From Patescibacteria group bacterium (lineage in GTDB: Bacteria; Patescibacteriota; Minisyncoccia; Minisyncoccales; PEYH01), in contig JAHIFQ010000015.1 in assembly GCA_018900835.1 (NCBI GenBank), positions 50,301 through 114,300 of the forward strand: a stretch of 64,000 nt of DNA, in the 5' to 3' direction. The notes below the pieces were generated by a model that made no database searches, was not told where the DNA came from, and saw nothing but the letters and a program-made list of their open reading frames with translations. Position numbers and translations under genes: made by a program. Positions 1 to 64,000 of the stretch are shown here, one piece after another; within the stretch, counting starts at the first letter, position 1, and each line of letters starts with the position of its first letter.

Positions 1-690
1 CCTAAAGGAACTGCAGTCAAGCTTACTATTTTCCGCGAGGGATGGAGTGATACTAAAGTATTTGAAATTTCAAGAGATGTGATAAAAATTCCTAATTTTC
101 AATGGGAAATTATTAATGGAGATATAGCAAAGATTAAAGTTTATCAATTTTCCAGCGGACTGGATTCTGATTTTTCAAAGATAGTTCCAAAGATTTTGGA
201 TTCTTCTGCGAAAAAAATTATTCTTGATTTGCGCAGTAATCCAGGAGGTCTTTTGTATGAAGCGCAGTTGATGGCTGGCTGGTTTTTGAATAAGGGTGAT
301 ATGGTTACCATTGAAAGCTTTGGAGAAGGTAGAGATGAGAAAGAGTATAGGGCAATTGGTAGCGGAGCTTTGTTTGAATATCCGACAGTTATACTTATCA
401 ACCAAGGAACAGCATCTGGCGCAGAAATTTTAGCAGCTGCTTTGAGAGATAATAGAGATGATGTAAAATTAATAGGAGAAAAGTCATTCGGCAAGGGCTC
501 TGTTCAGGAGCCAGTGGATTTGCGTGGAGGAGCTCTTCTCAAGGTTACAGTAGCTCACTGGCTTACTCCTAACAGAGAGATGATTAATGAGATTGGGCTT
601 ACCCCGGATATAGAAATAAAAATAACTGAAGATGACTATAAGGAAAACAGAGACCCACAATTAGATAAGGCGCTTGAGGAATTGAAATAA
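1..690 (+). CDS. C-terminal processing (S41) peptidase, 5'-partial (continues upstream of window)
   Basis: Frame 1 is open from nt 1. LDLRSNPGGLL motif and tail-specific protease catalytic-region architecture. Confidence 0.7.
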   Translation, partial: PKGTAVKLTIFREGWSDTKVFEISRDVIKIPNFQWEIINGDIAKIKVYQFSSGLDSDFSKIVPKILDSSAKKIILDLRSNPGGLLYEAQLMAGWFLNKGDMVTIESFGEGRDEKEYRAIGSGALFEYPTVILINQGTASGAEILAAALRDNRDDVKLIGEKSFGKGSVQEPVDLRGGALLKVTVAHWLTPNREMINEIGLTPDIEIKITEDDYKENRDPQLDKALEELK

Positions 691-721
691 TAATTAGGTT
701 TTAAAATAGCAGGATAGAAAT

Positions 722-1189
722 ATGAAAGTAATTCTACTCAAAGACATAGAAAATTTAGGCAAGAAATACGAGGTAAAATCCATTAAAAATGGCTATGCCA
801 GGAATTTTTTGATTCCAAATGGTTTAGCGAAGCTTGCAACCTCTTCAGCCATAACTGAACTCAAGGAGATAAAAAAGAAAGAAGAATTATTAGCAGAAAA
901 ACATTTGATTGAAACCCAGGAAATTGCTTCAAAGTTTGATGGTCAGGGAATTGAGTTTTTCGTCAAAACAGGGGAGGACGGACAATTATTTGAATCAATT
1001 ACGCCTTTGAAGATTTCTAAAAAATTATGCGAAATGGGGTTTGAAATAAAAAAAGACCAGATTATTCTGGAAAAGCCGATAAAAGAATTAGGAGAATTTC
1101 CTGTGAAAATAATGCTTGACCACCATTTGGAAGCCAAGATTACTCTTATTGTTGAGCCAGAATCACCAAGAGAGCCATCTGAAGAATAA
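722..1189 (+). CDS. rplI: 50S ribosomal protein L9
   Basis: MKVILLKDIENLGKKYEVKSIKNGYARNFLIPNGLA is a typical L9 N-terminus. ~150 aa. Confidence 0.9.
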   Translation: MKVILLKDIENLGKKYEVKSIKNGYARNFLIPNGLAKLATSSAITELKEIKKKEELLAEKHLIETQEIASKFDGQGIEFFVKTGEDGQLFESITPLKISKKLCEMGFEIKKDQIILEKPIKELGEFPVKIMLDHHLEAKITLIVEPESPREPSEE

Positions 1190-1462
1190 TTATTCCACAG
1201 ATACTACTTTTGCTCTTCGCTGGGTTCCGTTGAATCTTCTTATCCGTTTGGTTGAAAACTTAACCAAACCTTCTTTGTTTGCGTAGAGAGTGTCATCTTT
1301 CCCTTTTCCAACATTTTTACCAGGCACATATTTGGTTCCTCTTTGTCGTATAATAATCATTCCTGGCTTGACGCTTTGGTCGGCGTTAACCTTGACCCCT
1401 AAATATTTGGGCCTTGAATCTCTTCCTAAACTTGTTGAACCAGAAGATTTTGTTTTAGACAT
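1190..1462 (-). CDS. rpmA: 50S ribosomal protein L27
   Basis: [17 protein letters not shown]...IIIRQRGTK matches the L27 consensus. 90 aa. Confidence 0.9.
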
Positions 1463-1520
1463 ATTAGAAAAATTTAACGAGTAAACGAGTTTTAATTTTT
1501 CTTATACCCGCCTTGGGCGG

Positions 1521-1721
1521 GTGGCTAAATTAAAAATTAAACGAGAAAAATTAAAAACAAAAAACTATATTTGTATGCTATCAAAAATTGTTAAATTAGT
1601 CAATAAAAACAAAGATGTTATCTTGTTGGCTCTGATAATATTTTTGGCAAGTTTATTTATTTTTTCTCTGATTTGGATTTTCATAGAACTTGGGTCAAGC
1701 AAACCGATTGAGATATATTAA
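1521..1721 (+). CDS. small hydrophobic hypothetical protein (66 aa, 1 TM)
   Basis: ORF only; hydrophobic C-terminal half. GC hairpin cccgccttgggcggg lies just upstream (1508-1522). Confidence 0.2.
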   Translation: MAKLKIKREKLKTKNYICMLSKIVKLVNKNKDVILLALIIFLASLFIFSLIWIFIELGSSKPIEIY

Positions 1722-1730
1722 ATCCACTCA

Positions 1731-3053
1731 ATGCGCCTTAGGCGCATTTTGGTTGATAAAAATGCGCAAATATGCCAGAATTTAATCAATATGGATGATT
1801 TGTTTGATAAAAATTTAGAAGAGGCGTTAAGGAAAGATGCCCCTTTGGCAGACCGCATTAGGCCTGAGGATTTTGACTATTTTTTCGGCCAAGAAGAATT
1901 GGTAGGGGAAAGCAGTCCTTTGCGCCGGGCTATTCAAAATGATAATCTAACTTCTTTGATATTTTGGGGACCACCGGGTTCGGGCAAGACAACTTTGGCA
2001 AGGATAATCGCTAAAAAAACAAAAGCAGATTTTGTGAAATTTTCTGCTGTTGTTACTGGGATAAATGATGTTAGGAAGGCGATTGAAAAAGCTAGAGAAA
2101 GGTTAAAATTTAAAAGACAAAAAACAATCCTTTTTATTGACGAGATTCATCGTTTTAATAAAGCTCAACAGGACGCTTTTTTACCTTATGTAGAGGATGG
2201 CACGATTGTTTTGATAGGAGCTACAACAGAAAACCCTTCTTTTTCAGTGATATCACCGCTCTTATCCCGTTCAGCGGTCTATGTGTTAAAGCCATTATCA
2301 AGAGATGCGTTGAAAAGTATTTTATTGCAGGCCTTGAAAAATAAAGATAGGGGATTCGGCAATTCCGAGATAAAAGTTGAAGAAAAGGCGTTTGAACGAT
2401 TGATTAATTTTGCTGACGGAGATGCGCGGGTTGGATTAAATGGCTTGGAGTTTATAGTTAACCATTTGAAAGCGGAAAAAAAGAATATTATAAAAGCGGA
2501 TGAGGTTTCTGAAATATTAAAAGAACATGCTCTGCGTTATGACAAAAAAGGAGAAGAGCATTACAATATAATCTCTGCGTTTATAAAAAGTATGAGGGAT
2601 TCTGACCCAAATGGCGCGCTTTACTGGTTGGCGAGAATGGTGGAGTCAGGGGAAGACCCAAGATTTATTGCGCGTAGAATGGTAATTTTTGCTTCCGAAG
2701 ATATTGGCAACGCTGACCCGCAGGCGATACAAATGGCAACAGCTATTGCTCACGCTGTTGAATATGTGGGTTTTCCTGAAGCACAAATTAATTTAGCCCA
2801 TGGAGTGACTTATCTTGCCACTGCTCCTAAAAGCAATGCTTCTTACTCTGCTTTGTTAGAAGCAAAAGAAGATGCTAAAAAAGGCGCTTTTGGGGTACCT
2901 CTGTATTTGCGAAATGCAGTCACTAATTTGATGAAAAAAATTGGGTATGGAAAGGGTTATCAATATGCCCACAATGTACCGGGCAAAAAGCCAGAACAAA
3001 CTCATTTCCCAGAAGAAATAGGGGAAAAACAATATTACCATCCAGAAAAATAG
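1731..3053 (+). CDS. rarA: Replication-associated recombination protein A (AAA+ ATPase RarA/MgsA)
   Basis: Walker A GPPGSGKTTLARIIA, Walker B ILFIDEIHRFNK. ~440 aa with MgsA C-terminal domain. Confidence 0.85.
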   Translation: MRLRRILVDKNAQICQNLINMDDLFDKNLEEALRKDAPLADRIRPEDFDYFFGQEELVGESSPLRRAIQNDNLTSLIFWGPPGSGKTTLARIIAKKTKADFVKFSAVVTGINDVRKAIEKARERLKFKRQKTILFIDEIHRFNKAQQDAFLPYVEDGTIVLIGATTENPSFSVISPLLSRSAVYVLKPLSRDALKSILLQALKNKDRGFGNSEIKVEEKAFERLINFADGDARVGLNGLEFIVNHLKAEKKNIIKADEVSEILKEHALRYDKKGEEHYNIISAFIKSMRDSDPNGALYWLARMVESGEDPRFIARRMVIFASEDIGNADPQAIQMATAIAHAVEYVGFPEAQINLAHGVTYLATAPKSNASYSALLEAKEDAKKGAFGVPLYLRNAVTNLMKKIGYGKGYQYAHNVPGKKPEQTHFPEEIGEKQYYHPEK

Positions 3054-3121
3054 CATTCTTTTTTCTAAGGTGATAGAATATAATAAAGGTCAAAAGATAA
3101 TTAATAAATTACATTAAAAAA

Positions 3122-3571
3122 ATGATAAATAAATTATTGAAGAATCGTTTGTTTATGTTGTTTATTGTTATAATACTCTTAGCATCAGCAATCTTTATTG
3201 CTATTGATTTCATTTGTTGGCCTGAAAAAACAGTTTCACCAACAAGTAGCGAGAACTATATTTTCACCGAGGCAAATGAGGGTGCTGTTCAGGTTTCGGT
3301 TGGACATGAATTTGTAGTGTTGCTTGAAACAAACCCAACTACTGGCTTTCAGTGGGGATTACAGCTGGACCCTAATTATATTGATTTTAAGGGGAAAGAA
3401 TATATTGCAGATGAATCAGCAGAGGAAATAGTCGGAGCCGGAGGTCATGAAAAGTTTACATTTACAGCAATGACCATAGGCCAGTCAGAAATAATCTTTG
3501 CTTATACTAGGCCGTGGGAAAGCATAGAGCCGAAAAAGGTTATTACATACAGCATTGTCGCAGTTGAATAA
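3122..3571 (+). CDS. Chagasin-family (I42) cysteine-peptidase inhibitor, membrane-anchored
   Basis: N-terminal TM then NPTTGFQW (chagasin NPTTG motif) and a GAGG loop. ~110-aa inhibitor domain. Confidence 0.6.
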   Translation: MINKLLKNRLFMLFIVIILLASAIFIAIDFICWPEKTVSPTSSENYIFTEANEGAVQVSVGHEFVVLLETNPTTGFQWGLQLDPNYIDFKGKEYIADESAEEIVGAGGHEKFTFTAMTIGQSEIIFAYTRPWESIEPKKVITYSIVAVE

Positions 3572-3577
3572 TAATAT

Positions 3578-4171
3578 ATGGATAACCAATTTATTGATTT
3601 AGAATATCAGAGGACTAAAATTGTCCGATATTTGGACAGTTTGGATGATGAAGAGAGGAGAAGGGCATTTCGTGCAATGGATTTGGCAGAGGAACAGCAT
3701 GCCGGACAATTTCGTTCAAGCGGGATTTCTTACATCATTCATCCTATCCGCGTTGCCCTTATTTTAGTTGAAGAATTAGGGATAGATGATAATGATTTGC
3801 TATGTGCCGGTTTTTTGCATGATGTCATAGAAGACGGGGTCTTGACAGTTACACGTCTAAATAATCTATTCGGTCCGGAGGTTAGCCGTATTGTTGAAAA
3901 ATTAACGCGTTATAAGTCGGTGGGTGAGTCGGAAGAAGAAAAATTAGAAAATAAGAAAAGAAAAGCGCAGGAGATAAGCAAGGCGGACGAAAATGTGCGG
4001 ATAATAAAACTTTGCGATGTTTTGGATAACGCTCGGTCAAATAACTTTATTCCCGAAACATCTCTGGATTTCCATAAGATTTTCCGTTGGAAGGAAGAAA
4101 CAAAATCTTATCTTCCGATCGCCGAAAAAACAAATCAAAGGATTTATGAGTTATTAAATCAGCTTGAATAA
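3578..4171 (+). CDS. HD-domain (p)ppGpp hydrolase-like protein (SpoT/RelA HD domain only; small alarmone hydrolase)
   Basis: HAGQFRSSGISYIIHPIRVALIL...GFLHDVIEDG...IIKLCDVLDNAR matches the Rel/Spo HD-domain motifs. No synthetase domain. Confidence 0.7.
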   Translation: MDNQFIDLEYQRTKIVRYLDSLDDEERRRAFRAMDLAEEQHAGQFRSSGISYIIHPIRVALILVEELGIDDNDLLCAGFLHDVIEDGVLTVTRLNNLFGPEVSRIVEKLTRYKSVGESEEEKLENKKRKAQEISKADENVRIIKLCDVLDNARSNNFIPETSLDFHKIFRWKEETKSYLPIAEKTNQRIYELLNQLE

Positions 4172-4538
4172 TATTATGATAGAAGAATATCGTTTTGGGA
4201 AAATGATGATTGAAGGCGATGAATATAATTATGATGTGGAAGTTGACTGGGAGGGAGAGGTTTTGGAATGGACGAGAAAGAACAGTCATATAATAGATAA
4301 GGAAGATATAGAAAGGGCGCTGGAAAAAGAGCCAGAGATAATTGTTGTCGGCACTGGCGAGTCAGGAGTCGCGCAGGTGACAGAGGACGCAAAACAAAAG
4401 TGCAAGGAAGCCGGAGTGGAGCTGATAATAGATATCACTGAAGAAGCAGTAAAAACATTTAATGTAATCTGCGCAGAGTCATTGGAAGAAGATGGTGAGC
4501 AAGCGGAGGTCATAGGGCTTTTCCATTTGACCTGTTAA
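4164..4538 (+). CDS. Mth938-like domain protein (DUF498 family)
   Basis: IIVVGTGESG ... C-terminal FHLTC is characteristic of Mth938-like proteins. Overlaps upstream gene by 8 nt. Confidence 0.55.
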   Translation: MNNIMIEEYRFGKMMIEGDEYNYDVEVDWEGEVLEWTRKNSHIIDKEDIERALEKEPEIIVVGTGESGVAQVTEDAKQKCKEAGVELIIDITEEAVKTFNVICAESLEEDGEQAEVIGLFHLTC

Positions 4539-4593
4539 TCATTAAGCAATTTTAATATGAAGAAAATTATTTTTGAGATATTAATTTTACATT

Positions 4594-5367
4594 ATGTCTG
4601 ATTATTACAAAGCAAAAAGGGATTATAGGATTTTTAAGCCGGGACAGTCGGGAGCGTTTAAAGTGAGCCGTTCAAAAATTGGCTTATTTATGGAATGTCC
4701 AAGGTGTTTTTATATGGATTGTTGCTTGGGCGTAAGCCGTCCGCCGGGATTTCCTTTTACTCTAAACAGCGCAGTTGACAAGCTTTTGAAAAAAGAATTT
4801 GATGTCCATCGGATTGCCAAAACCAGCCATCCTTTAATGGAAGAATATGGGATTGACGCAGTGCCGTTTCAAGACAAGCGGATTGACGAGTGGCGGGATA
4901 CGAGGAGGGGGATTCAATATATCCACGAGCCGACAAATCTTTTGATAATGGGCGCAATTGATGATATCTGGGTTAATCCGCAGGGAGAACTGCATATTGT
5001 GGATTACAAGGCAACATCAAAAGCTGGAGAAATAACATTGGATGCAGAGTGGCAGATTGGGTATAAAAGACAGATGGAGGTCTATCAATGGCTTTTTAGA
5101 CGAAATGAATTTAGTGTTTCTGATACATCATATTTTGTTTATTGTAATGGGAAGACCGATACAGAGGCATTTGATAAAAAGATTGAGTTTGATATTTCAG
5201 TAATTCCATACAAAGGAGATGACGCTTGGGTAGAACAAGCTATTCATGATATTAAAGAATGCCTTGAAAAGGACGCGATTCCGGAAATGGCGTCTGATTG
5301 CGATTATTGCAGTTATAGAAAAGCAGCTGCTCAAGAAAGCTACAAGTTTTCAAAGAAAAATAAATGA
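4594..5367 (+). CDS. Cas4-like PD-(D/E)XK nuclease with Cys cluster (paralog A)
   Basis: N-terminal CPRCF..CC, motif II GAIDD, motif III IVDYK, QxxxY-like QIGYKRQMEVY, C-terminal CDYC. Confidence 0.55.
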   Translation: MSDYYKAKRDYRIFKPGQSGAFKVSRSKIGLFMECPRCFYMDCCLGVSRPPGFPFTLNSAVDKLLKKEFDVHRIAKTSHPLMEEYGIDAVPFQDKRIDEWRDTRRGIQYIHEPTNLLIMGAIDDIWVNPQGELHIVDYKATSKAGEITLDAEWQIGYKRQMEVYQWLFRRNEFSVSDTSYFVYCNGKTDTEAFDKKIEFDISVIPYKGDDAWVEQAIHDIKECLEKDAIPEMASDCDYCSYRKAAAQESYKFSKKNK

Positions 5368-6029
5368 TAAAGATTTCGCCTAATTCTTTGAATCTGTATT
5401 TTGAATGTCCGTTTTGTTTTTGGCTGGAAAAGAATAGGGGAATCAAAAGACCTGCGCCGTTTCCTTATGAGTTAAACTTGGCGGTTGACCAGGTTTTGAG
5501 GCGTGATTTTGACAAACATAGAGCAAAAGATAGAAAGCATCCTTTACTTGAAGCAAACAATATTCCTGCCAAGCTTTTTTCAAACCAAAAACTTTTGAAC
5601 GAATGGCGGAACAAGTCCAAGGGATTGGAATATTATGACGAAAAAACAGGGGCAGTCATTTTCGGAGTGCTTGATGATGTGTTGGATTTTGGGAAAGGGA
5701 AACTGGCGCCGTTTGATTATAAGTCAACAGGAAGCAGTGTGCCCAAGGTCTATGACAGGTTTCAGCTTCAGATGGATGTTTACACTTTTCTTTTGGAGAA
5801 GAACGGATACGCCACTCCAAGAAAAGGCGTTTTAGTATTTTATACTGTTGATAAGGACGATTCTTTTGATGACCGATTGCCGTTCAAAAAAGAGATTCAT
5901 ATTATTGATACTGACCCATCATATATTTTAAGAACATTCCGAGAAGCGATTAAGTTTTTGAAAAAACCTGCTCCATTGGCTCACAGCCCGGAATGCGAAT
6001 TCGGCAGGTGGGCCGAGCTTTTAAAATAA
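5364..6029 (+). CDS. Cas4-like PD-(D/E)XK nuclease (paralog B), overlaps paralog A by 4 nt
   Basis: CPFCF, RPAPFPYELNLAVD, GVLDDV, FDYKSTG, QLQMDVY. Clear paralog of 4594-5367. Confidence 0.55.
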   Translation: MIKISPNSLNLYFECPFCFWLEKNRGIKRPAPFPYELNLAVDQVLRRDFDKHRAKDRKHPLLEANNIPAKLFSNQKLLNEWRNKSKGLEYYDEKTGAVIFGVLDDVLDFGKGKLAPFDYKSTGSSVPKVYDRFQLQMDVYTFLLEKNGYATPRKGVLVFYTVDKDDSFDDRLPFKKEIHIIDTDPSYILRTFREAIKFLKKPAPLAHSPECEFGRWAELLK

Positions 6030-6043
6030 TCTTTAGAATCACA

Positions 6044-6070
6044 ATGTTTAGAGGTTCAACCTCTAAACAT
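6044..6070. repeat. Palindromic element family 2 (ATGTTTAGAGGTT-C-AACCTCTAAACAT), copy A
   Basis: Perfect 13+1+13 palindrome. Identical copies at 7433-7459 and 42206-42232. Confidence 0.85.
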
Positions 6071-6077
6071 CGAATGA

Positions 6078-6100
6078 TTTTGGAAACCAGGTTTCCAAAA
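6078..6100. repeat. Palindromic element family 3 (TTTTGGAAACC-A-GGTTTCCAAAA), adjacent to family-2 copy
   Basis: 11+1+11 palindrome. Second copy at 46657-46679. Confidence 0.8.
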
Positions 6101-6180
6101 TGGTGGTTTCCAGAATGGCAACAAAAACCATACTTGACACCATTTTTACCATTTTAATTATTTTAATTAAATATTAATAT

Positions 6181-6639
6181 ATGAAAACAAAAAGTAAAAT
6201 CATTATTCTAGTATTTACGTTAATTATTTTAATAATTGGGACAATTGTTTTTATAGAAGACTTTAAATATGAAAAACATGGTAATGGATGGAATGTCAGT
6301 CCGGCATTTGGAATAACAGAATTTTTATATAGAAAAATGTGTATCATCCAGAATGGGAGAGGAGTTAGCCTTGGATTTTCTGCTCGTTATTACTGTGATT
6401 TTATGTTTGAAGATGCTGGCAAAGAATGCATCAACCATGAACAATGTAAAGGAATATGTACTATGAGTAAAGAGGATGCTGAAATCTATTGCCCCGATTA
6501 TGCAAGTGCCATTTTTATTACAGAGCCTAATTGTGAGAATGCTAAAGGAATATGTTCCAAGTACCCTAGTCACGGATTTGGTGAGTCTATTTTAGTTAAC
6601 AATGGGTTTGTGACTAGAAACCTTTTAAATTATGATTAA
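6181..6639 (+). CDS. Cys-rich secreted/membrane-anchored hypothetical protein
   Basis: N-terminal hydrophobic segment and ≥10 Cys in the C-terminal 100 aa. Confidence 0.4.
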   Translation: MKTKSKIIILVFTLIILIIGTIVFIEDFKYEKHGNGWNVSPAFGITEFLYRKMCIIQNGRGVSLGFSARYYCDFMFEDAGKECINHEQCKGICTMSKEDAEIYCPDYASAIFITEPNCENAKGICSKYPSHGFGESILVNNGFVTRNLLNYD

Positions 6640-6798
6640 ATTGTCTTAGAAATAGATTAATTTAATTATTATGGAAGAAAAAATGGTGTTAACTCTGGTT
6701 TTTAACGCTATTTTTTAATAAATTGCGCCTCGGGAAAACCCGAGGAAAAACCATAATGTTTTTTTGAAATCTGAATAAGCTTAATCCGATAAAATATC

Positions 6799-7335
6799 AT
6801 GTTATCAATCATTATTTCATATATATTTTTTATAATCGCTCTAATATTTTTGTTGTCTCTTACGGTTTCCAGTTTTTCGATTGCTCCGTGGGTTCCTTGT
6901 AAAAAGAAGGACTTGGAGCGGATTAATCGTTTGGCCGGATTAAAATCCGGTGAGTTATTTTGTGAATTGGGCTGCGGTGATGGGCGAGTTTGTAGATATA
7001 TTGCCAAAAAGAATCCCGAATCACGAATAGTTGGCATTGAATTATCTCTGCCGATTTTTTTGTGGGCGAAATTGATAGAATTATTTTTTAAGTCAGATAA
7101 TATGAAAATAAAATTTGGCAATGCTCTTAAGTATAATCTTTCAGAAATGGATGTAATATATACTTATGCTTTAGTACAATCTATTAATGGTAAATTAAAA
7201 AATAAATTTGAGAAAGAAATGAAAAATGGGGCAAAAGTTTTGTCTTATGCCTTTATCATTAATGAGTGGAAAGGGAAGACATATTTTGATAGGCCTGATA
7301 GCAAAAGCTTGCCGATTTATATTTATGAATTTTAA
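6799..7335 (+). CDS. Class I SAM-dependent methyltransferase with N-terminal TM segment
   Basis: ELGCGDGRV glycine-rich SAM-binding motif I. Confidence 0.55.
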   Translation: MLSIIISYIFFIIALIFLLSLTVSSFSIAPWVPCKKKDLERINRLAGLKSGELFCELGCGDGRVCRYIAKKNPESRIVGIELSLPIFLWAKLIELFFKSDNMKIKFGNALKYNLSEMDVIYTYALVQSINGKLKNKFEKEMKNGAKVLSYAFIINEWKGKTYFDRPDSKSLPIYIYEF

Positions 7336-7431
7336 ATTGTTGTATGGAACCAAAAAACGCCCTCCCAGCGTCTTTGGACAAAGAACTATTTGAAAAAATC
7401 TCCGATAAAATCAGAGAAATATAATTGGCTC

Positions 7432-7460
7432 AATGTTTAGAGGTTCAACCTCTAAACATT
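7432..7460. repeat. Palindromic element family 2, copy B (plus partial direct repeat CTCTAAACAT at 7464-7473)
   Basis: Identical to 6043-6070 core. Confidence 0.85.
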
Positions 7461-7474
7461 TTTCTCTAAACATC

Positions 7475-7640
7475 TCGAGTCAGAGAAGGGTCAGAGGGTG
7501 AATGCATAGCATCCACCCTCATTAACACGCGCGTTGCGCCGAAGCGCAATTCAAAAGAACGGTTGAGTCGGTCATGCCTCTCCAGGCAGTGGTAGATTGA
7601 GAAAAATAGGACAAAGGAGTTTAGGGTGAGGCAGGGGACC
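7475..7640. ncRNA. GC-rich structured intergenic element (candidate ncRNA / cis-regulatory leader), identity unknown
   Basis: ~55% GC island in a ~35% GC intergenic region. On the minus strand it carries GAGGGTG..CACCCTC and GCGC-UUCG-GCGC stem-loops. No ORF. Confidence 0.3.
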
Positions 7641-7757
7641 GATTCAATTATATTTTAACTTATCAACAACATCTGTCAAGCGGAATAATCCACAATAATG
7701 ACCAATATATCTTTTTAGGTCATTTTTTGTTAGAATAAAGGAAATAATATTGGAATT

Positions 7758-9467
7758 ATGAAAAAAGCGCTTTTAACAGCAATTATTTTTGTTTCTCTGT
7801 TTGGAGCAGGTTTTGTGATGGCTTATGAGGCAATAGATAGTTTTGATGTGATTATTAAAGTTAATTCTGACAGCACTCTTAATATTGAAGAACAAATTAA
7901 ATATAATTTTGGACTTGCTGACAAACACGGCATTTACAGGGATATTCCTATAAAGTATCAGGCAAGGGGAGGAAATTATAATCTTAGAATTTCTGATATT
8001 GAAGTGGTCAATGAAAATGGGCAGCCATATAAATTTGCCATTTCCTCTGAAGGCGAATACAAGAGAATCAAAATTGGCGATGCAGACAAATATGTTACTG
8101 GGCAGAAGACATATATTATAAGATATAAGATTGGGAGGGCGATAAATTATTTTCAGGACTACGATGAAATCTATTGGAATGCCACAGGCAATGAATGGCA
8201 AGTGCCTATTTTAGAATCATCAGCAAAAGTGATTTTGCCGGAAGCAACTAATATTCAATCAATTAAGGCAGATTGTTTTGCCGGAGCAATTGGAAGCATA
8301 GAGAAATGTTCCAGCGTTATTATCTCATCAGAGCCATCAGGAATGATTGAGTTTTCCCAGACAGCGCTGTCCTCATATCAGGGCTTAACCATAGTTGTTG
8401 GGGTGCCGAAAGGAGTAATTACGCCACCTTCCAAGTTTTCTGGAGCAATAGAGTTTTTGCGAGATAATTTGATTTTATTCCTACCAATAGTAGTATTCAT
8501 TATTTTCTTCACTATCTGGTGGAAAAAAGGCAAAGACCCGAAAGGCAGAAAAACAATTATTGCTCAATATTATGCGCCTGATAACTTGACTCCCGCAGAA
8601 GTAGGAACAATTATTGACGAAAGGGTTCATAATAAAGATATTTCAGCAGAGATAATACATTTGGCGATTAAGGGATATTTAAAAATTAAACGGAATGAAA
8701 AAAAGATTTTATTCGCCAAATCAATTGATTATGAACTTATCAAACTCAAAGAAGATGATGGCTTGCAAAATGATTTTGACCAAAAATTGTTCAAAAGCAT
8801 CTTCAAGACAAAAAACGAAGTAAAGCTTTCTGATTTAAAGAAGGATTTTTTCAAAAGCGTTAAAGAAATCAGGGACTTGATTTACAAATCAGTTACAAAA
8901 AATGGCTATTTTGTAAGCCATCCGAATAAGGCGCGTATAAGTTATATTTCTATTGGCATTATTTTTCTTTTGCCCCTTATGTTCGGAGCTGGGCTTCTTA
9001 GCAAGTCCACAGTAGTTATCAGTTTGTTAATAACAGGTCTCTTAATAATGGTTTTTGGTTTGATTATGCCGAAAAGGACATTAAAAGGAGTTTTAGCCAA
9101 AGAACATATTTTGGGATTAAAGGACTATATAGAAACAGCAGAAAAAGAGAGGATTAAGTTTCATAATGCGCCTCAAAAAAATCCAGAATTATTTGAAAAA
9201 CTTTTGCCAATGGCAATGGTCTTAGGAGTAGAAAAGGAATGGGCAGTTCAATTTAAGGATATTTATCTTAACCAACCAAGCTGGTATGAGGGGCCAGTTG
9301 GTACTGGTTTTAACTCTATCATTTTTGTCGGAAATCTTAATTTTTTCGCATCAGCAGTTCGTGGGTCAATGGCTGCTCCGGGCGGGGCAGCAGGTGGAAA
9401 GAGCGGTTTTGGGGGAGGTGGTTTTTCAGGAGGCGGATTCGGTGGCGGAGGAGGTGGAAGTTGGTAA
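7758..9467 (+). CDS. DUF2207-like membrane protein with Gly-rich C-terminal tail
   Basis: Signal/TM at N-terminus, several TM helices in the middle, C-terminal GGGFSGGGFGGGGGGSW tail typical of DUF2207 proteins. Confidence 0.5.
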   Translation: MKKALLTAIIFVSLFGAGFVMAYEAIDSFDVIIKVNSDSTLNIEEQIKYNFGLADKHGIYRDIPIKYQARGGNYNLRISDIEVVNENGQPYKFAISSEGEYKRIKIGDADKYVTGQKTYIIRYKIGRAINYFQDYDEIYWNATGNEWQVPILESSAKVILPEATNIQSIKADCFAGAIGSIEKCSSVIISSEPSGMIEFSQTALSSYQGLTIVVGVPKGVITPPSKFSGAIEFLRDNLILFLPIVVFIIFFTIWWKKGKDPKGRKTIIAQYYAPDNLTPAEVGTIIDERVHNKDISAEIIHLAIKGYLKIKRNEKKILFAKSIDYELIKLKEDDGLQNDFDQKLFKSIFKTKNEVKLSDLKKDFFKSVKEIRDLIYKSVTKNGYFVSHPNKARISYISIGIIFLLPLMFGAGLLSKSTVVISLLITGLLIMVFGLIMPKRTLKGVLAKEHILGLKDYIETAEKERIKFHNAPQKNPELFEKLLPMAMVLGVEKEWAVQFKDIYLNQPSWYEGPVGTGFNSIIFVGNLNFFASAVRGSMAAPGGAAGGKSGFGGGGFSGGGFGGGGGGSW

Positions 9468-9475
9468 TAAAATAA

Positions 9476-10201
9476 ATGCGTATGTTAGATAATAATTTCA
9501 GGCAGTTTATAAAAGAGCAAATTGCTTTGCCGGAAAAGAAATGGAACAGCGTTTTTGTTGATTATATTCAAAAAAAACATCAGGAATTACATAGAGAAGT
9601 GGAGAATTTTTCTTCGGAGCAGAAGCTGGAAAAAGAATTCCAAAGATATCTTGAATGTCTCGATATCAGCAAAGATGATTTGATAGGTAAGCGCATTCTT
9701 GATTTAGGTTGCGGGGAAGGGGATTTTATTAAGCATTGTTTGGGGCAAGGGATAAGTAAAGAGGCCTATGGTTTGGATATTCTTATTGAGCCAGAGGAGA
9801 TAAATTCCGGCTATCGTCAATTTTTTCTAAAACACGATTTTGAGAAAGCAATTCCGCTTAAAGATTTTGACTATATTTTTTCAGTGTCAGCTATTGATGC
9901 TCCTTATTCTAAAGAAATAGACGGGAACTTAAGGGAAACAATAATTTTAGCATTGGTTGCCTTGAAGCACGAAGGGGAAATTAGGATTTTCTCTGTGCGC
10001 AAAGCTCCGCCATCTAGCGGTTTGACAGGAATTGATTTTTCCCGAAAAAAATGGATAGAGCTTTTAGATGATTTAAAAACGAAAAATTGGATTAACTATG
10101 AGCTAAGGCCGATTGATATTAGAGTGGCTGGCAACAAGCCGGATGTTTGGCTTGAAGAAGTTTTGATAATAAGAAAAGAGCTGGTGAAAATTGATTTTTA
10201 A
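9476..10201 (+). CDS. SAM-dependent methyltransferase
   Basis: ILDLGCGEGDF motif I. Confidence 0.5.
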   Translation: MRMLDNNFRQFIKEQIALPEKKWNSVFVDYIQKKHQELHREVENFSSEQKLEKEFQRYLECLDISKDDLIGKRILDLGCGEGDFIKHCLGQGISKEAYGLDILIEPEEINSGYRQFFLKHDFEKAIPLKDFDYIFSVSAIDAPYSKEIDGNLRETIILALVALKHEGEIRIFSVRKAPPSSGLTGIDFSRKKWIELLDDLKTKNWINYELRPIDIRVAGNKPDVWLEEVLIIRKELVKIDF

Positions 10202-10219
10202 AATAATTATCATAAAAAT

Positions 10220-10684
10220 ATGAAAATATATTTAATAATAATTCCATTAATTACTGTAATAGTTGCTTTGTCTGGAAGTTTTGTGACAAGCAGGGGAATG
10301 GATTGGTATAATCAGATTAACTTGCCTGCTTGGACCCCTTCTGGCGATATTATCGGAATCGCTTGGACCCTGATATTTATCCTTGCAACATATTCGGCTA
10401 TTTTATTTTGGAACAGGGGATTTAGAAATAAAAGATTTTGGATAGTCATTGCTTTATTCTTGCTCAATGGGGCGCTGAATGCTCTTTGGTCGTTTCTTTT
10501 CTTTGGGTTGCATTTTGTGGGCGCGTCTATTTTAGAAATGATAGCGCTTGAGACAACCATTATTTGTTTGATATTTCTAATCAAGCCAACTTCAAGATTG
10601 GCATCAATTTTATTATATCCCTATGCCATCTGGGTTGCTTTTGCAACATATTTGGCTTATTCTATTTTAATGCTTAATATGTAA
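10220..10684 (+). CDS. tspO: TspO/MBR family tryptophan-rich sensory protein
   Basis: ~150 aa, 5 TM helices, conserved LNALWSFLFF motif, Trp-rich. Confidence 0.75.
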   Translation: MKIYLIIIPLITVIVALSGSFVTSRGMDWYNQINLPAWTPSGDIIGIAWTLIFILATYSAILFWNRGFRNKRFWIVIALFLLNGALNALWSFLFFGLHFVGASILEMIALETTIICLIFLIKPTSRLASILLYPYAIWVAFATYLAYSILMLNM

Positions 10685-10697
10685 TTGATTTAATAAT

Positions 10698-11423
10698 ATG
10701 AAGAAAAACTTTCTAATTTCTTTAATTGTTCTTTTCTCTTTAATCATCATTGCCTTTATTGTTTGGGCAATATTGTCAATGAATTCTTTGAAGTGTGGAG
10801 AAAACAGAGCCAAGGAGATAGCGGCCAATTGGATTTTAGAGAATTCAATGACATATAAGTTTGATGGTTATGGTCTGGCGCTTGATAGCGTAGAGGATAT
10901 GGATTGTGATAAATGTTATGAGTTTTCGTTCTGGTTCAATGCTCGTCATTCCGGCTATGGCAACAGGATAAATATGGTTTTAGCTCAAATTATTACTCCG
11001 CATAAAATGGTAATTAAAATTAATCAATGCAAAATTATGGAAGCAATTACTGATGGTCAATTTGATGAAATTAAAAATGAGCCAATTATTCCTTCTTCGC
11101 TCGGGATAGAGATTTTAAAACAAGGACAAGGAGCGCAGGCAAAAACAGGGGATAAGATTAGCGTTAATTATTCTGGAAAGTTGTTAAATGGAGAGGAGTT
11201 TGATTCCAATTTTGGCAAGGACAGTCCTTTTGTCTTTACTCTCGGAGCAGGACAAGTTATTCAGGGTTGGGATTTTGGCCTGCTTGGTATGCAGATTGGA
11301 GAGAGGCGAAAAATCACAATCCCGTCGGACTTGGGTTATGGCAGCAGGGGCGCTGGCGCAGGACTTATTCCTCCTGATTCAACATTGATTTTTGAGGTTG
11401 AACTTTTAAACATTAATAATTAA
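10698..11423 (+). CDS. FKBP-type peptidyl-prolyl cis-trans isomerase, membrane-anchored
   Basis: C-terminal FKBP domain: FDSNFGKDSPFVFTLGAGQVIQGWDFGLLGMQIGERRKITIPSDLGYG. Confidence 0.85.
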   Translation: MKKNFLISLIVLFSLIIIAFIVWAILSMNSLKCGENRAKEIAANWILENSMTYKFDGYGLALDSVEDMDCDKCYEFSFWFNARHSGYGNRINMVLAQIITPHKMVIKINQCKIMEAITDGQFDEIKNEPIIPSSLGIEILKQGQGAQAKTGDKISVNYSGKLLNGEEFDSNFGKDSPFVFTLGAGQVIQGWDFGLLGMQIGERRKITIPSDLGYGSRGAGAGLIPPDSTLIFEVELLNINN

Positions 11424-11436
11424 TTTTTACAAAAAA

Positions 11437-12231
11437 ATGAGCGATAAAAATTTATTAATATTAGGAATAGCAGGCATAATTGCGATAATGGTTTTATCTT
11501 ATGTCTTATTCCCCGGAGCCAAGCGGTTTGTTGACGAAGATAGCAATGGGCTTAATATTGCTAATCAAGTAGGGACGAGCGATAAGATATTGACCACAGA
11601 GAATCAGGAGATTATAAAAGAAACGCCTATTTATACTGAAAACATTTCTTATCCCAAAATTGTAAATATGCAGGATATTAATGCGCAGGAGAAAACGAAT
11701 AAGGCCATAGAGGATTTTGTTCTTGAACGGGTAGCTAATTTTGAAGAGCAGATAATGTCAGAAGATGTTTTTGAAGATTTTCAGGATTATTTACAGATAC
11801 AGTATCTTGTTACTCTTTTAAACGAATCATTGGTTAGCATAAGTTTTTCAGCATCAGAAAATTTTGGCGGGGCGCACCCCAATAATTATGCAATAACTTT
11901 TAATTACGATATTACTGGCGCTAAGAAGGTTGAATTATGGGATATTTTCAAGAAAGGAGTGGATTATAAGGGAGTTATAAGCGAAATTTGCCAAGAGAAA
12001 CTATTGGTCCAATTCGGCGAGGATGAAGCGCTGGAATCGTGGATAAAAGAGGGGACAGAACCGAAAGAAGGAAGTTTTGAGAATTTTGTATTGACCAATG
12101 CTTCATTAGTAATTTCTTTTAATCCATACGAAGTCGGACCATATGCCATAGGAATCCAAACAGTAGAGATATTTTTCACTGACATAGAGCAGTATTTGGA
12201 TACACAGGGATTGTTGGTAGATTTGATATAA
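11437..12231 (+). CDS. Membrane-anchored hypothetical protein (possibly DUF3298/DUF4163-like)
   Basis: N-terminal TM. No diagnostic motif recognised. Confidence 0.35.
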   Translation: MSDKNLLILGIAGIIAIMVLSYVLFPGAKRFVDEDSNGLNIANQVGTSDKILTTENQEIIKETPIYTENISYPKIVNMQDINAQEKTNKAIEDFVLERVANFEEQIMSEDVFEDFQDYLQIQYLVTLLNESLVSISFSASENFGGAHPNNYAITFNYDITGAKKVELWDIFKKGVDYKGVISEICQEKLLVQFGEDEALESWIKEGTEPKEGSFENFVLTNASLVISFNPYEVGPYAIGIQTVEIFFTDIEQYLDTQGLLVDLI

Positions 12232-12277
12232 AGACAACTCAACTAAAAATCACAGATTATAAAATGCCAAGTTGCTA

Positions 12278-12306
12278 TTGACGCTTGGCGTTTTTAGTGT
12301 TATGAT
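12278..12306 (+). promoter_or_regulatory. Sigma70-like promoter TTGACG-17-TATGAT upstream of GGDEF gene
   Basis: -35 at 12278-12283, -10 at 12301-12306. RBS AAGGAGG at 12345-12351 then TTG start. Confidence 0.5.
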
Positions 12307-12358
12307 TTAGACATCCTTTGTGTATCTAAAAATCAGAGGACCATAAGGAGGTTGAACT

Positions 12359-13027
12359 TTGAAAATTGATAAGGTTATAGAAGAAGCGATATTGGGCGCA
12401 TTAAGAGACCCCGAACTTTTTAAAAAGATGTTTCGGGCGTTTTTGCAAAAACAAAAGCAGGTAGTTGAGGCGCTGTTTGCCTTGACGGACACAGAGCCGG
12501 AATTCGTAGAAGAAGAACCAATGTTGGGAGTGTTATTGTATGCGTTAGAGCATGGCGAAGACCTGTTCAATGACCCTTTAACAAGGGTCCGAGACGGACG
12601 GCTTTTCAGGGATGGGGTCTATGATAAGCTCATTGCTGAAGCCGAACGATACAAGCATCCGTTGAGCGTAGTAATCATTGATGTAGATGATTTTAAGGCC
12701 ATCAATGACACCTTCGGCCATTTGGCTGGAGATAGAGCGTTGGAACGAGTTGCTTCAATCCTTTCCAAGGAAGCGAAGCGTGGCATAGATATTGTTATTC
12801 GCCACGGCGGAGATGAGTTTTTGCTCATTCTTCCTCATACAGAGGCAACAGGCGCTGGAGTCCTGATGGGCCGAATAGAGAAAGTGTTATCAACGCTATC
12901 TCCGAGGGTCTCAATCAGCTTCGGAATTAATTCCTGGATTCCGGGAAGTGATTCGATTAGCCTGGGCGCGATGGTGAAGGCAGCAGATATGGCCATGTAT
13001 AAGCATAAGCAGGGCAAACGCACATAG
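12359..13027 (+). CDS. GGDEF-domain diguanylate cyclase (GC-rich, likely horizontally acquired)
   Basis: VIIDVDDFKAINDTFGHLAGD...RHGGDEFLLIL carries the GGDEF signature. ~50% GC versus ~35% in flanks. Confidence 0.8.
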   Translation: MKIDKVIEEAILGALRDPELFKKMFRAFLQKQKQVVEALFALTDTEPEFVEEEPMLGVLLYALEHGEDLFNDPLTRVRDGRLFRDGVYDKLIAEAERYKHPLSVVIIDVDDFKAINDTFGHLAGDRALERVASILSKEAKRGIDIVIRHGGDEFLLILPHTEATGAGVLMGRIEKVLSTLSPRVSISFGINSWIPGSDSISLGAMVKAADMAMYKHKQGKRT

Positions 13028-13044
13028 CGGTTCAACCCACACAC

Positions 13045-13079
13045 AATGCGGCGGAAGAGATTTTATCTCCCGCCGCATT
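13045..13079 (+). terminator. Rho-independent terminator hairpin (AATGCGGCGG...CCGCCGCATT + T-run)
   Basis: 10-bp perfect stem followed by ATTCTTTT. Confidence 0.6.
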
Positions 13080-13155
13080 ATTCTTTTACATATCTATATT
13101 ATGCGACATCACTAATAAAATAGGTGGTCGAGAGTAGTGGGGAATAAGTCATATT

Positions 13156-14091
13156 TTATCCGTGATATTTTCTATGTATTTCTTTTAAATGAGGTCTGGT
13201 GACATGGGTATAAATCTGGGTGGTGACAATATTCCTATGTCCCAAGAATTCTTGCACAACCCTTAAATCAACGCCTTTCATTAATAAGTCAGTGGCAAAG
13301 CTATGTCTTAATGTATGCGGAGTCGTGGTTATTGGTAATCCTGCCAGCACAACATATTTTTTTATTATCCGCTCAATTGTTCTAGTGGTAATCCTCCCTT
13401 GGACTTTTGGCCCCCTATAGGTCACAAACAAAGCTCTTTCTTTGTCTGCTCGTTTCACAAGATATTGTTGAAGCCAATCAATTGTTCTTTGTGACAGGAA
13501 AACTGTTCTTGGATGGCCTCCTTTGCCAACAATGCCAATTTCCAAGTCCTTTGTGGTCGGTTTAATAGTTATCTGGTCCCGATTAAGAGCAACTAATTCA
13601 GCAACCCTTAATCCAGTGGAAAATAGTGTTTCTAAAATTGTTCGGTCTCTTAATCCGTTTATGTCGTTTAAATTAGGGATTGCTAAGAGTTTTTCAACCT
13701 GTTCTAATGTAAGAAAATTAACAGTCCGCTCCTGTGATTGTTTGGTTAATTTTATTTTTTCCGGTGGCAGGGAAATGATGTCCTTATCAGCGAAATAGGT
13801 TAAGAGTGAACGCAGAGCGATTAAGTAGTAGTTTTGAGTATTTCGCTTAAGCGGTTTTTTGTCTTTTTTTAGGTATTGGCGCGATAAAAATGTCTTATAT
13901 TTGAAAATATGGTCAGGAGTCATTTGGTGGGGTTTAAGGTTTTCTAATTTGTTTATTTTTGACCATTCTAAGAATTTTTGTAAAAACCTAGAATAGTTTT
14001 CTTGCGACTTATATGCAAGTCCTTTTTCAATATCAGTCCAGTCCAAAAAATCATTTATATGTTTTATAATTGGTTTTTCTGAATTATGCAT
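13156..14091 (-). CDS. Tyrosine site-specific recombinase (XerC/XerD-like phage-integrase family)
   Basis: C-terminal HTLRHSFATDLLMKGVDLRVVQEFLGHRNIVTTQIYTH with R..H..R..Y catalytic residues. 311 aa. Confidence 0.85.
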   Translation of the reverse strand: MHNSEKPIIKHINDFLDWTDIEKGLAYKSQENYSRFLQKFLEWSKINKLENLKPHQMTPDHIFKYKTFLSRQYLKKDKKPLKRNTQNYYLIALRSLLTYFADKDIISLPPEKIKLTKQSQERTVNFLTLEQVEKLLAIPNLNDINGLRDRTILETLFSTGLRVAELVALNRDQITIKPTTKDLEIGIVGKGGHPRTVFLSQRTIDWLQQYLVKRADKERALFVTYRGPKVQGRITTRTIERIIKKYVVLAGLPITTTPHTLRHSFATDLLMKGVDLRVVQEFLGHRNIVTTQIYTHVTRPHLKEIHRKYHG

Positions 14092-14109
14092 ATGTGTTAT
14101 TTTTAAAAA

Positions 14110-14294
14110 TTATGATAGGGAAGTAATTTGCGACTCACAATCAATATAGAGCACATTTTGCGATGTCAGGGCGCCATATTTTGCGACGTTTTAATGAATG
14201 TCGCAAAATATGGCGAACCTTAACGGACAAGCATTGTCCGTTAAGGTATATTGTGCGACAACCATATATCTATAATAATCCCTTATGATAGGGG
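14110..14294. repeat. Repeat cluster upstream of recombinase gene
   Basis: 16-bp inverted repeat CGCCATATTTTGCGAC / GTCGCAAAATATGGCG (14172-14215). 13+3+13 palindrome CCTTAACGGACAA-GCA-TTGTCCGTTAAGG (14218-14246). TTGCGA(C) direct repeats. TATGATAGGG direct repeats at 14111 and 14285. Confidence 0.7.
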
Positions 14295-14355
14295 TTGTCA
14301 AGAAGCTTTATATCACTCCCCTTATAATTATCAGTTATTTTAAGTTCAAAGGGGA

Positions 14356-14718
14356 TTATTGTATTCTGATTTCTTGATTTAAATAATTATTCAAATCATA
14401 CCAGCTTTTATTAAACCATGGCTTTGCCTGAAGAGACCACCAAGCGCCAATTTTTTGCCCAATATTTTCAAAAAAGGACTTAAACCATCCATTCCCCTCT
14501 CCAAATCGCTTTATTGTTTCAAAAGTTCCTTTAAAGCTGTCTTTTATTTTTTGCCAGAATGACTGGGCATCTTCGCGACTTGGTGGAGACAAGCTTAACC
14601 CAGTAGTTGTTGCATTTTGGGCTGCTGACACGAAAGATACAAAATAAGCATTGCCGAATAATAATGCTGCGCAAAACAGCGCAAAAAGAGTAATTTTTAA
14701 ACCACACTCCCCTTTCAT
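14356..14718 (-). CDS. Secreted hypothetical protein (signal peptide)
   Basis: N-terminal hydrophobic signal-like segment. No motif recognised. Confidence 0.4.
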   Translation of the reverse strand: MKGECGLKITLFALFCAALLFGNAYFVSFVSAAQNATTTGLSLSPPSREDAQSFWQKIKDSFKGTFETIKRFGEGNGWFKSFFENIGQKIGAWWSLQAKPWFNKSWYDLNNYLNQEIRIQ

Positions 14719-14726
14719 ATTTAAAT

Positions 14727-16310
14727 TTATTCTAATTTTTCCTTTGCTTGTTTTAATCTTAGCAATGTTTTTTCTTTTCCCAAAATTTCTGCTATGGCAA
14801 ATGGCGGGGCTGAGGATTTTTTGCCAGAAAGAGCAACCCTAAAAGGCCATAAAAGATAGCCCTTATCCCCTTCTGGACCCATTTCTGTCGCCTTTTCCAC
14901 GAGGATTTCCTCAAGATTGTTTCTACCCCAATCATTGGGCTTTATCGCCTCTACGACCCCTTCTAGGGCATCTATTGCCTTCTTAGTGTCTGCCTTTGCC
15001 ATGTCTTTCCAGAATAGCAATTCCATCTGGTAATCCAATTCTTTTTTAAAGAAAAAATCAACCAATTCTGGCAGTTCAGATAAATATTTTAACCGTTCTT
15101 GATATAAGGCAATAATATTCTCCAGCGCAATTGGGTCTATTTTTTCCTTGGTTTCTGTTACCAGATATGTTTCCTCAATTTCTATTCCGCCTATGCCTGC
15201 CAAATGTCCACCTGTCTCAAAAATTGGCTGAATCAAATTTGCCTCTATTAAATAAGTGGTAGATAATTCCGTAAGCTTTTTTGGCGACTTGTTACGGATA
15301 TAAAAGCCGTTTATCCAATCAAGTTTTTGGATGTTAAAAACAGCGGATGATTTTTGACAGTGTTCTAAAGAAAATTCTTCTACCAAATGATTGATTGCGT
15401 ATATTTCTCTATCAGTATCAGGATTCCACCCCAAAAACGCCATAAAGTTTATCATTGCTTCTGACAAATATCCTTTCTCTCTATATTCATTTACCGACAC
15501 AGCCCCATGTCTCTTGCTCAATTTACTCCTGTCAGCCCCGAGAATAAGTGGCAAATGCGCGTAGTCGGGATGAGGCAATCCAAGAGCATCCTGTAAAAGA
15601 ATTTGTTTCGGCGTGTTTGAAATATGGTCTTCGCCCCTGATTACATGGCTGATTTTCATTTCATAATCATCAATCACCGCAGCCAAGTTATATAACGGCG
15701 TTTTGATGTCTTTAGCAATAGCCATATCTCCCAATAGAGCGCTGTTGAACTCTATTTTTCCTTTTATTAGGTCTTGAAAAACCACATTTTGAGCTGGAGT
15801 TCTGAATCTTATCACTGATGGCCTTCTCTCTTTTAGATATTGTTCAGCAGTTTCTTTTGGAATATCGCTGCATTTTCCGTCATACTTTGGCGCTTGCCCA
15901 ATACTCATCTGGTATTGGCGCTGGGCTTCTAAGTCCTCCTTACTGCAAAAACAGTAATAAGCAGTCCCCTGCTCCAACATTTTCTTAATATATGATTCGT
16001 AAATATCAATTCGTTCGCTTTGTCTATAAGGACCAAAATCCCCGATATATTCTTTAGCGTCATCAGGATTGACTCCTTCATCCCAAGGAATTTTTAGCCA
16101 TTTTAATCCCTCAAAAACATCGTCTTCATATTCTTTTTGAGAACGCTCTTTATCCGTGTCCTCTATGCGCAAAACAAAACTGCCATTGTATTTTTTGGCA
16201 AAAAGATAATTGAATAGCGCAGTCCTGGCTGTTCCAATATGTAAAAATCCTGTTGGCGAAGGCGCTATTCTTACTCTCGGATTTTCAATTTTTTTAGCAA
16301 TTGCTTCCAT
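14727..16310 (-). CDS. gltX: Glutamyl-tRNA synthetase
   Basis: Class I HIGH region SPTGFLHIGTARTALFNYLFA and KLSKR (KMSKS-like). Confidence 0.85.
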   Translation of the reverse strand: MEAIAKKIENPRVRIAPSPTGFLHIGTARTALFNYLFAKKYNGSFVLRIEDTDKERSQKEYEDDVFEGLKWLKIPWDEGVNPDDAKEYIGDFGPYRQSERIDIYESYIKKMLEQGTAYYCFCSKEDLEAQRQYQMSIGQAPKYDGKCSDIPKETAEQYLKERRPSVIRFRTPAQNVVFQDLIKGKIEFNSALLGDMAIAKDIKTPLYNLAAVIDDYEMKISHVIRGEDHISNTPKQILLQDALGLPHPDYAHLPLILGADRSKLSKRHGAVSVNEYREKGYLSEAMINFMAFLGWNPDTDREIYAINHLVEEFSLEHCQKSSAVFNIQKLDWINGFYIRNKSPKKLTELSTTYLIEANLIQPIFETGGHLAGIGGIEIEETYLVTETKEKIDPIALENIIALYQERLKYLSELPELVDFFFKKELDYQMELLFWKDMAKADTKKAIDALEGVVEAIKPNDWGRNNLEEILVEKATEMGPEGDKGYLLWPFRVALSGKKSSAPPFAIAEILGKEKTLLRLKQAKEKLE

Positions 16311-16334
16311 AGTTTCATTCTATTTGAATTATCG

Positions 16335-17489
16335 TTATTTTTCAAGCGCATCTGGATATAAGTATTTTGTCAAGTGTTCAGCGATCGTTTTTGCCGCATC
16401 TGGCTTAGCGAACCCCAGGGCTGCCTTGCTCATTGCCAGAAGTTTTTCCGGCTGTGAGAAGATAAGCATTATTTTCGAGAATAAAAGAGCTGGAGTAGGA
16501 TTTTTGGGCTCCATAATAATTGTAGCTCCAGTAGAAGCATAAGCATTGGCATTTTTCGCCTGATGGTCTTGAGATGATTCTGGCAAAGGAATAATGATGC
16601 TCGGCTTTCCTGTTGCAGCGATTTCAAAAATAGCGCCCGAGCCAGCCCTACTGATTATCAAATGAGCTGATTTGTACGCTTGTTTCATCTCGTCTTCTGT
16701 TAGGAAATCAAAAAGATGGTATCTTTTCGCCAATTGTTGTTCTTTGATTATTATGTCTGCCATTACTTTTGCTTCTTCGTAATTTTTTAATCCGCATTGA
16801 TGGATAATCTCAAAGTTTTTAAGCAAATCAGGAAGAGCAGTAAGAGCCAATTCGTTCATCTCCTTGGCTCCTTGCGACCCACCACATATAAATATCACTG
16901 GCTTATCTCCGGACAAATTAAATAATTTCTTACCCTCTTCCTTATTGCCTGAAAGCAAATCGCTTCTTATAGGATTGCCAACGCATAACACCTTGGACGG
17001 AATAACATTATCAATTTTCGTTTCTTGGAAAGATGTAAAAATAATTGTTGCTGTTTTGGCAAACAATCTTGTTGTTTTGCCAGGCACCATATCTGATTCA
17101 TGCAAAAACAAAGGGATTTTTAATGCTCTGGCAACGATATTGACTGGTACTGCCCCATAACCACCTTTGCTGAAAACAATATCAGGAGATATTATTCTGA
17201 CAAAAATAAAGGACTGGATAAATCCAATAGGAATTTTGAATATTAGGTCAATTATATTTTGAATAATGCTTTTTGGAGTGATATATCGTCTGATTTTCCC
17301 TGCCAAGATTGCTTTCATCTCAACATTTTCTTTTCTAAGAAGTTCCTGCGTGATTTTTCCATTAGGACCGATAAAATATATCTTGATTTTTTTATCCTTT
17401 AAAACAGGACTGTTTTTCAATTCTCTAATAATAGCGATTATCGGGAAAAGATGACCTCCAGTTCCTCCGCCAGTAAAGAGTATTTTCAT
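16335..17489 (-). CDS. murG: UDP-GlcNAc:undecaprenyl-PP-MurNAc-pentapeptide GlcNAc transferase
   Basis: MKILFTGGGTGGHLFP N-terminus. GT28 architecture. Confidence 0.85.
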   Translation of the reverse strand: MKILFTGGGTGGHLFPIIAIIRELKNSPVLKDKKIKIYFIGPNGKITQELLRKENVEMKAILAGKIRRYITPKSIIQNIIDLIFKIPIGFIQSFIFVRIISPDIVFSKGGYGAVPVNIVARALKIPLFLHESDMVPGKTTRLFAKTATIIFTSFQETKIDNVIPSKVLCVGNPIRSDLLSGNKEEGKKLFNLSGDKPVIFICGGSQGAKEMNELALTALPDLLKNFEIIHQCGLKNYEEAKVMADIIIKEQQLAKRYHLFDFLTEDEMKQAYKSAHLIISRAGSGAIFEIAATGKPSIIIPLPESSQDHQAKNANAYASTGATIIMEPKNPTPALLFSKIMLIFSQPEKLLAMSKAALGFAKPDAAKTIAEHLTKYLYPDALEK

Positions 17490-17507
17490 GTTTTTTAAAT
17501 TTTTAAT

Positions 17508-18617
17508 TTAAAAATTATTTTTAGGTTGTTTTGATATATTCAACAACAAACCGATTGCTATTAGTTCCATTACTAAATGAGAGCTTCCATAACTCACTAA
17601 TGGCAACGGAATTCCTGTGAGTGGCAAAATTCCTATCATAGCGCCGATATTAATAAATGCTTGGAGTGTTATCCAAAATGTAATACCTATCGCTATAAGC
17701 TTAAAAAATATTTCCGAAGATTGTTTTGCTATTTTAAAACCCTGCCAAGCAAATATCAAAAATAATGATATTAATATGATGGCTCCAATAAATCCTGTTT
17801 CCTCTGCAAATACAGCGAATATACTGTCAGTCATTGGAGCAGGAAGAAATCCAGATTTTTGAACGCTCAATCCAAGTCCCTGCCCTATTATGCTGCCAGA
17901 GCCAATAGCTATAAGCGCTTGTTTCATTTGGTACCCGATTCCTAATGGTTGGGCGTCAGGCCGCAGGAAAACCAAGAGCCGATTTAGTCGGTATGGCGCG
18001 GTCTTGATTAATATAGCCAAGGCCCCGATTCCAGACAAAATCAGCAACCCGGTTTGCCAAAAAGGGGTTTCAGCGCTGAAGTACATTACCAATGTAATCG
18101 CTGCGATTGTGGCTAATGTGCTGATGTCCGGCTGTTTGATTAATAGAACGCAGACAACAGTTAAAATTATTATGAATGGCAAAAACAATTGGACCCTTTT
18201 TTTATTTTGCTCCTTATGCTTAGTGAGCCAGGCAGCAAGATAGACAATAAAGATTAATTTTAATAATTCGGACGGCTGAATCGTAATTGGTCCCAAGGAG
18301 ACCCAACGGTTTGCCCCGCCTATTGGTACGCCGATTTTTGGCACGAATACAAGCATCATTAATATTATCACCCCGAAGAGCGCTGGCAGGGATATTTTTC
18401 TTAATGACTTTAAATTGATTTTATACGCCAGGAAGCCCAGTATAAGTCCTGGAAAATATCCGTATTTTATTTGGTGCATCAGGTATTGGAAAGAATTTCC
18501 ATAAACTTTTTGAGATACTGTTAAGGAAACGCTGGCAAGAATCGCAAATCCTAAAATCAATAAAAGAGAGATAGTGAGCGAAAGTATTAGGTCGGGCTTG
18601 TTTTTTTGTTTTTTCAT
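17508..18617 (-). CDS. ftsW: SEDS-family peptidoglycan polymerase/flippase (FtsW/RodA)
   Basis: ~10 TM helices. dcw-cluster position between murD and murG. Confidence 0.75.
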   Translation of the reverse strand: MKKQKNKPDLILSLTISLLLILGFAILASVSLTVSQKVYGNSFQYLMHQIKYGYFPGLILGFLAYKINLKSLRKISLPALFGVIILMMLVFVPKIGVPIGGANRWVSLGPITIQPSELLKLIFIVYLAAWLTKHKEQNKKRVQLFLPFIIILTVVCVLLIKQPDISTLATIAAITLVMYFSAETPFWQTGLLILSGIGALAILIKTAPYRLNRLLVFLRPDAQPLGIGYQMKQALIAIGSGSIIGQGLGLSVQKSGFLPAPMTDSIFAVFAEETGFIGAIILISLFLIFAWQGFKIAKQSSEIFFKLIAIGITFWITLQAFINIGAMIGILPLTGIPLPLVSYGSSHLVMELIAIGLLLNISKQPKNNF

Positions 18618-19981
18618 TTAGCGAATTGCTTAACGAATTTTTGAAATTGGTCTCCCCTGTCTTTATAGTCCTTGAATATTCCAAAACTTGCGCAACCCGG
18701 AGACAGCGCGCAGATTCCTTTTCTGGCAGTATGTTGATAGCATGCCTTGACCGCATCTCTCATATTATCTACAAGAATAAATTTTGGTTTTTCATCTGTT
18801 TCACCCATTGTTTCCATAATGGCTTGCTTGATTCTCTTGCCTGCGGGCGGAAAAACAATAATTGTTTTAATGCGGTGTTTGATAATTATTTTGGCTAATG
18901 AAGAGAAATTCAGTCCCCTTTCATGGCCTCCCAATATAATGGTCTGTGGGTTGATGGCTTTTATAGCGCTTATGGCAGCGATTGGCTCGGTTGCAAAGCT
19001 GTCGTCATAAAAAATAATTTCTTTAAATTTTCCTATTTTCTGTAAACAATGCTTTTGAGTTCTGTAATCAGATATTGATTTTTTGATTTTTGAAAAAGGA
19101 ATATTAAATAAGCGGGCAGCGCATATTGCAGACATTATATCATATATGAAATGTTCTCCTTGCAGATGAATATCCTTCACTTTTGTAACCTTTTTTCCTT
19201 GATAAAATATTGCCTCTTGATTAAAATAGCAGTCGTTTGAATCATCTTTGCCAAAAGTGATTTTTCTGGCTTTGGTTTTTTCTGCTAAAGTTTTCAACCG
19301 AGGAGAATCAGAATTGAAAATAAAAAAATCGTTTTTTTTCTGCCAAAGGGTAATATTCTTTTTTGCCGCAAAGTATTCTTCGGTGTCTTTGTAATAATCT
19401 AAATGCCCCTCATGAATATTTAAAAATATTGCGATATATGGACTCACTTTTATATCCTCTAATTGATGAGAAGATATTTCAAAAATAAATGTTTTTTTGG
19501 ATTTTCCGTCTTTAAAATAGTTTAAAACCGGCTTCCCGATGTTCCCGATAAGCTCTGCCTCATGATTGCTTTCTTCAAAAATTTTATAAAGCAAGCTCAC
19601 AGTAGTGCCCTTGCCTTTTGTGGCGGTTACGCCGATAGTTTGTTTTGAATAATTTTGTAGAAAAATATCAGTTTGAGAGGCGATAGTTTGATTATTAGAA
19701 ATATATGGGGCGAATATTTTTCTAGAGATGCCCGGGGTTTTGATTATAACATCATAATCCCCTATTGATTTCAAATAATTATTCCCTAAATGCAGCTTTG
19801 TATTCTCATCTTTCTTGATTTTTCTTTTCAGAGTTTTTGATAATTCTCTAAACTCTAATTTATCTGCTAAGCCAATAATTTTATCAGGAAAAATTTTCCG
19901 TAGAAACTTAAAACTTGACTCTCCTTCTCGGCCAAGCCCTAAAATCAGAATTTTTTTGTTTTCAAGCTGTGTTAGCTTCAT
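18614..19981 (-). CDS. murD: UDP-N-acetylmuramoylalanine--glutamate ligase
   Basis: ILGLGREGES N-terminus, GVTATKGKGTT P-loop. Mur ligase architecture. Confidence 0.8.
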   Translation of the reverse strand: MKLTQLENKKILILGLGREGESSFKFLRKIFPDKIIGLADKLEFRELSKTLKRKIKKDENTKLHLGNNYLKSIGDYDVIIKTPGISRKIFAPYISNNQTIASQTDIFLQNYSKQTIGVTATKGKGTTVSLLYKIFEESNHEAELIGNIGKPVLNYFKDGKSKKTFIFEISSHQLEDIKVSPYIAIFLNIHEGHLDYYKDTEEYFAAKKNITLWQKKNDFFIFNSDSPRLKTLAEKTKARKITFGKDDSNDCYFNQEAIFYQGKKVTKVKDIHLQGEHFIYDIMSAICAARLFNIPFSKIKKSISDYRTQKHCLQKIGKFKEIIFYDDSFATEPIAAISAIKAINPQTIILGGHERGLNFSSLAKIIIKHRIKTIIVFPPAGKRIKQAIMETMGETDEKPKFILVDNMRDAVKACYQHTARKGICALSPGCASFGIFKDYKDRGDQFQKFVKQFAK

Positions 19982-21234
19982 CTCTTTATTGTTTCGCTTA
20001 TTTTTTTCAGAACAATAGGTAGGTTGTGCCTTTCTTTTTCAATACAGGACTTAATTATTTTCTTTGATTCAGAGATTGTTCCCACGCATTCAAATGGCTT
20101 AAACGCTTTTTCCCCAATCAATTGCTCCATCAATGGGACAAGCTTTTTGTCTTCAAAAAGGTTTTTTCCAAATATTTTTATCATGTCTTTTTTTTCCACA
20201 AAAGCATAAAGAGCGCTGAACACAAATAGGCATTTTGCGCACTTCCCGCACCATCTCTTGGATGCGTTTTTTGTTTTATACGCATTATTGCAACTTAAAA
20301 AAAATGGGTGATATTGTTTTAATCCAGCAAATTTTTTGATAATCTCTATTTCTGACAACTTCCTCAATGGGCTGTAAATCTTAATATTTTTCAAAAGATA
20401 TTTTTTAGCGTAATTTTGCATCATTTTTTCAAATTCAGATGACTTTGACCATTGATGGTTTATCCATTTGCCTTGGTATTTTACATTTCCTTCGTCAGCG
20501 CTTTTTTCCCATGAAAAAGCAATAGTCCCGTAGTCAAATATTTCCGCCAAAAGGATAGACAAGAAAGAAAGAAACGCTGAAAAAGGCACATGGCCATTTA
20601 AGAGCCCTTTCTTGTTAAGGGCGAAGAGCTTGCTATCTAACTTTCTTTCAATAAAAATATTTTCTTTAAGCCGAGCGATTCTTATAATATCTTTTTGCGG
20701 TTTAATAGCATTGAGGACAAATGAGCCAATATTCTTTTTTTGTTTGTCAAGCATTTTTAGCGTTACTGGAGCGTCTTTTCCCCCGCCAATAGGAACCAGA
20801 ACCCTTTTATTATTCAGCTTTTTCTCTAATGGTTTGAATTGTGGTTTGTTTTTATTTACTATTATTTCTAAAAATTTTGGTTTTCTGAAATCAATTTTAT
20901 TTTCATAAAAATACTGGCCCATTCCATTGATAATGATTCTTTTTAAAAAAGTAATCTGTTGTTTATCAAGATTGCCTGCCTCAATCTTTATTATCGGAGA
21001 GCAGGTCAATTTCCAATAATTGAGCATTTCAATCAATCCAAGATGGAATACTAAATTATCAATATCTTTGAGTTCTGATTTCTCAATGTTCTTGATTATG
21101 ATTTCTGTCGTAAATTTCAAATCCGGGTTAATTGAAAAATTAAACCAGATTTTCAAATCTGTTCCGACTGTTTTATAGTCAAATCCCTTATAAACAAATT
21201 CTTTATGCTTTTTTTGGATTTCTCCGGCGTTCAT
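19978..21234 (-). CDS. Unknown PP-loop-like ATPase-fold protein with C-terminal Cys motif, translationally coupled to murD (candidate MurL-like glycopeptidyl-glutamate epimerase)
   Basis: VPIGGGKDAP (degenerate SGGxDS PP-loop), C-terminal CGKCAKC. 4-nt overlap with murD start inside the dcw cluster. Confidence 0.3.
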   Translation of the reverse strand: MNAGEIQKKHKEFVYKGFDYKTVGTDLKIWFNFSINPDLKFTTEIIIKNIEKSELKDIDNLVFHLGLIEMLNYWKLTCSPIIKIEAGNLDKQQITFLKRIIINGMGQYFYENKIDFRKPKFLEIIVNKNKPQFKPLEKKLNNKRVLVPIGGGKDAPVTLKMLDKQKKNIGSFVLNAIKPQKDIIRIARLKENIFIERKLDSKLFALNKKGLLNGHVPFSAFLSFLSILLAEIFDYGTIAFSWEKSADEGNVKYQGKWINHQWSKSSEFEKMMQNYAKKYLLKNIKIYSPLRKLSEIEIIKKFAGLKQYHPFFLSCNNAYKTKNASKRWCGKCAKCLFVFSALYAFVEKKDMIKIFGKNLFEDKKLVPLMEQLIGEKAFKPFECVGTISESKKIIKSCIEKERHNLPIVLKKISETIKR

Positions 21235-21368
21235 TTTGCCTTTTTATTTAGTTAACTATTTTTTAATTCTATCATTTTACCCCTAAATGTCTATTAAGAT
21301 TGATATTAAAATAGAATTGCCCCGACCTTGCGTCGGGGCAAAACTATTTTCGTAACTTAGATTACCGA

Positions 21369-21566
21369 TTAAATTCGGGTTACTTTCACCGCATTTTCTC
21401 CTTTTGGAGAATCAGCTTTTTCGAAAGATACTTTATCACCTTCTCTAAGCTCATCATAGCTTACGCCAACGAGCTCATTACCGTGAAAAAATAAATCTTT
21501 CTCTTCGCCTTCGATTGCAATGAATCCGAATCCCTTATCAGTAAGTTTTTTGATTGTTCCTTCCAT
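21369..21566 (-). CDS. Cold-shock protein (CspA family)
   Basis: KGFGFI (RNP1) and FFHGNEL (RNP2-like) motifs. 65 aa. Long A/T-rich 5'UTR 21567-21741. Confidence 0.85.
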   Translation of the reverse strand: MEGTIKKLTDKGFGFIAIEGEEKDLFFHGNELVGVSYDELREGDKVSFEKADSPKGENAVKVTRI

Positions 21567-21741
21567 ATAAGTAAAGATTAGATTAATTTATAATTTTTTA
21601 AGAGTTCATCCAAAAAGGATTCACTCTAAAGATTAGCGTCCTCAAGAAACTCGACGACTTTTCACTAGACAACTATACTTGTACGTACAGGATAGCACAG
21701 CAATTAAATCTTGTCAAATTTTTTACAAAGAAATACCCTTT

Positions 21742-22833
21742 TTAGCCCAGCAAACGGATGGCGACTCCGATAATGGCGGCAATTAGGCCGATGACCCAGA
21801 ACCTCATTGTGATTTTGTAATGTGGCCAGCCCTTAGCTTCAAAGTGATAATGAAGCGGAGCAGCCAGAAAAATTTTGCGTTTGAGAAATTTTTTTGATAA
21901 TTGTTGAAGTATAACTGAACCAGCTTCTGCCACTAAAAGAAGTCCAATAATCGGCAAAACCAAAACCGAATCAGTAAGAAAAGCTACGACCGTAAGGGCA
22001 GTGCAAAGCCCCATTGTCCCTGACTCTCCCATATAGAATCTGGCAGGAGGGATATTAAACCAGAGAAATGCGAGTAAAGCGCCTGCAACTACTGCGCAAA
22101 AAGCAGCGACATCTATCTGCCCTCTGAAAAGAGCAATAATAGCGTAAGCCCCAAAGATTGTTGAAAAACTGCTTCCAGCCAGACCGTCTATTCCATCTAT
22201 CACTCCCCCAGCATATACAGCCATCATTACAAACACGAAAAATGGAATATACCAAGCGCCTATTAATAATTCTCCATTTCCAGGGATGTGCAAACTTATC
22301 CATCCGAGCTTTGAGTAAAACCACCATCCGCCTATTAGCCCTATTAAAAAAACTGAACCTAAGCGGTATTTTAAACTTAATCCACCGCCAATGTATTTCC
22401 CTTTGCCCCTCACCTGAAGCAGGTCATCTACTAATCCAACGATTGATGCTGCTACCATTGCAAATAAAGGCAACCAGGTCTGGGAACGGCTTAAAAAATT
22501 TAATTTTTGGATAAATGTGCCGTTAAATTCAGTCAAAAGAAAAAATACAACTGCCAATATCGGCGGAATGGTCCAAATCAAAATTCCTCCCAACCGAGGA
22601 GTTTTTACTTCTTGGTCTGAATGAAATTTTTTAAATACAGGCATTTCTTTCCCATCAATAGATTTCTCCCTGCCTGTTTTTTTCCAAAGTTTGTACTTAT
22701 AAAGAAAGTGAGTAAGAAAAGGCGTCGCTAATATTGCGACGATAAAAGAGATGGCTCCTAATGTTAAAATTTTAAGCACACTAAATGTAAGGTCAGCATT
22801 CTGAAGGTTTTGAATTATGCTTATCCCTACCAT
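21742..22833 (-). CDS. mraY: Phospho-N-acetylmuramoyl-pentapeptide transferase
   Basis: Multi-TM. VDDLLQVRGK and MGESGTMGL (MGDxGS-like) motifs. Confidence 0.8.
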   Translation of the reverse strand: MVGISIIQNLQNADLTFSVLKILTLGAISFIVAILATPFLTHFLYKYKLWKKTGREKSIDGKEMPVFKKFHSDQEVKTPRLGGILIWTIPPILAVVFFLLTEFNGTFIQKLNFLSRSQTWLPLFAMVAASIVGLVDDLLQVRGKGKYIGGGLSLKYRLGSVFLIGLIGGWWFYSKLGWISLHIPGNGELLIGAWYIPFFVFVMMAVYAGGVIDGIDGLAGSSFSTIFGAYAIIALFRGQIDVAAFCAVVAGALLAFLWFNIPPARFYMGESGTMGLCTALTVVAFLTDSVLVLPIIGLLLVAEAGSVILQQLSKKFLKRKIFLAAPLHYHFEAKGWPHYKITMRFWVIGLIAAIIGVAIRLLG

Positions 22834-23840
22834 ACGAAAGCAGTATTAATCCAATTAATAATATTTTCCATATCCTTGAATCGGTCGCTTGACCCTAATA
22901 CTATATTTATAACATGCCCACCATTTTTCGGTTGAGGCATTATCACTAACAGGCATTGCCCGGCAATTGGAGTTTGCCCTGTTTTGGCTCCGAATGTATT
23001 GGGGAATTCGCTAAGTAATTTATTGGTGCTTATCGCTTCATGATGAACCCGTCCGTTAGCAAGAGTAATTGGGTATTTTGGGTTTCTAGTAATCTCAAAT
23101 ATTCTTGCTATCTCGGGATTCGTATCTGCTTCTTGAAGAATATGTCTTACCATCATTGCTAAATCATTCGCAGTTGAATAATTATATCCTCCTCCAAAAA
23201 AATCAGGGTCCAGACCAATCGGGTCTATAAAATGAGTGTATTTCAAGCCGATTTCCTTAACTTTTTTATTCATAAGATTGACAAACTGTTGTTCTCCCAT
23301 AATTTCTGCTAAAGCTCTGGCAGCATCGTTGCTTGATTCAATAAGAATTGAGTGAAGCAATTGGTCAACAGTGAATTTTTCACCCACCCAGAATCCGCCA
23401 ATAATTTCTTCAGTGTCAACAGCTCTTTGGGATATAACAACCTCTTGGTCAAGCTCATAATTCTGCAGAACAATATAGGCAGTGAGCAGTTTAGTCAAGC
23501 TGGCGATTGGCATTATTTCGTCAGGCGACTTATCAAATATCATTCGTGGGCTCCCAGAATCAGTCACTAAACTTATGGCTGATTTGGCTTTCAGTCCCTC
23601 CAATTCTCCTGTTTTCCAATTCCTAAACGGTTTTAAAAAAGAATAATCCACTGGCGCGCTCACCACGGCAGCAGTATAAATATCTTTCGTTTTTTTCCAA
23701 TAAAGATATTCATTGGCAATTTTTCCCAAAGCAATACTCCCTGAAATTGAGGCGAGCAATAATCCTCCTGCCACAATATTTTTGGTTTTTGGTAGGTTAA
23801 ACTTAAATTTTGCCTTTGGATACCAGGTTTCCAAATTCAT
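22827..23840 (-). CDS. D-alanyl-D-alanine carboxypeptidase (S11, PBP5-like)
   Basis: SxxK (ASLTK), SxN (SSND), KTG (AKTGQT) active-site triad motifs. Confidence 0.75.
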   Translation of the reverse strand: MNLETWYPKAKFKFNLPKTKNIVAGGLLLASISGSIALGKIANEYLYWKKTKDIYTAAVVSAPVDYSFLKPFRNWKTGELEGLKAKSAISLVTDSGSPRMIFDKSPDEIMPIASLTKLLTAYIVLQNYELDQEVVISQRAVDTEEIIGGFWVGEKFTVDQLLHSILIESSNDAARALAEIMGEQQFVNLMNKKVKEIGLKYTHFIDPIGLDPDFFGGGYNYSTANDLAMMVRHILQEADTNPEIARIFEITRNPKYPITLANGRVHHEAISTNKLLSEFPNTFGAKTGQTPIAGQCLLVIMPQPKNGGHVINIVLGSSDRFKDMENIINWINTAFVW

Positions 23841-23845
23841 TTGGT

Positions 23846-25273
23846 CTAATCTTTTTTTATTATTTTAATTCCGAGTTCTCTTAACTGGTTATCTGAAACA
23901 GAAGAAGGAGCGTCCATTACAGAGGTGATGCCAGAAGTAGCAGTTGGAAAAGCAACTGTTTCCCTGATGCTCTTTTCGTTGAGTATGGTTTGTAATAGCC
24001 GATCAAATCCCGCGGCAATTCCTCCATGAGGCGGAACGCCATATTCAAATGCTTCTAAAATGTGTCCGAACCTTTCTTCTACTGCTTCTGGTTTATGCCC
24101 CAAGACCTCAAATGTTTTCTTTAAAACTTCTCTCTCGTGGGTTCTTATTGAACCGCCCATTACTTCCACTCCATTTAATGCCAAGTCGTATTGTTTAGCA
24201 ATCAACCCAAGAACCTCTTTTCTTCCTTTTGGGCTCCTCAATTCCTCAACGCTCATTGTTTTGAATTTTTTAAGGTCTTCATCGCCAAGCGCAGTAAATG
24301 GGTGGTGGACTGCGTCGATTGAACCATCTTCAAGAACCTCAAACATTGGAAAGTCCAATACCCAACAAAAAGCTAATTCTCCACTCTCCTTATCTTTCCT
24401 TAAATCCGGTTTATCGCTTTTATATTTTTTCATCGCTTCTGCGTATGTGATTCTTGGGAAAGGTTTTTCTTGTATCTTTTTATTAAAAATATTTTCTGCT
24501 AAATCAATCATCATTTCTTCTATTAGGGCAAAAACATCTTCTTGTTCCACAAAACTCATTTCTATATCCATTTGCGTATGTTCAAATAACCGGTCAGCCC
24601 TTAAATCCTCGTCTCTAAACACATGGGGAAATTGGAAATATTTTTCAACACCAGCCACCATCAGTAATTGCTTATATTGCTGTGGGCTTTGAGGCAAGGC
24701 ATAAAATTTTCCTGACTGTAGGCGGGAAGGCACCAAAAAATCCCTTGCTCCTTCTGGCGTTGACTTAGTCAAAATCGGGGTTTCAATTTCAAGAAATCCC
24801 CTGTCACTCAAAAAGTTTCTCATAAAAATAGCTGTCTTTTGGCGGGCAATCAGATTGTTTTTCATTCGCTCTCTTCGCAAGTCAAGATACCTGTATTTTA
24901 ATCGCTTTTCTTCTTTAATTTCATAGCCATCATTGTCAATCGGGAAAGGCAGTGTTTTTGCTTCAGACAAAACATTGATTTCTTCGGCACATAATTCTAT
25001 TGCCCCTGTCTCAATATTCTTATTCTCGGTATTGCCTTCTCGTTTTTTGATTGTTCCAGTTATTTCAATCACCCATTCTGGCCTTAATTTTTTCGCTGTT
25101 TCTAAAATACTTCCGCTTAAGTTGGGCAAAAAAATCACCTGCAAAAGCCCAGACCTGTCCCGCAAATCAATAAAAATCAGTTTTCCGTGCGAACGGTATG
25201 TGTGAATCCATCCTGATACTTTCACTTTTTCGCCAATATGTTGCGAGGTCTCTGCAATAAGCGTCCTTTTCAT
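23846..25273 (-). CDS. aspS: Aspartyl-tRNA synthetase, compact (archaeal/non-discriminating-type, no GAD insertion)
   Basis: FLEIETPILTKSTPEGARDFLVPSR, FRDEDLRADR. N-terminal OB fold. 475 aa. Confidence 0.8.
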   Translation of the reverse strand: MKRTLIAETSQHIGEKVKVSGWIHTYRSHGKLIFIDLRDRSGLLQVIFLPNLSGSILETAKKLRPEWVIEITGTIKKREGNTENKNIETGAIELCAEEINVLSEAKTLPFPIDNDGYEIKEEKRLKYRYLDLRRERMKNNLIARQKTAIFMRNFLSDRGFLEIETPILTKSTPEGARDFLVPSRLQSGKFYALPQSPQQYKQLLMVAGVEKYFQFPHVFRDEDLRADRLFEHTQMDIEMSFVEQEDVFALIEEMMIDLAENIFNKKIQEKPFPRITYAEAMKKYKSDKPDLRKDKESGELAFCWVLDFPMFEVLEDGSIDAVHHPFTALGDEDLKKFKTMSVEELRSPKGRKEVLGLIAKQYDLALNGVEVMGGSIRTHEREVLKKTFEVLGHKPEAVEERFGHILEAFEYGVPPHGGIAAGFDRLLQTILNEKSIRETVAFPTATSGITSVMDAPSSVSDNQLRELGIKIIKKD

Positions 25274-25287
25274 ATTGATGTATTATA

Positions 25288-25647
25288 TTAAATTAATTTT
25301 TTAACTAATTCCACAAGTTCTGTCGGCGTATAATCGGTTTTTAGGAAATAATCAGTTGCGCCCAGTTCCTTGGCTTTCTGTCGATATTCCTTGCCTTCTA
25401 AATTAGAAAGAATGAGAACAGGGATTTTATTTCCGGACTTGCGTAATCTTTCCAGATACAAAAGACCATTTTCTGCTGGAAGAATGATGTCCAAAACCAT
25501 TAAATCAATATCTTCATTTTTTAAGATTTCATCCCCGTCTTTGGAGGTTATCGCAGTGATGACTGTTATGTCTTTTGTTTCCCGAAACTTAGTGACATAA
25601 ATATCTCTCGTCATCTTTTCATCCTCAACCAAAAGTATCTTCTTCAT
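25288..25647 (-). CDS. Stand-alone response-regulator receiver (CheY-like REC) domain protein
   Basis: LLVEDE...DLMVLDIILP...K architecture. 119 aa. Confidence 0.75.
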   Translation of the reverse strand: MKKILLVEDEKMTRDIYVTKFRETKDITVITAITSKDGDEILKNEDIDLMVLDIILPAENGLLYLERLRKSGNKIPVLILSNLEGKEYRQKAKELGATDYFLKTDYTPTELVELVKKLI

Positions 25648-25734
25648 ATTTTTGGACGCTCCCCCAAGCGTTTGCTAATGTTTATTTATTTTACACGAAA
25701 TCAAAAAAAACGCCAGTACAATTAAGCAATGATA

Positions 25735-25762
25735 TTGCGAAAATTAGGAGTTTTGCTATAAT
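25735..25762 (+). promoter_or_regulatory. Sigma70-like promoter TTGCGA-16-TGcTATAAT (extended -10) for valS
   Basis: -35 at 25735-25740, -10 at 25757-25762 with TG at -15/-14. TTG start at 25773. Confidence 0.5.
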
Positions 25763-25772
25763 TGAATTACTT

Positions 25773-28145
25773 TTGAAAAATATGCAGAAACAATATGATT
25801 TTAAAAAACAGGAACTGAAATGGCAAAAGTTCTGGGAAAAAGAGGGCTTATACAAATTTAATCCTAAAAAATCAGGCAAGATTTTTTCCATAGACACAGA
25901 CCCGCCTACTTTGAGCGGGAAAATGCATATTGGCCATGTTTCTTCATACACACACGAGGATATTATCGCCCGCTATCACAGGATGAAAGGAGAAAACGTC
26001 TTTTTTCCTTTTGGGGTTGATAATAATGGCCTGCCAACTGAAAAATTGGTTGAGTCTATTAATGGCGTTACTTTGTTTGAGGTTGGCAGGAAGAATTTTG
26101 TTCAGCTTTGCCAAAAAACGATTAGCAAGATTTTGCCGGAATTTGTCTCTGGTTGGAAAAGAATTGGCGCATCTTGTGATTTCTCAAACATTTACTCAAC
26201 CATTAGTCCAGAAGTACAGAAAATCAGCCAACAGCACTTTTTGGAACTTTTTAAACAAAATAGGATATACCAGAAAGAATCCCCTACTCTTTTCTGCCCG
26301 TCTTGCCAAACCGCCATTGCGCAGGCAGAACTTGAAGACAAGGAAAAGCAAACTATTTTTAATGATATATATTTTGAACTGGAAAACAAAAAGAAAATAA
26401 TAATTTCAACTACTCGGCCAGAGCTTTTGCCAAGCTGTGTTGCTCTTTTCGTTCATCCGCAAGACAAAAGATATATGGATTTAGTCGGAAAAACCGTTAT
26501 TGTCCCGCTTTTTAAGCAAAAAGTTAAAATTTTACAAGATAACAAAGTTGATAGAGAAAAAGGAAGCGGAATTGTAATGTGCTGCACATTTGGAGATACC
26601 GCTGATTTGGATTGGTATTTTAAACATAATTTACCTTTAAGAATATCAATTACCAAGCAGGGAGAACTTAATGAGCTTGCCAAAGAGTTTAAAGGATTTT
26701 CTGTAAAGTCAGCGCGCAAGATGATTATAGAAAAACTTAAAGAAAAGGGACTGCTGGCTTCCCAGAAGACCATCAATCATTCGGTTAATGTCCACGAGAG
26801 ATGCGGGACAGAAATAGAGATTCTGCCTACCAAGCAATGGTTCATAAAGTATCTTGATTTAAAGGAGCAGTTTTTAAAACAATCGGATAAATTGAATTGG
26901 TATCCCAAATATATGAAAATCCGATTGGATAATTGGATTAATGGCCTGCGTTGGGACTGGTGTATTTCAAGACAGAGATATTTTGGTATTCCAATACCAG
27001 CTTGGCATTGCAAAAAATGCGGAAAAGTTATTACAGCGTCAATCAATGACTTACCAGTTGACCCGCTTCACTCAAACCCTACAAAAAAGTGCAGCTGTGG
27101 GAGCAATGAATTTGTTCCAGAAACAGATGTTTTGGACACTTGGGCAACAAGTTCTCTTTCCCCGCAAATTGCCTTGTCTTTAGTAAAAGACAAGAAAACA
27201 AGAGAGAAAATATTTCCAATGTCTTTGAGGCCACAGGCACATGATATTATTAATTTTTGGTTATTTTATACACTTGCCCGTTCTTATCTGCATTACAAAA
27301 AACTTCCATGGCATGATGTTTTTATCTCTGGACATGTTCTTGATTCAAAAGGAGAAAAAATGTCTAAATCAAAAGGCAATACAATAGACCCTGAAACGAT
27401 TCTGGAAGAATATGGCACTGATGCTGTTCGCTATTGGGCAAGCCAAGCAGGAATGGGAGATGATTTTAGATTCAGCGAAGAGGAAATCCGACAAGGCAAA
27501 AGGACTGCTACCAAGATTTGGAATGCTTCCAGATTCGCGCTTATGCATTTGACAAATTATTCATTGAAAAGCAGTGATGCCAAAAATTTGGAAGATGAGG
27601 ATAAATGGATTCTCACAAAACTAAATACTACTGTTAAGGATTATGTTAGCAAAATGGATTCATATCAATATCCGAGAGCCAAGGAGATTATAGACAGCTT
27701 TTTCTGGAAGGATTTTTGCGATAATTATCTTGAAATTGTGAAAACAAGGGTTTATGAGCCGAAAAACGAGGAAACATTAAAAGCAGCACAATTTACGATT
27801 TATATCGTTGTCTTAGGAATATTAAAACTTTATGCGCCAATTATGCCTTTTGTAACAGAGGAAGTGTATCAGGATTATTTCAGAAAAACAGAAAAAACAA
27901 AAAGTATACATTTAACGCTTTTGCCGAATATAGAGAAACAGTTTAATTTCCCAACAGTTGCCAGCGATTTTGAAACAGCGGTTGATGCTATTGCCCAAAT
28001 CAGAAAATACAAATCAGAGAACCAACTCTCAATGAAGGCAGAGATTGAGTCGGTGTCAATAAAAGTCAAAAACAAAACAAAAATAAAAAAATACTTGCCC
28101 TTGATTAGCAAATTAATGTCAGTTAAGGCGATAAAATTAGTATAA
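25773..28145 (+). CDS. valS: Valyl-tRNA synthetase (compact)
   Basis: HIGH (KMHIGHVSSY), WCISRQRYFG, KMSKSKGN, KIWNASRFALMH (ValRS-type). 790 aa. Confidence 0.75.
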   Translation: MKNMQKQYDFKKQELKWQKFWEKEGLYKFNPKKSGKIFSIDTDPPTLSGKMHIGHVSSYTHEDIIARYHRMKGENVFFPFGVDNNGLPTEKLVESINGVTLFEVGRKNFVQLCQKTISKILPEFVSGWKRIGASCDFSNIYSTISPEVQKISQQHFLELFKQNRIYQKESPTLFCPSCQTAIAQAELEDKEKQTIFNDIYFELENKKKIIISTTRPELLPSCVALFVHPQDKRYMDLVGKTVIVPLFKQKVKILQDNKVDREKGSGIVMCCTFGDTADLDWYFKHNLPLRISITKQGELNELAKEFKGFSVKSARKMIIEKLKEKGLLASQKTINHSVNVHERCGTEIEILPTKQWFIKYLDLKEQFLKQSDKLNWYPKYMKIRLDNWINGLRWDWCISRQRYFGIPIPAWHCKKCGKVITASINDLPVDPLHSNPTKKCSCGSNEFVPETDVLDTWATSSLSPQIALSLVKDKKTREKIFPMSLRPQAHDIINFWLFYTLARSYLHYKKLPWHDVFISGHVLDSKGEKMSKSKGNTIDPETILEEYGTDAVRYWASQAGMGDDFRFSEEEIRQGKRTATKIWNASRFALMHLTNYSLKSSDAKNLEDEDKWILTKLNTTVKDYVSKMDSYQYPRAKEIIDSFFWKDFCDNYLEIVKTRVYEPKNEETLKAAQFTIYIVVLGILKLYAPIMPFVTEEVYQDYFRKTEKTKSIHLTLLPNIEKQFNFPTVASDFETAVDAIAQIRKYKSENQLSMKAEIESVSIKVKNKTKIKKYLPLISKLMSVKAIKLV

Positions 28146-28173
28146 TTTCCATATATTAATATTACAAAATAAA

Positions 28174-28199
28174 AACAGCGGAGGACCCGCTGTTTTTAT
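28174..28199. terminator. Bidirectional rho-independent terminator (AACAGCGG-loop-CCGCTGTT flanked by A- and T-runs)
   Basis: 8-bp GC stem, T-tract 28193-28199. Confidence 0.6.
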
Positions 28200-28305
28200 T
28201 ATTTCATCTTTTGATAATTCAGTATTTCATTTTCATTGATTGTTTGACAAGCGATAGGGTTTCTGTTGCTCTTTATTGATGTCTGTTGAGGAAATAAGGA
28301 TATAG

Positions 28306-28659
28306 TTAAAGTAGTTTTTTCCTGCCTTTTTGGATTTGTGCCACAAGTGGTTTGAGCGGAGATAAATCTTCTTTGATCGTTTTCCAAAGAACTTTTTTAT
28401 CCACGCCGAAATATTCGTGTACTAATTTATTGCGCATTCCGGTCATAATTTTCCATGGAATATCAGAATGTTGTTTTTTTATATCTGAAGGGATACGCCT
28501 TGCAGCCTCGCCTATTATTTCGAAGTTTCTAATAGTTGCGTCTACTGTCTTAAGGTCTTTTGAGAATTCGCTAAAATCTAATTTTTCCGTATATCTTTCT
28601 ATTTTTTCTATTGCCTCAAGAATATCATCAATATATACTTTATAATCCCTTTCAGACAT
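28306..28659 (-). CDS. hepT: HepT-like HEPN toxin (DUF86) of a type VII TA pair
   Basis: RNKLVHEY (Rx4-6H HEPN motif). Likely start at MSERDYK. Overlaps mntA stop by 8 nt. Confidence 0.7.
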   Translation of the reverse strand: MSERDYKVYIDDILEAIEKIERYTEKLDFSEFSKDLKTVDATIRNFEIIGEAARRIPSDIKKQHSDIPWKIMTGMRNKLVHEYFGVDKKVLWKTIKEDLSPLKPLVAQIQKGRKKLL

Positions 28660-28945
28660 AAACAGTTTCTTTAATGATTCCGTCCTTGATTCTGGATTTA
28701 AGCGCATCTTTCATTACTAAATCAACTTTTAGTTTTAGTTGTATTTTTAGATAATTTTCAAGCCCGATGAAGCTGAACAAACTGATTGGTTCCGAGAACT
28801 CTACTAAGAGATCTAAATCGCTAGATTTTTTCTGTTTATTTTTTACATAAGAGCCAAAAACACCGATTTTTTTTACTTTAAACTTGTCTTTTAAAATCGG
28901 CTCTAATTCTTTAAGGTTTTTTTGAATCTGAATAAGCTTAGCCAT
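28652..28945 (-). CDS. mntA: MNT-type nucleotidyltransferase antitoxin
   Basis: GVFGSYVKNKQKKSSDLDLLVEF (GSx9-13DxD NTase motif). 97 aa. Confidence 0.7.
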   Translation of the reverse strand: MAKLIQIQKNLKELEPILKDKFKVKKIGVFGSYVKNKQKKSSDLDLLVEFSEPISLFSFIGLENYLKIQLKLKVDLVMKDALKSRIKDGIIKETVYV

Positions 28946-28963
28946 ACTACTATTATAACTTAA

Positions 28964-29965
28964 TTAAAGGCGATAATCTATGCTCATTGCTTGTTTCACG
29001 AGCGCTAGTGTTTCTACTGCTCTTTTTTGGGTCTTTTTTCTCCCTTGTTCCAAAATCTCTTTTATCAAATTTGGTTTTTTGGCAAATTGGCTTCGCTTCT
29101 TGCGAATTGGGTCTAAAAATTCGTTCAACATCTCTGCCAACTGTTTTTTGCAGGCAACGCATCCGATTTTGCCTGTTTCGCATAAGGATTTAATGTCCAA
29201 AGCTTTTTCTGGGAAAAAAGCTAAATAATATTGATAAATATTACAAATTTCTGGTCTACCCGGGTCATCTATTCGTATTTTTTTAGTATCAGTAATTGCT
29301 TTCATCACTTTTTCTTCCACAATCTTGGGACTGTCAGATAAGAATATGGCATTGTTTCTTGATTTTGACATTTTCTGGCCATCTAATCCGGGTAAAGTTG
29401 GCGTTTGTCCGATTATTGCTTCTGGGACAGGAAACACTTTGCCGAATAAACGATTGAATGTTGTAGCGATTTCCCTCGTAATTTCAATATGTGGCAATTG
29501 GTCTTTGCCCACTGGTACTGCATCAGCTCTTACGCACAAGATATCAGCTGCCTGGGATACAGGATAACCAATAAATCCCAAACTCGCTTTTTTAGTGCCT
29601 GACGCTCTTATCTCGTCTTTGACGGTCGGGTTTCTCTCCACTCGCGCCATTGTTATCAGCATTGAAAACAAAAGTGTTAATTCCGCGATTTCCGGTATTT
29701 GGGATTGGATAAATATGGTTGATTTACTCGGGTCAATGCCAACAGATAAATAATCCAGCACAATTTCTTTGATGTTTTTTTCTATATTTTCAACCTTAGA
29801 CAATTGGTCTGATAGAACCTGATAATCAGCAATGATAAAATATGAGTCGTATTTGTCTTGAAGTTCCACTCTGTTTTTAAGCGAACCGACATAATGGCCA
29901 AGATGTAATGGTCCAGTCGGCCTATCCCCTGTTAAAATCGTTTTTTTCATAAAATTACTTGACAA
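28964..29965 (-). CDS. trpS: Tryptophanyl-tRNA synthetase
   Basis: ILTGDRPTGPLHLGHYVG (HIGH) and KMSKS (KMSKSRNNAI). 333 aa. Confidence 0.85.
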   Translation of the reverse strand: MSSNFMKKTILTGDRPTGPLHLGHYVGSLKNRVELQDKYDSYFIIADYQVLSDQLSKVENIEKNIKEIVLDYLSVGIDPSKSTIFIQSQIPEIAELTLLFSMLITMARVERNPTVKDEIRASGTKKASLGFIGYPVSQAADILCVRADAVPVGKDQLPHIEITREIATTFNRLFGKVFPVPEAIIGQTPTLPGLDGQKMSKSRNNAIFLSDSPKIVEEKVMKAITDTKKIRIDDPGRPEICNIYQYYLAFFPEKALDIKSLCETGKIGCVACKKQLAEMLNEFLDPIRKKRSQFAKKPNLIKEILEQGRKKTQKRAVETLALVKQAMSIDYRL

Positions 29966-29996
29966 ATTTTTATTTATTTATTAGGCTTATAACATT

Positions 29997-30205
29997 ACGG
30001 AGGTAGCTCAGGGGTAGAGCACTCTTCTAACACCGATTAAGGTAGCGCAATTCTAATCCACCAAGACTGTTGGTGCGAGAAAAGGATAAGCGAACCTAGC
30101 TTGATGTCTGGCAGTCACCATGAAGGACTGATAGTCCCAGCTCAAGTTCGGAAGAACAAGAGAGGCCCGGGATTCGAATTCTCGCCTCCGCACCAGCACA
30201 CTACT
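29997..30205 (+). tRNA. tRNA gene interrupted by a ~134-nt insertion at anticodon-loop position 37/38 (candidate intron). Apparent anticodon AAC/Val-like but junction ambiguous. CCA encoded.
   Basis: 5' half 29997-30032: acceptor ACGGAGG, U8A9, D-arm GCTC-AGGGGTA-GAGC, stem CTCTT, loop CTAACA. 3' half 30167-30205: C-AAGAG, AGGCC, T-arm CGGGA-TTCGAAT-TCTCG, acceptor CCTCCGC, A73, CCA. A1xC72 mismatch. Confidence 0.5.
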
Positions 30206-30210
30206 AAGAA

Positions 30211-30282
30211 GTGGCGATAGCTCGCTGGCAAGAGCACTCGGACATATCCGATAGATTGAAGGTTCAAATCCTTCTCGCCACT
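30211..30282 (+). tRNA. tRNA-like gene with aberrant anticodon arm (5-bp stem TCGGA/TCCGA around a 4-nt loop CATA). Possible pseudogene or non-canonical tRNA.
   Basis: Perfect acceptor GTGGCGA/TCGCCAC, T8A9, D-arm GCTC..GAGC, T-arm GAAGG-TTCAAAT-CCTTC. No canonical 7-nt anticodon loop can be drawn. Confidence 0.4.
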
Positions 30283-30324
30283 TCAGCGCATTACAAGGGA
30301 TCTCTATGAGATCCCTTTTCTCTT

Positions 30325-31167
30325 TTATTTAAACAACTTAATTTTTTCTTCTACTTTTTTCTGAACTGCTTCAATGACTTTCGGATAAACTTCGTATGGC
30401 TTAATTGTTTTCTTTTTTAACTCCTTTTGCAAGGCCTGCTTCCAAACAATTCGCAATTCAGTATTGATATTTATTTTAACAATTCCATTTTTAATGGCTT
30501 TCTTGATATCGTTCTCATCAGTCCCTGACCCCCCGTGCAGAACTAAAAATACTTTAATCTCTTTATTGATTTTTTTCAACAAATCAATATTAAGCCTTAT
30601 TTTATTCCGATATGTTCCGTGAACATTACCAATATTTATTGCCAATGAATCAATGCCAGTGGCTTTTACGAATTTCTTCGCCTTTTCTATATCCTCATAA
30701 AATGACTCTTTTGCCTTGAAGCTTTTTTTATGGGTTTCCGAGCTTCCTTTGATTGATTTTATCTCGCCCTCAACCAATACCCCTTTTCTATGCGCATATT
30801 CAACGACTTTTCTCGTTTGTTTTATATTCTCCTCGAATTTCAAACCAGACCCGTCAAAGTGAACAGAGTCATATCCGTATTGAATCGCCGTTTTAATGAT
30901 GTTTATGCTTTTCCCGTGGTCTAAATGCAGAAAAAGATTAGGGTAAGGTTTTCTAAAATTGTCCATAAATTTTCTGATTCCTTCTATGCCCAAAAAATCC
31001 GCCTCGCTTTCGCTGGTTCCAAGTATAACAGGGACATTTTTCTTCATTGCTGCCTTGACTATTCCATTAAATTGAACAATTGAGGAAAAATTGAATTGAC
31101 CTATCGCCCATTTCTCCTTATGAGCTTTCTGTAAAAAATATTTAAGAGAATTATTTTTAGAGCTCAT
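30325..31167 (-). CDS. fba: Class II fructose-bisphosphate aldolase
   Basis: Class II aldolase motifs: HLDHG, VLHGGSGT, ININTE. Confidence 0.8.
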   Translation of the reverse strand: MSSKNNSLKYFLQKAHKEKWAIGQFNFSSIVQFNGIVKAAMKKNVPVILGTSESEADFLGIEGIRKFMDNFRKPYPNLFLHLDHGKSINIIKTAIQYGYDSVHFDGSGLKFEENIKQTRKVVEYAHRKGVLVEGEIKSIKGSSETHKKSFKAKESFYEDIEKAKKFVKATGIDSLAINIGNVHGTYRNKIRLNIDLLKKINKEIKVFLVLHGGSGTDENDIKKAIKNGIVKININTELRIVWKQALQKELKKKTIKPYEVYPKVIEAVQKKVEEKIKLFK

Positions 31168-32101
31168 ATTTTTTGATTTTAATTTTCTGATACTTCTGAC
31201 CCTTTTTCAATAATCCGTCTTTTGCTCCCCATTCTTTGACACAAGCAACAGTATTTGCGCTTCCAAATTGGATTGCTTCTATCATGTTTTTCTTTTTTAT
31301 GAGCCATGCCACAAGGCCAGAACCAAAAGCGTCTCCTGCTCCAGTCAAATCAGAAATCTTACTTTTAAAAACATCCCCTTTATAAACAAATTTTCCGTCA
31401 AAAGCCATAAGTCCATTCTCCCCTCCTGTCACGAATAATCCCTTTAAAAATGGTTTGATTTCCCGGAATATATCCTCTGTCTTGCGGTTTCCAAAAAGCA
31501 TTTTTGTTTCTTTTTCATTAGTAAGCAGGATATCAATTTTTGGCAACAGGGCTTTAAAAGATTTTTTGTACATTTCAATTTGTTCTCTGCTAGGGTTGAT
31601 AGCCACCTTTATTTTATTCTTATGCGCAAAATCAATAATTTGTTTTGTCTTTTTGGCGCATTCGCCAGCAAGAGGGGCTAAATAAAACCAGTGCGCTTTC
31701 AATTTATCAAAATTAAAGTTTTTAGGGATATAATTTGAGGCATCCCTGTAAGCAAGAATGACCTTGCCCTTTTCTTTTTTACTAAGAATAACAGAATGAT
31801 TTGTGGTTTTATTGTTTAAAGAATTTAGAAATTCTGTTGATATTTTTCGTTTTTTCAAGTCCAAAAGCACAGAAAAACCAGCATAGTCCTTGCCAACGCT
31901 CCCACAAAAAGCGACTTTCAATCCTTGTAGGGCAAAAGTCGCTGCAGTATTAGTCCCTCCTCCGCCAGTGCGAATAATCAAATTTTCTACATCCATCTTA
32001 TCGCCCAATGGAAAGCAGAATTTCCGGTCAAAAAACTCCTTTGAAAAAACGAATATGTCTTCGCTGGCAGACCCAAATGTTATTACATCATATTTTTGCA
32101 T
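31157..32101 (-). CDS. PfkB-family carbohydrate kinase (ribokinase/phosphofructokinase-B-like)
   Basis: DLTGAGDAF PfkB signature 2. GG dipeptide near N-terminus. Confidence 0.7.
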   Translation of the reverse strand: MQKYDVITFGSASEDIFVFSKEFFDRKFCFPLGDKMDVENLIIRTGGGGTNTAATFALQGLKVAFCGSVGKDYAGFSVLLDLKKRKISTEFLNSLNNKTTNHSVILSKKEKGKVILAYRDASNYIPKNFNFDKLKAHWFYLAPLAGECAKKTKQIIDFAHKNKIKVAINPSREQIEMYKKSFKALLPKIDILLTNEKETKMLFGNRKTEDIFREIKPFLKGLFVTGGENGLMAFDGKFVYKGDVFKSKISDLTGAGDAFGSGLVAWLIKKKNMIEAIQFGSANTVACVKEWGAKDGLLKKGQKYQKIKIKKYEL

Positions 32102-32144
32102 AATCCTTATATTTATTCATAATCCTTTTTGCTTTTTTCTATTT

Positions 32145-32167
32145 CCGCCGAGATCGTTTCTCGGCGG
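32145..32167. repeat. REP palindrome (family 1: GCCGAGA-TCGTT-TCTCGGC), copy flanking RAYT 3' side
   Basis: CCGCCGAGATCGTTTCTCGGCGG. Same element at 32701-32719, 32928-32946 (reverse orientation) and 58837-58855. Confidence 0.85.
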
Positions 32168-32184
32168 ATTTCAGTTAGATTCTC

Positions 32185-32904
32185 CTATTCTATTACTACC
32201 TCTTCAAAATCAACTAATTCTTTTTTAAACTTAAGCCAATTATTAACAAATTCTCGGCAACCATCTGCACCTTCCATTATTTTCTCTAAAAATTCCCTAT
32301 TTGTCAAAGAAGGGAAATTTTTCTTTCCTAAATAATCTGGATAACTTGACCATTTATATTTATTTTCTAAAAAATCAATTGCCGCATCTATGTTTTCTAT
32401 TTGCACTCCTTTGTTTTTCCATTCCAGAATTATTAATGACATTGGATTTGTGTGTATATAAACAAACACAGTTTCTAATCGCTCTTCTGTCTCGATACGA
32501 ACTATCCTGTATCTTCCTTGAAAAAGATGTCCATTCCTCTCATATTTTTTATTATAGTAACCACTATAACCTGCTCCAATCTTATGCATTAATTTGCTGA
32601 TTCCGTTATCGCAAGTTTGTTTTATTAACAAATGAATATGATTTGGCATTAGGCAAAATGCCAAAATTTCTACCAAAAGTTTCCTTTTCTTTCTATTCTC
32701 GCCGAGATCGTTTCTCGGCAGAGATAGCGGAGATAAGTTTCTTCTATAATCTCTGGATACTGGATTTTCGTCGTTAAATTCAAAAAGGTTGTTTATCATT
32801 CGAAAATAATCTTTATCGCCACGAAAAAGGTCTATCCCCTCTATTGTTCGGGTGACGATATGATATATTTCTCCATTTACTATTTCAGGTCTTTTTGATG
32901 GCAT
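32185..32904 (-). mobile_element. REP-associated tyrosine transposase (RAYT; IS200/IS605 TnpA Y1 HuH family)
   Basis: HuH motif LMPNHIHLLI and catalytic Tyr region YSGYYNKKYERNGHLFQGRY. Flanked by REP palindromes. Carries one REP in-frame (LPRNDLGE). Confidence 0.75.
32701..32719. repeat. REP family 1 copy inside RAYT coding sequence (in-frame)
   Basis: GCCGAGATCGTTTCTCGGC. Confidence 0.85.
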
Positions 32905-32919
32905 TCATCTATTATTGAT

Positions 32920-35334
32920 TCAATCTTGCCGAGAAACGATCTCGGCAGATTGTTTTTTATCTTTTAAGCTTATCAGTGTTTTGACCACAGCGTCAGGGCT
33001 TAAAGACATTGATTCAATCCCCTCTTTTGCCAAAAATTCCGCGAAATCAGGAAATGTAGACGGCGCTTCTCCGCAAATGCCCACATATTTTTTCCTTGCC
33101 AAACATTTTTTTATCACTATTTTCAATGACTCCTTCACTGCCTCGTTTCTCTCGTCAGCAATATGCGCAATTTGGGCATTGTCCCTATCTATTCCCATTG
33201 TAAGCTGGGTCAAATCATTGGACCCAATGCTCATTCCGTCAAAAATATCCAAAAACTTATCAGCTAAAATTACATTAGACGGAATTTCACACATCACATA
33301 TATTTTCAATCCGTCCTTTTCTTGCTTAAGACCGAATTTCTTCATCAACTCAATTACCCTTGCTCCTTCTTCTGGAGTTCGGCAAAAAGGAACCATCACT
33401 GAAACATTTTTTAATCCGAATATATCTCTTACTCTTTTGATTGCTTCGCATTCCATTCCAAATGCAGGCGCATATTTTTCGTCATAATACCGCGAAGCGC
33501 CTCTCCAGCCAATCATTGGATTTTCTTCTATTGGCTCGTACTCTTTACCACCTATCAATTGAGCATACTCGTTTGTTTTAAAATCAGAAAATCTAACTAT
33601 CGCTTCTTGCGGATAAAAAGCAGCTGCAATTTGAGCAATGCCTTCTGCCAACTCCTTTACAAAATATTCCTTTTTGTCCTTATGCTCTACGGTTAATTCT
33701 TCAATTTGCTTTTTTAATTTTCCATCCCTTATTTTATTGAAATTATATAGCGCCATTGGGTGACATTTTATTTTCTGTGCGATAATAAATTCTTCTCGCG
33801 CCAAACCAACTCCATTTACTGGCAAAAAAGATGTCTTGAAAGCTAATTCTGGCGCTCCGATGTTGACGCTAATTTTTATTTTCGTTTTAGGCACTTTTTT
33901 AAGATTGTATACTTTGACTTCATAAGGAATCTTGCCAGCATAAATCCTGCCATTTAATCCTTGGGTGCAGTCAATTGTTATGTATTGTCCGTTCTTTAAA
34001 ATCTTAGTAGCTTTTTCTGTTCCCACAATACAAGGTATTCCTAATTCTCTGCTTACTATCGCTGCGTGTGCGGTCTTAGAGCCCTCGTCTGTTACAATTG
34101 CTGATGCCATTTGCATAACTGGAACCCAATCAGGGTCTGTCATCTTAGTAACCAGAATTTCTCCTTTCTTAAATTCGCTCATCTTCTTTACATCAGAAAC
34201 AATCCGCACTTTTCCTTCGCCGATTTTATCTCCAATAGCAATACCCTTGAGTATTGGCTCTACTTTGGCATGAATTGAATATTCTGTGTATGTTGTTTTC
34301 GTTTCCGAGCGATGAACTGTTTCTGGCCTTGATTGGACAATAAAAAGTTTTCCTGTTTTTCCATCTTTCGCCCATTCCAAATCCTGTGGCATCCATTTTT
34401 TATTTAACCCGGAATAATAATCTTCAATCGTGCATGCCCATTTCGCCAAAGTAACAATATCATTATCAGATAAAGAAAATTTTAATTGCTCTTCCTTTTT
34501 TACAGGAATTTCTTTTAGTCCGCCATTAACACTATAAATTAGTTTCTTCGTTTTCCTGCCAAGATTTTTGACAATTATGGATTTGTATCCTTCTTTGAGA
34601 GTTGGCTTGAAAACGAAAAATTCGTCAGGAGTTATTTGTCCTTTTACAATCATTTCTCCCACTCCCCAGATAGAATTAATTAATACCACATTAGGAAATC
34701 CTGTTTCCGTGTCCAATGTGAACATTACACCTGAAGAGCCGATTCCGGAATTGACCATTTTCTGCACACCAACGGATAAGGCAATCTGCAAATGGTCAAA
34801 ACCCTTCTCCTGCCTGTAAGCAATTGCTCTGTCTGTGAAAAGCGATGAAATACATTTTTTGACTGCTCTTAAAACCTCTTGTTCTCCTTTAATATTTAAA
34901 TATGTTTCCTGCTGACCAGCAAAACTGGCTGTTGGCAAGTCCTCTGCAGTTGCAGAGCTTCGCACAGCAACAACAACATCTTTCTCTTTGTATATTTGGC
35001 AGAGTTTTCTGTAATACTTAATAATCTTCCTTTCCAATTTTTTGGGGAGTTCCGCTCCTAAAATCAATTCCCGAGATTTCTTGCCAGTTTCCTGCAAGCT
35101 CTTGATATTATTGGGTTTAAAGTTTTTGAAAACTTTTTTTAATTGGTCATAAACGCCGGTCTCTTTTAAAAAGAGAAAATAGGCATGAGAGGTGAGCGCA
35201 AACCCATTCGGAATATTTATTCCTTCAGGAACCAAATGTCTAAACATTTCTCCAAGAGAAGCATTTTTTCCTCCGACTAAAGGAACATCCTTGATTCCAA
35301 CATTTTTAAACCAAACAATATATTTTTTAAGCAT
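32920..35334 (-). CDS. ppsA: Phosphoenolpyruvate synthase (PEP-utilising enzyme)
   Basis: N-terminal VGGKNASLGEM, phospho-His region TSHAAIVSRELGIPCIVG, C-terminal PEP-utilisers TIM barrel. 804 aa. Confidence 0.8.
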   Translation of the reverse strand: MLKKYIVWFKNVGIKDVPLVGGKNASLGEMFRHLVPEGINIPNGFALTSHAYFLFLKETGVYDQLKKVFKNFKPNNIKSLQETGKKSRELILGAELPKKLERKIIKYYRKLCQIYKEKDVVVAVRSSATAEDLPTASFAGQQETYLNIKGEQEVLRAVKKCISSLFTDRAIAYRQEKGFDHLQIALSVGVQKMVNSGIGSSGVMFTLDTETGFPNVVLINSIWGVGEMIVKGQITPDEFFVFKPTLKEGYKSIIVKNLGRKTKKLIYSVNGGLKEIPVKKEEQLKFSLSDNDIVTLAKWACTIEDYYSGLNKKWMPQDLEWAKDGKTGKLFIVQSRPETVHRSETKTTYTEYSIHAKVEPILKGIAIGDKIGEGKVRIVSDVKKMSEFKKGEILVTKMTDPDWVPVMQMASAIVTDEGSKTAHAAIVSRELGIPCIVGTEKATKILKNGQYITIDCTQGLNGRIYAGKIPYEVKVYNLKKVPKTKIKISVNIGAPELAFKTSFLPVNGVGLAREEFIIAQKIKCHPMALYNFNKIRDGKLKKQIEELTVEHKDKKEYFVKELAEGIAQIAAAFYPQEAIVRFSDFKTNEYAQLIGGKEYEPIEENPMIGWRGASRYYDEKYAPAFGMECEAIKRVRDIFGLKNVSVMVPFCRTPEEGARVIELMKKFGLKQEKDGLKIYVMCEIPSNVILADKFLDIFDGMSIGSNDLTQLTMGIDRDNAQIAHIADERNEAVKESLKIVIKKCLARKKYVGICGEAPSTFPDFAEFLAKEGIESMSLSPDAVVKTLISLKDKKQSAEIVSRQD
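32928..32946. repeat. REP family 1 copy (reverse orientation) forming the last codons of ppsA (…SAEIVSRQD*)
   Basis: GCCGAGAAACGATCTCGGC. ppsA stop codon lies 6 nt beyond. Confidence 0.85.
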
Positions 35335-35343
35335 AGATAATTA

Positions 35344-36714
35344 TTAATTACTGATTAATGATTTTATCGCAATCACTGCCCTTCGCGGGTCAGGATAATT
35401 CGGGATATGATTCTTTTCCAAAATTTTCACTGCTGGCTCGGTTAATTCACCTCCTATAAAAGCAGCAACAATCGGTTTTTGGGGCCATTTCTTTTGCGCC
35501 TCTATTATAATTTTAGCATTTTTAATTGGTTCAGTCATTGTTTGCGGAGTTTGAATTACAATTAAACCATTAATATCTTTTTGAGCCATGATCGCGCTTA
35601 TAGCAATTTCGTATCTGTTAGAAAGCGCATCCCCGACTATATCCATTGGATTGCTTTTAGAATATCCGGGGTGCATTAGTTTTGAATTCTCTATTTTTTT
35701 TAATGTTGCCTGATTTGGTTTAGGCAAATTTATTCCAAATTGATAGCAATAATCAGCAGCAAGGATTCCAGCCCCTCCGCCATTAGTTATGATAGCAATT
35801 CCATTTTTGCATTTTGCATGCCATGATAATACCTTGGCAATATCTAAAAGTTCTTCTATAGAGGAGACCTCTATAAGTCCAGCTTGTTTAAAAGCAACAG
35901 AATATATTTGGCTCTCTCCTGCCAAAGCGCCAGTATGTGAAGAAACCGCTTTTTTTGAATTAGGATTTTTTCCTCCTTTCAAGATTAAAACTGGTTTCTT
36001 TATGGCTGTTTCTTTTGCTGCTTCAAAAAATTGTCTGCCGTTTTTCAGTCCCTCTAAATACAGGGCGATTACCTTTGTTTTTGAGTCGTTTTTCGCCCAA
36101 TTCAAAAAGTCCACCAAATTCAGGCCAGCTTCATTTCCATAAGATATTATGGCAGAAAAACCCCAGGACTTGCCATTTGAGGCATCAATAATAGCGTCTA
36201 TAAGAGCCCCTGATTGGGATATAAGGGCGATGTTGCCTTTGCTCGGGGTTAGCGGCGCAAAGGAGGCATTGAGCCCTGTACAAGGCCTTAAAATGCCCAA
36301 GCAATTAGGGCCCACAAACGCTGTGTTGGCGCGGGTTAAGGCCTGTTTTACCTTATCCTGTAAAACAGCACCTTTTGTGCCTGTTTCAGCAAATCCAGAA
36401 GAGATAATAATGACTGATTTTACCTTTTTTTGAATGCATTGTTCTGTTACTTTCAACACGACTTGGGCTGGCACAGCGATTACTGCCAAGTCAATCTCTC
36501 CTTTTATTTCCAAAACAGAAGGCAATGTTTTAATGCCAAAAACTTTTTTCCTGTTGGGGTTTACTAAAAAGATTTTTCTCCTCGCCCCGGCTTTGGCGGA
36601 TGTCTCTTTTCCTGATAATAGATTTTTCACCAATCCCCTGCCCACCGAGCCAATTTTGTCGGTTGCACCGATAACAGCGATTGTTTTTGGATTGAAAAGA
36701 TAATTTAATTTCAT
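35344..36714 (-). CDS. Acetyl-CoA synthetase (ADP-forming) alpha subunit (CoA-binding + ligase-CoA domains)
   Basis: TIAVIGATDKIGSVG CoA-binding Rossmann fold. Succinyl-CoA-synthetase-like domains. 456 aa. Confidence 0.7.
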   Translation of the reverse strand: MKLNYLFNPKTIAVIGATDKIGSVGRGLVKNLLSGKETSAKAGARRKIFLVNPNRKKVFGIKTLPSVLEIKGEIDLAVIAVPAQVVLKVTEQCIQKKVKSVIIISSGFAETGTKGAVLQDKVKQALTRANTAFVGPNCLGILRPCTGLNASFAPLTPSKGNIALISQSGALIDAIIDASNGKSWGFSAIISYGNEAGLNLVDFLNWAKNDSKTKVIALYLEGLKNGRQFFEAAKETAIKKPVLILKGGKNPNSKKAVSSHTGALAGESQIYSVAFKQAGLIEVSSIEELLDIAKVLSWHAKCKNGIAIITNGGGAGILAADYCYQFGINLPKPNQATLKKIENSKLMHPGYSKSNPMDIVGDALSNRYEIAISAIMAQKDINGLIVIQTPQTMTEPIKNAKIIIEAQKKWPQKPIVAAFIGGELTEPAVKILEKNHIPNYPDPRRAVIAIKSLISN

Positions 36715-37337
36715 AAGATAATTTTTGCATCAATAACCATTGCCCCTTTCTTGTTCGCTATTACAGGATTCAGGTCAATTTCCTTGATTCTTTGTTCTCT
36801 TGAAATCATCAAAGAAAGTGATAATAAAATCTCCTCTAATTTTAGGAGATTAACCAACTCTCTATTCCTATATCCCTTAAGAATTTTATTTCCTTGAATT
36901 TCGCTTATCATTTCTTTCGCCTCTTTCTTGTTAATGGGCGCGAGTCGGAACGAAATATCTTTCAATATTTCTACAAATATTCCGCCAAGACCGAAAGCCA
37001 CTACTGGCCCGAAAACAGAATCTCTTTTGGCGCCAATGATAATTTGCTCTCCAAAAATCATTTTCTGAATAATAATTTCGGTTTTTTTGGCTTTAGCGAT
37101 TTTCTCAATTTTTACCCACGAAGTTAATAAATCCTTTTCATTTTTAATATCTATAATCACTCCCCAAATATCTGTCTTATGGATTATTTTCGGAGAAAAA
37201 ATTTTTAAAACCACTGGAAATTCATTCTGTTTTGAAAACAAAATTGCCTCCTTAACGGTTTTAACAATCTTGGCCTTAACTTGCGGAATTTTGTATTTCG
37301 CAAGCAGTTTTTTTGTTTCTTCAAGTCCCAGAAGCAT
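36711..37337 (-). CDS. Acetyl-CoA synthetase (ADP-forming) beta subunit (ATP-grasp)
   Basis: ATP-grasp_5-like. 4-nt overlap with alpha subunit. Confidence 0.65.
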   Translation of the reverse strand: MLLGLEETKKLLAKYKIPQVKAKIVKTVKEAILFSKQNEFPVVLKIFSPKIIHKTDIWGVIIDIKNEKDLLTSWVKIEKIAKAKKTEIIIQKMIFGEQIIIGAKRDSVFGPVVAFGLGGIFVEILKDISFRLAPINKKEAKEMISEIQGNKILKGYRNRELVNLLKLEEILLSLSLMISREQRIKEIDLNPVIANKKGAMVIDAKIIL

Positions 37338-37445
37338 ATTTTAATTCAAGAGTATATTAATTTCTTTAATTGTATCTCATATTTCCAAAAATGAAAACAA
37401 AACCGCAAAATTAGCGGTTTTGTTTTTGTGTAATATAAATATAAT

Positions 37446-37631
37446 TTAGGAAATCTTTTCTTTTTTTCTTTTTTTGTTTTCGGATTCTATGAATTTATGT
37501 TTTTCTAAAAATTTTAAAATGGGAGCTCCGCATTTTTCACAAAGTTCAACTATACGAAAAAACCCGACTCCAGCGGTCACCGGTGTTCCTTTAATTTGCT
37601 TTTTACATATGTCACATTTGATTATTCTCAT
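37446..37631 (-). CDS. Small zinc-ribbon protein (CxxC…CxxC), coupled to gapA
   Basis: CDICKK…CEKCG. 4-nt overlap with gapA stop. Confidence 0.4.
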   Translation of the reverse strand: MRIIKCDICKKQIKGTPVTAGVGFFRIVELCEKCGAPILKFLEKHKFIESENKKRKKEKIS

Positions 37632-38590
37632 AATTTTTTTCCCACAAGCTCCGCAAATTCGGCTAATCGAGCTGCGTAGGCATATTCATTATCATACCAA
37701 GCAATCACTTTTACCAAATTCTCATTAACTTTTGTAGATAAAGAATCAATAATTGCAGAATAAGGGTTTCCTTTGAAATCCATTGAAACCAACGGCTCAT
37801 CTTCAACCGCTAAAATATTCTTTAACTCTTTTTTAGCAGCTGATTTGAAAACAGAATTGACATCCTTTGCTGTTGTCTTTTTATCCACAAGGCAAACAAA
37901 ATCAATCAGAGAAACTGTTGTAGTTGGCACTCTTATTGCCATACCATCCAACTTGCCTTTCATATTTGGCATAATTTTGCAAATTGCATTTGTTGCTCCT
38001 GTTGTAGTAGGAATCATATTCATTCCCGCAGTCCTTGCTCTTCTTAAATCATTATGAACTAAATCAAGTATTCTTTGGTCATTGGTATAACTGTGGACAG
38101 TTGTCATAAAGCCCTTTTGAATACCAAAATTGTCATCCAGAACCTTAACAACTGGAGCCAAACAATTAGTAGTACAGGAACCCATATCAACAATATCTTC
38201 ATCTCCTAAAGCATCGTCGTTCACTCCCATAACATAACCCTTGATATCATCTGTTTTGGCAGGAGCGGAAATAATTACTTTTTTAGCGCCTGCTTTTATG
38301 TGTTTTGAGGCGAGTTCTCTTGTCTTAAAAGCGCCCGTGCATTCCAAAACAATATCAACGCCCAAATCCTTCCAAGGAAGTTTTTCTGGGTCTGGTTCAG
38401 AAAAAAACTTGGCTTCCACTTTTTTGTCATAGATTCCGTAAGAAGAATCATACTTAAAAAGATGAAGCAAAGTTTCTCGGTCTGCCAAGTCATTTATAGC
38501 AACGACCTCAATGTTTAAATCGCTTTGCAGAATATGGCGCAAAGTAAGTCGGCCAATTCTTCCAAAGCCGTTTATAGCTATTTTTACCAT
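37628..38590 (-). CDS. gapA: Glyceraldehyde-3-phosphate dehydrogenase
   Basis: KIAINGFGRIGR and SCTTNCLAP active-site motifs. Likely start at MVKIAING. Upstream in-frame Mets lie inside a hairpin. Confidence 0.85.
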   Translation of the reverse strand: MVKIAINGFGRIGRLTLRHILQSDLNIEVVAINDLADRETLLHLFKYDSSYGIYDKKVEAKFFSEPDPEKLPWKDLGVDIVLECTGAFKTRELASKHIKAGAKKVIISAPAKTDDIKGYVMGVNDDALGDEDIVDMGSCTTNCLAPVVKVLDDNFGIQKGFMTTVHSYTNDQRILDLVHNDLRRARTAGMNMIPTTTGATNAICKIMPNMKGKLDGMAIRVPTTTVSLIDFVCLVDKKTTAKDVNSVFKSAAKKELKNILAVEDEPLVSMDFKGNPYSAIIDSLSTKVNENLVKVIAWYDNEYAYAARLAEFAELVGKKL

Positions 38591-38639
38591 GGGCGTTTTT
38601 ACGAGACCCGGCCTCATCAACGAGGCCGGGTCTCGTTGA

Positions 38640-38879
38640 TTAATCTTTAAGGCGGAGTAACTCCATTATTTTTTGCTTATCAAAACCAATCACAATCTCA
38701 TCATCAATTTCTGTTACAGGCACTGCCATTTTGCCTGTTTTTTCAAAGATATAGTTTTGCGCCTCCTCATTGTCGCTCACATCAATAACTTCAAACTTTA
38801 CACCCTTCTCATATAGGAATTGTTTCAATATCTCGCAATAAGGACAACTTGGAGTTGAATATATCTTCACAATAGCCAT
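38640..38879 (-). CDS. Glutaredoxin-like protein (CPYC active site)
   Basis: IYSTPSCPYCEILKQFL. 79 aa. Confidence 0.75.
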   Translation of the reverse strand: MAIVKIYSTPSCPYCEILKQFLYEKGVKFEVIDVSDNEEAQNYIFEKTGKMAVPVTEIDDEIVIGFDKQKIMELLRLKD

Positions 38880-38908
38880 AACAAATAATTAATAATTATT
38901 TATCATTT

Positions 38909-39919
38909 TTATTCACAGCTTCCTGGGTCAACCGCATTCCCGGTTTCATCTATTATTTGACTGCATTCATCAGGAGCATTATTAAAGGCAGAACAAATAG
39001 CATTTTTGTAGTCCTCTGCGCCTCTGGCGCCATCATAAATTATTCCATTGATGACTATGGTTGGAGAACCCGCTATCTTATCTGTCTCCAAACCTTTATG
39101 ACTAGCTGGATTTTGCACAGAATATTGCTGGCTTGTAAGCTCGCTCTCGTGCGCCAATATATCTGTTGCTTCATTCAGCTCGCATCGCTTAATCCTATCC
39201 ACATCAACCCCTGCTCCTCTGGCGATTGATTCCCATTTGCTATCAACATCCTGATAAGTCGCTTGGTCATTAATCGCTTCAATAAAATTCCACAATTTAT
39301 CTGGCTGATATTTCTGGACGCATAATTCTCTTATTCCCTGATTTAACTCCTGAATTCCATGCATTGAACAATACTGTTCTTCTTTATCATAGCAATAGTC
39401 GGGAAAATTATAACCTTGATCTTTACTATAAAGGATATAATGAAGCTGTATGTCCACCTTGTCCCCCAAAAGCTTGGCAACAGGACTCATCAGAGCTTCT
39501 GCCTGATTGCCATAAGGGCAAAATGACATCACAAACAAACCAACTTCCGGCTTGTCTGTTTGGGTGAGCTCCTTTTCTTCAGGAGGATTCATATCAAAAG
39601 AATTGAGAAATAAAATTTTTCCGTCTTTTGTGACATAGACCTTTTCGTTCTGTCCCATAACATCAAATCTTATTTCATAAACGCCGTTCTTTTCATCGCT
39701 CCCAGTCAAAGTAAATTCCGTGCCCGGAGAAGCTAAATTTTCTTCAATGTAGGTAATTGCTTTCTGCGCCGCATCATCCTTAGTCAATTCTCCGCTTACT
39801 CCTGTGCTATTATTGAAAGTTAGGGCGCCAGGAACGAAATTCTGATACAGCAAAATCGCTAACAAGATTGCCGAAATTCCTCCCAAAAAGATAGTTGATG
39901 ACCCCTTTTCTTTGTCCAT
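38909..39919 (-). CDS. Secreted Cys-rich protein, possibly thioredoxin/DsbA-like fold
   Basis: N-terminal TM/signal. VMSFCPYG and multiple C-terminal Cys pairs. Confidence 0.35.
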   Translation of the reverse strand: MDKEKGSSTIFLGGISAILLAILLYQNFVPGALTFNNSTGVSGELTKDDAAQKAITYIEENLASPGTEFTLTGSDEKNGVYEIRFDVMGQNEKVYVTKDGKILFLNSFDMNPPEEKELTQTDKPEVGLFVMSFCPYGNQAEALMSPVAKLLGDKVDIQLHYILYSKDQGYNFPDYCYDKEEQYCSMHGIQELNQGIRELCVQKYQPDKLWNFIEAINDQATYQDVDSKWESIARGAGVDVDRIKRCELNEATDILAHESELTSQQYSVQNPASHKGLETDKIAGSPTIVINGIIYDGARGAEDYKNAICSAFNNAPDECSQIIDETGNAVDPGSCE

Positions 39920-39986
39920 AGTATTAACAGTTAATGATTATTAATTAATTGTCGGTTAATTGTAATTGATAATTTTAACACAATAC

Positions 39987-40745
39987 CTAATTTTTGAAAA
40001 CCTTTCCTTGATTAATCACCTCTTTGGTGGCTTGCTTAATCTTTTGCGAATCGCCGAGATAGTAATGCTGAATCGGTTTTAGATTTTCATCCAATTCATA
40101 AACAAGCGGGATGCCAGTGGGGATATTTAATTTCGGGATTTCTTCGGGAGAGATATTATCAAGATGTCTTATCAATGCTCTCAAGCTGTTCCCATGCGCG
40201 CAGATTAAAACCTTTTTTCCTGATTTAATCGCTGGAATTATTTTCTCTTCCCAATACGGGAGCAATCTTTTCTCTGTATCTTTAAGCGATTCAGCTAAAG
40301 GGATTTCTTCTTCTTTAAGGTCTTGGTACAAAGGGTCTTTGCCTGGATATCTTTCATCCTCTTCTGTGATGGCTGGCGGTCTTTGGTCATAGCTTCTTCT
40401 CCATAACAGAACTTGTTTTTCTCCATATTTTTCAGCTGTATCCGCCTTGTTTAAGCCCTGCAATGCGCCGTAATGCCTTTCATTTAAACGCCAGGACTTT
40501 TCCACAGGCATATTTTCCAAACCCATCTCTGCCAAAACAATCTCCAATGTTTTAGTTGCCTTTTTCAAAACTGATGTGAATGCCATATCAAAAAAATATT
40601 CTTCTTGCTTAAGGATTTTTCCTGCCTCAATCGCTTCTTGCTCGCCTTTTTCTGTTAGACCAACATCAGTCCATCCGGTAAAGCGATTTTCCTTATTCCA
40701 AACACTTTCCCCATGCCTTAATAAAACCAATTTATACATTTTCAT
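39987..40745 (-). CDS. gpmA: 2,3-bisphosphoglycerate-dependent phosphoglycerate mutase
   Basis: [22 protein letters not shown] (RHGE phosphohistidine motif). Confidence 0.85.
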
Positions 40746-40772
40746 CGATAAATTTAAGAGTAAATCATTCTA

Positions 40773-41408
40773 TTATTCTATTATTACATCGTCAACGGAA
40801 TAAAGAAATTGAGAACTGTCAATCATCAGATTATATATGTCTATATACTGATTGTCTAAAAGCGTAATTTCTAAATAGCCGTTTTCCACGGGCACAATGA
40901 CATCTGTAATGATATCCCCTGCCTTGAATCCCATAGACGCATCGCGGAGATATTCTGTTTTATACTGCGGAACTTCTACCTCTAAATCGCCGACCATAAT
41001 TTTGTCTAAAACAACATTTTTGTCCTCATCTGTCTTGCGAAAAGGAACAATAATTTCCTCATATTGCTGAATTGTCCGGAAATTAATAGCAAACATCAAA
41101 TCCTTTGCCATAGTAATACTACAATCATTGGCCTTCAGGGCTTCAACTTTTTCCTTGGGTCCGAACACTATGGTCTTGGCGCATTTATCATTTGCCCAGA
41201 TTTCAGGATACTTTATTTCATACCCATACTCTTCATTGGTATATGTCTGCCAATTTGTAATATCTTCTACTATTGGCGCTGGTGTTGGATTTGGTGATAG
41301 AGTTTCTCCCTCTGGCCAAAACTGCCAAATTAAGAAAGCTGTAACAATAATTCCGAAAACAAAGACAAGATACAAAATGTTTTTACTTTTCATTTTCTTT
41401 TTCTTCAA
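40773..41408 (-). CDS. Membrane-anchored hypothetical protein, paralog of 42590-43231
   Basis: WQFW TM anchor, Pro/Thr linker, TNEEYGYEIKYPEIW motif shared with the paralog. Confidence 0.45.
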   Translation of the reverse strand: MKKKKMKSKNILYLVFVFGIIVTAFLIWQFWPEGETLSPNPTPAPIVEDITNWQTYTNEEYGYEIKYPEIWANDKCAKTIVFGPKEKVEALKANDCSITMAKDLMFAINFRTIQQYEEIIVPFRKTDEDKNVVLDKIMVGDLEVEVPQYKTEYLRDASMGFKAGDIITDVIVPVENGYLEITLLDNQYIDIYNLMIDSSQFLYSVDDVIIE

Positions 41409-42609
41409 TTAATAATAATCTATTATACTTTGCCAGTCGTTCAGGCATAACTGGCGCGCCTGATTTAATGAAATCAGCGCCAACCCCGATTGCAAAGTCA
41501 GCAATGAAATCATCCATTGTTTCTCCTGAACGATGAGAAACCATTATTTTCCATTGATGCGCTTTTGCCAATTTTATTGCCTCTATTGCTTCGCTAACTG
41601 TTCCTATTTGATTTACTTTAATAATTACTCCGTTGCAAGCTGTTTTTTCAATCGCTTCTTGTATTCTCAATGGATTTGTGACCAATAAATCATCCCCGAT
41701 AATTGTCATCTTACTCCCCATCTTATTATAAATCCCTTGAAATCCCTGCCAATCATCTTCTGCAAAAGGATCTTCAAAACCAATAATAGGATATTTTACA
41801 ATCAAATTATTATAAAATTCAAGCAATGCGCTTCTGCTGAAAGGCAGGCCTTCAAGCTGATAATTTTCTCCATCTTGGAAATGAGTGGCAGCACAATCAA
41901 GAAGAAATCCAACTTCTTTTTTATTAAACCCAGCTTTAACCACCGCTTCTTGCAAAAAATCCAATGCTTCAATAGTAGAGGGAATCATCGGAGCAAATCC
42001 TCCTTCATCCCCTATCGGAAGTTTATCAAACTTCCTGCTTAAAATTCCTTTTAGTGATTGATAAATATCTTTTGCTGACTGAAAATTTTCTGAAAAACTA
42101 TTCATTTGGGGAACAATCATAAACTCTTGAATATCTAAATCATTATTAGCGTGAGCTCCCCCATTGATGATATTAAAACAAGCTAAAGGCATCTTAAAAT
42201 TTTCAATGTTTAGAGGTTCAACCTCTAAACATTGGGAGATGTGTTTGTAGAGAGGGATGTTTTTAGTTTGAGCGCCGAGCTTGGAAATTGCCATTGAGAC
42301 CCCGACAATTGCGTTGCCACCAAGCACCGATTTATCAGCTGTTCCATCAATCTCAAGCATTAAATTATCTATTTCTTTTTGATTTGTTGGGTCCTTGCCA
42401 ATTAATTGCGGGGCAATGATTTCATTTACATTTTTAATCGCTTTTGGAACATCTATGACTTTTGCTTCCAGCTTACCAGTGGAAGCGCCAGAAGGAACCC
42501 CTGCTTTAACAGAAAAATCAGAGGTTTCTGCTATAACCTCTATTGTCGGATTCTTTCGCGAATCCAATATTATCTGCGCTGTAATTGATTTAATCTTCAC
42601 CATTTTCAT
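41383..42609 (-). CDS. eno: Enolase, carrying an in-frame palindromic-element insertion
   Basis: SITAQIILDSRKNPTIEV N-terminus, NIINGGAHA, KVNQIGTVSEAIEA. Likely start MVKIKSI. Confidence 0.85.
   Translation of the reverse strand: MKMVKIKSITAQIILDSRKNPTIEVIAETSDFSVKAGVPSGASTGKLEAKVIDVPKAIKNVNEIIAPQLIGKDPTNQKEIDNLMLEIDGTADKSVLGGNAIVGVSMAISKLGAQTKNIPLYKHISQCLEVEPLNIENFKMPLACFNIINGGAHANNDLDIQEFMIVPQMNSFSENFQSAKDIYQSLKGILSRKFDKLPIGDEGGFAPMIPSTIEALDFLQEAVVKAGFNKKEVGFLLDCAATHFQDGENYQLEGLPFSRSALLEFYNNLIVKYPIIGFEDPFAEDDWQGFQGIYNKMGSKMTIIGDDLLVTNPLRIQEAIEKTACNGVIIKVNQIGTVSEAIEAIKLAKAHQWKIMVSHRSGETMDDFIADFAIGVGADFIKSGAPVMPERLAKYNRLLLIEEKENEK
42204..42234. repeat. Palindromic element family 2, copy C, in-frame inside eno (encodes ~QCLEVEPLNIE)
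   Basis: CAATGTTTAGAGGTTCAACCTCTAAACATTG (15+1+15). Confidence 0.85.
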
Positions 42610-43231
42610 TAATAAACTTAAATGTGGAAAGGATTTGTTCAAATGTATTAAGCTCCGGACTACAGTTTGGATAATAACTAATTTCAATTATATTAATGTC
42701 TTTTTTGAATAACACGATTATATTATCGTTGGGATATCCTCCTATTTGGTAAAATTTTAAAGCTTCTTGGTCACTAACGATTGTTTTTTCGAGTTGCGCT
42801 TCTTTAGAATTGAAATAAGATTTACCGCTTTCTTGATGCACATCGGTCCCAAATTCAGCCTCAGTAGAATTATCTGCGAACCACTCTTCTAAACTCTTAT
42901 TTAATGGGTTTGACTTAATATAAATAATAAACTCGCATCCTCCAGATGGATTCTCTTTGTATTCTTCGTTTCTAAAAAGAACATAGTCAGATTTTTCGCT
43001 GATATAATAAAAGTTCGGATACCTTATCTCATATCCATATTCCTCGTTTCTGTATGTCTCCCAATCCGTGGTTTCGTCAATGGGCGGAGTTGATGTTGGT
43101 GTAGTTGCGGACACTGGTGGTGTTGGGGACGGTATTTCTTCTCCTGGCCCTGACCAGAACTGCCAGACCAAAATTCCGCCGATGATTACGACAAAAAGAC
43201 AAATGATTAAAATGCCGATAGGTTTAATCAT
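42590..43231 (-). CDS. Membrane-anchored hypothetical protein, paralog of 40773-41408
   Basis: WQFW, PTPPVSATTPTSTPP linker, RNEEYGYEIRYPNFY. Confidence 0.45.
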   Translation of the reverse strand: MIKPIGILIICLFVVIIGGILVWQFWSGPGEEIPSPTPPVSATTPTSTPPIDETTDWETYRNEEYGYEIRYPNFYYISEKSDYVLFRNEEYKENPSGGCEFIIYIKSNPLNKSLEEWFADNSTEAEFGTDVHQESGKSYFNSKEAQLEKTIVSDQEALKFYQIGGYPNDNIIVLFKKDINIIEISYYPNCSPELNTFEQILSTFKFINENGED

Positions 43232-43267
43232 ATTATTATTGATTATTGATAAATGATTATTTATTAA

Positions 43268-44200
43268 TTATTTATTCAAGTCGCGGAGATAATCATAAAC
43301 AGAAAGCGCTGCCTTGGCGCCTTCTCCTGCAGCAATAACAATTTGATTGTATTTCACATCCGTGACATCCCCGGCGGAGAACAGTCCTGGTGTTTTTGTC
43401 TGGCAGGTCTTGGGGTCAATAACAATCTCGTCTTTCTCATTGAAATCAACCATTTCTTTAATAAACGAAGTGGCTGGCTGAGTGCCGACTGACACAAAAA
43501 CCCCTTCCACATTAAGATTTTTCTTTTGTTTGCTTTTCACATCCTGATAAGTTATCTTTTCAACCTTATTCCCTCCTTCAATGCTTTTAAGCGCAGATGA
43601 AGTAAGAATTTCAATTTTCTCATTATTCCGCGCTCTTTCCTGTTCCAATTCATCCGCAGCCAATTTGTCTTGAAATTCAAGCAAATAAACCTTGGAAGCG
43701 TAATTGGTCAACTCTATCGCTGCCTTAACCCCAGAGTTGCCTCCGCCAATAACAGCCACTGGCTTGTCTTTGAAAAACGGAGCGTCACAGGTTGTGCAAT
43801 AAGTTACGCCCTTACTGATAAACTCTTTTTCTCCCGGAACTTCAAGCGGTCTTGGGTCTGCTCCTGTGGCAATAATCACAGAAAGAGAAATAAATCGGTC
43901 GCCTTTTTTGGTAATAAGTTCAAAAATTTGATTTTCCTTATCAATCTTGATAACTTCGTCGTCAATGATTTTCGCTCCATATTTTTTAATATGGTCTTCA
44001 AATTTCTTAGCCAAATCCATTCCATTAATATCAGGCATACCCGGATAATTTTCCACAGACACTGCCCACTTCATTTGTCCTTGAAAATCCTTGGAAATAA
44101 TCAATGTTCTTAATTTCTTCCTTAGAGCGTAAATACCGGCAGTGACGCCTGCCGGACCTCCACCGATAATTATTAAATCATATAAAACCTGATTTTCCAT
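43268..44200 (-). CDS. trxB: Thioredoxin-disulfide reductase-like FAD/NAD(P)-binding flavoprotein
   Basis: DLIIIGGGPAGVTAG FAD motif, CTTC redox pair, second GGGNSG NADPH motif. Confidence 0.7.
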   Translation of the reverse strand: MENQVLYDLIIIGGGPAGVTAGIYALRKKLRTLIISKDFQGQMKWAVSVENYPGMPDINGMDLAKKFEDHIKKYGAKIIDDEVIKIDKENQIFELITKKGDRFISLSVIIATGADPRPLEVPGEKEFISKGVTYCTTCDAPFFKDKPVAVIGGGNSGVKAAIELTNYASKVYLLEFQDKLAADELEQERARNNEKIEILTSSALKSIEGGNKVEKITYQDVKSKQKKNLNVEGVFVSVGTQPATSFIKEMVDFNEKDEIVIDPKTCQTKTPGLFSAGDVTDVKYNQIVIAAGEGAKAALSVYDYLRDLNK

Positions 44201-44202
44201 AT

Positions 44203-45090
44203 TTAAATTAAATTATTTTCTTTTGCGAATTTTTTAAGTTCCGCTCCGTAGCGCGGGTCTTTTAAGGTCAAATAAAGGTCGGTTTTCAGCCAAGCCATTT
44301 TGTTCCCGCACTCAAGCCATTTTCCCTCAAATTCATAGCCATATATGCTTTTGCCTGCTTGAAGCATTTTGTCAAAAGTATCAGCCAAAATAATCTCCTG
44401 TTTTTCATTGGGTTTGGCTATTTTTAGAAAATCAAAGACCTCTGGAGTTAATATATATTTCCCAACAATAGCCAAGTCAGACGGTTCTTCGCCTGGTTTG
44501 GGTTTTTCAACAATTTTCTTTACCTTATAAACCCGGTTAGCGATTTTTTCCACTTGGACTACTCCGTATGAAGGAAGTAATTCTTTCGGCAGACGGCAAA
44601 GCGCTAAAACTGGTCTTTGGCAGGTTGCGTAAACATTTATAAGCTGCTGTAAGCAAGGAACATCTGAATCAACTATGTCGTCGCCAAAAAGCACTCCGAC
44701 TGGCTCTTTTCTTATTTTCGGAAGCGCCTGTAATATAGCATGCCCATCGCCCAACGGCCTCTCTTGTATTACTGAAGAAAATGTTATGCCTTTAATCAGT
44801 TCTTCTAATCCCTCCAAAGCGTCAATTGCTTCTGTTTTTTTTCTGCTGTGAAGAATCTTTTTTAATGATATTGGAGAATTCTTAAAATAATCAAGAATAA
44901 TTTTTTTGTCTTTGTTGGTTACGAAAATTATTTCTTCAATTCCTGACGCTTTTGCCTCTTCAACAATAAACTGTATTGCTGGCATATCAACAACTGGCCA
45001 AATTTCTTTTGGCATTATTGTTGATAACGGTAAAAACCGTGTGCCTAATCCTGCAATCGGCAGAATCGCTTTTTTAATTTCGCTGTTCAT
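44203..45090 (-). CDS. galU: UTP--glucose-1-phosphate uridylyltransferase
   Basis: KAILPIAGLGTRFLPLSTIMPKEIWPVVD. Confidence 0.75.
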   Translation of the reverse strand: MNSEIKKAILPIAGLGTRFLPLSTIMPKEIWPVVDMPAIQFIVEEAKASGIEEIIFVTNKDKKIILDYFKNSPISLKKILHSRKKTEAIDALEGLEELIKGITFSSVIQERPLGDGHAILQALPKIRKEPVGVLFGDDIVDSDVPCLQQLINVYATCQRPVLALCRLPKELLPSYGVVQVEKIANRVYKVKKIVEKPKPGEEPSDLAIVGKYILTPEVFDFLKIAKPNEKQEIILADTFDKMLQAGKSIYGYEFEGKWLECGNKMAWLKTDLYLTLKDPRYGAELKKFAKENNLI

Positions 45091-45143
45091 ATGTTCATAA
45101 AAGATAATTATTTATAAATTACAGAGGTCAGTCCTTTATTATG

Positions 45144-46553
45144 TTATCGATTATTGACCTTGCGGAGGAATGCTGGAATTTCCCACTTATTTTCTTCTTC
45201 AAGCATCTTTTTTTCATCATCAACCGCCTGCTTCTGCAAATCCAAAGCATTCCTGCGAATATTTGTCTTTTTGACAATCTGAAGCTTTTTAACCTTGTTC
45301 TTCTTTTTTATTATTTTTGGCTTCTCTTCTTTGTTGTCTGGTGCCTGTGGTATTTTTACTTCCTCTAATTTTTCCTTAGGTTTAGCGATACTTGCTTCAG
45401 AGGGCATTTTTTCTTCTTCCTTTTTCTGCTCCGACTCATTAATCGCCCCTGCTTTGATTTCATCTTTCTGTTTTCTTATTATTTTCTTTTTTGGCTTGGG
45501 CTTTTCCTTTGCGCCGCAACCAACAGCCATTAAAGTAATTTTTAATTTTCCTTGATGTTGAGCGTCCTGCATTACTCCAAAAATGATTTTTGCCTGCGGG
45601 TTATAGGCCTCAATTTTTTTGCAGATTTCCTCAACTTCGCTCATCTTCATATCTTTGGAGCCCACGATGTTGAATAGCATTCTTTCAACCCCTGAAATAT
45701 CATAATTCATCAAAGGATTATTTAAAACCGCTTCTGCCACCTTTTCTGCTCTGCTTGCGCCGCTGAACTCTTGCGAATTGAGATAAGTTAATTGGCCTTC
45801 TTTTTCTAATACAGCCCTAAAATCGGAAAAATCAAGATTAATCAGACCAGGGAGATACAATGTTTCAATAAAGCCCTCTAAAATCTCGACTAATGCATTA
45901 TTCATCACTGACAATGACTTATGAATCGGTGTTTTTTCGTCAATAATTTTAAAAATCCTTTGGTTTGGAATTATGGTAAAAGCATTTATGTTCTGCTTTA
46001 TTTTCTCAAGAGAAGCCCTAGCTATTCTTCCCCTTTCATTGCCTTCAAATGCGAAAGGCATGGTAAATATCCCGAGTGATAAAATACTCAAACTCTTAGC
46101 AATTTCCGCAAACACTGGCGTTGCCCCAGAGCCAGTTCCTCCACCTAAGCAGGAAATGAATATACAAAAATCACAATTTTTTAAAAGTTTCTCTATTGAT
46201 TTCTTATCTTGTAAAGCGGATTTTTCTCCAAGTTCAATATTCATTCCACAGCCAAGCCCTCTTGTTATCTCCTTGCCGAAATAAAAAGCTCCTGCTTGTT
46301 TAGGAACCATTTTGATTGCTTGATAATCAACATTAGCAACAATGAACTTAATCTTGTTTAAGTGAGGCAATTTTTTTCTGTATATTGTTTTGGCGATTTC
46401 TCCAACAATGGAACCGCCTCCCCCGCCAATTCCAATTATACCTATCCTTGGATGGAAAAATGTTTCCTGTTTCAGCTTCTTAGGCACGACACCCACAACC
46501 TTGGCCTTTGCTCTAATTTTGGATTTTTCGTTTTGGATTTTGGATTTGGACAT
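45144..46553 (-). CDS. ftsZ: Cell division GTPase FtsZ
   Basis: IGIGGGGGSIVGEIA tubulin signature, GGGTGSGA. Lys/Glu-rich C-terminal tail. Confidence 0.85.
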   Translation of the reverse strand: MSKSKIQNEKSKIRAKAKVVGVVPKKLKQETFFHPRIGIIGIGGGGGSIVGEIAKTIYRKKLPHLNKIKFIVANVDYQAIKMVPKQAGAFYFGKEITRGLGCGMNIELGEKSALQDKKSIEKLLKNCDFCIFISCLGGGTGSGATPVFAEIAKSLSILSLGIFTMPFAFEGNERGRIARASLEKIKQNINAFTIIPNQRIFKIIDEKTPIHKSLSVMNNALVEILEGFIETLYLPGLINLDFSDFRAVLEKEGQLTYLNSQEFSGASRAEKVAEAVLNNPLMNYDISGVERMLFNIVGSKDMKMSEVEEICKKIEAYNPQAKIIFGVMQDAQHQGKLKITLMAVGCGAKEKPKPKKKIIRKQKDEIKAGAINESEQKKEEEKMPSEASIAKPKEKLEEVKIPQAPDNKEEKPKIIKKKNKVKKLQIVKKTNIRRNALDLQKQAVDDEKKMLEEENKWEIPAFLRKVNNR

Positions 46554-46656
46554 TTATTTGGACATTTATTTGGATTTTGGGATTTGAAATTTCTATCTTC
46601 AATTTAACCCTAAAAATCAATTCAGTCAATGTTGTAGGCCAATTCGAGAAACCCAT

Positions 46657-46679
46657 TTTGGAAACCTGGTTTCCAAAAG
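46657..46679. repeat. Palindromic element family 3 copy (with degenerate family-2 remnant CAATGTTGTAGG at 46627-46638)
   Basis: TTTTGGAAACC-T-GGTTTCCAAAA. Confidence 0.75.
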
Positions 46680-46682
46680 ATA

Positions 46683-47927
46683 TTAAATAAGGACTTTTTG
46701 CTTGATGAGATTCTTTTTTTCCAGTTCAGAGAAAATTCTGACTTTTCCGAACACGCCATCATAACCCGGTTCAATATTCACCCTTCCTTGTCTTGCCCTT
46801 ATTATTCCTTCGGCGATATGAATTGAAGCAATGTTTTCCAAATCGCTTTGCTCAACATTAAGCAGGATATTAAATTCATTTTTAAACTCGTTTATCAGTT
46901 TGTCATATTCAATAACAACTTTCTTCGCGCTTACTCCGCAACCAAGGGCTTCAGCAATAACCTCTTTCAGTGGAATCAAGCTCTTGAATGGGACAGCTCC
47001 TTTAGGAATGAATCCTTCTTCTTTGTCAGATAGTTTGCTTATCCGGTTCACAACCCCAAGAGTAAGTGGCTTTCCGCAGACAGGGCAAACATTATTGTAT
47101 TTTTTTGATTCTATTGGGGACAAAGAAATTTCGCAAGCCCTATGCCCGTCATAATGGTATTTTCCCTCTTCAGGGAAAAACTCAATGGTGTAGAGAAATT
47201 TTTTAGGGTCCTTGGATTTAATCGCTTCAATAATTCCGGCATAACTCAAATCCGTGTCAAAAACATTTGCCTCTCTGCCTAATTTTTCCGGCGAATGAGC
47301 GTCAGAATTTGAAATCAAAGCCACTCGCCTGCCATCAGGAATCCTCCATATCATTGAAGGGTCAGCAGACAGGCCTGTTTCTAAGGCGAAAATGTATTTA
47401 GAATAATCGTCAAAACATTCTTCTATTGAATCAAATCCTGATTTTGAGCCAAAAATAGCAAACCACGGAGTCATACAATGAGCTGGCACAAAAAGGCAAT
47501 TCTCATCCGCTTCCAATACAATTTTTAAAAGTTCTTTTGAATTTAATCCCAAAATAGGCCTTCCATCTGAATGAATATTTCCTATTTTTGAAAGCGTCTT
47601 ATTGATCTTCTCAACTGCTTCCAGCGAAGGAGCAAAAATAATATTATGGACTTTTCGCACCTTTTCCTTATATGAATAAATACAGCTTATTTCCGAACTT
47701 AATAAAAAACGAATCTCATCTTGAGATTTTTTTAACTTAAACAGACCTTGCTCTGCTGGTTCTAATTTTTCTTCAATTTCTTTAATCCATTCAGGATGAG
47801 TAAAGTCCCCTGTGCCAACAACCCGTATCCCCTTAATTTTAGCTGATTCAGCAATATGCTCTAAATCCGCGCTTGGAGAAGTGGCGCGAGAGTATTTTGA
47901 GTGGATATGGAGGTCAGCTATAAACAT
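46683..47927 (-). CDS. PHP-domain metal-dependent phosphoesterase, endonuclease Q-like (TIGR00375-like) with C-terminal Cys cluster
   Basis: MFIADLHIHSKYSRATS PHP motif I. C-terminal NNVCPVCGKPL. Confidence 0.4.
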   Translation of the reverse strand: MFIADLHIHSKYSRATSPSADLEHIAESAKIKGIRVVGTGDFTHPEWIKEIEEKLEPAEQGLFKLKKSQDEIRFLLSSEISCIYSYKEKVRKVHNIIFAPSLEAVEKINKTLSKIGNIHSDGRPILGLNSKELLKIVLEADENCLFVPAHCMTPWFAIFGSKSGFDSIEECFDDYSKYIFALETGLSADPSMIWRIPDGRRVALISNSDAHSPEKLGREANVFDTDLSYAGIIEAIKSKDPKKFLYTIEFFPEEGKYHYDGHRACEISLSPIESKKYNNVCPVCGKPLTLGVVNRISKLSDKEEGFIPKGAVPFKSLIPLKEVIAEALGCGVSAKKVVIEYDKLINEFKNEFNILLNVEQSDLENIASIHIAEGIIRARQGRVNIEPGYDGVFGKVRIFSELEKKNLIKQKVLI

Positions 47928-48009
47928 AGAATATGAATTTCTAATTTTTAATTTTTAATCAATGATTTAATGACTTAATGTTTCAAAATTCAAAATTCAA
48001 AATTGTAAA

Positions 48010-48564
48010 TTATAATTCAATCTCTTTGCTTATTTCCTTCATCGCATCTAAAGAAATCTTTACAAACTCTTCCAGCGACAGTCCGAGAAGCAGTTCACAT
48101 TTTCCAATTATCTCTCGGTTAGCTCCTCTGGCAAACGCCTTTTCCTTAAATCTATTCAGCACATTTTCCGTGGTAAGCTCTTTGATATTTTTTGACGGAA
48201 GAACCAAGGTAGAGGCAACAATTAATCCGCTTATCGGGTCGCAGACAAACAATGCTTTTGCCATAAGCCCTTCTGGCGCGATAGAGTGCGCTTCATTATG
48301 CGTTTTAACTGCCTCACAGATTTCTTCGCCGAAGCCCAAGTTCTTGAGCATTTCTGCGCCAATTAAAGAGTGCTTTAGCGGAGCGTCTTTTGTCTTTTCA
48401 TAATCAATATCATGCAACAATCCAGCAATCCCCCATTTTTCAGAATCTCCGCCCAATCGCTTGGCAAGCCCTCGCATAATCGCTTCAACTGCCAAACAAT
48501 GCTTGAGAAGATTGTTGTTAAACAAATTCTCTTTTAATAATTTATGCGCTTCCTCTCTGTTCAT
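48010..48564 (-). CDS. HD-domain phosphohydrolase (YqeK/HDIG-like)
   Basis: H…HD motif: HCLAVE … GLLHDIDYEKT. Confidence 0.55.
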   Translation of the reverse strand: MNREEAHKLLKENLFNNNLLKHCLAVEAIMRGLAKRLGGDSEKWGIAGLLHDIDYEKTKDAPLKHSLIGAEMLKNLGFGEEICEAVKTHNEAHSIAPEGLMAKALFVCDPISGLIVASTLVLPSKNIKELTTENVLNRFKEKAFARGANREIIGKCELLLGLSLEEFVKISLDAMKEISKEIEL

Positions 48565-49343
48565 AATAATGACTGGATAATTTTTGTTTTTGGATAATTT
48601 TCTATTTGTTTAAGATGGCTCTTGTTGCACCATTCCCAAAGCCGTTTAGCGCCGATAAACCCATCAATATCGTGATTAAAATCCTTCAATTCCTTAAACT
48701 CAAACTCCCCTCTTGCTGGCGAAAATTTATGATAGCAACTTGTCTTGCCTCCTCTAATTAAAATTTTTCCTCCTTTTACTCTTTTCTTTGCTCCACAAAA
48801 CTTACATTCCTCAAATTGGTCTAATCGAAGAATCCATCTTGTTTTTGCCATCCTTTTTGAAGGAACGGATTTGTTATAGGCGCCCATATATGCGGCAAGT
48901 TGCAAGGAATATTCGTCCCAAATGCCAGAACCGGTCTTAATATCTAAGACACCCAAAACACCTTTAATTTCAACTAATGCATCAAGAGTGCCTGCATACC
49001 GGTCTTCTAAATCATAAACCTTTCTTTCTACATCATTTTGGACATCCAAAATTTTTGCCTTGTACTCTTTTTTCCATTTTTTAAACGCTTGAATTGACGG
49101 AATAATTATCGGGTCAACTTCATATTCCTCCCCAGTTAAAAATTTTTCCACTGCCTGATGTGTAGCTGTCCCCCAACTGGCTGCATTATCAAGTGTTTGT
49201 TGCGCTGCCATAAAATTTGGCTGTTGGGCATAGTACCTTAAAAGCCCGGGCTTAAAGACCACATTCGTGATGCTCGTTACTCTTGGCAACCAATAACTCT
49301 CTATATCATATCCGTTTTTTTCTTTGAATTCCTGTAGGGACAC
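48561..49343 (-). CDS. PD-(D/E)XK-family nuclease with C-terminal zinc-ribbon-like Cys pairs
   Basis: GTLDALVEIKG, VLDIKTG, QLAAY (QxxxY), CKFCG…CYHK. Confidence 0.5.
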   Translation of the reverse strand: MSLQEFKEKNGYDIESYWLPRVTSITNVVFKPGLLRYYAQQPNFMAAQQTLDNAASWGTATHQAVEKFLTGEEYEVDPIIIPSIQAFKKWKKEYKAKILDVQNDVERKVYDLEDRYAGTLDALVEIKGVLGVLDIKTGSGIWDEYSLQLAAYMGAYNKSVPSKRMAKTRWILRLDQFEECKFCGAKKRVKGGKILIRGGKTSCYHKFSPARGEFEFKELKDFNHDIDGFIGAKRLWEWCNKSHLKQIENYPKTKIIQSLL

Positions 49344-49444
49344 GTTCCTTCGCTTCGCTCAGTCAAGCGCAAAGTGCAAAACGCAAAATGCAAAACTGCG
49401 AAGCAAAAATTAAAAATTAAAAACAAAAAATAAAAAAGAAAAAT

Positions 49445-49738
49445 TTAATCTTTTTTCTTGATGATGATTTTATAAACATTGTCCAGAAAATCTCCGCCTG
49501 CGTAGCCGACCACAAAAGCAATGGAAGCGGAAAAACCAATGGTCAAAATATCGTTGCTGATATTATTGATTGCTATCGCGCACAATGTTCCCACTATTCC
49601 TGATAAAAACATCATTGAAAAAAAATAAGGCAGATTAAAGCCAACATTTTTATATGAATACTGGTGCTTAATATAGCCCATTAATCCGCGCACCACTCCC
49701 CCTCCAAACCCAGCAATGATAATTAAAAAATAATCCAT
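49445..49738 (-). CDS. Small membrane protein (3 TM), hypothetical
   Basis: Hydrophobic. No motif recognised. Confidence 0.4.
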   Translation of the reverse strand: MDYFLIIIAGFGGGVVRGLMGYIKHQYSYKNVGFNLPYFFSMMFLSGIVGTLCAIAINNISNDILTIGFSASIAFVVGYAGGDFLDNVYKIIIKKKD

Positions 49739-49835
49739 AATCGATGGTGTTAATTATTAGAATATCTTATCATGGTTTCTCAAAAAGAAAAACCGCCGAC
49801 TATTCTGTTTCCAAAGATTCAGAAATTGTCGGCAG

Positions 49836-50090
49836 TCAGATGAGGCGGAGTTGGCCTCTTTCTCGCGAGTATGCAATCGCTGCTGCTCGCCTGAAGGCGC
49901 TTGTAGGGATTTTGTACGACATGTTCCTTTTGCCACTATCTGCGCTACTTGCGACAGAGACAGGCCTAAGCTTCCTCCCCCACGGCTTCCAAAAGGTGAC
50001 GGTTACAGGATAGGGGTTTTTATAGACCTCCATCTTGATGAGAATGCCTTCTTCCGTTTTATCAACAGATAAAACATCAGATAATGCCAT
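49836..50090 (-). CDS. GC-rich small protein (84 aa from ATG) with consensus promoter, strong SD and terminator
   Basis: AAGGAGG-7nt-ATG. ~52% GC. Terminator GCCGAC…GTCGGC+T-run at ~49790-49835. Several overlapping ORFs on both strands typical of a GC-rich insert. Confidence 0.5.
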   Translation of the reverse strand: MALSDVLSVDKTEEGILIKMEVYKNPYPVTVTFWKPWGRKLRPVSVASSADSGKRNMSYKIPTSAFRRAAAIAYSRERGQLRLI

Positions 50091-50143
50091 GACGATCACC
50101 TCCTTCTGGATTTTTCCAGATATAGTCCCAATGATCTGTCTTC

Positions 50144-50171
50144 ATTATACACCCAAAATCCCCATTGTCAA
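50144..50171 (-). promoter_or_regulatory. Near-consensus sigma70 promoter TTGACA-16-TATAAT (minus strand) driving the 84-aa gene
   Basis: Plus-strand TGTCAA at 50166-50171 and ATTATA at 50144-50149. Confidence 0.6.
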
Positions 50172-50173
50172 CC

Positions 50174-50202
50174 AAAATTACGAGGCCAGGCCTCGTAATT
50201 TT
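50174..50202. terminator. 14+1+14 perfect palindrome AAAATTACGAGGCC-A-GGCCTCGTAATTTT, terminator of upstream operon
   Basis: Immediately 3' of the stop of 50208-50831. A/T runs on both sides. Confidence 0.6.
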
Positions 50203-50207
50203 ATCTC

Positions 50208-50831
50208 TTATCTTAATGGTTTTTTGAAAAGATGTTTAGGATAAATTCTTTTAAGGAAATCTGTAAAGTCCTGCATTTCTTTTCTATAAGCTATTAATTT
50301 TTCTTGCGCTTTTTCTTCATTAAGCCCCTTAAAAACTTCTGCTCCGTTGCTCTCGATCTCAAAGCCATAACCAACTCCTCTGAATCCGAGCATATCTTCA
50401 AAATCACTTTTTCTTTCTCTATAAAAAAGGTTCAATAAATCTATAAGCTGTCCTTTCATTGCCATGCTTTGAGCTGTGACCCTTTCTCTAATCTCCTCAT
50501 TGTCATACCAGTCCTCGATTTCAGGGGTTTCGGGCTGAACCATAATCCCAGGGGTAAGCCTTGCGCCTTCTTCCAAGTGCCCCTCACAAGATTGAGTGGT
50601 TTTTATATCAAAGGCGTTAAACATAACTACTGCTTCTTTGATTCCTTCGTCAATCGGCATTCCGAGTTTATCCGTCATTTTATCAATCTTCTCTCTGATG
50701 CCTTTTAGTTCCTTATCAGCTTCTTTTTGCTCGTGTTCTCCTAATTCTTCCTTGGTCATTGTAAGTTCAGGCTTGCCGTCGTCTCTGCTGCTCACACCCT
50801 CATATTGTGGTTTTTCTAGACTTCTTGGCAT
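50208..50831 (-). CDS. Hypothetical protein, last gene of ATPase operon
   Basis: ORF only. Acidic N-terminus. Confidence 0.4.
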   Translation of the reverse strand: MPRSLEKPQYEGVSSRDDGKPELTMTKEELGEHEQKEADKELKGIREKIDKMTDKLGMPIDEGIKEAVVMFNAFDIKTTQSCEGHLEEGARLTPGIMVQPETPEIEDWYDNEEIRERVTAQSMAMKGQLIDLLNLFYRERKSDFEDMLGFRGVGYGFEIESNGAEVFKGLNEEKAQEKLIAYRKEMQDFTDFLKRIYPKHLFKKPLR

Positions 50832-50890
50832 AAATATTATTTAATTATCCTCGTGTAATTTATTAAAATAATTATTTAATTTAATATTTC

Positions 50891-53317
50891 TTATAAGTTT
50901 GACCTTTTAGCAATCTCTCTTTCCACTAAACTTTTTAATTTCCCGTATTTTAAACTGGAGATCTTTTTTATGGACTCCACCTGTTTTAAATTACCATCTT
51001 TCGGCTTATAGGTCATAAACTTGAATGCATTAGAAACCTTACCGTCAATTAACATTTTAATTACTAAATTGAAATTATCTAAATTAACAAGGTCAAATCG
51101 TGAAAACTCTGGTTCAAACTGTTTTTCTAAAAGTTCTGCATCATCAGCGCTAATCCTGTATGCCCCTATCGTCCCCACATTACCAAGCACAGCGTCTCTA
51201 ATCTTATCTTCTAATTGAGGGATATATTGATGCGCTAAAATAAGGTTTAGCCGATATTTCCGGGCTTCGGAAAGAATAGTGGTGATGCTGTCAGTGGTAA
51301 AATTCTGGAACTCATCAATATAAAGGTAGAAATCAGCTCTCTCCTCTTGTTTAACCCTTGCCCTTTTCATTGCTGCCATCTGCATCTTGGAAACCAATAT
51401 TAAACCAAGTAAGGAACTATTTACTTCGCCTGTTAGTCCCTTGGATAAATTAGCTAAAAATATCTTCTTTCCATCCATGATTTCCCCCAAATCAAAGCCA
51501 GAGTGAGATTGCCCTATTATGTTTCTCATCATCTCGTTCTCAATAAAGCGACCGACCTTAGAGACAACATAGCCCAGCATATCTGAACGAGTGGCTCCTG
51601 TTGTTTGTTTCCATTCTTTCAACCAGAAATTTTTTACTATTGGGTCTTCAACCTTCATTAATTTCTTTTGCATAAAGTCATCATCTGTGAACATCCTCGG
51701 AATCTCCACCAAAGTTCCTGGGTTATCTTTATCAGCCATTAGGGCTAACATCGCATTTCTCATATAGTGTTCAAACATCGGACCGATTATTTCTGGCGGA
51801 AAAAGTTTGTGAAAAATAGCAATCATTTCTTGAACAGCAAAATCTTTCTGTTCCGGAGTATCGTATTCAAGCATATTAAGTCCAATAGGCCTTTCCATAT
51901 CAGATGGCTCGAATAGCACCACATCATCTACTCTTTCTTTAGGAATGTTGGCTAAAGTGGCTTCAATAAGCTCACCATGAGGGTCTATTATTCCAAGGCC
52001 TTCGCCATTAAGAATGTCTTGGCGAATCATCTCCTGTAATAAACTGGTTTTGCCGGTTCCGGTTTGTCCGACAAGATAGAAATGGCGACGCCTGTCTTCC
52101 CTGGTTGAAAAATATATATCTTTTTCCTCGCCCCTGAAAGTGACTTGCCCAATCAGATTTAATCCCTTGTCCGGGAGCTCGCTTGGCGGAGCAGCCACCC
52201 CCGACTTAGCTGTTTTGATATAGGGGGTTTCAATATAATGAGTGGGAAAATGATAAATACTAGCTAACTCTTCAATATTGAGAATATTTCCTTGAATAGG
52301 ACTAAAGTTTCTAAAACTAAAATCATAAATGAGCTTCTTCAGCCGCTTCTTTTTGGCCATTACAACATCAAAGCCATTCATAGAATAAAGAGAGAACTGT
52401 CCGAATGCTCCTCGAAGATGGCCTAAAATTTCTTCAGCCCTTATCTGGGTCTCGGCTGCAGCCATCAACCTTATATTCACATCAAAAACCTGTTTTTGAA
52501 CTTTGCTCTGGATGGCCTCAATAATTTTTTCATCTACTGGCAGTTCTTTTTTATTGTCTTGTTCTGGTTTATTTTTTTTCTGGCCAGTGATAATACTGTT
52601 CAATTCAAATAAAAATTCCACCAACCAAGAGCGGGAGGATTCTGCGATAGCCAACTTGATAGGTTTTCCTTCTCGGATATTACCCAATATCTTATCGCCA
52701 ACCTTGGACCATTTCTTTTTGGTAAACGGTCTTATAACCACCTGCACTGCCGCGCCTTCATCGTGGCGAATCTTGCTTAGGGTATTGGTTATTGTGGCTA
52801 ATGCGTCTTTCTCTAAATTCTTATAAGTGCTAATCGGGAAAAAAGAAGGACCAGATAATTTCAAATAACAACCAGCTGTAGCGCCGGCAGGTTCAAATAT
52901 AGTATAGTCCTGGGGCACTTTTTCCACCAAAGCCCTTGAATAAACTCCTTGAACATACTTCTCAAACGCTGTTTCTAAAAATGTAGGGACTGCGACATAA
53001 AAAGATATATCTGACCCTCCAATTTGAGAAGCTATTTCAAAAGCCATTCTTGGCGGTCCGTAAACAGTTCTTTTCCAAAAATTCGGTGTTTTCAAAGATA
53101 AAAAGGTGCTGAAAATCTGCTCCATTTGGGCAATCAATACTTCTTCTCCTTGCTCTATCATTTCCTCTTTCTTAAATTCGTATTTTGGCATAGTCACTAA
53201 AAAAAGAGCCATATCAAAGCTCTCTAAAAGTCGCCCTTTATTCTTTATCTTATTATAGAAAAACATTCCGACTCCTAACGCGATTATGGCTAAAATAAAT
53301 ATTATTAGAAAAACCAT
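50891..53317 (-). CDS. Membrane-anchored FtsK/HerA-superfamily ATPase, VirD4/TraG (type IV coupling protein)-like
   Basis: N-terminal TM. Walker A LVGQTGTGKTSLL, Walker B YLYIDEFQNF, RKYRLNLILAHQYIPQL resembling the T4CP hhQSxxQL motif. 808 aa. Confidence 0.45.
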   Translation of the reverse strand: MVFLIIFILAIIALGVGMFFYNKIKNKGRLLESFDMALFLVTMPKYEFKKEEMIEQGEEVLIAQMEQIFSTFLSLKTPNFWKRTVYGPPRMAFEIASQIGGSDISFYVAVPTFLETAFEKYVQGVYSRALVEKVPQDYTIFEPAGATAGCYLKLSGPSFFPISTYKNLEKDALATITNTLSKIRHDEGAAVQVVIRPFTKKKWSKVGDKILGNIREGKPIKLAIAESSRSWLVEFLFELNSIITGQKKNKPEQDNKKELPVDEKIIEAIQSKVQKQVFDVNIRLMAAAETQIRAEEILGHLRGAFGQFSLYSMNGFDVVMAKKKRLKKLIYDFSFRNFSPIQGNILNIEELASIYHFPTHYIETPYIKTAKSGVAAPPSELPDKGLNLIGQVTFRGEEKDIYFSTREDRRRHFYLVGQTGTGKTSLLQEMIRQDILNGEGLGIIDPHGELIEATLANIPKERVDDVVLFEPSDMERPIGLNMLEYDTPEQKDFAVQEMIAIFHKLFPPEIIGPMFEHYMRNAMLALMADKDNPGTLVEIPRMFTDDDFMQKKLMKVEDPIVKNFWLKEWKQTTGATRSDMLGYVVSKVGRFIENEMMRNIIGQSHSGFDLGEIMDGKKIFLANLSKGLTGEVNSSLLGLILVSKMQMAAMKRARVKQEERADFYLYIDEFQNFTTDSITTILSEARKYRLNLILAHQYIPQLEDKIRDAVLGNVGTIGAYRISADDAELLEKQFEPEFSRFDLVNLDNFNLVIKMLIDGKVSNAFKFMTYKPKDGNLKQVESIKKISSLKYGKLKSLVEREIAKRSNL

Positions 53318-53322
53318 ATCAT

Positions 53323-53736
53323 TTACTTGGTAATTTTTTTATAAAAACCATCCTTGATTAGTAAATCATGAAAAATGTCAAGCATATAAGCGTCATCCAT
53401 TGCCCGAGCAGTTGCAACTGCAAAAGGAATTCCCTTTGTTTGCGCCAAGCCGAAAAGGCCCCTTAGCTTACCCTCTGCATCAAGCTTCTTGATATCCTGC
53501 GCTTTCTCCTCGGCTTCATCCTGCAATTGCGGAGTTGACTCTATTAATTCTATTTCTTCTTCCAATTTTGCCATTATTGCCTTTTCTTCTTCCGGAGAAA
53601 TCTTCTCTTTCTTTCCTTTTTCTATCTCCCTCTCAGCGGTCTCTATTTGTTCCGATTCAAAATCCTCGGCTAAACGCCTTTTAATTTCTTCTATATCACT
53701 AACTTTGCCCTCTCTTTTTTCAGGAATTTTCTCCAT
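53323..53736 (-). CDS. Acidic (Glu-rich) hypothetical protein
   Basis: ORF. 4-nt gap to ATPase gene. Confidence 0.35.
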   Translation of the reverse strand: MEKIPEKREGKVSDIEEIKRRLAEDFESEQIETAEREIEKGKKEKISPEEEKAIMAKLEEEIELIESTPQLQDEAEEKAQDIKKLDAEGKLRGLFGLAQTKGIPFAVATARAMDDAYMLDIFHDLLIKDGFYKKITK

Positions 53737-54142
53737 AAATTTAACAGCTTATAAACTATTCCTGCTCTCCTCCTTTTTCCTGTTCTGCCTGTCTCTTAAC
53801 GACGCCTTCATTAAAAATCTTCAACACGACTTTATTCTTACTTTATACCATTAAAACCCTGGAGTCAATAATCCTATTAAGCCCCTGTCCCTAAGTCCAT
53901 CTCTCACGCCTTCTGAATCAAAAAACTTAGACCCTCTTTCTTTTATGTCTGCCAAGATGCTCTCTGCGCTCATTTTCTCTTCCCTCGTCACCTCTTGACT
54001 GACATCTTTATCCAAAAATCGGAGCTTCTTTATCTGGATTAAATTGTTCTCTGTTTCTCATAATATGTGAATAATATGATTAAAAAATATAATTATTTAT
54101 CTGTAAGTACTCGCTTCCCGAGCACTTGTTCAACAAGAAACC

Positions 54143-54499
54143 TTACGCGCTGGACATCAGTTTTATTCCGAGTCCTGCAATTTTGCCTCCACCCAATATT
54201 AATATCCAGGCAAAGATAGACCAACTTATCAAGTTCATTAATTTGAACAAAATCCCCGGAGGAAAAATCTTTGTCAATTGGTCGCTTATTGTCTGCTCCA
54301 CCTGCTTTTGAATATCCTGCGCGCTCGTTGTGCTTAATGAACCATCCTTGTCTAATCCAAAATCAATCTCATCAGAACGGAACACCTGCGGAAGCGCCTG
54401 ATTGCCTTTAAAAATATTATACGATGAATACAAACCCCAAGAGATAATAAGGAGGCCTAATATCAAAAGAATAATTCCAATAATTTTATTGCCTACCAT
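54143..54499 (-). CDS. Small 2-TM membrane protein (pilin/VirB2-like topology, speculative)
   Basis: Hydrophobic segments at ~5-25 and ~85-110. Confidence 0.3.
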   Translation of the reverse strand: MVGNKIIGIILLILGLLIISWGLYSSYNIFKGNQALPQVFRSDEIDFGLDKDGSLSTTSAQDIQKQVEQTISDQLTKIFPPGILFKLMNLISWSIFAWILILGGGKIAGLGIKLMSSA

Positions 54500-54533
54500 A
54501 ATTTTGATTTAATAAATGATTAATAATAAATAA

Positions 54534-57500
54534 TTAGCCCGATTTGCGGAACTCGCAAATGTTTTTAAAGTCGCAGGATTGGCATTGCCAACCCGGAGCT
54601 GCCTTGAAATCGCTATTCTCAATCTTTTCAATTTTACATAAGACCTCTTGCTTGAATTTCTCTCTCTCTCGCTCATTGCTTTGAAAGGTAATTTTTTCGT
54701 TGTTCTGAAGATAATAATAACTTAAATATTCCGGCATTTTGCCAAAAATCTGTTCTCCTGCCAGTTGGTAAATAAGCAATTGTTCTTTCTCATCTTTCGT
54801 GAGCTTATCTTTGCCTTTGCCTGTTTTGTAATCAATTATTTCAAGTTCTCCATCAGGTAATTCATCAACTCTGTCTATTTTGCCTTTTATGCTATTATCC
54901 TTAATTTTCAAGAAAAAATCCAATTCTAAACATGGCTTACTATTCAAAGATAAAATCTTTGGCTGTTCTTTGAGAAATTTTTCCAAAAAATCTTTTAAAG
55001 TATCTTTCCCTAATTTAAAATATTCCTGCTTCTGTTTTTTATCCTCATACCACTCATCAATCCAATTTCTTTCATAAAAAACAATCATCTTCTTAAATTG
55101 CTCGGAAAAATCAATCTCTTTCTTAGCGCTTGGTTGAGCCGAGTTTTTGAAAAGCCCTTCTTGATTTTCTTCTTTGTTTTCAAGATAATCTCCTAAAAAT
55201 TGGCGTAAAGTATTGTGTATTGTTTTTCCAAAACTGAAAAATGCTGTGCCGATTCGCGGAATCTTTAAAATGTGGGAAAACTTGTACTGTAGGGGACATT
55301 TATCAAAAGCAGCGAATTGAGAATAGGAAAAATGCGGAGGGATATTATATTTTGTTCTTCTCTTCTCTTTTGTTTCTACTTGTCCTGATTCTAATGATAC
55401 TTTCTCTCCAGTTTGCTCTTCTGGCTTTTTAAAATTTATCTCTTCTAAAAATCTAGATAATTTTTTCTTTCGCGCTCCTCCATAATCATCCGCCGAGGTA
55501 AAGAACAGCCCTTTTTTCGCCCGAGTCATTGCTACATAAAACAATCTTCTTTCTTCCTGTAAATGGACATCTCCGCTCGGCACAATCTCTTTCACCAATT
55601 TACATGGAATTTCTATCGCCTCCTTTCTTTCATTGGTTGGAAATCTCCTATCCACAAGATTGATTATAAAAACGAATTTGAATTCAAGTCCTTTGGCAGA
55701 ATGTATGGTCATTATTTTCACCGCATCAGGACCCTTCTCTATATCCATTTCCAACGACCCGGCTTCCCCTGATTCAAGCTCCATATTCATTGCCATCATA
55801 AAATTGGCAAGGGTTGGCTCTGGGTTGCTTTCTTCAAATGATTTTATCTTTTTATAAAATTGGGTTATCAAATTAATATCCCTCTCGCTCTCCTGTTTTA
55901 CCATTTCCTTTAAATATCCTGAATCGTTCAAAAAAGCGAGAAAAACATCCCCTATGCTTTTCTCCCTTATCAATTTAGAATGTTTTTTAATCAAATCCAT
56001 TAGAAATCCAATTTTCTGTACTGTGTTTTTTGAAATCCCTGACACCAAAGGCAAATCCTGCAATGTTTCGTATGTTGATTGGGTTTTTTTCTTGCTGAAT
56101 TGATTTATTTTAACCAATTCTTCAATCCCCACTTCAAACAATGGCAAACTCAAAAGCCGATTCAAGGCAGAACTTTCATGATAATTATCAAGTAATCTGA
56201 AATAGGAAACAATGTCTAAAATAACTGGCTGGGAGTAAAGTCCTTTTGAAGCCAAAAATTCGTATGGAATTCTTTGTCTTTCTAATTCTTTGAAAAATGG
56301 AGTTGCCGAATCATTCGCCCTTACCAACACAACAAAATCAGAAAAACTTGTCTCTTTGTCTTTACGCATAATTTCAGTAATTTTCTTTGCAACGCCCTCT
56401 GCTTCTCTTCCAAGGGTTGCGAAATGAAGATGCTCAATCAGTCCCGCTGAATCATCTTTGGCTCTTAACTTTTTATCTATCTTTTTAAACGAGGAAAGCT
56501 CAATACCTTTTTCCTTTGCCTCAACAGCAATTTCTTTATCTTGATTCAATTGGTATTCAAGCCGATTTGGATTATTCAACTGGATAAAATTATACGCTAA
56601 ATCAAGAATATTCTGGGTTGAACGATAATTCTCCACAAGGATTATTTCTTTTGACTCTGGAAAGTCCTTTTTGAATTGCAGGACATTATTGAAAGACGCA
56701 CCCATGAAGCGAAACACACTTTGGTCATCGTCTGCGCAAACAGTAAGATTATTTTTCGGCTTAGCCAAAATTTTAATCAACTCATATTGCGCCCAATTAG
56801 TATCTTGAAACTCATCAATCAAAATATATTTAAATTGGCTTCTATATTTTTTCAAAATAGTTGGCCTCTCCTTAAATAATTTCAAGCAATAATTTATCAA
56901 ATCCCCGAAGTCCAAAGCATTGTTTTCCAAAAGCAAGCGTTGGTAAATATGATAAGCGTTAGCCAGTTCGCTTATTCTCTGCTGTTCTATTTCTATTTCT
57001 TTTTGGGATTTTTTTTCTTTTTTATCCATTACTCTACTCCCGAAAATACCATCATCAAAATTCCTCTTAATATCATCTGCGTATTGGAGATAATCCTCTG
57101 GAAAAATAGCTTCGTCTTTGCACTTGGCAAAATGATTAATCAAAGAATGAATAAATTTTGAAGGATTCCCAAGAGGACGGTAATAATCAAGATTAAATTT
57201 ATCTAAATTTTGCCTCACTAAAACCCAGCCCCCTGTTTGGTCAAGCAATTTGAAATTAGTAGGCAAGCCAATGTCTAATCCATGCTCTTTTAAAACTCTT
57301 TCGCAAAAAGAATGGAAAGTGGAAATCCAAAGGTCTAAATAACCAAAAGGCAAAAGCCGGTCAACTCTTTCCTCCATCTCGCCTGCTGCTTTTTCAGTGA
57401 ATGACAGCGCTAAAATTTCCTGTGATTCTGCTAATTTGTTCTCTATTAAATTGGCTATGCAACGAGTGATTACTGTGGTCTTGCCAGTTCCTGCTCCTGC

Positions 57501-57608
57501 AACAATTAAAAGAGGCCCTTTGTTATGCAAAACCGCGTCTTTCTGCTCTGGGTTCAATTGCTCAAGATATTTTGATTTTTTGTTTTCAAGAGGCATATTA
57601 TTGCTCAA
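54534..57608 (-). CDS. UvrD/PcrA-like SF1 helicase fused to C-terminal Cas4/AddB-like PD-(D/E)XK Fe-S nuclease
   Basis: Walker A AGAGTGKTTVITR, YILIDEFQDTN, helicase motifs through VMTIHSAKGLEF. C-terminal EIIDYKTGK, QLLIYQ, C-x18-CQSC-x5-C. Confidence 0.7.
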   Translation of the reverse strand: MSNNMPLENKKSKYLEQLNPEQKDAVLHNKGPLLIVAGAGTGKTTVITRCIANLIENKLAESQEILALSFTEKAAGEMEERVDRLLPFGYLDLWISTFHSFCERVLKEHGLDIGLPTNFKLLDQTGGWVLVRQNLDKFNLDYYRPLGNPSKFIHSLINHFAKCKDEAIFPEDYLQYADDIKRNFDDGIFGSRVMDKKEKKSQKEIEIEQQRISELANAYHIYQRLLLENNALDFGDLINYCLKLFKERPTILKKYRSQFKYILIDEFQDTNWAQYELIKILAKPKNNLTVCADDDQSVFRFMGASFNNVLQFKKDFPESKEIILVENYRSTQNILDLAYNFIQLNNPNRLEYQLNQDKEIAVEAKEKGIELSSFKKIDKKLRAKDDSAGLIEHLHFATLGREAEGVAKKITEIMRKDKETSFSDFVVLVRANDSATPFFKELERQRIPYEFLASKGLYSQPVILDIVSYFRLLDNYHESSALNRLLSLPLFEVGIEELVKINQFSKKKTQSTYETLQDLPLVSGISKNTVQKIGFLMDLIKKHSKLIREKSIGDVFLAFLNDSGYLKEMVKQESERDINLITQFYKKIKSFEESNPEPTLANFMMAMNMELESGEAGSLEMDIEKGPDAVKIMTIHSAKGLEFKFVFIINLVDRRFPTNERKEAIEIPCKLVKEIVPSGDVHLQEERRLFYVAMTRAKKGLFFTSADDYGGARKKKLSRFLEEINFKKPEEQTGEKVSLESGQVETKEKRRTKYNIPPHFSYSQFAAFDKCPLQYKFSHILKIPRIGTAFFSFGKTIHNTLRQFLGDYLENKEENQEGLFKNSAQPSAKKEIDFSEQFKKMIVFYERNWIDEWYEDKKQKQEYFKLGKDTLKDFLEKFLKEQPKILSLNSKPCLELDFFLKIKDNSIKGKIDRVDELPDGELEIIDYKTGKGKDKLTKDEKEQLLIYQLAGEQIFGKMPEYLSYYYLQNNEKITFQSNEREREKFKQEVLCKIEKIENSDFKAAPGWQCQSCDFKNICEFRKSG

Positions 57609-57700
57609 TATTACCTCAATTTCCCTTATGTTTCAATCAAAAAAAGTAGCGCTGCAGACCGGATGTCTGACAGCGCCATAGCAACCTCTTGCGCAGGCCT

Positions 57701-57955
57701 TCATGAGGATTTTGCGAGGAGAATCGTCTCCACGAGATCAACAATCTTCTTGAGCGTGGTACATTCTTGAGCCTGCTCATCAGGGAGATAGATAGAGAGC
57801 TCATCTTCAATCTCCATGATGATTTCAACCGCATCCAATGAATCAGCGCCGAGATTTTCTCTCAAGTCGTCTGAATCTCCTGGCTCCTCTGTGAGATACA
57901 GTTGAGCCATAACGATTCCCACAACTTTTTTTCGGATATCTTCTCTGGTCATCAC
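57701..57955 (-). CDS. acpP: Acyl carrier protein
   Basis: LGADSLDAVEI phosphopantetheine-attachment motif. 84 aa. Confidence 0.8.
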   Translation of the reverse strand: MMTREDIRKKVVGIVMAQLYLTEEPGDSDDLRENLGADSLDAVEIIMEIEDELSIYLPDEQAQECTTLKKIVDLVETILLAKSS

Positions 57956-58020
57956 TCACCTCCTTGGCCAATGGTCCTTGTTCTGTTTATACCCTAAAAC
58001 AATTTTGATAATCTGTCAAA

Positions 58021-59220
58021 TTAAATTCTTTTGCTTTTTATTTTATCCCTTATCCCCTCAAGCTTGGTTTCCAAAAAGAAAAGATTGTGTATTGTTAAAA
58101 GTTTTCCAGCCAACATCTCTTTTGCCCTGAAAAGGAAATTAATTTGGGCGATTGTATATTTTTGGCAAACAGGACATTCACAGTTCTTGTCAATTGGTTC
58201 AAACTTATTCTTCAGCTTTCCAGCATCAAGATTCAAATATCCTTTTGAAGTCATTGCTGTACCGTGCCTTGCAATTCTGGTTGGTAAGGCGCAATCAAAT
58301 AAATCAATTCCCAATTTGACAATTTCTTCCAAAACATCCAAGTCCCCTATGCCCAAAAGATGATGAGGTCTCTGCCAGTCAATGTCCTCATTGACCCATG
58401 ATATTGTTTTGTACATATCTTTTTTGCTTTTGCCCAATGCTCCGCCAATAGCAATTCCGAAAACAGGCAAATCATTTACAAATTTGGTTGATTGTTCGCG
58501 TAAGTCCTTAAAAACTCCGCCCTGAATAATACCAAAAATCTGTTGATTAGATTTATTGCCTCCCACGCCTGAGTTGGAAGCTGTTTTTAAAAACCTTTTA
58601 AACCATTGATGGCTTATTTCCATTTCTTTTTCCGCTTCTTTACGGCTATCCATTGGACTGCCACAAACATCTAAAAGATAAATAAAATCAGCCCCCAATT
58701 GCTTTTGAATTTTAAAAGAAAGTTCTGGCGTAAGCAAAATTTCCCTTCCATCTCTTGGGGATTTAAACCTTGCTCCTCTCTGGCTGATTTTCAAAAGATT
58801 TTTTCCTTTTTTGCGTAAAGCAGAATTTTCTTTCTGCCGAGAAACGATCTCGGCGGATTTTTCTTGAGGAAAAATAGAACCGATTTTCCCCAAACCAAAC
58901 TCGCTTCCTTTGCCTAAAGAAAAAACCTGAAAACCGCCGGAATCAGTAAAAATCGGTTTATCAAAATTAAAAAATTTGTGGAGCCCGCCAATCTGCTCAA
59001 CCTCGTTCGCCCTATCCAAGTCTAAAAAATGGAATGTATTAGTAATTTGGCATTGGGCTTTTGTTTGCTGTGTTTCCCCTGAACTCAAACCGCCTTTAAT
59101 CACGCCCAAAGTTGCCACTGGAATAAATGCTGGTGTTTTTATCTTGCCGTGGGGCGTAATAATCTCTCCAATCCGCGCCCTGCTCTTTTTTGATTTCTCC
59201 TGTATTTCAAATTTGAACAT
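58021..59220 (-). CDS. tgt: Queuine tRNA-ribosyltransferase, with in-frame REP insertion
   Basis: TPHGKIKTPAFIPVAT, DSGGFQVFSLG, LLGIGDLD, zinc site CECPVCQ. ~30-aa insertion containing SAEIVSRQ. Confidence 0.8.
   Translation of the reverse strand: MFKFEIQEKSKKSRARIGEIITPHGKIKTPAFIPVATLGVIKGGLSSGETQQTKAQCQITNTFHFLDLDRANEVEQIGGLHKFFNFDKPIFTDSGGFQVFSLGKGSEFGLGKIGSIFPQEKSAEIVSRQKENSALRKKGKNLLKISQRGARFKSPRDGREILLTPELSFKIQKQLGADFIYLLDVCGSPMDSRKEAEKEMEISHQWFKRFLKTASNSGVGGNKSNQQIFGIIQGGVFKDLREQSTKFVNDLPVFGIAIGGALGKSKKDMYKTISWVNEDIDWQRPHHLLGIGDLDVLEEIVKLGIDLFDCALPTRIARHGTAMTSKGYLNLDAGKLKNKFEPIDKNCECPVCQKYTIAQINFLFRAKEMLAGKLLTIHNLFFLETKLEGIRDKIKSKRI
58837..58855. repeat. REP family 1 copy in-frame inside tgt
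   Basis: GCCGAGAAACGATCTCGGC encodes AEIVSRQ on the minus strand. Confidence 0.85.
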
Positions 59221-59264
59221 AGAACTATTGACAAATTAAATCTCATGATATAGGATAATAATAT

Positions 59265-59480
59265 CACAGCGGGAATCGATATGGGAGTTGCGGCGCTCGG
59301 AAGAACAGCGCTTGCGGGGTAGGCACTCGCTTAGCCGAATCTGGCAGGGGTTACGGCACCTCTTAAATAAAGCTGGCACACACAAGGAGCCAATGAGGCA
59401 CCACACCGAGTCGGAGAGTATCCGGCCAACACCCATACCCGCTGCATCCGCGTCACCCTTTACAGGTTGGCGCGTTTTCT
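59265..59480 (+). ncRNA. GC-rich structured element, candidate ncRNA of unknown class
   Basis: ~58% GC. Stems GCGCU-CGGAAGAAC-AGCGC, CGCGTCACC…GGTTGGCGCG then TTTTCTTTT. Upstream TTGACA…TATAGG. ORF 59288-59536 judged spurious. Confidence 0.3.
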
Positions 59481-59487
59481 TTTATCT

Positions 59488-59520
59488 GAATTTCTTTTTT
59501 TCTAAATCTCTGACTTCTTT
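59488..59520. repeat. 33-bp direct repeat, copy 1 (duplicate of the last 11 codons of metalloprotease gene 59730-60107)
   Basis: GAATTTCTTTTTTTCTAAATCTCTGACTTCTTT, identical to 59746-59778. Followed by CAT (relic start codon on minus strand). Confidence 0.85.
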
Positions 59521-59587
59521 CTTAAACATTTTTTAAATGTGGATAACTGTTATTGACAAAAAACTGATTAATGATAAGGTATAAATA

Positions 59588-59690
59588 GTGCTTGTGGGCG
59601 TAAGCCCCGTTCAGCTAAGGTTTTCCTAAGCTGAAGGCAAGCACTACGAAGAAGCTGATACACATCGGCTTTTTTGTTTTTTATTGATCC
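59588..59690 (+). ncRNA. Compact candidate sRNA with intrinsic terminator
   Basis: Closing stem AGTGCTTG/CAAGCACT enclosing GGGC-GUAA-GCCC (GNRA tetraloop) and an 11-bp hairpin TTCAGCTAAGG/CCTAAGCTGAA. Terminator AGCTGAT-ACAC-ATCGGCT+TTTTTTGTTTTTT. Upstream TTGACA (59553) and TATAAAT (59580) with non-canonical spacing. Confidence 0.4.
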
Positions 59691-59729
59691 TCTATCCCCT
59701 TGTCCGCTAATTGTCTGCATAATATAAAA

Positions 59730-60107
59730 TTATTTGAATTTCTTTTTTTCTAAATCTCTGACTTCTTTTTCACTCATCCCGAAATGGTGGGCAATCTCGT
59801 GCCAAACAGTTCGCTTAACTTTTTCTTTTATTTCCTCTGGGGTTTTGGCAACTGTTTCAATACTACCCTGAAACAATGTAATCTTATCAGGCAAGACATT
59901 AGCGTAAAATGCTCCTCTTTTGGTTTGCGGAATACCCTGATACAAACCGAAAAGCAAACCGCCTGTTGGCACTCTCGCCTGCCTTAACTGCTCTGGAGAT
60001 GGCCAGTCCTCAACCAAAATATCCACATTTTTCATTTTGTCTCTGAATTTCTCTGGAATTTCCGCTATCCCCTGCCTCACTAATTCTTCAAAATCTTCCT
60101 GCCTCAT
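59730..60107 (-). CDS. Minimal zinc metallopeptidase (Zincin_1/DUF1025-like, HExxH)
   Basis: C-terminal HEIAHHFGM. ~125 aa. Confidence 0.55.
   Translation of the reverse strand: MRQEDFEELVRQGIAEIPEKFRDKMKNVDILVEDWPSPEQLRQARVPTGGLLFGLYQGIPQTKRGAFYANVLPDKITLFQGSIETVAKTPEEIKEKVKRTVWHEIAHHFGMSEKEVRDLEKKKFK
59746..59778. repeat. 33-bp direct repeat, copy 2 (genuine 3' end of metalloprotease CDS)
   Basis: Identical to 59488-59520. Confidence 0.85.
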
Positions 60108-60214
60108 ATTTATTTTATATTTTACATCTCATCTCTCATATTTCTTCGGTAATTCTAACCCAAATCCTTCCAAAAAGCAAAAATAGAAATTAATTTCTAC
60201 ATAGTTCTGTCGTA

Positions 60215-60275
60215 GCCAACATCTAATAAAAAATATCCGTGGGCGCCTCGAAAGTGAGGGAGGATACCTCAAGGC
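60215..60275. repeat. Large GC-rich hairpin (17-bp perfect arms AAATATCCGTGGGCGCC / GGCGCCCACGGATATTT, 25-nt loop containing GAGGGAGG)
   Basis: Seen directly in an AT-rich intergenic region upstream of the metalloprotease gene. Confidence 0.6.
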
Positions 60276-60577
60276 GCCCACGGATATTTCTTTTATGTTC
60301 TATTGGTTAAACAATCAAATAAACAAAAAACGCAAAGCCGAAGCTTGCGTCCAGAGACATTATCCCGGGAGTGATTTTATCAAATGACCTCCTCTTGCTT
60401 TTGTTTGTTGATAATAATGAAAAGTACTCCTTTGATTCGTATCATATATTGTATTGTATCTCCAAAACCAGTCAAGAAAGTTATCCACAACCATTCTGAA
60501 TTCTAATTTAAGTAAACAATCGCAAGAAAAACCCGGCCTCTTTTGAGTCCGGGTTTCATTGCTTTATAAAAAAATGC

Positions 60578-61369
60578 TCATTCTATCGTTTTATCAAAAA
60601 TATCCAAATAATCAATATTTTTGTCATCCAAAAGAAAGGGTTTTAATTTTTTCTTAAAATCCTTGATGTTTAATTTTACTTTTCTTTTATAAACATCAGT
60701 TAATTTTTCAAACAATTCTTTCTCTGTTTTAACTTTCATCTCAGAAAAAAGTTTTGGATGAGGTTTAACCCTATAAGACAGGAGCCAAGCAATATCGTAA
60801 AAATCTCTTGGCTGAATATCTTTTCTAGTGAGGGCGGCTCGAATCTTTTGAGATAAAAGAAAGCTTTTTGTGTTTGTAATAACAGGCCGAAGAAAGCCAA
60901 ATCTTTTTAAAATAACGACTTCCGTCTCTGGTCTGGTCTTTGGTGTAGTGTAATTAATTTTAACATTTAATTTTTCATTCTTATCGGTGGTAATTCCTAA
61001 ATCAAAAAGCAATTTGGGGAATTTAAAACTCCCAATTCCAGAATTATTTGTTTTCTTAAAATTGAATTCCGCTTCAAGATTCTCCTTTTTGAACTCCGAG
61101 GATATTTCCTTGAACAGCGACCTTATTTTCTCGTGAGAAAGACCTAAATTATCAAAATCTAAATCCTCGGAAAATCTATCTATATTCCTTAAAATTCTTA
61201 AACTAGTTTCTCCAATAAAAGAGAGCTTTTCCGATTTTGGCTGGTTATAGAGATGATAAATCGTCTTACATTGGAGATATTCTCTAATTAAAGCCCTTTT
61301 CTTTGTCTCGGGAACCTCTAAGCTTTTGCCTTCTTCTAAAATTGTTTGCCACAAAAATTCACTAATCAT
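60578..61369 (-). CDS. abiEii: AbiEii/AbiGii-family nucleotidyltransferase toxin (type IV TA / abortive infection)
   Basis: FIGETSLRILRNIDRFSEDLDF matches the GGTAL..R.S.DLD AbiEii motif. Confidence 0.6.
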   Translation of the reverse strand: MISEFLWQTILEEGKSLEVPETKKRALIREYLQCKTIYHLYNQPKSEKLSFIGETSLRILRNIDRFSEDLDFDNLGLSHEKIRSLFKEISSEFKKENLEAEFNFKKTNNSGIGSFKFPKLLFDLGITTDKNEKLNVKINYTTPKTRPETEVVILKRFGFLRPVITNTKSFLLSQKIRAALTRKDIQPRDFYDIAWLLSYRVKPHPKLFSEMKVKTEKELFEKLTDVYKRKVKLNIKDFKKKLKPFLLDDKNIDYLDIFDKTIE

Positions 61370-61995
61370 TTTTTATATTCTTTAAATAAGTTTTCCATAG
61401 ATAAATGGAATTTTTTGTTATTTGAAGAAACTAATTTTTGCCACTTCTTTAAATCGCTCCATTTGAAATCCTCGCCAATATCCAGACGCATTTCCTTAAA
61501 ACAATTCTTCGGATCAAAACCCTTTCCGAAGCTTCGTAGATATAAAAAATCAAATAGCGCTTTCTCCGGGACCGCTATCCTATAAGAGTATGGGGAATCA
61601 GCGTCTACCTTTCTATGACCAAAGAAAAGTTCTGGTTTGATATGACGATAAATAAATAAACCGTAGTTCTCCGTTTTGATTGTTAATGTTTTCTTAAGAG
61701 AGATAGAAGTGGTGGCAAAAGGAATATCTGGAATAATCCCATAATAATTTAAAGCGGTTTCGCAAGAGATATAAGAAGGAAAGAAAAAATCAGCCAAAAC
61801 TAAAACATCTTTTATCTGATAATCGCTAAATTTATAAATCCCTCTTTTCAATCTTTCCAGATGCCCTCTTTTTGTCCAGACGCTCAATTGGAAAATTATG
61901 GTTCTCCTATTTTCATTGGCGAACCATTTAAAAATATCATCTAATCTAAAAATAGGATAATCTTGTAATTTTTTCTTTAATTCAAAATAGGTCAT
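61366..61995 (-). CDS. abiEi: AbiEi-family antitoxin-like protein (N-terminal wHTH)
   Basis: 4-nt overlap upstream of AbiEii gene. ~200 aa with N-terminal basic wHTH-like region. Confidence 0.45.
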   Translation of the reverse strand: MTYFELKKKLQDYPIFRLDDIFKWFANENRRTIIFQLSVWTKRGHLERLKRGIYKFSDYQIKDVLVLADFFFPSYISCETALNYYGIIPDIPFATTSISLKKTLTIKTENYGLFIYRHIKPELFFGHRKVDADSPYSYRIAVPEKALFDFLYLRSFGKGFDPKNCFKEMRLDIGEDFKWSDLKKWQKLVSSNNKKFHLSMENLFKEYKK

Positions 61996-62054
61996 TTCTG
62001 AAAGTTATACTTTTTTATAACTAATAGAATTATATCTATTGTGTCAATATTAAA

Positions 62055-62714
62055 CTAATTTTGGCTCTTTTTCTCCCTGATTCTAACCAAAAAATCCCCA
62101 ATAACATCTTGGGCATAGACGATTTGACTTAACCAAGAGAGAAAAATCCCTGTGATAATCAATGAAAAGCCCAAATAAAGGGAAATCCCGTCAGCTCCTC
62201 TTAATTGCGAAATGGTTAATACTGTGAAACCGGATAAATAAAAAAGAAACTTGATTCTTCCCAAAATATTCGGCTCTGGAAGCTTCACTCTTCGGTCAAG
62301 CAAAATCCAGAGGCCGTAAATAACCAATAGTATCTCCGGCAAAACGATATGCAGTATTAAATTGGGAGCGATAATGCTTTTGGAAAATAAATACCACAAA
62401 ACCCCCACAGCTAAAACTTTATCAGCAACAGGGTCAAAAACTTTTCCAAAATTAGTAATCTGATTTCTTTTTCTAGCTAATGACCCATCTATTAAATCTC
62501 CCAAAAACCCGGCTATTATTAGAAAAAGAACTAGACCTGTTCCGACTATTTTGGGGAAATAAAGAAGCCATGAAAAAGAAAAACGAATAGCTGTGATATG
62601 GTTTGGCCTTAACCAATAAGGGACAAATCCCAAGAACTTTATTAAAAAATCATCCCTTATTCGGGTTTCCGCAATTGTCCATCGCTTTATTGTTGAAAAA
62701 CAATCATTAAACAT
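62055..62714 (-). CDS. CDP-alcohol phosphatidyltransferase (PgsA-like)
   Basis: DLIDGSLARKRNQITNFGKVFDPVADK (D-x2-DG-x2-AR…G-x3-D-x3-D). Multi-TM. Confidence 0.75.
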   Translation of the reverse strand: MFNDCFSTIKRWTIAETRIRDDFLIKFLGFVPYWLRPNHITAIRFSFSWLLYFPKIVGTGLVLFLIIAGFLGDLIDGSLARKRNQITNFGKVFDPVADKVLAVGVLWYLFSKSIIAPNLILHIVLPEILLVIYGLWILLDRRVKLPEPNILGRIKFLFYLSGFTVLTISQLRGADGISLYLGFSLIITGIFLSWLSQIVYAQDVIGDFLVRIREKKSQN

Positions 62715-62767
62715 AGCAACCCTGATTTTTTCTTAAATCATTGGCCATTGTTGTCGCTTCCGACAAT

Positions 62768-63397
62768 TCAGGCATATTTATTATAATCCAAACTTTTTAA
62801 GATTGATTTTCTTAATTGGGCTATTTTATAGTCAGAAAGATTGAGTTCAGGCACTGCTCTCTGTAAAGAAACTATTTTTATCAATTCTTGGCCTAACTCC
62901 TGTAAATTATATTTTTTAATAATGCTTTTATATCTCTTCCAATCAATTATGCCAATGGATAGAAGCGAAAAAATATCAATCAAGTCCTTTTTGCCTTTAT
63001 TGCTGCCTTGCCGCGAGGAAAAAGCATAAAGTTTTAACACAAGTAACGCTTCCGGCATTGGCACTGAAAATCCTTCAACATTGTGCGAATAATTTGATAT
63101 TATGTCTTCAACGGGAATCGCTATTTCAGAAAAATGAGGAAGATAAATATCAATATCTATGTCTTCATTCTTTATCTCGTATTTTTTAAGCCGTTCGTTC
63201 TTAAAAATTTCAAACTTTCGTTTCAGCACCGCTAATTGGTCATAGTCAATAATAATATCAATGTCCTTTGATTTCAAATTTTTAGCATAAATAAAAATCG
63301 CCCAACCGCCAATGAGAATAAAATTAAATTTGCCCTTCAATTCTTGAAGAATCTTGAAACTCTTTTCGGTTATTAAATCGTGATAAAACTCAGGCAT
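62768..63397 (-). CDS. Pol-beta-superfamily nucleotidyltransferase-fold protein (possible toxin or antitoxin of a second NTase/HTH pair)
   Basis: ILIGGWAIFIY…SKDIDIIID (hGGxA…DhDh NTase motif). Confidence 0.4.
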   Translation of the reverse strand: MPEFYHDLITEKSFKILQELKGKFNFILIGGWAIFIYAKNLKSKDIDIIIDYDQLAVLKRKFEIFKNERLKKYEIKNEDIDIDIYLPHFSEIAIPVEDIISNYSHNVEGFSVPMPEALLVLKLYAFSSRQGSNKGKKDLIDIFSLLSIGIIDWKRYKSIIKKYNLQELGQELIKIVSLQRAVPELNLSDYKIAQLRKSILKSLDYNKYA

Positions 63398-63420
63398 AAT
63401 TTATATTTTTTACATTACAT

Positions 63421-64000
63421 TTATGAATGGAAGAGCTTTTGTTTTAAAGCATTTAAAAAATCTTTAGCATACCATTCCGGTAAATTCCACAAATCAACAA
63501 ATGTTTGGCAATCTGGCGTTATTTTGCCAAAATTCTCTTGCCATTCGTCAGATGATATGACTATAAGATTAGTTGTCCCTTTTTTGAATGGAAAGCGGGA
63601 TTTTATATCAGCCAATTTCTCTTTTTCAGAATAAACATAGACCTTATCATAATCAGCAGGAGCGTCTTTGTATTTTTTTAAATAAGCCGTAAAAGCGCCG
63701 AACATTATATGAGGAGGCATTTCGCCTTCTATGTTCTTTACATTCTTATCTATGTGGGTTTGATAAATAATATCCTTTTGTAGGTTGCGGAAAGTAGCCC
63801 ACAAATAAAGCCATTTTTCCACATCAACAACTTTAAATCCCCTGCCTCCTGTTTCAATACAACCAGAATTGCGAGGAACCTTTAAAGCATTAAAAACCGT
63901 ACTCAAGGAAAATTTATACTTTTGAGCTATTTGTTTTTGGGTAAATTCAAATCTCTTGTTTTCTATGGCTTGAGATAGAATTTCCCGCCAAATTATTTCC
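63421..64000 (-). CDS. HTH DNA-binding protein, 5'-partial (continues beyond window end)
   Basis: Frame open to window edge. FTQKQIAQKYKFSLSTVFNAL classic helix-turn-helix. Track start MSTVF is internal. Confidence 0.5.
   Translation of the reverse strand, partial: EIIWREILSQAIENKRFEFTQKQIAQKYKFSLSTVFNALKVPRNSGCIETGGRGFKVVDVEKWLYLWATFRNLQKDIIYQTHIDKNVKNIEGEMPPHIMFGAFTAYLKKYKDAPADYDKVYVYSEKEKLADIKSRFPFKKGTTNLIVISSDEWQENFGKITPDCQTFVDLWNLPEWYAKDFLNALKQKLFHS

Follow-up and report, generated by a model that had tools for sequence, protein, structure and literature searches.

RAYT/REP systems are widespread, and the regulation of the enzyme and the mode of REP copying are long-standing questions. 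The best comparison for the locus described here is the REPtron, the TnpA-REP (RAYT) system of E. coli and relatives (Nunvar 2010, PMC2817692; Ton-Hoang 2012, PMC3333891; Messing 2012, PDB 4ER8; Corneloup 2021, PMC8266576). In the TnpA-Y1 classification of Quentin et al. 2018 (PMC6006769), REPs located in-frame within tnpA-REP genes were described for subclass 2.4 (Bertels group 4), whose proteins of ~194 aa have the motifs NH[IFV]H, WQ and YIxNNP, whose REPs are of the GTAG 'double-foot' type and whose hosts are Cyanobacteria and Bacteroidetes. Subclass 2.1 (Bertels group 1, TIRYT; median 238 aa, NH[VYF]H, FQ or W[EQ], Y[IV]HLNP or YIELNP, SS tail) was reported to be without REPs and has flanking GGGG[AT][CG]A[CG] inverted repeats and a DnaA-like HTH tail (PMC6006769). 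Furthermore, intragenic REPs lie in-frame in many housekeeping genes (Di Nocera et al. 2013, PMC3733652). With these precedents, the novelty that the original prediction had seen in in-frame REPs and in a RAYT gene with its own REP was overstated. A literature search found no paper linking REPtron or TnpA-REP with Patescibacteria, but its coverage was partial and this is therefore weak evidence. What looks new is a CPR-wide clade of RAYT genes in which a REP is fixed within the ORF, upstream of the HuH motif, and evolves in concert with the flanking copies.

The window, i.e. the whole stretch of 64 kb of patescibacterial DNA that was analysed, contains one copy of a RAYT gene, with tnpB absent nearby and ppsA as neighbour:

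32185..32904, minus strand: gene of a RAYT-like Y1 (HUH) tyrosine transposase, 239 aa
32920..35334, minus strand: ppsA (PEP synthase), 804 aa, ending in ...KKQSAEIVSRQD and a stop codon

The RAYT protein carries the HuH motif PNHIHLLI (NHIH at residues 88-91), the Tyr motif YIHTNP (149-154), FQ and a C-terminal tail with WSSY. It matched Pfam Y1_Tnp with 51.8 bits (cut-off 23) and the NCBIfam equivalog NF047646 (REP_Tyr_transpos) with 49 bits, which is under the cut-off of 80. The AF2 model had a pTM of 0.75 and its best match in a Foldseek search against the PDB was 4ER8, the REP-bound RAYT of E. coli; at the sequence level, a profile made from the family alignment had no match in the PDB at E<=0.01, and Pfam detected no HTH domain in the protein. 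The protein is a Y1 HUH enzyme in REPtron layout, with a cognate hairpin flanking the gene, and the Y1 HUH fold, the HuH and Tyr motifs and the hairpin flanks with inverted loops bear out the earlier description of the locus as a REP/RAYT-type unit. The clade to which it belongs is a large one: at 50% identity, at least 128 clusters of it were counted in Patescibacteria.

As in the E. coli REPtron, there is one Y1 HUH gene whose product has HuH and Y...NP motifs, cognate hairpins lie on both sides of it, usually inverted (among the homologs, 14 loci have inverted and 7 have direct flanks), gene and hairpin co-evolve, 4ER8 is the best structural match and the gene order is kept in the sister species. 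Unlike there, the window hairpin is without a GTAG foot and of very low copy number, the protein of 239 aa has a WSSY-containing C-terminal domain and scores below the NCBIfam RAYT cut-off, and a third cognate hairpin is fixed within the ORF of the clade. With subclass 2.4 the clade shares a RAYT gene that holds its own REP with the frame intact, in a peripheral and variable region of the protein, but the site is N-terminal to the HuH motif (residues 62-69 versus 88-91) and fixed at ~+190 nt, the protein has FQ, YIHTNP and 239 aa, and the hosts are CPR bacteria. Length, an NH[VYF]H-type HuH motif, FQ, Y[IV]HxNP and the 'SS' tail motif resemble subclass 2.1, from which the protein differs by NHIH, by perfect hairpins that flank and enter the gene and by the absence of a Pfam HTH. 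The likeness of its motifs (NHIH, FQ, YIHTNP, SS tail, 239 aa) to a subclass reported as REP-free counts against the model favoured below, as do the NCBIfam score under the cut-off, the profile search of the PDB that gave no match, the missing GTAG foot and the small number of dispersed copies.

A search of the window for the 19-nt palindrome GCCGAGA-N5-TCTCGGC revealed four exact copies, in agreement with the number predicted originally, and still only four when up to two mismatches were tolerated; 0.12 were expected, and four were reached in 0/100 shuffles. The positions 32145-32167 and 58837-58855 given previously for two of them denote real copies but were 1-2 nt off. The copies and the extended flanking hairpins are:

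32147-32165: palindrome copy, loop TCGTT, 3' flank of the RAYT gene
32701-32719: palindrome copy, loop TCGTT, inside the RAYT ORF; centred at +194 nt relative to the start codon; peptide (L)PRNDLG(E), residues 62-69
32928-32946: palindrome copy, loop AACGA, 5' flank of the RAYT gene
58836-58854: palindrome copy, loop AACGA, inside tgt
32144..32168: 3' flanking REP hairpin, TCCGCCGAGA-tcgtt-TCTCGGCGGA, 10-bp stem
32921..32952: 5' flanking REP, plus strand CAATCT-T-GCCGAGA-aacga-TCTCGGC-A-GATTG

The 3' flanking REP begins 17 nt past the RAYT stop codon and lies 43 nt ahead of the pfkB start. The stem of the 5' flanking REP extends over 32927-32947 (8 bp) and, with one bulge, on to CAATCT/AGATTG (32921-32952); it ends 23 nt ahead of the RAYT start codon and covers the final nine codons of ppsA together with its stop codon. 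The outer stem of the REP is AATCT-like, often AATCT/AGATT. Neither GTAG nor CTAC adjoins the hairpin at any of the four window copies, and a GTAG/CGTC foot is absent from the hairpin. The same arrangement was recovered independently from an ENA assembly and from two Logan runs, which excludes an artefact of assembly. Outside the REPtron, the window hairpin has one copy in 64 kb; the flanks of the homologs contained 9 dispersed copies in 212 kb (0.42 per 10 kb), the sister MAG has at least 8 REP copies at 4 other sites, and the 19-mer was found again in several CPR MAGs with 2-6 exact copies apiece. Dispersed copies are few, and 'REP' may not apply here in its high-copy sense. Exact matches of the 19-mer in ~12 high-GC genomes (Nocardia, Mesorhizobium and others) were single and had unrelated flanks, and were therefore treated as chance.

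To place the copy inside the RAYT ORF, 75 homolog loci with complete ORF and flanks were surveyed. A perfect hairpin centred between +150 and +240 was present in 50 of them. In 41/75 loci a perfect copy ~190 nt into the ORF shared its stem with a flanking hairpin, and in 29/75 the stem was common to both flanks; 14 further loci had a near-perfect copy (up to three mismatches) at the site. The site is occupied in 55 of the 75 loci (about 73%), at protein identities from 41 to 100%, and the layout with three hairpins is shared by about 70% of the relatives. The position is narrow: 35 of 40 in-ORF hairpins in the +180 bin matched the flanks, as opposed to ~0 in other bins. The three hairpins of a triplet often have identical flanks too, and the hairpin sequence differs from locus to locus and even between two paralogs of one genome. 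On a Nealsonbacteria contig, two paralogs with 59% and 58% identity to the query have their own triplet each, GGTCGAGAA..TTCTCGACC versus CTGACGAGAA..TTCTCGTCAG, at -17/+185/+740. Among the homologs, all three reading frames are used by the hairpin core. The stem covaries: in 15 loci picked by protein identity alone, 85.9% of the cells were paired, compared to 33-46% in slid controls, both sides changed in 7/11 pairs, and the score was reached by 0/500 shuffles. G-U wobbles, as a discriminator between RNA and DNA, were too few among these 15 loci to be used.

The in-ORF copy thus is not a private insertion but a family trait that is fixed in position. That the hairpin lies in the RAYT ORF, in frame and encoding LPRNDLGE, had been seen correctly; its reading as a lineage-specific insertion event fails on the homologs, which carry their cognate hairpin at the same place. 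The same survey bears on the proposal that the hairpins are ordinary terminator-like palindromes, as expected in any AT-rich CPR genome, and that their association with a Y1 gene is coincidental, which we regard as extremely improbable. Both flanking copies gave terminator-like scores, though only for the strand that does not carry the genes, and a 'Pacearchaeota' MAG has the same 19-mer with symmetric AT-rich flanks, but in 41/75 loci three copies at fixed positions agree in a sequence that is specific to the locus and to the paralog, which rules out coincidence. The terminator reading was rejected on the wrong-strand scores at the flanks and on the internal copy, which has no T-tract.

The NCBIfam PEP synthase profile matched PpsA with 1136 bits and the match ended at residue 797; the C-terminal tail QSAEIVSRQD is encoded by the 5' REP. 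In the sister genome (L022), PpsA ends with ...LKGKNH, the stop codon is 18 nt upstream of the REP and the 5' REP is intergenic. The order ppsA-RAYT-pfkB is kept there, the RAYT is 82% identical, and the 5' and internal loops have changed jointly, to TCATT/AATGA. Because the sister ppsA stops ahead of the REP, the tail is explained by read-through and not by insertion: the window ppsA lost its stop codon and reads through into the pre-existing 5' flanking REP of the RAYT gene, and the earlier assumption of a REP inserted into ppsA has to be given up. A REP that was independently inserted and domesticated in RAYT, ppsA and tgt in a lineage-specific manner, as originally predicted, would account for a hairpin that is in frame in all three ORFs and for a tgt copy that lies in a loop and is missing from most orthologs. 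However, RAYT homologs have an equivalent hairpin at the same site and, as judged from the sister genome, ppsA reads into an existing flanking REP. Three domestication events in three genes are refuted for RAYT and ppsA, which makes this explanation very unlikely.

The one copy in the window, the conserved gene order with an 82% identical RAYT and the divergence of paralogs within one genome also indicate that the window RAYT is probably a single- or low-copy gene that was inherited vertically. This speaks to a further alternative, in which hairpin, ORF and hairpin do not form a domesticated RAYT but move together, as an autonomous IS200-like insertion sequence. In line with such an element, the hairpins hug the ORF ends (medians ~-34 nt on the 5' side and ~+14 nt after the stop codon), solo copies are few, some genomes have two paralogs and the gene neighbourhoods differ among homologs. 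It is nevertheless unlikely, given the kept ppsA-RAYT-pfkB order, two paralogs in one genome that are highly diverged and have their own hairpin each, a Tyr motif of the type Y...NP (class 2, RAYT-type) instead of the Y...Q of IS200, the absence of tnpB, and solo REPs in tgt and elsewhere.

We consider it probable that the region 32144-32952 is a compact REPtron, that the triplet is the norm for this CPR/Patescibacteria clade, that the copies are re-templated in concert and that the internal copy is tolerated. The unit comprises three hairpins, one just ahead of the start codon, one just past the stop codon and one in the ORF ~190 nt from the start; their sequence is specific for the locus, and all three copies appear to evolve in concert. 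The peptide encoded by the in-ORF copy lies between a helix (51-55) and a strand (78-85) in a segment (55-70) that is predicted to be disordered, with a pLDDT below 50 in the AF2 model, and such a loop, placed after the first helix region and ahead of the strand that runs into the HuH motif, would allow the protein to tolerate any peptide dictated by the hairpin. By analogy to E. coli TnpA-REP, the RAYT would bind the folded hairpin on single-stranded DNA and would cut and rejoin at the hairpin foot. Its activity may occasionally copy REPs to new sites, for example the Tgt loop, and may adapt copies that are nearby or already present to the REP variant currently in use, by re-templating or gene conversion acting on existing hairpins. 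The data show the fold and motifs, the triplet layout, its paralog specificity, the covariation, the predicted disorder of the encoded loops, the read-through of ppsA and a Tgt site that is common to species with different REP variants. The catalysis of the RAYT, the mechanism that homogenises the hairpin copies and a preference of the RAYT for action in cis are what we infer from these patterns, and no extra function of the internal copy need be assumed. The orientation of the three loops varies between loci without a consistent rule, so that no strand-specific mechanism can be read from the loops; the varying orientation is predicted by no simple mechanism.

An occupancy of ~73% with perfect stems could also reflect selection instead of neutral re-templating. 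The in-ORF hairpin may, more tentatively, be a selected cis-acting site, operator- or origin-like; through it, a domesticated HUH transposase would recognise the gene that encodes it, in the form of ssDNA or mRNA. Bound to this hairpin on a displaced or lagging single strand of DNA, or on the transcript, the RAYT would throttle its own expression; alternatively, the hairpin would be an origin-like nick site. The phiX174 gene A protein and pT181 RepC have nick sites within their own genes, and the window RAYT would resemble phiX174 gene A and pT181 repC in having an HUH recognition site embedded in its own coding sequence; unlike the window gene, which is chromosomal, these are replication origins of autonomous replicons for which nicking was demonstrated. 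Such a site would fit the occupancy of one position in 55/75 loci at 41-100% protein identity, the compensatory changes in the stem and the conservation of R64 (encoded by the core AGA) to at least 90% in an otherwise variable disordered loop. Stems stay perfect while loops and surrounding codons drift; in the CACGGGT clade, for example, the internal loops are CGG, GCG or TGC and the flank loops TGA, which in the internal copy would give an in-frame stop codon. Furthermore, in many loci (e.g. L067, L109) the start codon directly adjoins the 5' copy or is overlapped by it, which suggests control at the RNA level. What renders a selected site doubtful is that about a quarter of the loci have no hairpin and decayed copies form a continuum, that some loci (L047, L077, L081) have one more internal copy or a copy elsewhere in the ORF, at +490 to +520, resembling repeated insertion into permissive loops, that the hairpin orientation is not fixed, and that a distant homolog (L015) has REPs flanking the gene and none inside.

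If the hairpin were such a site, RAYT dosage would be tied directly to REP specificity, dispersed copies such as that of the Tgt loop would follow the REP variant in use in the genome by the same re-templating, and there would be a testable handle on the long-open matters of RAYT regulation and REP copying. With only one gene, three cognate hairpins and a handful of dispersed copies, the clade is a natural system that is very compact, and it offers dozens of natural specificity swaps, two of them within one genome; therefore, it is suited to testing hairpin recognition, the choice of the cleavage site and a possible autoregulation.

The dispersed copy of the window is located in the gene of a tRNA-modifying enzyme:

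58021..59220, minus strand: tgt (tRNA-guanine transglycosylase), 399 aa
58833..58857: dispersed REP in tgt, in-frame, encoding SAEIVSRQ, residues 122-129

This copy is a genuine insertion that keeps the frame, and it lies in a hypervariable loop (residues 109-138) predicted to be disordered (pLDDT below 50). As had been claimed, it is lineage-specific: most orthologs are REP-less, and the REP-less ones do not have the SAEIVSRQ peptide. The loop itself is not a ~30-aa insertion, as assumed before, since the orthologs of the clade all have most of it and the REP adds ~9-11 residues. At the same site, the Tgt ortholog P0002 has its own REP variant, AGCGAGAA-ccg-TTCTCGCT, and the tgt of the sister genome a REP doublet. 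Like intragenic REPs and the palindromic elements of Rickettsia, the window elements are in-frame in housekeeping genes, including those of tRNA-modification enzymes, and are tolerated in loops. Rickettsia palindromic elements measure roughly 100 bp or more, whereas the window elements are hairpins of 19-31 nt in a CPR host, and, unlike in both known groups, the Tgt site is common to related species that have their own REP variant each. Small palindromes thus colonise disordered loops of core enzymes (Tgt, enolase) in reduced CPR genomes, which is relevant for the annotation and interpretation of 'CPR-specific insertions' in conserved proteins. The enolase encoded in the same window has a loop that was colonised by a second palindrome family.

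The palindrome GCCGAGA-N5-TCTCGGC had exactly four matches in the whole 64-kb window against 0.12 expected, a count reached in 0 of 100 shuffles, so that the copies named in the original prediction are real; allowing up to two mismatches revealed no extra copies in the window. The loops were TCGTT in two copies and the complement AACGA in the other two. The same sequence was found in the ENA assembly and in two Logan assemblies, which rules out an assembly artefact. Translation of the coordinates also confirmed the three predicted ORFs (Y1 transposase, ppsA and tgt) with their in-frame hairpin peptides. The copies, here called REPs, and the genes concerned are:

32147-32165, REP 3' of the transposase (RAYT) gene; extended stem of 10 bp at 32144-32168
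32185-32904, minus strand, Y1 transposase (RAYT) gene, 239 aa; the in-frame hairpin encodes LPRNDLGE, residues 62-69
32701-32719, REP inside the RAYT ORF, exact match
32928-32946, REP 5' of the RAYT gene, exact match; the stem at 32921-32952 extends, with one bulge, to CAATCT/AGATTG
32920-35334, minus strand, ppsA; C-terminal end QSAEIVSRQD, then stop
58021-59220, minus strand, tgt; SAEIVSRQ at residues 122-129
58836-58854, REP inside tgt, exact match

The RAYT of the window has the Y1 HUH fold. It matched Pfam Y1_Tnp with 51.8 bits (cut-off 23), with an alignment covering only residues 74-152, as the part following the first strand is interrupted, and reached 49 with the NCBIfam RAYT equivalog, below the cut-off of 80. 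The motifs NHIH and YIHTNP are present; the class-2 'Y...NP' signature is that of RAYT-type enzymes (Quentin et al. 2018, PMC6006769). The best solved structure for an AlphaFold model built from 41 homologs (pTM 0.75) was 4ER8, the E. coli RAYT in complex with a REP hairpin; the IS608 and ISDra2 transposases came next. In this model, the hairpin-encoded residues lie within 55-70, the only internal low-confidence segment (pLDDT <50), which is preceded by a short helix and followed by the strand that runs into HuH. The family comprised 128 clusters (50% identity) at E<=1e-30 and 4,772 at E<=1e-10, and close matches were nearly all from Patescibacteria metagenomes.

The copy in the RAYT gene had been regarded as an insertion. 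In the alignment of 41 homologs, the LPRNDLGE segment was not extra; PRTVLG, TRTVLV, ARTVLA, SRTVLD, SGLDPD and similar peptides were found at its position, and the outer residues co-vary as a DNA palindrome demands (P..G, T..V, A..A, S..D). From metagenomes, 80 homologous RAYT loci were taken and the 75 with complete ORF and flanks were counted, a perfect in-ORF hairpin being defined by a stem of at least 6 bp and a centre at +150 to +240 nt relative to the start codon. Such a hairpin was found in 50 of the 75, with the stem of a flanking hairpin in 41 of those 50 and that of both flanks in 29. Sorted by position, flank-matching hairpins made up 35 of 40 in the +180 bin and about 0 in other bins; a near copy (up to 3 mismatches) at the same site in 14 more loci raised the number to 55/75. 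With an own cognate hairpin at the same site in 41 of 75 loci, the copy is not an insertion private to the window but a family trait of these RAYT genes.

The hairpin sequences are wholly distinct among loci (e.g. GCCGAGA.., CACGGGT.., GGGAAGTcggACTTCCC, TATTGATTTacgAAATCAATA, ATGCCGGGGTccgACCCCGGCAT), and copies within one locus often match into the flanking bases, too. One Nealsonbacteria contig contained two RAYT paralogs, each with its own triplet at -17/+185/+740, GGTCGAGAA..TTCTCGACC in one and CTGACGAGAA..TTCTCGTCAG in the other. In the homolog loci, the centre of the 5' REP precedes the start codon by a median of ~34 nt, and the 3' REP lies at a median of ~14 nt past the stop codon; the RAYT gene is part of a three-hairpin unit, whose copies are identical per locus and per paralog. 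Stem covariation was evident in 15 loci picked by protein identity alone (at least 54%): 85.9% of the cells were paired, compared to 33-46% with the partner slid, two-sided changes occurred in 7 of 11 stem pairs, and the covariation score was reached by 0 of 500 shuffles. Among homologs the hairpin core is translated in all three frames (PRT.., YENVSR, GREQFSA) and, therefore, the nucleic acid is conserved and not the peptide, which is tolerated in disordered loops.

By analogy to E. coli TnpA-REP (PMC3333891, PMC8266576), the RAYT would bind to single-stranded DNA folded into the hairpin and would cut and rejoin at the hairpin foot, which would seed new REPs and keep old ones matched to the current variant. 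The internal REP may be under selection, as argued by the high occupancy of the site, the perfect stems and loops mutated off an in-frame TGA with intact stems, or may be a neutral insertion tolerated in a permissive loop, as argued by decayed copies, double copies now and then, the variable orientation and another permissive site located at +490 to +520. In the homologous loci L077 (+493) and L081 (+522), a cognate hairpin occupies another position within the ORF, past the Tyr motif; at the usual site, L047 has two hairpins side by side (+202 and +223). In several homologs, e.g. L067 (-15) and L109 (9968-10002), the ATG start codon lies within the outer stem of the 5' hairpin, reminiscent of IS200, where translation is occluded by a 5' hairpin.

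For ppsA, too, an insertion had been proposed. The sister genome JAHITK01 (locus L022) has a RAYT with 82% identity and the same gene order ppsA-RAYT-pfkB, and its ppsA ends with LKGKNH and a stop 18 nt short of the 5' REP, an intergenic element in this genome. The ppsA of the window has lost that stop and runs ~nine codons on through the hairpin, a C-terminal read-through into the flanking REP of the RAYT rather than an insertion. Compared to the window, the loops of the 5' REP (TCATT) and of the internal REP (AATGA) were altered together in the sister, a small case of concerted change.

The insertion in tgt was borne out: the window Tgt has ~9-11 more residues, including SAEIVSRQ, in the clade-wide loop GSIFPEETSSE--RKKGKNLLKISQRG, most of the 45 orthologs are without them, and residues 109-138 had a pLDDT <50 in the AlphaFold model. 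In the sister species, this loop holds two REPs in inverted orientation, which encode AEIVSRR..AEKRSRQ; the ortholog P0002 (82% identical) has the left flank GAAAAATCC as in the window, followed by its own REP AGCGAGAA-ccg-TTCTCGCT, and P0018 has no REP at the site on the DNA level. Since own REP variants are found at a shared site, the site is either an orthologous one that was re-templated or a hot spot of recurrent insertion. Unrelated inserts after GSIFP are present in the same loop of the orthologs P0005, P0009, P0015 and P0063-P0083, examples from other lineages being PARSHCIVAGG, PARIAMRASARLRSVAGG and NPVRGQGYSIRTQSERTSNGV. Their amino-acid pattern suggests translations of other palindromic repeats; if so, the Tgt loop would be a general hot spot.

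The exact 19-mer was found again in four low-GC MAGs, two Patescibacteria, one Saccharibacteria and one labelled Pacearchaeota; about a dozen single matches in high-GC genomes look like chance. In the Saccharibacteria MAG it adjoins a 40%-identical RAYT with a different cognate REP and without internal copy. The MAG DAOSAR01 (labelled Candidatus Pacearchaeota archaeon, DPANN, 30% GC) has the exact 19-nt REP three times (L005:3831, L020:2937 and L024:3719), each with symmetric AT-rich flanks; the MAG may be mis-binned, the REP horizontally transferred or the element shared. Outside of REPtrons (RAYT gene plus cognate hairpins), one REP was found in the window and nine in 212 kb of homolog flanks, one of the nine in a long ORF; this is a low-copy REP family.

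In-frame REPs in tnpA-REP genes and other genes are already known: tnpA-REP genes of subclass 2.4 hold them between HuH and Y, with variable length and sequence (Quentin et al. 2018, PMC6006769), and intragenic REPs in many genes were catalogued by Di Nocera et al. 2013 (PMC3733652). The RAYT clade described here differs in four ways. It has REPs, although it is similar in motifs and length to subclass 2.1, reported without REPs (Quentin et al. 2018); unlike in subclass 2.4, the internal REP is upstream of HuH and fixed in position; the hairpin is without a GTAG foot; and the hosts are CPR bacteria (Patescibacteria), for which a literature search found no report of a REPtron.

Other palindromes in the window are:

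6044-6070, 7432-7460 and 42204-42234 (in enolase), second, unrelated family CAATGTTTAGAGGTTCAACCTCTAAACATTG, stem 12-14 bp
41383-42687, minus strand, enolase gene; the in-frame palindrome at 42204-42234 encodes QCLEVEPLNI
6077-6101, 23813-23836 and 46656-46678, palindrome TTTTGGAAACCWGGTTTCCAAAA, apparently intergenic
38601-38640, GC-rich hairpin ACGAGACCCGGCCTC-atcaac-GAGGCCGGGTCTCGT, 15-bp stem
50174-50202, hairpin AAAATTACGAGGCCAGGCCTCGTAATTTT of the ATTACGAGGC family, 13-bp stem

QCLEVEPLNI is common to, or partly kept in, several enolase orthologs at 67-83% identity, while the sequence of the sister species differs at this position. The inner part GAGGTTCAACCTC of the enolase-type palindrome resembles REPs flanking the RAYT homologs L068, L083, L085 and L100, and one copy of this type is directly adjoined by a TTTTGGAAACCWGGTTTCCAAAA copy. 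The ATTACGAGGC family flanks RAYT homologs in L057, L062, L067 and the Saccharibacteria locus L015; a cognate RAYT was not found in the 64-kb window. The hairpin at 38601-38640 is located outside ORFs of at least 150 aa (the closest one has its end at 38620) and is conspicuous at a window GC of 37%.

Follow-up and report, generated by a model that had tools for sequence, protein, structure and literature searches.

The 64-kb window (the whole stretch of DNA analyzed here, 64,000 nucleotides) encodes an 808-aa membrane-anchored ATPase that is one of the vertically inherited, chromosomal, relaxase-less orphan coupling proteins (T4CPs) of nearly all Patescibacteria. The conserved unit at this locus is the ATPase together with a 137-aa acidic protein. 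An earlier sequence-only reading had grouped five genes of this region into one possible apparatus. Comparison of related loci shows instead that a member of a known ATPase family and a repair-type helicase-nuclease lie side by side here by chance.

Organization of the ATPase locus

All minus-strand ORFs that the sequence-only reading had placed in this region are present in the ORF listing at the same coordinates. The region contains the following features:

54534-57608, minus strand: helicase-nuclease, 1024 aa, with Pfam domains UvrD-helicase, UvrD_C and PDDEXK_1
54143-54499, minus strand: small membrane protein, 118 aa, recognized by hydropathy; no family match
53851-54015, minus strand: 54-aa ORF, part of a frameshifted remnant at 53878-54061
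53323-53736, minus strand: acidic partner protein (family A), 137 aa; a homologous ORF lies upstream of the ATPase in relatives
50891-53317, minus strand: T4CP-family ATPase, 808 aa, membrane-anchored, assigned with Pfam, NCBIfam, AF2, Foldseek and hhalign
50208-50831, minus strand: acidic protein, 207 aa, with the motif TTQSCEGH; homologues in the closest relatives only
50174-50202, unstranded: palindrome with a 13-bp perfect stem and a 3-nt loop, just 3' of the 207-aa gene stop

The description of five co-directional genes was accurate in coordinates and strand, and it erred in counting the 54-aa ORF as a gene. This ORF is part of a frameshifted remnant of the N-terminal end of a 260-aa gene. 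Close relatives have that gene intact, ahead of the small ORF upstream of the ATPase. The tblastn alignments recover the first 61 of 260 residues at 53878-54061 on the minus strand, where residues 1-16 and 15-61 of L091_260/L092_259 align in separate frames (56-66% identity), and nothing of the remaining gene is present. The shared direction of the five genes is uninformative because approximately 45 consecutive genes around the ATPase lie on the minus strand. From ~13 kb to 64 kb of the window essentially all genes have this orientation, with the exception of LeuRS. An IS200-type transposase and an AbiE pair are present elsewhere in the window.

The palindrome that had been called a terminator exists and its 13 bp pair perfectly. 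We infer the terminator role from the sequence, and the hairpin is likely a bidirectional terminator closing the ATPase transcription unit. Promoter-like matches in the region (27 versus 23.2 ± 5.0 in shuffled sequence) and terminator-like matches (9 versus 6.9 ± 2.6) are not in excess.

The ATPase belongs to the T4CP branch by sequence

The ATPase has a single N-terminal hydrophobic helix at residues 1-24 (modelled as a helix over residues 2-34), a Walker A motif (GQTGTGKT) at 417, a Walker B motif (YLYIDE) at 664 and the sequence QYIPQL at 697, so the membrane anchor, Walker motifs and Q-x-x-x-QL motif of the sequence-only reading were all seen. After the helix come a DUF8128 domain (~35-385) and, at ~390-720, a P-loop motor of the TrwB/VirD4 type that carries a helical insert. 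Profile searches bore out the VirD4/FtsK-HerA-like assignment, with Pfam T4SS-DNA_transf at 34.8 bits (cut-off 20.1), TrwB_AAD_bind at 33.9 bits (cut-off 20.5) and DUF87 at 32.8 bits, all above their cut-offs. Among proteins of solved structure, TrwB and DotL are nearest in sequence, with TrwB the best match. Curated T4CP equivalogs in NCBIfam did not recognize the protein at their cut-offs (TraD TIGR03743, 44 bits versus 366; CD1115-family NF045973, 42 bits versus 250).

Three other assignments were rejected. FtsK proper is excluded by the lack of an FtsK_SpoIIIE Pfam match, the lack of a gamma domain and the single TM helix. VirB4 is excluded by the lack of an AAA_10 or CagE_TrbE_VirB Pfam match, and the HerA equivalog by scores of 17 bits against NF040819 (cut-off 970) and 17-22 bits against the PADLOC HerA profiles. 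The ATPase is instead a member of the phylum-wide family of orphan T4CP homologues on Patescibacteria chromosomes that PMC12102498 describes. Within the FtsK/HerA superfamily it falls in the VirD4-like T4CP branch, and it is of the Gram-positive/archaeal plasmid type with a DUF8128 N-domain.

The predicted structure combines a VirB4-like N-domain with a coupling-protein motor

The AF2 model of the full-length ATPase is of moderate quality (pLDDT 70.8, pTM 0.47), and the N-domain modelled separately reached pLDDT 83 and pTM 0.83. A Foldseek search of the PDB with the N-domain model returned 14 TrwK/VirB4 chains as the only significant matches (E 4e-7 to 2.5e-4), with modest TM-scores of 0.40-0.46. 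In these models DUF8128 adopts a VirB4-N-domain-like fold. The C-terminal half matched Cag-beta, DotL, TrwB and HerA; matches to the first three had E values of 2e-7 to 2e-6 over ~370-420 columns and TM-scores normalized to the target of 0.44-0.49.

TrwB of R388, Cag-beta and DotL share the P-loop motor fold and helical insert with the window ATPase, but they match its C-terminal half only and resemble it in sequence solely around the P-loop. None of the three is known to have a large N-domain of the VirB4 type, and each has two TM helices. VirB4 (TrwK of R388) resembles the window ATPase in N-domain fold, overall length and two-domain plan, whereas alignment to a genuine Gram-positive VirB4 is limited to the P-loop. 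In that hhalign comparison with the VirB4 of the Bacillus subtilis plasmid NZ_CP032854 the probability was 2.4% over 36 columns. The DUF87 protein in the T4CP slot of the same plasmid aligned at 99.8% over 669 columns, N-domain included, with 25% identity. Gram-positive plasmid T4CPs (NZ_CP032854 and the pLS20-size CP120602) have the same N-domain and motor architecture as the window ATPase. On NZ_CP032854 this T4CP-slot protein, which is homologous along its full length, is encoded immediately before a Replic_Relax relaxase; the operon also holds TcpC, TcpE and an AAA_10 VirB4. In contrast to this placement in a conjugation operon, the window ATPase has no relaxase, TcpC, TcpE or VirB4 nearby and is vertically inherited. 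The close relatives outside Patescibacteria that have informative context are all conjugation T4CPs.

The ATPase is conserved across the phylum at housekeeping level

More than 1,800 homologues are 65-80% identical to the ATPase, and at E<1e-30 the family counts 5,566 representatives of clusters built at 50% identity. More than 600 GTDB matches cover the full length at 39-69% identity, and the matches listed include Staskawicz-, Doudna-, Uhr-, Magasanik-, Nomura-, Peregrini-, Berkel- and Levybacteria. Only 10 partial relatives were detected in a search of 2.9 million viral contigs. Between genome pairs the ATPase is 68-72% identical, compared with 47-67% for EF-P, 52% for TyrRS and 58-66% for Mur ligase. 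The family is conserved at the level of housekeeping genes and above EF-P or TyrRS. Its neighbors in relatives include DnaA/DnaN, DnaX, EF-P, Map and aminoacyl-tRNA synthetases; dnaX lies near the ATPase at 26 of 80 loci, and a map/secY-type context also recurs.

These properties correspond to the orphan T4CPs counted by Quinonero-Coronel et al. (2025, PMC12102498), which are described there as chromosomal, relaxase-less, far from virB4 and near-universal, like the window ATPase. According to that census, 2,918 of 3,035 Patescibacteria genomes (96%) carry a total of 5,713 VirD4-type T4CP homologues, of which only 148 are near virB4. The NCBI name of these proteins is 'type IV secretion system DNA-binding domain-containing protein'.

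A small protein accompanies or is fused to the ATPase

The 137-aa protein is acidic (35 D/E, 25 K/R), has no TM segment, matches no Pfam family and ends in a conserved C-terminal motif. The stop codon of its gene is 5 bp before the ATPase start. A homologous ORF was found directly upstream of the ATPase at loci L001, L002, L004, L091, L092 and L093. Across the 72 assessable GTDB loci, an ORF of this type (family A) adjoins the ATPase in 24, and a second small family (family B), unrelated to family A, adjoins it in 24. At 8 more loci, family A is joined in frame to the N-terminus of the ATPase (E 1e-7 to 2e-9). These fusion proteins lack a TM helix, compared with exactly one in 64 of 74 full-length ATPases, and the small-protein domain appears to replace the membrane helix in them.

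The 207-aa protein is 55% identical to the product of a 203-aa gene just downstream of the ATPase at L091 and 31% identical to that of a 255-aa gene at L092. It matched nothing in Pfam or PADLOC and had no homologue in the 80 GTDB ATPase loci. Its gene accompanies the pair in close relatives only.

The helicase-nuclease and the 118-aa protein are separate from the ATPase unit

Pfam detected UvrD-helicase (260 bits), UvrD_C (170) and PDDEXK_1 (116) in the 1024-aa protein, as anticipated by its description as a UvrD-helicase/Cas4-like-nuclease fusion. PcrA is the closest solved relative (297 bits), followed by AdnB (136) and AddA (122). The nuclease domain has a PD-(D/E)XK core and four cysteines in the order C...CxxCx5C (C771...C1009-x2-C1012-x5-C1018), from which an Fe-S cluster is predicted, and the protein scores 54.8 bits against TIGR00372, just under the cut-off of 65. 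The CxxC-x5-C part of the proposed C-x18-CxxC-x5-C signature is present at 1009-1018; the x18 spacing is not, because C991 and C1009 are separated by x17. The first cysteine of the Cas4/AddB-type cluster is more likely C771 (in DKCPLQY) than C991.

Identification of the protein as simply AddA was rejected (addA_Gpos, 203 bits versus a cut-off of 708), as was RecB (recB, 156 versus 696) and the PcrA equivalog (469 versus 911). No large AddB-like partner ORF lies in the 64-kb window. Gabija was also rejected; the GajB profile (324 bits) reports a generic UvrD core, and no GajA was found among the 7 proteins scanned with PADLOC. The SF1A core is closest to that of PcrA/UvrD, the C-terminal RecB-type nuclease is like that of AddA and AdnB, and the cysteine pattern is like that of Cas4 and AddB, but every equivalog cut-off was missed. 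The protein is a single-chain SF1 PcrA/UvrD-like helicase fused to a Cas4-like PD-(D/E)XK nuclease. It is a DNA-repair-type gene product unrelated to the ATPase unit.

The 118-aa protein had been likened to VirB2 pilins. Its two hydrophobic segments, one at each end, were confirmed by hydropathy, but no pilin (TrbC/VirB2, T4SS_pilin) or other family matched even at E <= 1. No homologue was found near the ATPase, either in the 80 GTDB loci or in the closest relatives. It is a lineage-specific small membrane protein outside the ATPase unit.

The five genes do not form one system

The neighborhood was compared over 10 kb around the ATPase in 80 species-level GTDB loci of ATPase relatives. A helicase-nuclease orthologue occurs within 10 kb at a single locus (L087, at a distance of 2.2 kb), and the 118-aa and 207-aa proteins occur at 0 of 80. 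Genomes in which the ATPase is 78-80% identical have the order dnaA-dnaN-260aa-small ORF-ATPase-203aa and contain neither the helicase nor the 118-aa gene at this position. The proposal that the five genes work together, as a minimal machine for DNA uptake/transfer or as an anti-phage system of the HerA/helicase-nuclease type, fails because the neighborhood is not conserved. Besides L087, it could draw on the short gaps and common strand, a weak PADLOC match of the ATPase core to mad8 (50 bits), the low HerA scores and the GajB-profile matches of the helicase. The arrangement is not shared even by relatives with 78-80% ATPase identity, nor by 79 of 80 species-level loci, the common strand extends over ~45 genes, GajB profiles recognize UvrD-like helicases generally, PADLOC found no GajA, NurA or other partner, one member is a pseudogene remnant, and the ATPase is conserved like a housekeeping gene rather than patchy as is typical of defense genes. 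By comparative genomics the one-apparatus reading is already refuted, and we regard it as extremely improbable.

Proposed role of the ATPase and its partner

The T4CP-branch ATPase and its small partner, encoded beside an independent helicase-nuclease, probably form a coupling or translocating motor, possibly for a T4SS elsewhere in the genome. The conserved transcription unit comprises the genes for the 137-aa protein, the ATPase and, in close relatives only, the 207-aa protein, and is likely closed by the 50174-50202 hairpin; the helicase-nuclease, the 118-aa gene and the remnant are its neighbors in this lineage only. The ATPase is predicted to assemble into a hexameric ring on the cytoplasmic side of the membrane, anchored by its single TM helix, and the small protein would bind the N-terminal part of the ATPase and serve there as adaptor or regulator. 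In fused forms, the small-protein domain would stand in for the helix. CagZ is a helical protein, and its gene adjoins that of Cag-beta. The title of PDB entry 8DOL names Cag-beta as regulated by this small protein, a precedent for a small partner. ATP hydrolysis would recruit a macromolecule (most likely nucleic acid or protein) to a membrane channel or drive it there, and the most probable channel would be the Patescibacteria T4SS (VirB4 and VirB2-like pilins) encoded elsewhere in the genome. We infer the coupling to a T4SS from family membership, because the 64-kb window contains no T4SS gene (VirB4, VirB6, pilin family), relaxase or oriT-like feature.

It is possible, though rather unlikely, that the ATPase has a T4SS-independent core role as an exapted membrane nucleic-acid translocase, either a DNA/RNA import motor or an FtsK-like chromosome-handling protein, with the small protein as its regulator. 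The near-universal distribution, the conservation above EF-P or TyrRS and the recurrent replication and translation neighbors (dnaA-dnaN, dnaX, map/secY-type) are consistent with such a role. The census reports VirB4 in 80% of genomes, fewer than carry T4CP homologues, and T4CP homologues are seldom near virB4 (PMC12102498); the frequencies as given there are at least as compatible with a T4SS-independent role, and the census leaves room for exaptation. Host-RNA uptake by a cultivated Patescibacterium, reported in a 2026 preprint (10.64898/2026.06.21.733656), also points in this direction. Against it, ComEC, ComEA and DprA are not consistently adjacent to the ATPase, nor are division genes apart from a distant ftsZ. 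The ATPase is without the FtsK_SpoIIIE match and gamma domain, TM7x carries its own annotated ftsK (PMC10768705), and the close relatives outside the phylum with informative context are all conjugation T4CPs.

We consider it improbable that the small-partner and ATPase pair is a cytoplasmic motor that pulls host RNA or DNA in through a T4SS/pilus channel or another pore. A coupling protein run as an importer in this way would account for the near-universality, the housekeeping-level conservation and the missing relaxase.

It is very doubtful that the ATPase is a leftover T4CP gene of a decayed integrative conjugative element with no present cellular role, as its plasmid-borne closest homologues outside Patescibacteria and the transposase and AbiE pair in the window might suggest, since the ORF is intact and strong purifying selection acts on it phylum-wide, no relaxase, integrase or flanking tRNA was found at the locus, base composition matches that of the surroundings, and relatives consistently carry the gene among housekeeping genes.

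Implications for Patescibacteria

The main outcome for the five-gene idea is negative, and the suspected new system is not supported. The 2025 census (PMC12102498) had already found orphan homologues of coupling proteins in 96% of Patescibacteria genomes. That work is a census only, and its available part does not describe the DUF8128/VirB4-N-like domain, the small partner families or the fusions. Our analysis adds the predicted VirB4-like fold of the N-domain, the almost constant association of the ATPase with a small partner, drawn from two or more unrelated families, and a partner-ATPase fusion in one clade that appears to replace the membrane anchor. Patescibacteria account for much of bacterial diversity, and the route by which they gain macromolecules from their hosts is a standing question. 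A relaxase-less coupling-protein homologue kept by almost all of them is an obvious candidate for a part in host-macromolecule acquisition.

Genes at the locus and their conservation

Every ORF named in the sequence-only reading was found, all on the minus strand, and the palindrome described at the end of the series is real, with a perfect 13-bp stem.

Genes and sites at the locus (all ORFs confirmed)
54534-57608, minus: UvrD/PcrA-like helicase-nuclease, 1024 aa
54143-54499, minus: 118-aa ORF
53851-54015, minus: 54-aa ORF
53323-53736, minus: 137-aa acidic partner of the ATPase
50891-53317, minus: ATPase, 808 aa
50208-50831, minus: 207-aa ORF
50174-50202: perfect palindrome, 13-bp stem, after the ORF series

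The ATPase features are as had been described: a single hydrophobic helix at the N-terminus, a Walker A motif (GQTGTGKT, 417), a Walker B motif (YLYIDE, 664) and QYIPQL (697). Searches of Pfam, NCBIfam and PADLOC assigned no family to any of the 137-, 118-, 54- and 207-aa proteins. The segment 53878-54061 (minus), which includes the 54-aa ORF, is a frameshifted remnant of a 260-aa gene with a HEVRH motif and retains the first 61 residues of that gene. An intact 260-aa gene stands before the small ORF and the ATPase in the two closest relatives, L091 and L092 (ATPase 78-80% identical), where the gene order is dnaA-dnaN-260aa-small ORF-ATPase-203aa. The 207-aa protein is a homologue of the 203-aa gene downstream of the ATPase in L091 (55% identity).

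Five of these genes had been proposed to form one DNA-transfer or defense system. Their shared orientation is weak evidence because the minus strand holds nearly all genes between ~13 kb and 64 kb of the window. Promoter-like and terminator-like matches show no excess over shuffled sequence, and the region is even in base composition. A GTDB scan using one genome per species returned at least 600 ATPase matches, and 80 loci were taken from the matches listed. The ATPase in these loci is full length, 39-69% identical and distributed over many Patescibacteria lineages. A true orthologue of the helicase-nuclease lies within 10 kb on either side of the ATPase in 1 of these 80 listed loci (L087), and homologues of the 118-, 54- and 207-aa proteins in none of them over the same distance. 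The ATPase neighbors in other relatives are EF-P, PNPase, Mur ligase or aminoacyl-tRNA synthetases. Since the neighborhood is not conserved in relatives, the helicase-nuclease and the 118-aa gene adjoin the ATPase in this lineage only, and the five genes proposed as one system are adjacent by chance. The 118-aa protein had been likened to VirB2 and pilins; it matches no pilin family and is not kept near the ATPase in relatives, and was rejected as a pilin.

A self-contained unit (49790-50171, minus) lies directly after the palindrome.

Elements of the 49790-50171 unit
50171-50144, minus: perfect sigma-70 consensus, TTGACA-16-TATAAT
49836-50090, minus: 84-aa ORF with a strong AGGAGGTGA ribosome-binding site
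~49790-49835, minus: hairpin and T-run

The GC content of the unit is 48-54% versus ~37% around it, its RNA fold z-score is -2.67, and public gene calls annotate nothing there. It has no Pfam match, and the GC-rich stretch at 49.8-50.1 kb gave no Rfam match. The unit may encode a small basic protein or yield a structured RNA. Elsewhere in the window, an IS200-type Y1 transposase (32185-32904, minus; 239 aa, 51.8 bits) adjoins a PEP-utilizing enzyme gene.

The ATPase is related to type IV coupling proteins

The domain calls of the sequence-only reading were good for both large proteins: a T4CP/HerA-like ATPase and, by Pfam, a UvrD helicase with a PDDEXK nuclease. The ATPase scored above the Pfam cut-offs for T4SS-DNA_transf, TrwB_AAD_bind and DUF87, all in its C-terminal half, and fell far under the NCBIfam equivalog cut-offs for TraD, CD1115, HerA and CedD. 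No FtsK domain was found, which argues against FtsK proper; a role as an FtsK replacement was also tentatively set aside, and TM7x carries an annotated ftsK (PMC10768705).

Public databases tag the N-terminal half as PF26449, DUF8128, and a literature search found no paper mentioning this domain. Foldseek with the full-length AF2 model (pLDDT 70.8) ranked R388 TrwK/VirB4 at the top over the whole length, followed by Cag-beta, DotL, TrwB and HerA over the C-terminal half only. A model of residues 30-385 (pLDDT 83, pTM 0.83) gave significant matches to TrwK/VirB4 only (14 chains, E 4e-7 to 2.5e-4, TM-score 0.40-0.46), which indicates that DUF8128 has a VirB4-N-domain-like fold.

By tblastn, plasmids of Bacillus, Streptomyces and haloarchaea carry full-length ATPase homologues, aligned over residues 38-786 at 23-29% identity. 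The homologue on B. subtilis plasmid NZ_CP032854 is immediately upstream of a Replic_Relax relaxase, which is followed by genes for TcpC, a protein with a TcpE-family annotation and an AAA_10 VirB4. The ATPase aligned by hhalign to the protein in the T4CP slot of this plasmid at 99.8% over 669 columns, N-domain included, and to its VirB4 at 2.4% over the P-loop only. On the latter result, and because the ATPase has no AAA_10 match, the VirB4 identity to which Foldseek had pointed over the full length was rejected. The plasmid homologues and the profile comparison indicate that the ATPase is a homologue of the Gram-positive/archaeal T4CP type, which itself has a VirB4-like N-domain. The protein falls in the T4CP clade as a membrane-anchored ATPase whose N-domain is predicted to be VirB4-like.

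Six family members from the representative search (P0141, P0148, P0149, P0153, P0159 and P0164) are 1,600-2,000 aa long and have a long uncharacterized C-terminal extension after a complete ATPase. Locus L061 has a second ORF in tandem with the ATPase (1128-3587, 3587-6163), a candidate paralogue from the iterative small-protein HMM search that extended into ATPase ORFs, and L054, L070 and L082 have a candidate paralogue within 10 kb. These may be connected with the figure of about two T4CP homologues per genome given in the literature.

A small partner is coupled to the ATPase

The conserved partner of the ATPase is the ORF immediately upstream. The 137-aa protein is acidic, lacks a TM segment and is separated from the ATPase by a 5-bp gap. 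Its identity to the ORFs upstream of the ATPase in L001, L002, L004, L091, L092 and L093 is 37-63%, and it has in common with them the C-terminal motif MNDPYxLDxxHDxL. A wide search retrieved just 13 close homologues, a limit set by its reliance on exact word matches. The rate of evolution is much higher in the partner than in the ATPase.

The upstream ORF was assessable in 72 of the GTDB loci among the matches listed. Family A, to which the 137-aa protein belongs, is adjacent in 24, fused in frame to the ATPase N-terminus in 8 and nearby in 1. Family B (~176 aa, motif WLKxIPGVNKFFLEQEAKIKTDKI) is adjacent in 24 and nearby in 1. The other 14 loci have another or no partner, and several of them have an unclassified 120-180-aa ORF directly upstream. 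An hhalign probability of 0.2% marks families A and B as unrelated.

The eight fusions come from Nomurabacteria/Paceibacterota (L057, L063, L069, L070, L072, L075, L080 and L081). Their ATPase ORFs are 908-932 aa long, and the partner domain is recognized in them with E-values of 1e-7 to 2e-9. The iterative HMM search for the small protein was run with ATPase ORFs left out; without that exclusion it extended into them because the fusions are genuine. Exactly one TM helix is present in 64 of 74 full-length family members and none in the fused proteins, so the partner domain sits where the membrane anchor would be. The fusions provide Rosetta-stone evidence that partner and ATPase are likely to work together. 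The 5-bp gap here and the fusions elsewhere demonstrate tight coupling of the ATPase to its small acidic partner. The fused gene directly follows map (methionine aminopeptidase) in four of the eight loci.

Other proteins recur in particular clades. The family-B clade (L019-L078) has a conserved ~213-aa protein after the ATPase (27/80 loci among the matches listed; motif EGVFDGQNMVGPDGKQYSIPANYASKSKLVEGD; no Pfam family), examples being L021 13305-13940 and L043 12994-14559. DnaX follows it in 26/80 loci among the matches listed, and CysRS is often upstream. The 207-aa protein of the window was considered as its counterpart and rejected, with no HMM match. Staskawicz/Nealson-like relatives (L009-L017, L002, L004 and L093) have a ~200-aa protein before the small partner ORF (L002 6969-7577, for example; 9/80 loci among the matches listed). 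This protein has a single TM helix at its N-terminus and falls in no Pfam family. It is absent at the equivalent position in the window genome.

The helicase-nuclease and defense

The helicase-nuclease contains the Pfam domains UvrD-helicase, UvrD_C and PDDEXK_1 and the motifs GAGTGKT (38) and DEFQD (265). Its proposed Fe-S signature stands for CxxC-x5-C at 1009-1018 and fails for the spacing of C991 to C1009, which is 17, not 18; C771 is more likely than C991 to be the canonical fourth cysteine of a Cas4/AddB-type cluster. Among solved proteins it is nearest to PcrA (297 bits) and UvrD, with AdnB (136) and AddA (122) far behind. The protein scored below every NCBIfam equivalog cut-off, including that for AddA, and the window has no partner gene; an AddAB/RecBCD identity was rejected on these grounds.

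A HerA/helicase-nuclease anti-phage system had also been suggested. PADLOC gave generic core matches without partner genes; the ATPase matched mad8 weakly and HerA faintly. A defense role for the locus is poorly supported. Two other features lie nearby. At 60578-61995 (minus), ~3 kb upstream of the helicase-nuclease, the gene for a 263-aa AbiEii nucleotidyltransferase toxin (70 bits) overlaps a 209-aa ORF that matches AbiEi faintly; the two look like a type IV toxin-antitoxin/abortive-infection pair. A stand-alone Cas4-like PD-(D/E)XK nuclease of 260 aa, with cysteines clustered at its C-terminus (48561-49343, minus), lies ~1.5 kb beyond the ATPase unit, with no CRISPR context seen.

Inheritance and proposed role of the ATPase

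The ATPase family comprises 5,566 cluster representatives at E<1e-30, and more than 1,800 close homologues are 65-80% identical. Between the same genome pairs, identity is 68-72% for the ATPase, 47-67% for EF-P, 52% for TyrRS and 58-66% for Mur ligase, and invariant residues occur along the entire ATPase length. A search of 2.9 million viral contigs found 10 relatives, all partial and restricted to the ATPase domain, which argues against a phage origin. The 64-kb window contains neither a relaxase nor an integrase, and T4SS genes and flanking tRNAs are also absent from it. The ATPase is vertically inherited, strongly conserved and without a relaxase.

We propose that the ATPase would act as a hexameric motor at the membrane. 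The partner may bind its N-region as an adaptor or regulator, by analogy with CagZ/Cag-beta (PDB 8DOL), where a small protein regulates a T4CP. The motor would deliver or drive a macromolecule, and its most probable route would be the T4SS that Patescibacteria encode at another locus. The main alternative, which we consider less likely, is an exapted translocase that works independently of a T4SS in nucleic-acid import or chromosome handling. In a survey of 3,035 Patescibacteria genomes (Quinonero-Coronel et al. 2025, PMC12102498), VirD4-type T4CP homologues number 5,713 in 2,918 genomes, 148 of them near virB4, and VirB4 was found in 2,417 genomes. The wider distribution of T4CP homologues than of VirB4 favors this alternative, as do the replication genes that neighbor the ATPase in relatives. 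The survey authors consider exaptation possible and describe the S. epibionticum T4CP homologue as non-essential, unlike other T4SS genes; this dispensability would also fit if that homologue is a DUF8128 member. A decayed ICE is poorly supported.

The ATPase, named 'type IV secretion system DNA-binding domain-containing protein' by NCBI, belongs to the orphan T4CP set of PMC12102498. It is a new member of a known, functionally unexplained orphan T4CP family of Patescibacteria. The VirB4-like N-domain, the conserved small partner and the fusions lacking a membrane anchor were not found described in the parts of the literature consulted. In a 2026 preprint (10.64898/2026.06.21.733656), a cultivated Patescibacterium is reported to take up host RNA, with the import mechanism unresolved and T4SS pili possible. 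The interest of the finding is moderate to low as it stands, and would be raised only if the ATPase were an import motor.

Follow-up and report, generated by a model that had tools for sequence, protein, structure and literature searches.

A hairpin shared with a RAYT-like Y1/HUH locus is translated in frame within a permissive loop of a Patescibacteria tRNA-guanine transglycosylase

REPs are GC-rich imperfect palindromes of 20-40 nt, extragenic almost by definition and usually present in more than 100 copies per genome, and the RAYT is a domesticated gene, single copy per genome, that does not copy itself. REP/REPIN-RAYT systems have been described in the Gammaproteobacteria, including yafM and the BIMEs of E. 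coli, the REPINs of Pseudomonas, and Stenotrophomonas (Nunvar et al., 2010, PMC2817692; Bertels and Rainey, 2011, PMC3116915). In these systems the REPs carry a conserved GT(A/G)G or CGTC head 5' of the hairpin foot (PMC2817692; PMC3733652) and the RAYTs an NP(L/V)(R/K)xG motif beside the catalytic Tyr (PMC2817692). The Rickettsia palindromic elements (RPEs; Ogata et al., 2000, 2002) are ~100-150 bp long and code for a conserved peptide, and no cognate transposase is known for them (PMC10969869); the Correia, ERIC and BOX MITEs are small non-autonomous repeats that occasionally lie within ORFs (reviewed in PMC10969869). Our search of the literature found no paper joining RAYTs or REPINs with the CPR or the Parcubacteria in what is searchable.

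Here we studied a 64-kb stretch of Patescibacteria DNA (hereafter, the window) in which a hairpin inside the tgt gene is repeated, as an exact 19-mer, at the locus of a RAYT-like gene located 26 kb away. The features that bear on this relationship are the following.

58021..59220, minus strand: tgt, tRNA-guanine(34) transglycosylase, an intact 399-aa ORF
58836..58854, no strand assigned: hairpin core GCCGAGA-AACGA-TCTCGGC (GCCGAGAAACGATCTCGGC), the exact 19-mer found four times in the window
32185..32904, minus strand: RAYT-like Y1 (HUH) transposase gene, 239 aa, Pfam Y1_Tnp 1.1e-13
32147..32165, no strand assigned: hairpin copy just 3' of the RAYT-like stop codon, exact 19-mer, with an orthologous copy in L026
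32701..32719, no strand assigned: hairpin copy within the RAYT-like ORF, exact 19-mer, encoding P-R-N-D-L-G at residues ~63-68
32928..32946, no strand assigned: hairpin copy preceding the RAYT-like start, in inverted orientation to 32147, forming the last pps codons (…QSAEIVSRQD*)
32920-35334, minus strand: pps, with Pfam PPDK_N, PEP-utilizers and PEP-utilizers_C

The tgt hairpin has a 7-bp stem and a 5-nt loop, and its extended stem spans 58833-58857 (TCT...GGA). An earlier note on this DNA had already reported the palindrome, although at 58837-58855, that is, one nucleotide off its actual position. On the minus strand the hairpin is read in frame as A123, E124, I125, V126, S127 and R128 plus the first base of Q129, which agrees with the peptide AEIVSRQ assigned to it previously. 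The 19-mer starts at positions 32147, 32701, 32928 and 58836 of the window, while no copy appeared in 100 dinucleotide shuffles, so at both loci it is the same element, as the earlier note had proposed when placing the tgt palindrome and the RAYT in one family. RNA folding gives -13.7 kcal/mol for the sense strand of the tgt copy and -17.6 kcal/mol for its antisense strand, and the family as a whole ranges from -13.7 to -20.5 kcal/mol. The hairpin can be extended from 19 to 25-29 nt, with the consensus aatcT-GCCGAGA-tcgtt-TCTCGGC-Agatt, and it is thus a short, GC-rich, repeated stem-loop palindrome as REPs are. A GTAG or CGTC head is absent from the hairpin flanks, which read (A)ATC(T/C) 5' of the hairpin and AGAT 3' of it and which, being mutually complementary, lengthen the stem. 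None of the six frames of the 19-mer contains a stop codon; with an estimated chance probability of ~0.2, this is a prerequisite for translation rather than a signal.

We also looked for a larger unit around these copies. A longer MITE was discarded, since the part common to the four window copies is the 19-mer plus 2-4 stem-extending bases in a T-rich/A-rich context, and the candidate target-site duplication that flanks the tgt copy (GAAAAATCC / GAAAATTCT) is at most a hint, which we do not claim. Rfam, searched over the whole window at the gathering threshold, returned one tRNA only, and at E<=1 it gave no match in 59150-59800, including the GC-rich blocks between tgt and the Zincin_1 gene.

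The protein encoded at 32185..32904 scored 51.8 bits against PF01797 (cutoff 23), and both its HUH motif (H89-I-H91) and its nucleophile Y149 are invariant in 40 homologues, as expected of a Y1_Tnp member. Against the curated NCBIfam model REP_Tyr_transpos (NF047646) it scored 49 bits, below the cutoff of 80. The residues around the Tyr are Y149-I-H-T-N-P-M-S-L-I, with N153 and P154 conserved and a family consensus of YIHTNPVAII; the full NP(L/V)(R/K)xG motif is absent from the protein, the (L/V)(R/K)xG part being the one that is missing. A 40-sequence profile of the family weakly matched the ISDra2 TnpA in the PDB (E=0.03), and a methyltransferase match obtained in a single-sequence PDB search was judged spurious. 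There is one copy of the gene in the window and one per related locus. The flanking hairpins at 32147 and 32928 are inverted around it and the third copy is internal.

This arrangement recurs in related genomes with other hairpin sequences. The same hairpin is found upstream of, inside and downstream of the RAYT-like gene in the window, L048 and L049, and only inside and downstream in L050; the inverted-flank layout with genome-specific hairpins is also present in L026, L048 and L049, and the internal hairpin occupies the matching place in L026, L048, L049 and L050. The hairpins around these genes vary by genome while keeping a common core, CGAGAAC.GTTCTCG, and so the locus presents a co-varying Y1 gene between two inverted copies, like that of REP systems. 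Among the 120 RAYT-like homologues examined, the internal hairpin could be deduced from peptide covariation in 72: the residues that frame it obey a base-pairing rule (P..G, A..A, T..V, S..D/E) in 59 of these 72, whereas 18.7 would be expected and none of 10,000 shuffles gave more than 32. Among the remaining 48, many carry hairpin-type peptides in another reading frame, such as EKRSR. Apparently, the RAYT-like family always has its cognate hairpin within its own coding sequence.

Given these data, we regard it as quite likely that the tgt palindrome is a dispersed copy of the cognate hairpin of the RAYT-like Y1/HUH gene, carried as a translated in-frame insertion in a permissive loop. Under this proposal, a segment of 27-33 nt, divisible by three and made up of the hairpin and some flanking bases, would have entered the low-complexity, length-variable centre of a surface loop that would itself be an older, lineage-wide insertion of ~26 residues in the Patescibacteria Tgt, and the inserted copy would now be translated as A123-R128 and their neighbours. 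The copy would persist because no stop interrupts any of its six frames, because its length leaves the reading frame intact and because extra residues are tolerated in the loop, and the insertion is assumed to be probably neutral, or nearly so, for Tgt. As the Y1/HUH enzymes work on single-stranded DNA hairpins, mobilisation is presumed to be due to the RAYT-like protein, and we infer that it moves or homogenises the hairpin copies.

The distribution of the repeat is consistent with this proposal. We scanned 185,579 species genomes and found multiple copies of the exact 19-mer only in Patescibacteria-type MAGs and in one MAG labelled 'Pacearchaeota'; JAHITK holds 6 exact and 4 variant copies (at four loci) and JAHIEL 3 exact copies, and the single matches in high-GC genomes are close to what chance would give (an estimate of roughly 4, over 2 x 596 Gb). 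Three of the four window copies overlap ORFs (tgt, the RAYT-like gene and the pps C-terminus), as do both copies of L035 (tgt and truB). The same repeat is therefore in frame in several unrelated genes at permissive sites, as is typical of RPEs: in tgt (window, L035, L003 and L001), in truB (L035), in the pps C-terminus and in the RAYT-like gene. The ~100-150 bp length and the conserved peptide of the RPEs are not found, the unit being 27-33 nt and its peptides AEIVSR, PRNDLG, AENTSR or LPRTLLG. Nor is the extragenic location of REPs, since the tgt copy lies deep within an ORF, and the copy number, judged from the four copies in these 64 kb, of which three belong to the transposase locus, appears low beside that of classical REPs.

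At the tgt site itself, three related genomes carry their own hairpin variant at the same position of the loop. L035, whose Tgt is 84% identical, carries GCCGAGAACACTTCTCGGC in frame both in the tgt loop and in truB; in L003 the tgt hairpin is tccAGCGAGAACCGTTCTCGCTgga, and 1.1 kb from it lies a second copy that is identical even in its flanks. The tgt of JAHITK contains an inverted doublet of the exact window 19-mer; an inverted doublet also occurs in the L018 sequence. Moreover, L045 and L046, which share 92.8% nucleotide identity, form a clean filled/empty site for a 33-nt in-frame palindrome in the tgt loop, and they also differ by a 69-nt in-frame insertion elsewhere in tgt. The palindrome of L045 differs in sequence from the window hairpin. 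In L051 and L052, all palindromes of the tgt loop were weak or unrelated, and none had a second copy on these short contigs. A half-hairpin remnant in L047 (ATCTTCGGAAAGAAAG) was considered and set aside, as it rests on an ambiguous alignment. In an NJ tree of Tgt built with the loop masked and without bootstrap, the hairpin-bearing genes are scattered patchily, and the history of the site may be one ancestral insertion followed by homogenisation and losses or several insertions at the same place.

The conservation of hairpins at this position across several lineages could point to a local function of the structure, and the repeat module would then have been recruited, for instance, as a terminator for antisense transcripts across tgt, an mRNA stability element or RNase site, or a translational pause. 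On the plus strand, antisense to tgt, the hairpin is followed by TTTTTCTTGA, in the pattern of an intrinsic terminator; hairpins sit at this site in the window, L035, L003 and L001 with pairing preserved despite their sequence differences; and unrelated palindromes occupy the same loop in L030, L036, L045 and L052. However, a comparable GC-rich hairpin is absent from the tgt loop of the close relatives L004, L032-L034, L040, L046 and L047, the same repeat is also found in truB, in pps and at intergenic sites, and a terminator scan gave 3 sites against 1.6 expected, which is not significant. The preservation of pairing does not require local selection, because each copy equals the repeat family of its own genome. 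We therefore consider a local role improbable and retain the dispersed-copy reading.

To place the hairpin in the enzyme we delimited the part of Tgt that surrounds it, as follows.

58801..58911, minus strand: residues 104-140, the segment without counterpart in solved (canonical) Tgt structures, delimited by a split HMMER match and low pLDDT
58867..58911, minus strand: K104-P118 (KGSEFGLGKIGSIFP), conserved lineage-wide and not hairpin-derived
58828..58854, minus strand: A123-E131 (AEIVSRQKE), a ~27-nt surplus over palindrome-free relatives in the codon and DNA comparison
58801..58815, minus strand: R136-K140 (RKKGK), the lineage-wide basic end of the insertion, with the homologue consensus ...KKGKNL

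The ORF matched the Pfam TGT family at E=2.9e-108 and Tgt structures of the PDB at E~1e-68, and its score of 354.6 bits against TIGR00430 (cutoff 306.75) identifies it as an equivalog of bacterial Tgt. Its AF2 model has a mean pLDDT of 91.7 and superimposes with Foldseek on the Z. mobilis TGT with a TM of 0.91-0.92 and an rmsd of 1.7 A, thus displaying the TIM-barrel plus zinc-subdomain fold. D93, D184, D309, C347, C349, C352 and H378 are invariant or nearly so in the alignment, and the alignment to the Z. mobilis Tgt, whose catalytic/substrate Asp we take to be D102, D156 and D280, places all the catalytic/substrate Asp and the CxCxxC...H zinc ligands in the window protein. The D184-D309 and D309-C347 spacings are at most one residue off those of Z. 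mobilis, and the D93-D184 spacing exceeds its counterpart by exactly 37 residues, so the preservation of these residues and their spacing, a point raised with the original observation, holds everywhere except for this extra length. Judged from the alignment and the predicted model, the catalytic Asp, the zinc site and the fold of Tgt are intact. The loop is basic (RKKGK) and comes after the active-site strand bearing D93.

HMMER aligned residues 4-103 and 141-397 to stretches that are contiguous in the Z. mobilis Tgt and left residues 104-140 (37 aa) unaligned between its residues 112 and 113. The large insertion relative to canonical Tgt that the earlier note described is therefore real, with 37 residues instead of the ~30 given there. 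Low confidence in the AF2 model is limited to residues 111-140, including the hairpin-coded stretch: the three blocks of this region have pLDDT values of 57, 55 and 62, compared with at least 88 in every block outside 101-140, and the insertion site, at 55-62, is also length-variable among homologues. The catalytic Asp and the F.SPR anchor are 22 residues apart in Z. mobilis; this interval reaches 48 in the modal CPR homologue and 59 in the window protein, which divides the 37 extra residues into ~26 that are lineage-wide and ~11 that are window-specific. Congruently, ~26 of the 37 (GKGxEFGLGKIGSIFP...KKGKN) are common to 119 of the 119 nearest Patescibacteria homologues, most of which lack the palindrome, and the K104-P118 block is kept down to 46% identity, with G105, G109, G111, K112 and F117 invariant or nearly so. 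In pairwise DNA alignments, the window tgt has a surplus of 27 nt over L004 and of 33 nt over L047, and at the codon level the L004 loop reads PEEIS|SSQVREKGKNL; the borders of the insertion are uncertain in this A/G-rich, low-complexity sequence. From these comparisons, the hairpin element would account for only about 9-11 residues (27-33 nt) at the length-variable centre of the loop.

These numbers bear directly on a second alternative, according to which a REP element created the whole insertion of ~30-37 residues with the palindrome as its core. Although the palindrome is roughly central in the segment that canonical Tgt lacks, K104-P118 and R136-K140 are present in all 119 nearest homologues, palindrome-free for the most part, the other three window copies match the tgt copy over the 19-mer and 2-4 flanking bases only, and palindrome-free relatives are shorter by just 27-33 nt. 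The homologue alignment thus already refutes an origin of the entire segment in the element, which we hold to be very unlikely, and with it the earlier statement that the insertion is built around the palindrome. That statement had been tied to the segment not being conserved where the palindrome is missing; the flanks, ~26 residues, are conserved in this way and the ~11 window-specific residues are not.

A third possibility is that selection acted on the peptide itself, for instance as an additional helix in contact with the tRNA, the DNA palindrome being a by-product. The AF2 model does draw a helix over residues 123-135, in a basic loop behind the strand carrying D93, but its pLDDT is 55-62 and the orthologous peptides differ (AEIVSRQ, AENTSRQ, SENRSRW and the doublet), each copy having a perfect stem that matches the repeat of its own genome. 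Moreover, the tgt hairpin matches non-coding copies, and copies translated in another frame (PRNDLG in the RAYT-like gene), at all 19 nt, an identity that peptide selection cannot yield, and this leaves the explanation with scarcely any credit. Finally, the source is a metagenome-assembled genome, in which repeats can mis-assemble, but an assembly or sequencing artefact or a decaying tgt pseudogene is the least credible option of all, since 2 contigs and several source databases contain the identical Tgt protein (protein P0007 was recovered on 4 contigs), homologous insertions occur in relatives from other samples, and the ORF is intact, with all catalytic residues and a confident model.

Beyond the dispersed-copy reading, we put forward a bolder extension that is possible but on balance doubtful. 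Parcubacteria-type CPR might have a distinct REP/RAYT-like system whose hairpin is routinely written in frame into proteins (tgt, truB and pps), whose RAYT-like gene apparently always keeps a third, internal hairpin with framing residues set by base pairing, and whose intragenic copies are actively kept identical to the current variant by Y1-mediated replacement or conversion. If so, the internal hairpin would be a functional part of the element, such as a third recognition site or a means of autoregulation, and the tgt loop would be targeted preferentially, beyond mere tolerance.

The analysis corrects an over-reading, as most of the Tgt insertion is an old feature of the lineage and not the product of a mobile element, and it documents in Patescibacteria a REP/RAYT-like hairpin family of which we found no prior description in the searchable literature. 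The genome-matched tgt hairpins of four genomes, together with the covariation of the internal hairpin, provide a natural system for studying the possible homogenisation or re-targeting of hairpins by Y1/HUH enzymes in vivo, as well as the extent to which mobile hairpins shape the variability of protein loops in streamlined genomes. For annotation, the hairpin-coded peptides (AEIVSR, AEKRSR, PRNDLG and xRTVLx) are a recognisable signature in CPR proteomes.

Compared with known systems, the window element resembles Correia, ERIC and BOX in being a small repeat inside an ORF, but these are longer and have terminal inverted repeats, target-site duplications and DDE transposases, none of which is seen at the window element. 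With the TnpA of IS200/IS605 (IS608, ISDra2) it shares the Y1_Tnp superfamily and would be expected to share the recognition of hairpins in single-stranded DNA; in contrast to those elements, the window hairpins are not the ends of a gene-carrying mobile unit, there is one gene copy per locus and there is no tnpB, and the hairpin would move or be maintained on its own, apart from the RAYT-like gene. The likeness to REP/REPIN-RAYT systems is closer: a short GC-rich dispersed hairpin, a Y1/HUH gene between two inverted copies, a hairpin that co-varies with the transposase between genomes, and inverted doublets (JAHITK tgt and L018). Unlike REPs, the window tgt copy and several others are intragenic and translated, the copy number appears low and there is no GT(A/G)G head; unlike RAYTs, the window protein falls below the NCBIfam cutoff, lacks NP(L/V)(R/K)xG and has ~239 aa with a C-terminal extension, its gene has a third cognate hairpin in its own ORF, and the host belongs to the Patescibacteria. 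With the RPEs it has in common palindromic repeats that lie in frame in unrelated housekeeping genes and are translated, at fold-tolerant places of small, gene-dense genomes, whereas the window unit measures 27-33 nt, its peptide is set by the frame and the genome variant, and a cognate Y1 gene is present. By analogy with these systems, the element is probably best read as REP/RAYT-like, with copies that survive as translated in-frame insertions in the manner of the RPEs.

The palindrome that had been read in tgt does lie inside that gene, in frame and encoding AEIVSR, with the interval reported for it set 1 nt too far right. It occupies 58836-58854 (+ strand at the site, ttctttctGCCGAGAAACGATCTCGGCggattttt), a total of 19 nt with a 7-bp stem and a 5-nt loop. 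In the tgt frame it reads GCC GAG ATC GTT TCT CGG C, that is A123 E124 I125 V126 S127 R128, with no stop; stop codons are absent from all six frames, which is not unusual by itself for a 19-mer. The exact 19-mer occurs four times in the window (at 32147, 32701, 32928 and 58836), and no copy was found in 100 dinucleotide-preserving shuffles of the window, even when three mismatches were allowed. The copies and the genes that they touch, among them a Y1/HUH transposase-like ORF (the RAYT-like gene), are as follows.

58021-59220, minus strand: tgt, the 399-codon ORF enclosing the palindrome
32185-32904, minus strand: RAYT-like gene, encoding a 239-aa Y1_Tnp protein (Pfam, 1.1e-13)
32147: hairpin copy, 20 nt downstream of the RAYT-like stop codon
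32701-32719: hairpin copy inside the RAYT-like ORF, read as P-R-N-D-L-G
32928: inverted hairpin copy, 24 nt upstream of the RAYT-like start codon
32920-35334, minus strand: pps, whose 3' end (32920-32946) includes the upstream hairpin copy, translated there in the frame used by tgt

The ORF was identified as Tgt by Pfam TGT (E=2.9e-108) and by the NCBIfam equivalog TIGR00430 (354.6 bits, cutoff 306.75), and matched the Z. mobilis TGT at E~1e-68. In the alignment its D93, D184 and D309 fall opposite D102, D156 and D280 of Z. mobilis, the catalytic and substrate Asp residues, and C347, C349, C352 and H378 opposite the zinc ligands; across 58 aligned Tgt homologues these residues are invariant or nearly so. 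Spacing 3' of D184 differs by at most one residue from Z. mobilis, and the D93-D184 spacing is exactly 37 residues longer. An AlphaFold2 model (mean pLDDT 91.7, pTM 0.90) superposed on the Z. mobilis TGT with a target-normalised TM of 0.91-0.92 and an rmsd of 1.7 A. Confidence was low solely across residues 111-140, where pLDDT averaged 57, 55 and 62 in successive blocks of ten; within this stretch a tentative predicted helix, 123-135, covers the palindrome-coded residues. Judged by these alignments and the model, the enzyme is intact. The clade to which this tgt belongs has Phe (F97) in place of Z. mobilis Tyr106, and GGALG at G259-G263 instead of GGLAVG, making the substrate-pocket loop one residue shorter; C186 (Zm C158) is retained. 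Its substrate preference may differ from that of the model bacterial Tgt.

The residues in excess of Z. mobilis Tgt are 104-140 (37 aa), since HMMER matched 4-103 and 141-397 of the query to stretches that adjoin each other in the target. A block GKGxEFGLGKIGSIFP and a basic end ...KKGKNL were present in 119 of the 119 nearest database homologues (46-82% identity; those with a named source labelled Patescibacteria, Parcubacteria, Harrisonbacteria, Pacebacteria, Colwellbacteria or Minisyncoccia), and variation was confined to the centre between these blocks, which differs in length too. The distances between the catalytic-Asp motif and the F.SPR anchor, in residues, were:

Z. mobilis Tgt: 22
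CPR Tgt homologues: mode 48 (33 of 119), range 44-92
Tgt of the window: 59

These distances indicated that ~26 residues are lineage-wide and that ~11 are confined to the window and some of its relatives. In nucleotides, the window tgt is 27 nt longer than that of the palindrome-free related locus L004 (P-Q-E-K-S-[AEIVSRQKE]-N-S-A-L-R-K-K-G vs P-E-E-I-S-S-S-Q-V-R-E-K-G) and 33 nt longer than that of L047. The earlier note had proposed a ~30-aa insertion built around a REP palindrome; this was partly supported, because the flanks are conserved in CPR Tgt proteins that lack the palindrome and the centre is not. The bulk of the large insertion is, by this comparison, an ordinary lineage-specific loop without a hairpin origin.

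The synteny of Zincin_1, tgt, PP-binding and UvrD is conserved among the related loci, so the compared tgt genes are orthologues. The closest Tgt (L035, 84% identity) is colinear through the loop, with no gap, and its gene carries GCCGAGA-ACACT-TCTCGGC, in which the 14 stem bases are those of the window and the loop differs. A second copy of this variant lies on the same 3.9-kb contig, in frame in truB (hairpin 2423-2441; truB 1799-2773, minus strand), where it adds LPRTLLG (~5-6 residues) to a variable loop when compared with three TruB orthologues; truB, like tgt, is a tRNA-modification gene. The L003 Tgt (82%) has tccAGCGAGAACCGTTCTCGCTgga at the same site, after the same GAAAAATCC as the window; two stem pairs are altered on both sides relative to the window hairpin, and 1.1 kb downstream an intergenic copy is identical to it, as are the 9 nt flanking it on either side. 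The tgt of the related MAG JAHITK (L001, 77%) contains two exact 19-mers as an inverted doublet with spacer GGGTT, translated as AEIVSRRVAEKRSRQ. In four genomes, the window's included, the tgt copy is identical to the variant of the hairpin family resident there. Two histories fit: the site was hit repeatedly, or a single old insertion has been kept homogenised with the family; hairpin-bearing tgt genes were patchy on a quick NJ tree, which favours neither.

Direct evidence of in-frame insertion came from L045 and L046, whose tgt genes share 92.8% nucleotide identity and differ by two clean in-frame insertions, both in L045. The first (33 nt, CCCGCCCGAAGCCATTGCATCGTTGCGGGCGGG) falls exactly at the window-equivalent loop and turns NGVNQKQ|KGKNL into NGVNQKQ-PARSHCIVAGG-KGKNL. 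The second, at EKIGG|LHKFF, is a related GC-rich palindromic stretch of 69 nt (GGPARNASPARNRYSVSGGRSDAGG); its family (GCCCGC/GCGGGC), distinct from that of the window's hairpin, is also found in the tgt loop of L030/L031. Other unrelated palindromes occupy the loop in L030/L031, L036 and L052. Palindromes in the tgt loops of so many relatives mark the loop as one where they repeatedly land or, at a minimum, repeatedly survive. Intein domains occur in the UvrD-like helicase adjoining tgt in L001 (12107-16294) and L046 (3436-5999), and in DnaB in L048 (10827-13511); these, too, indicate that selfish elements often insert in frame in these genomes. The UvrD-like ORF of the window (54534-57608) encodes 1024 aa.

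The sequence beside tgt has features of its own. On the strand opposite tgt, at 59588-59690 (+), lies a very stable branched structure of ~57 nt, after which come a terminator hairpin and a T-run (-46.4 kcal/mol, z = -7.1); a TTGACA-N17-TATAAA promoter-like site, read at ~59553-59586, precedes it. It sits within a block upstream of tgt (59521-59716) that is 86-89% conserved in L046, L030, L031 and L045 and 73% in L034. It had no Rfam match even at E<=1 and is possibly an undescribed small RNA. A GC-rich ~230-nt block at 59262-59495 (+; fold z = -2.4), with a closing stem CAGCGGG...CCCGCUG, a terminator-like 3' hairpin and a promoter-like site before it (59228-59256), matched nothing in Rfam and is absent from all the related loci; because Zincin_1 and tgt abut in relatives such as L003 and L047, it looks like an insertion. 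A 48-nt direct repeat (59482-59529 and 59730-59777, 90% identical) duplicates the Zincin_1 3' end on either side of the 59521-59716 block and may be a rearrangement or insertion footprint. Beside the Zincin_1-tgt block, 60578-61995 (minus strand) looks like an AbiEii/AbiEi-type toxin-antitoxin pair, a call that follows from where AbiEii lies in L001 and L004.

The RAYT-like protein had REP_Tyr_transpos as its top NCBIfam match (49 bits, under the cutoff of 80), and H-I-H (residues 89-91) and Y149 are invariant in its family. The hairpin copy upstream of the gene supplies the final pps codons (...QSAEIVSRQD*). A JAHITK locus (L026) has the same three-hairpin layout; its pps ORF stops short of the hairpin. 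DNA of three RAYT-like homologues shows the arrangement directly: in L048 and L049 an identical hairpin recurs just upstream of the start, inside the gene (residues ~59-61) and just downstream of the stop, while L050 showed it at the internal and downstream positions only. These hairpins differ by genome around a common core, CGAGAAC.GTTCTCG:

L048: GCGAGAA-atg-TTCTCGC
L049: AGTCGAGAAC-a-GTTCTCGACT
L050: AATGGAACGAGAAC-a-GTTCTCGTTCCATT

Among the 120 nearest RAYT-like homologues (227-280 aa, 55-100% identical, the named ones with Patescibacteria-type labels), a short variable peptide separated the N-terminal strand-helix from the HUH strand in 70 of 70 aligned sequences. The motif xRxxLx occurs in 72 homologues, and we compared its first and last residues. 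The rule predicted from base pairing between their codons (P..G, A..A, T..V, S..D/E) was obeyed in 59, against 18.7 expected; 10,000 shuffles gave 32 at most. Of the 48 homologues without the motif, many have hairpin-type peptides in another frame (EKRSR, ENxSRxI). A codon-pairing rule visible in residues shows the nucleic-acid hairpin, not the peptide, to be the conserved entity, co-evolving with the gene. A cognate hairpin thus appears to lie inside the RAYT-like coding sequence, besides the flanking copies, across the 120 Parcubacteria homologues. In a limited literature search, which is not proof of novelty, we found no description of an internal cognate hairpin in RAYT work and no paper treating RAYT or REPIN together with CPR or Parcubacteria.

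With each of 185,579 species represented by a single genome, an exact scan returned multiple copies of the 19-mer only in uncultured small-genome MAGs: JAHITK (six, plus variant-loop copies), JAHIEL (three), one labelled Saccharibacteria (two) and one labelled 'Pacearchaeota' (three, terminator-like). High-GC genomes with one match were at about chance level (an estimated ~4 chance matches in 2 x 596 Gb).

Sequence comparison places the tgt palindrome in the RAYT-linked hairpin family. The surface linker that holds it varies in length and is modelled with low confidence, the rest of the enzyme being intact. We propose that the Y1/HUH protein would disperse or homogenise the hairpin copies; its relatives IS608, ISDra2 and E. 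coli RAYT act on hairpins in single-stranded DNA (PMC6006769, PMC3479197). In gene-dense genomes, purifying selection would spare copies only at gene ends or, with lengths divisible by three, in permissive loops, and the additional 9-11 Tgt residues would be near-neutral. A minority possibility is that the tgt hairpin has a local function, such as ending antisense transcription, because on the + strand the hairpin is followed by TTTTTCTTGA. The point of interest is smaller than, and different from, what the earlier note proposed: a translated, presumably mobile hairpin that follows its family at an orthologous position from genome to genome, and whose transposase-like family carries the same hairpin in its own coding sequence.

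This system resembles REP/RAYT in its hairpin repeat, its flanked Y1 gene and the co-variation of the two. It differs in that the hairpin family is not extragenic, lacks a GTAG or CGTC head and is low in copy number as far as visible, and in that the protein, besides scoring under the cutoff of the RAYT HMM, has no NP(L/V)(R/K)xG motif. The consequence for proteins is similar to that of the Rickettsia palindromic elements (Ogata et al. 2000, 2002), which, as summarised in PMC10969869, are five times longer, with a conserved peptide and no cognate transposase. The hairpin described here is, in contrast, shorter, encodes no conserved peptide and has a cognate Y1 gene.
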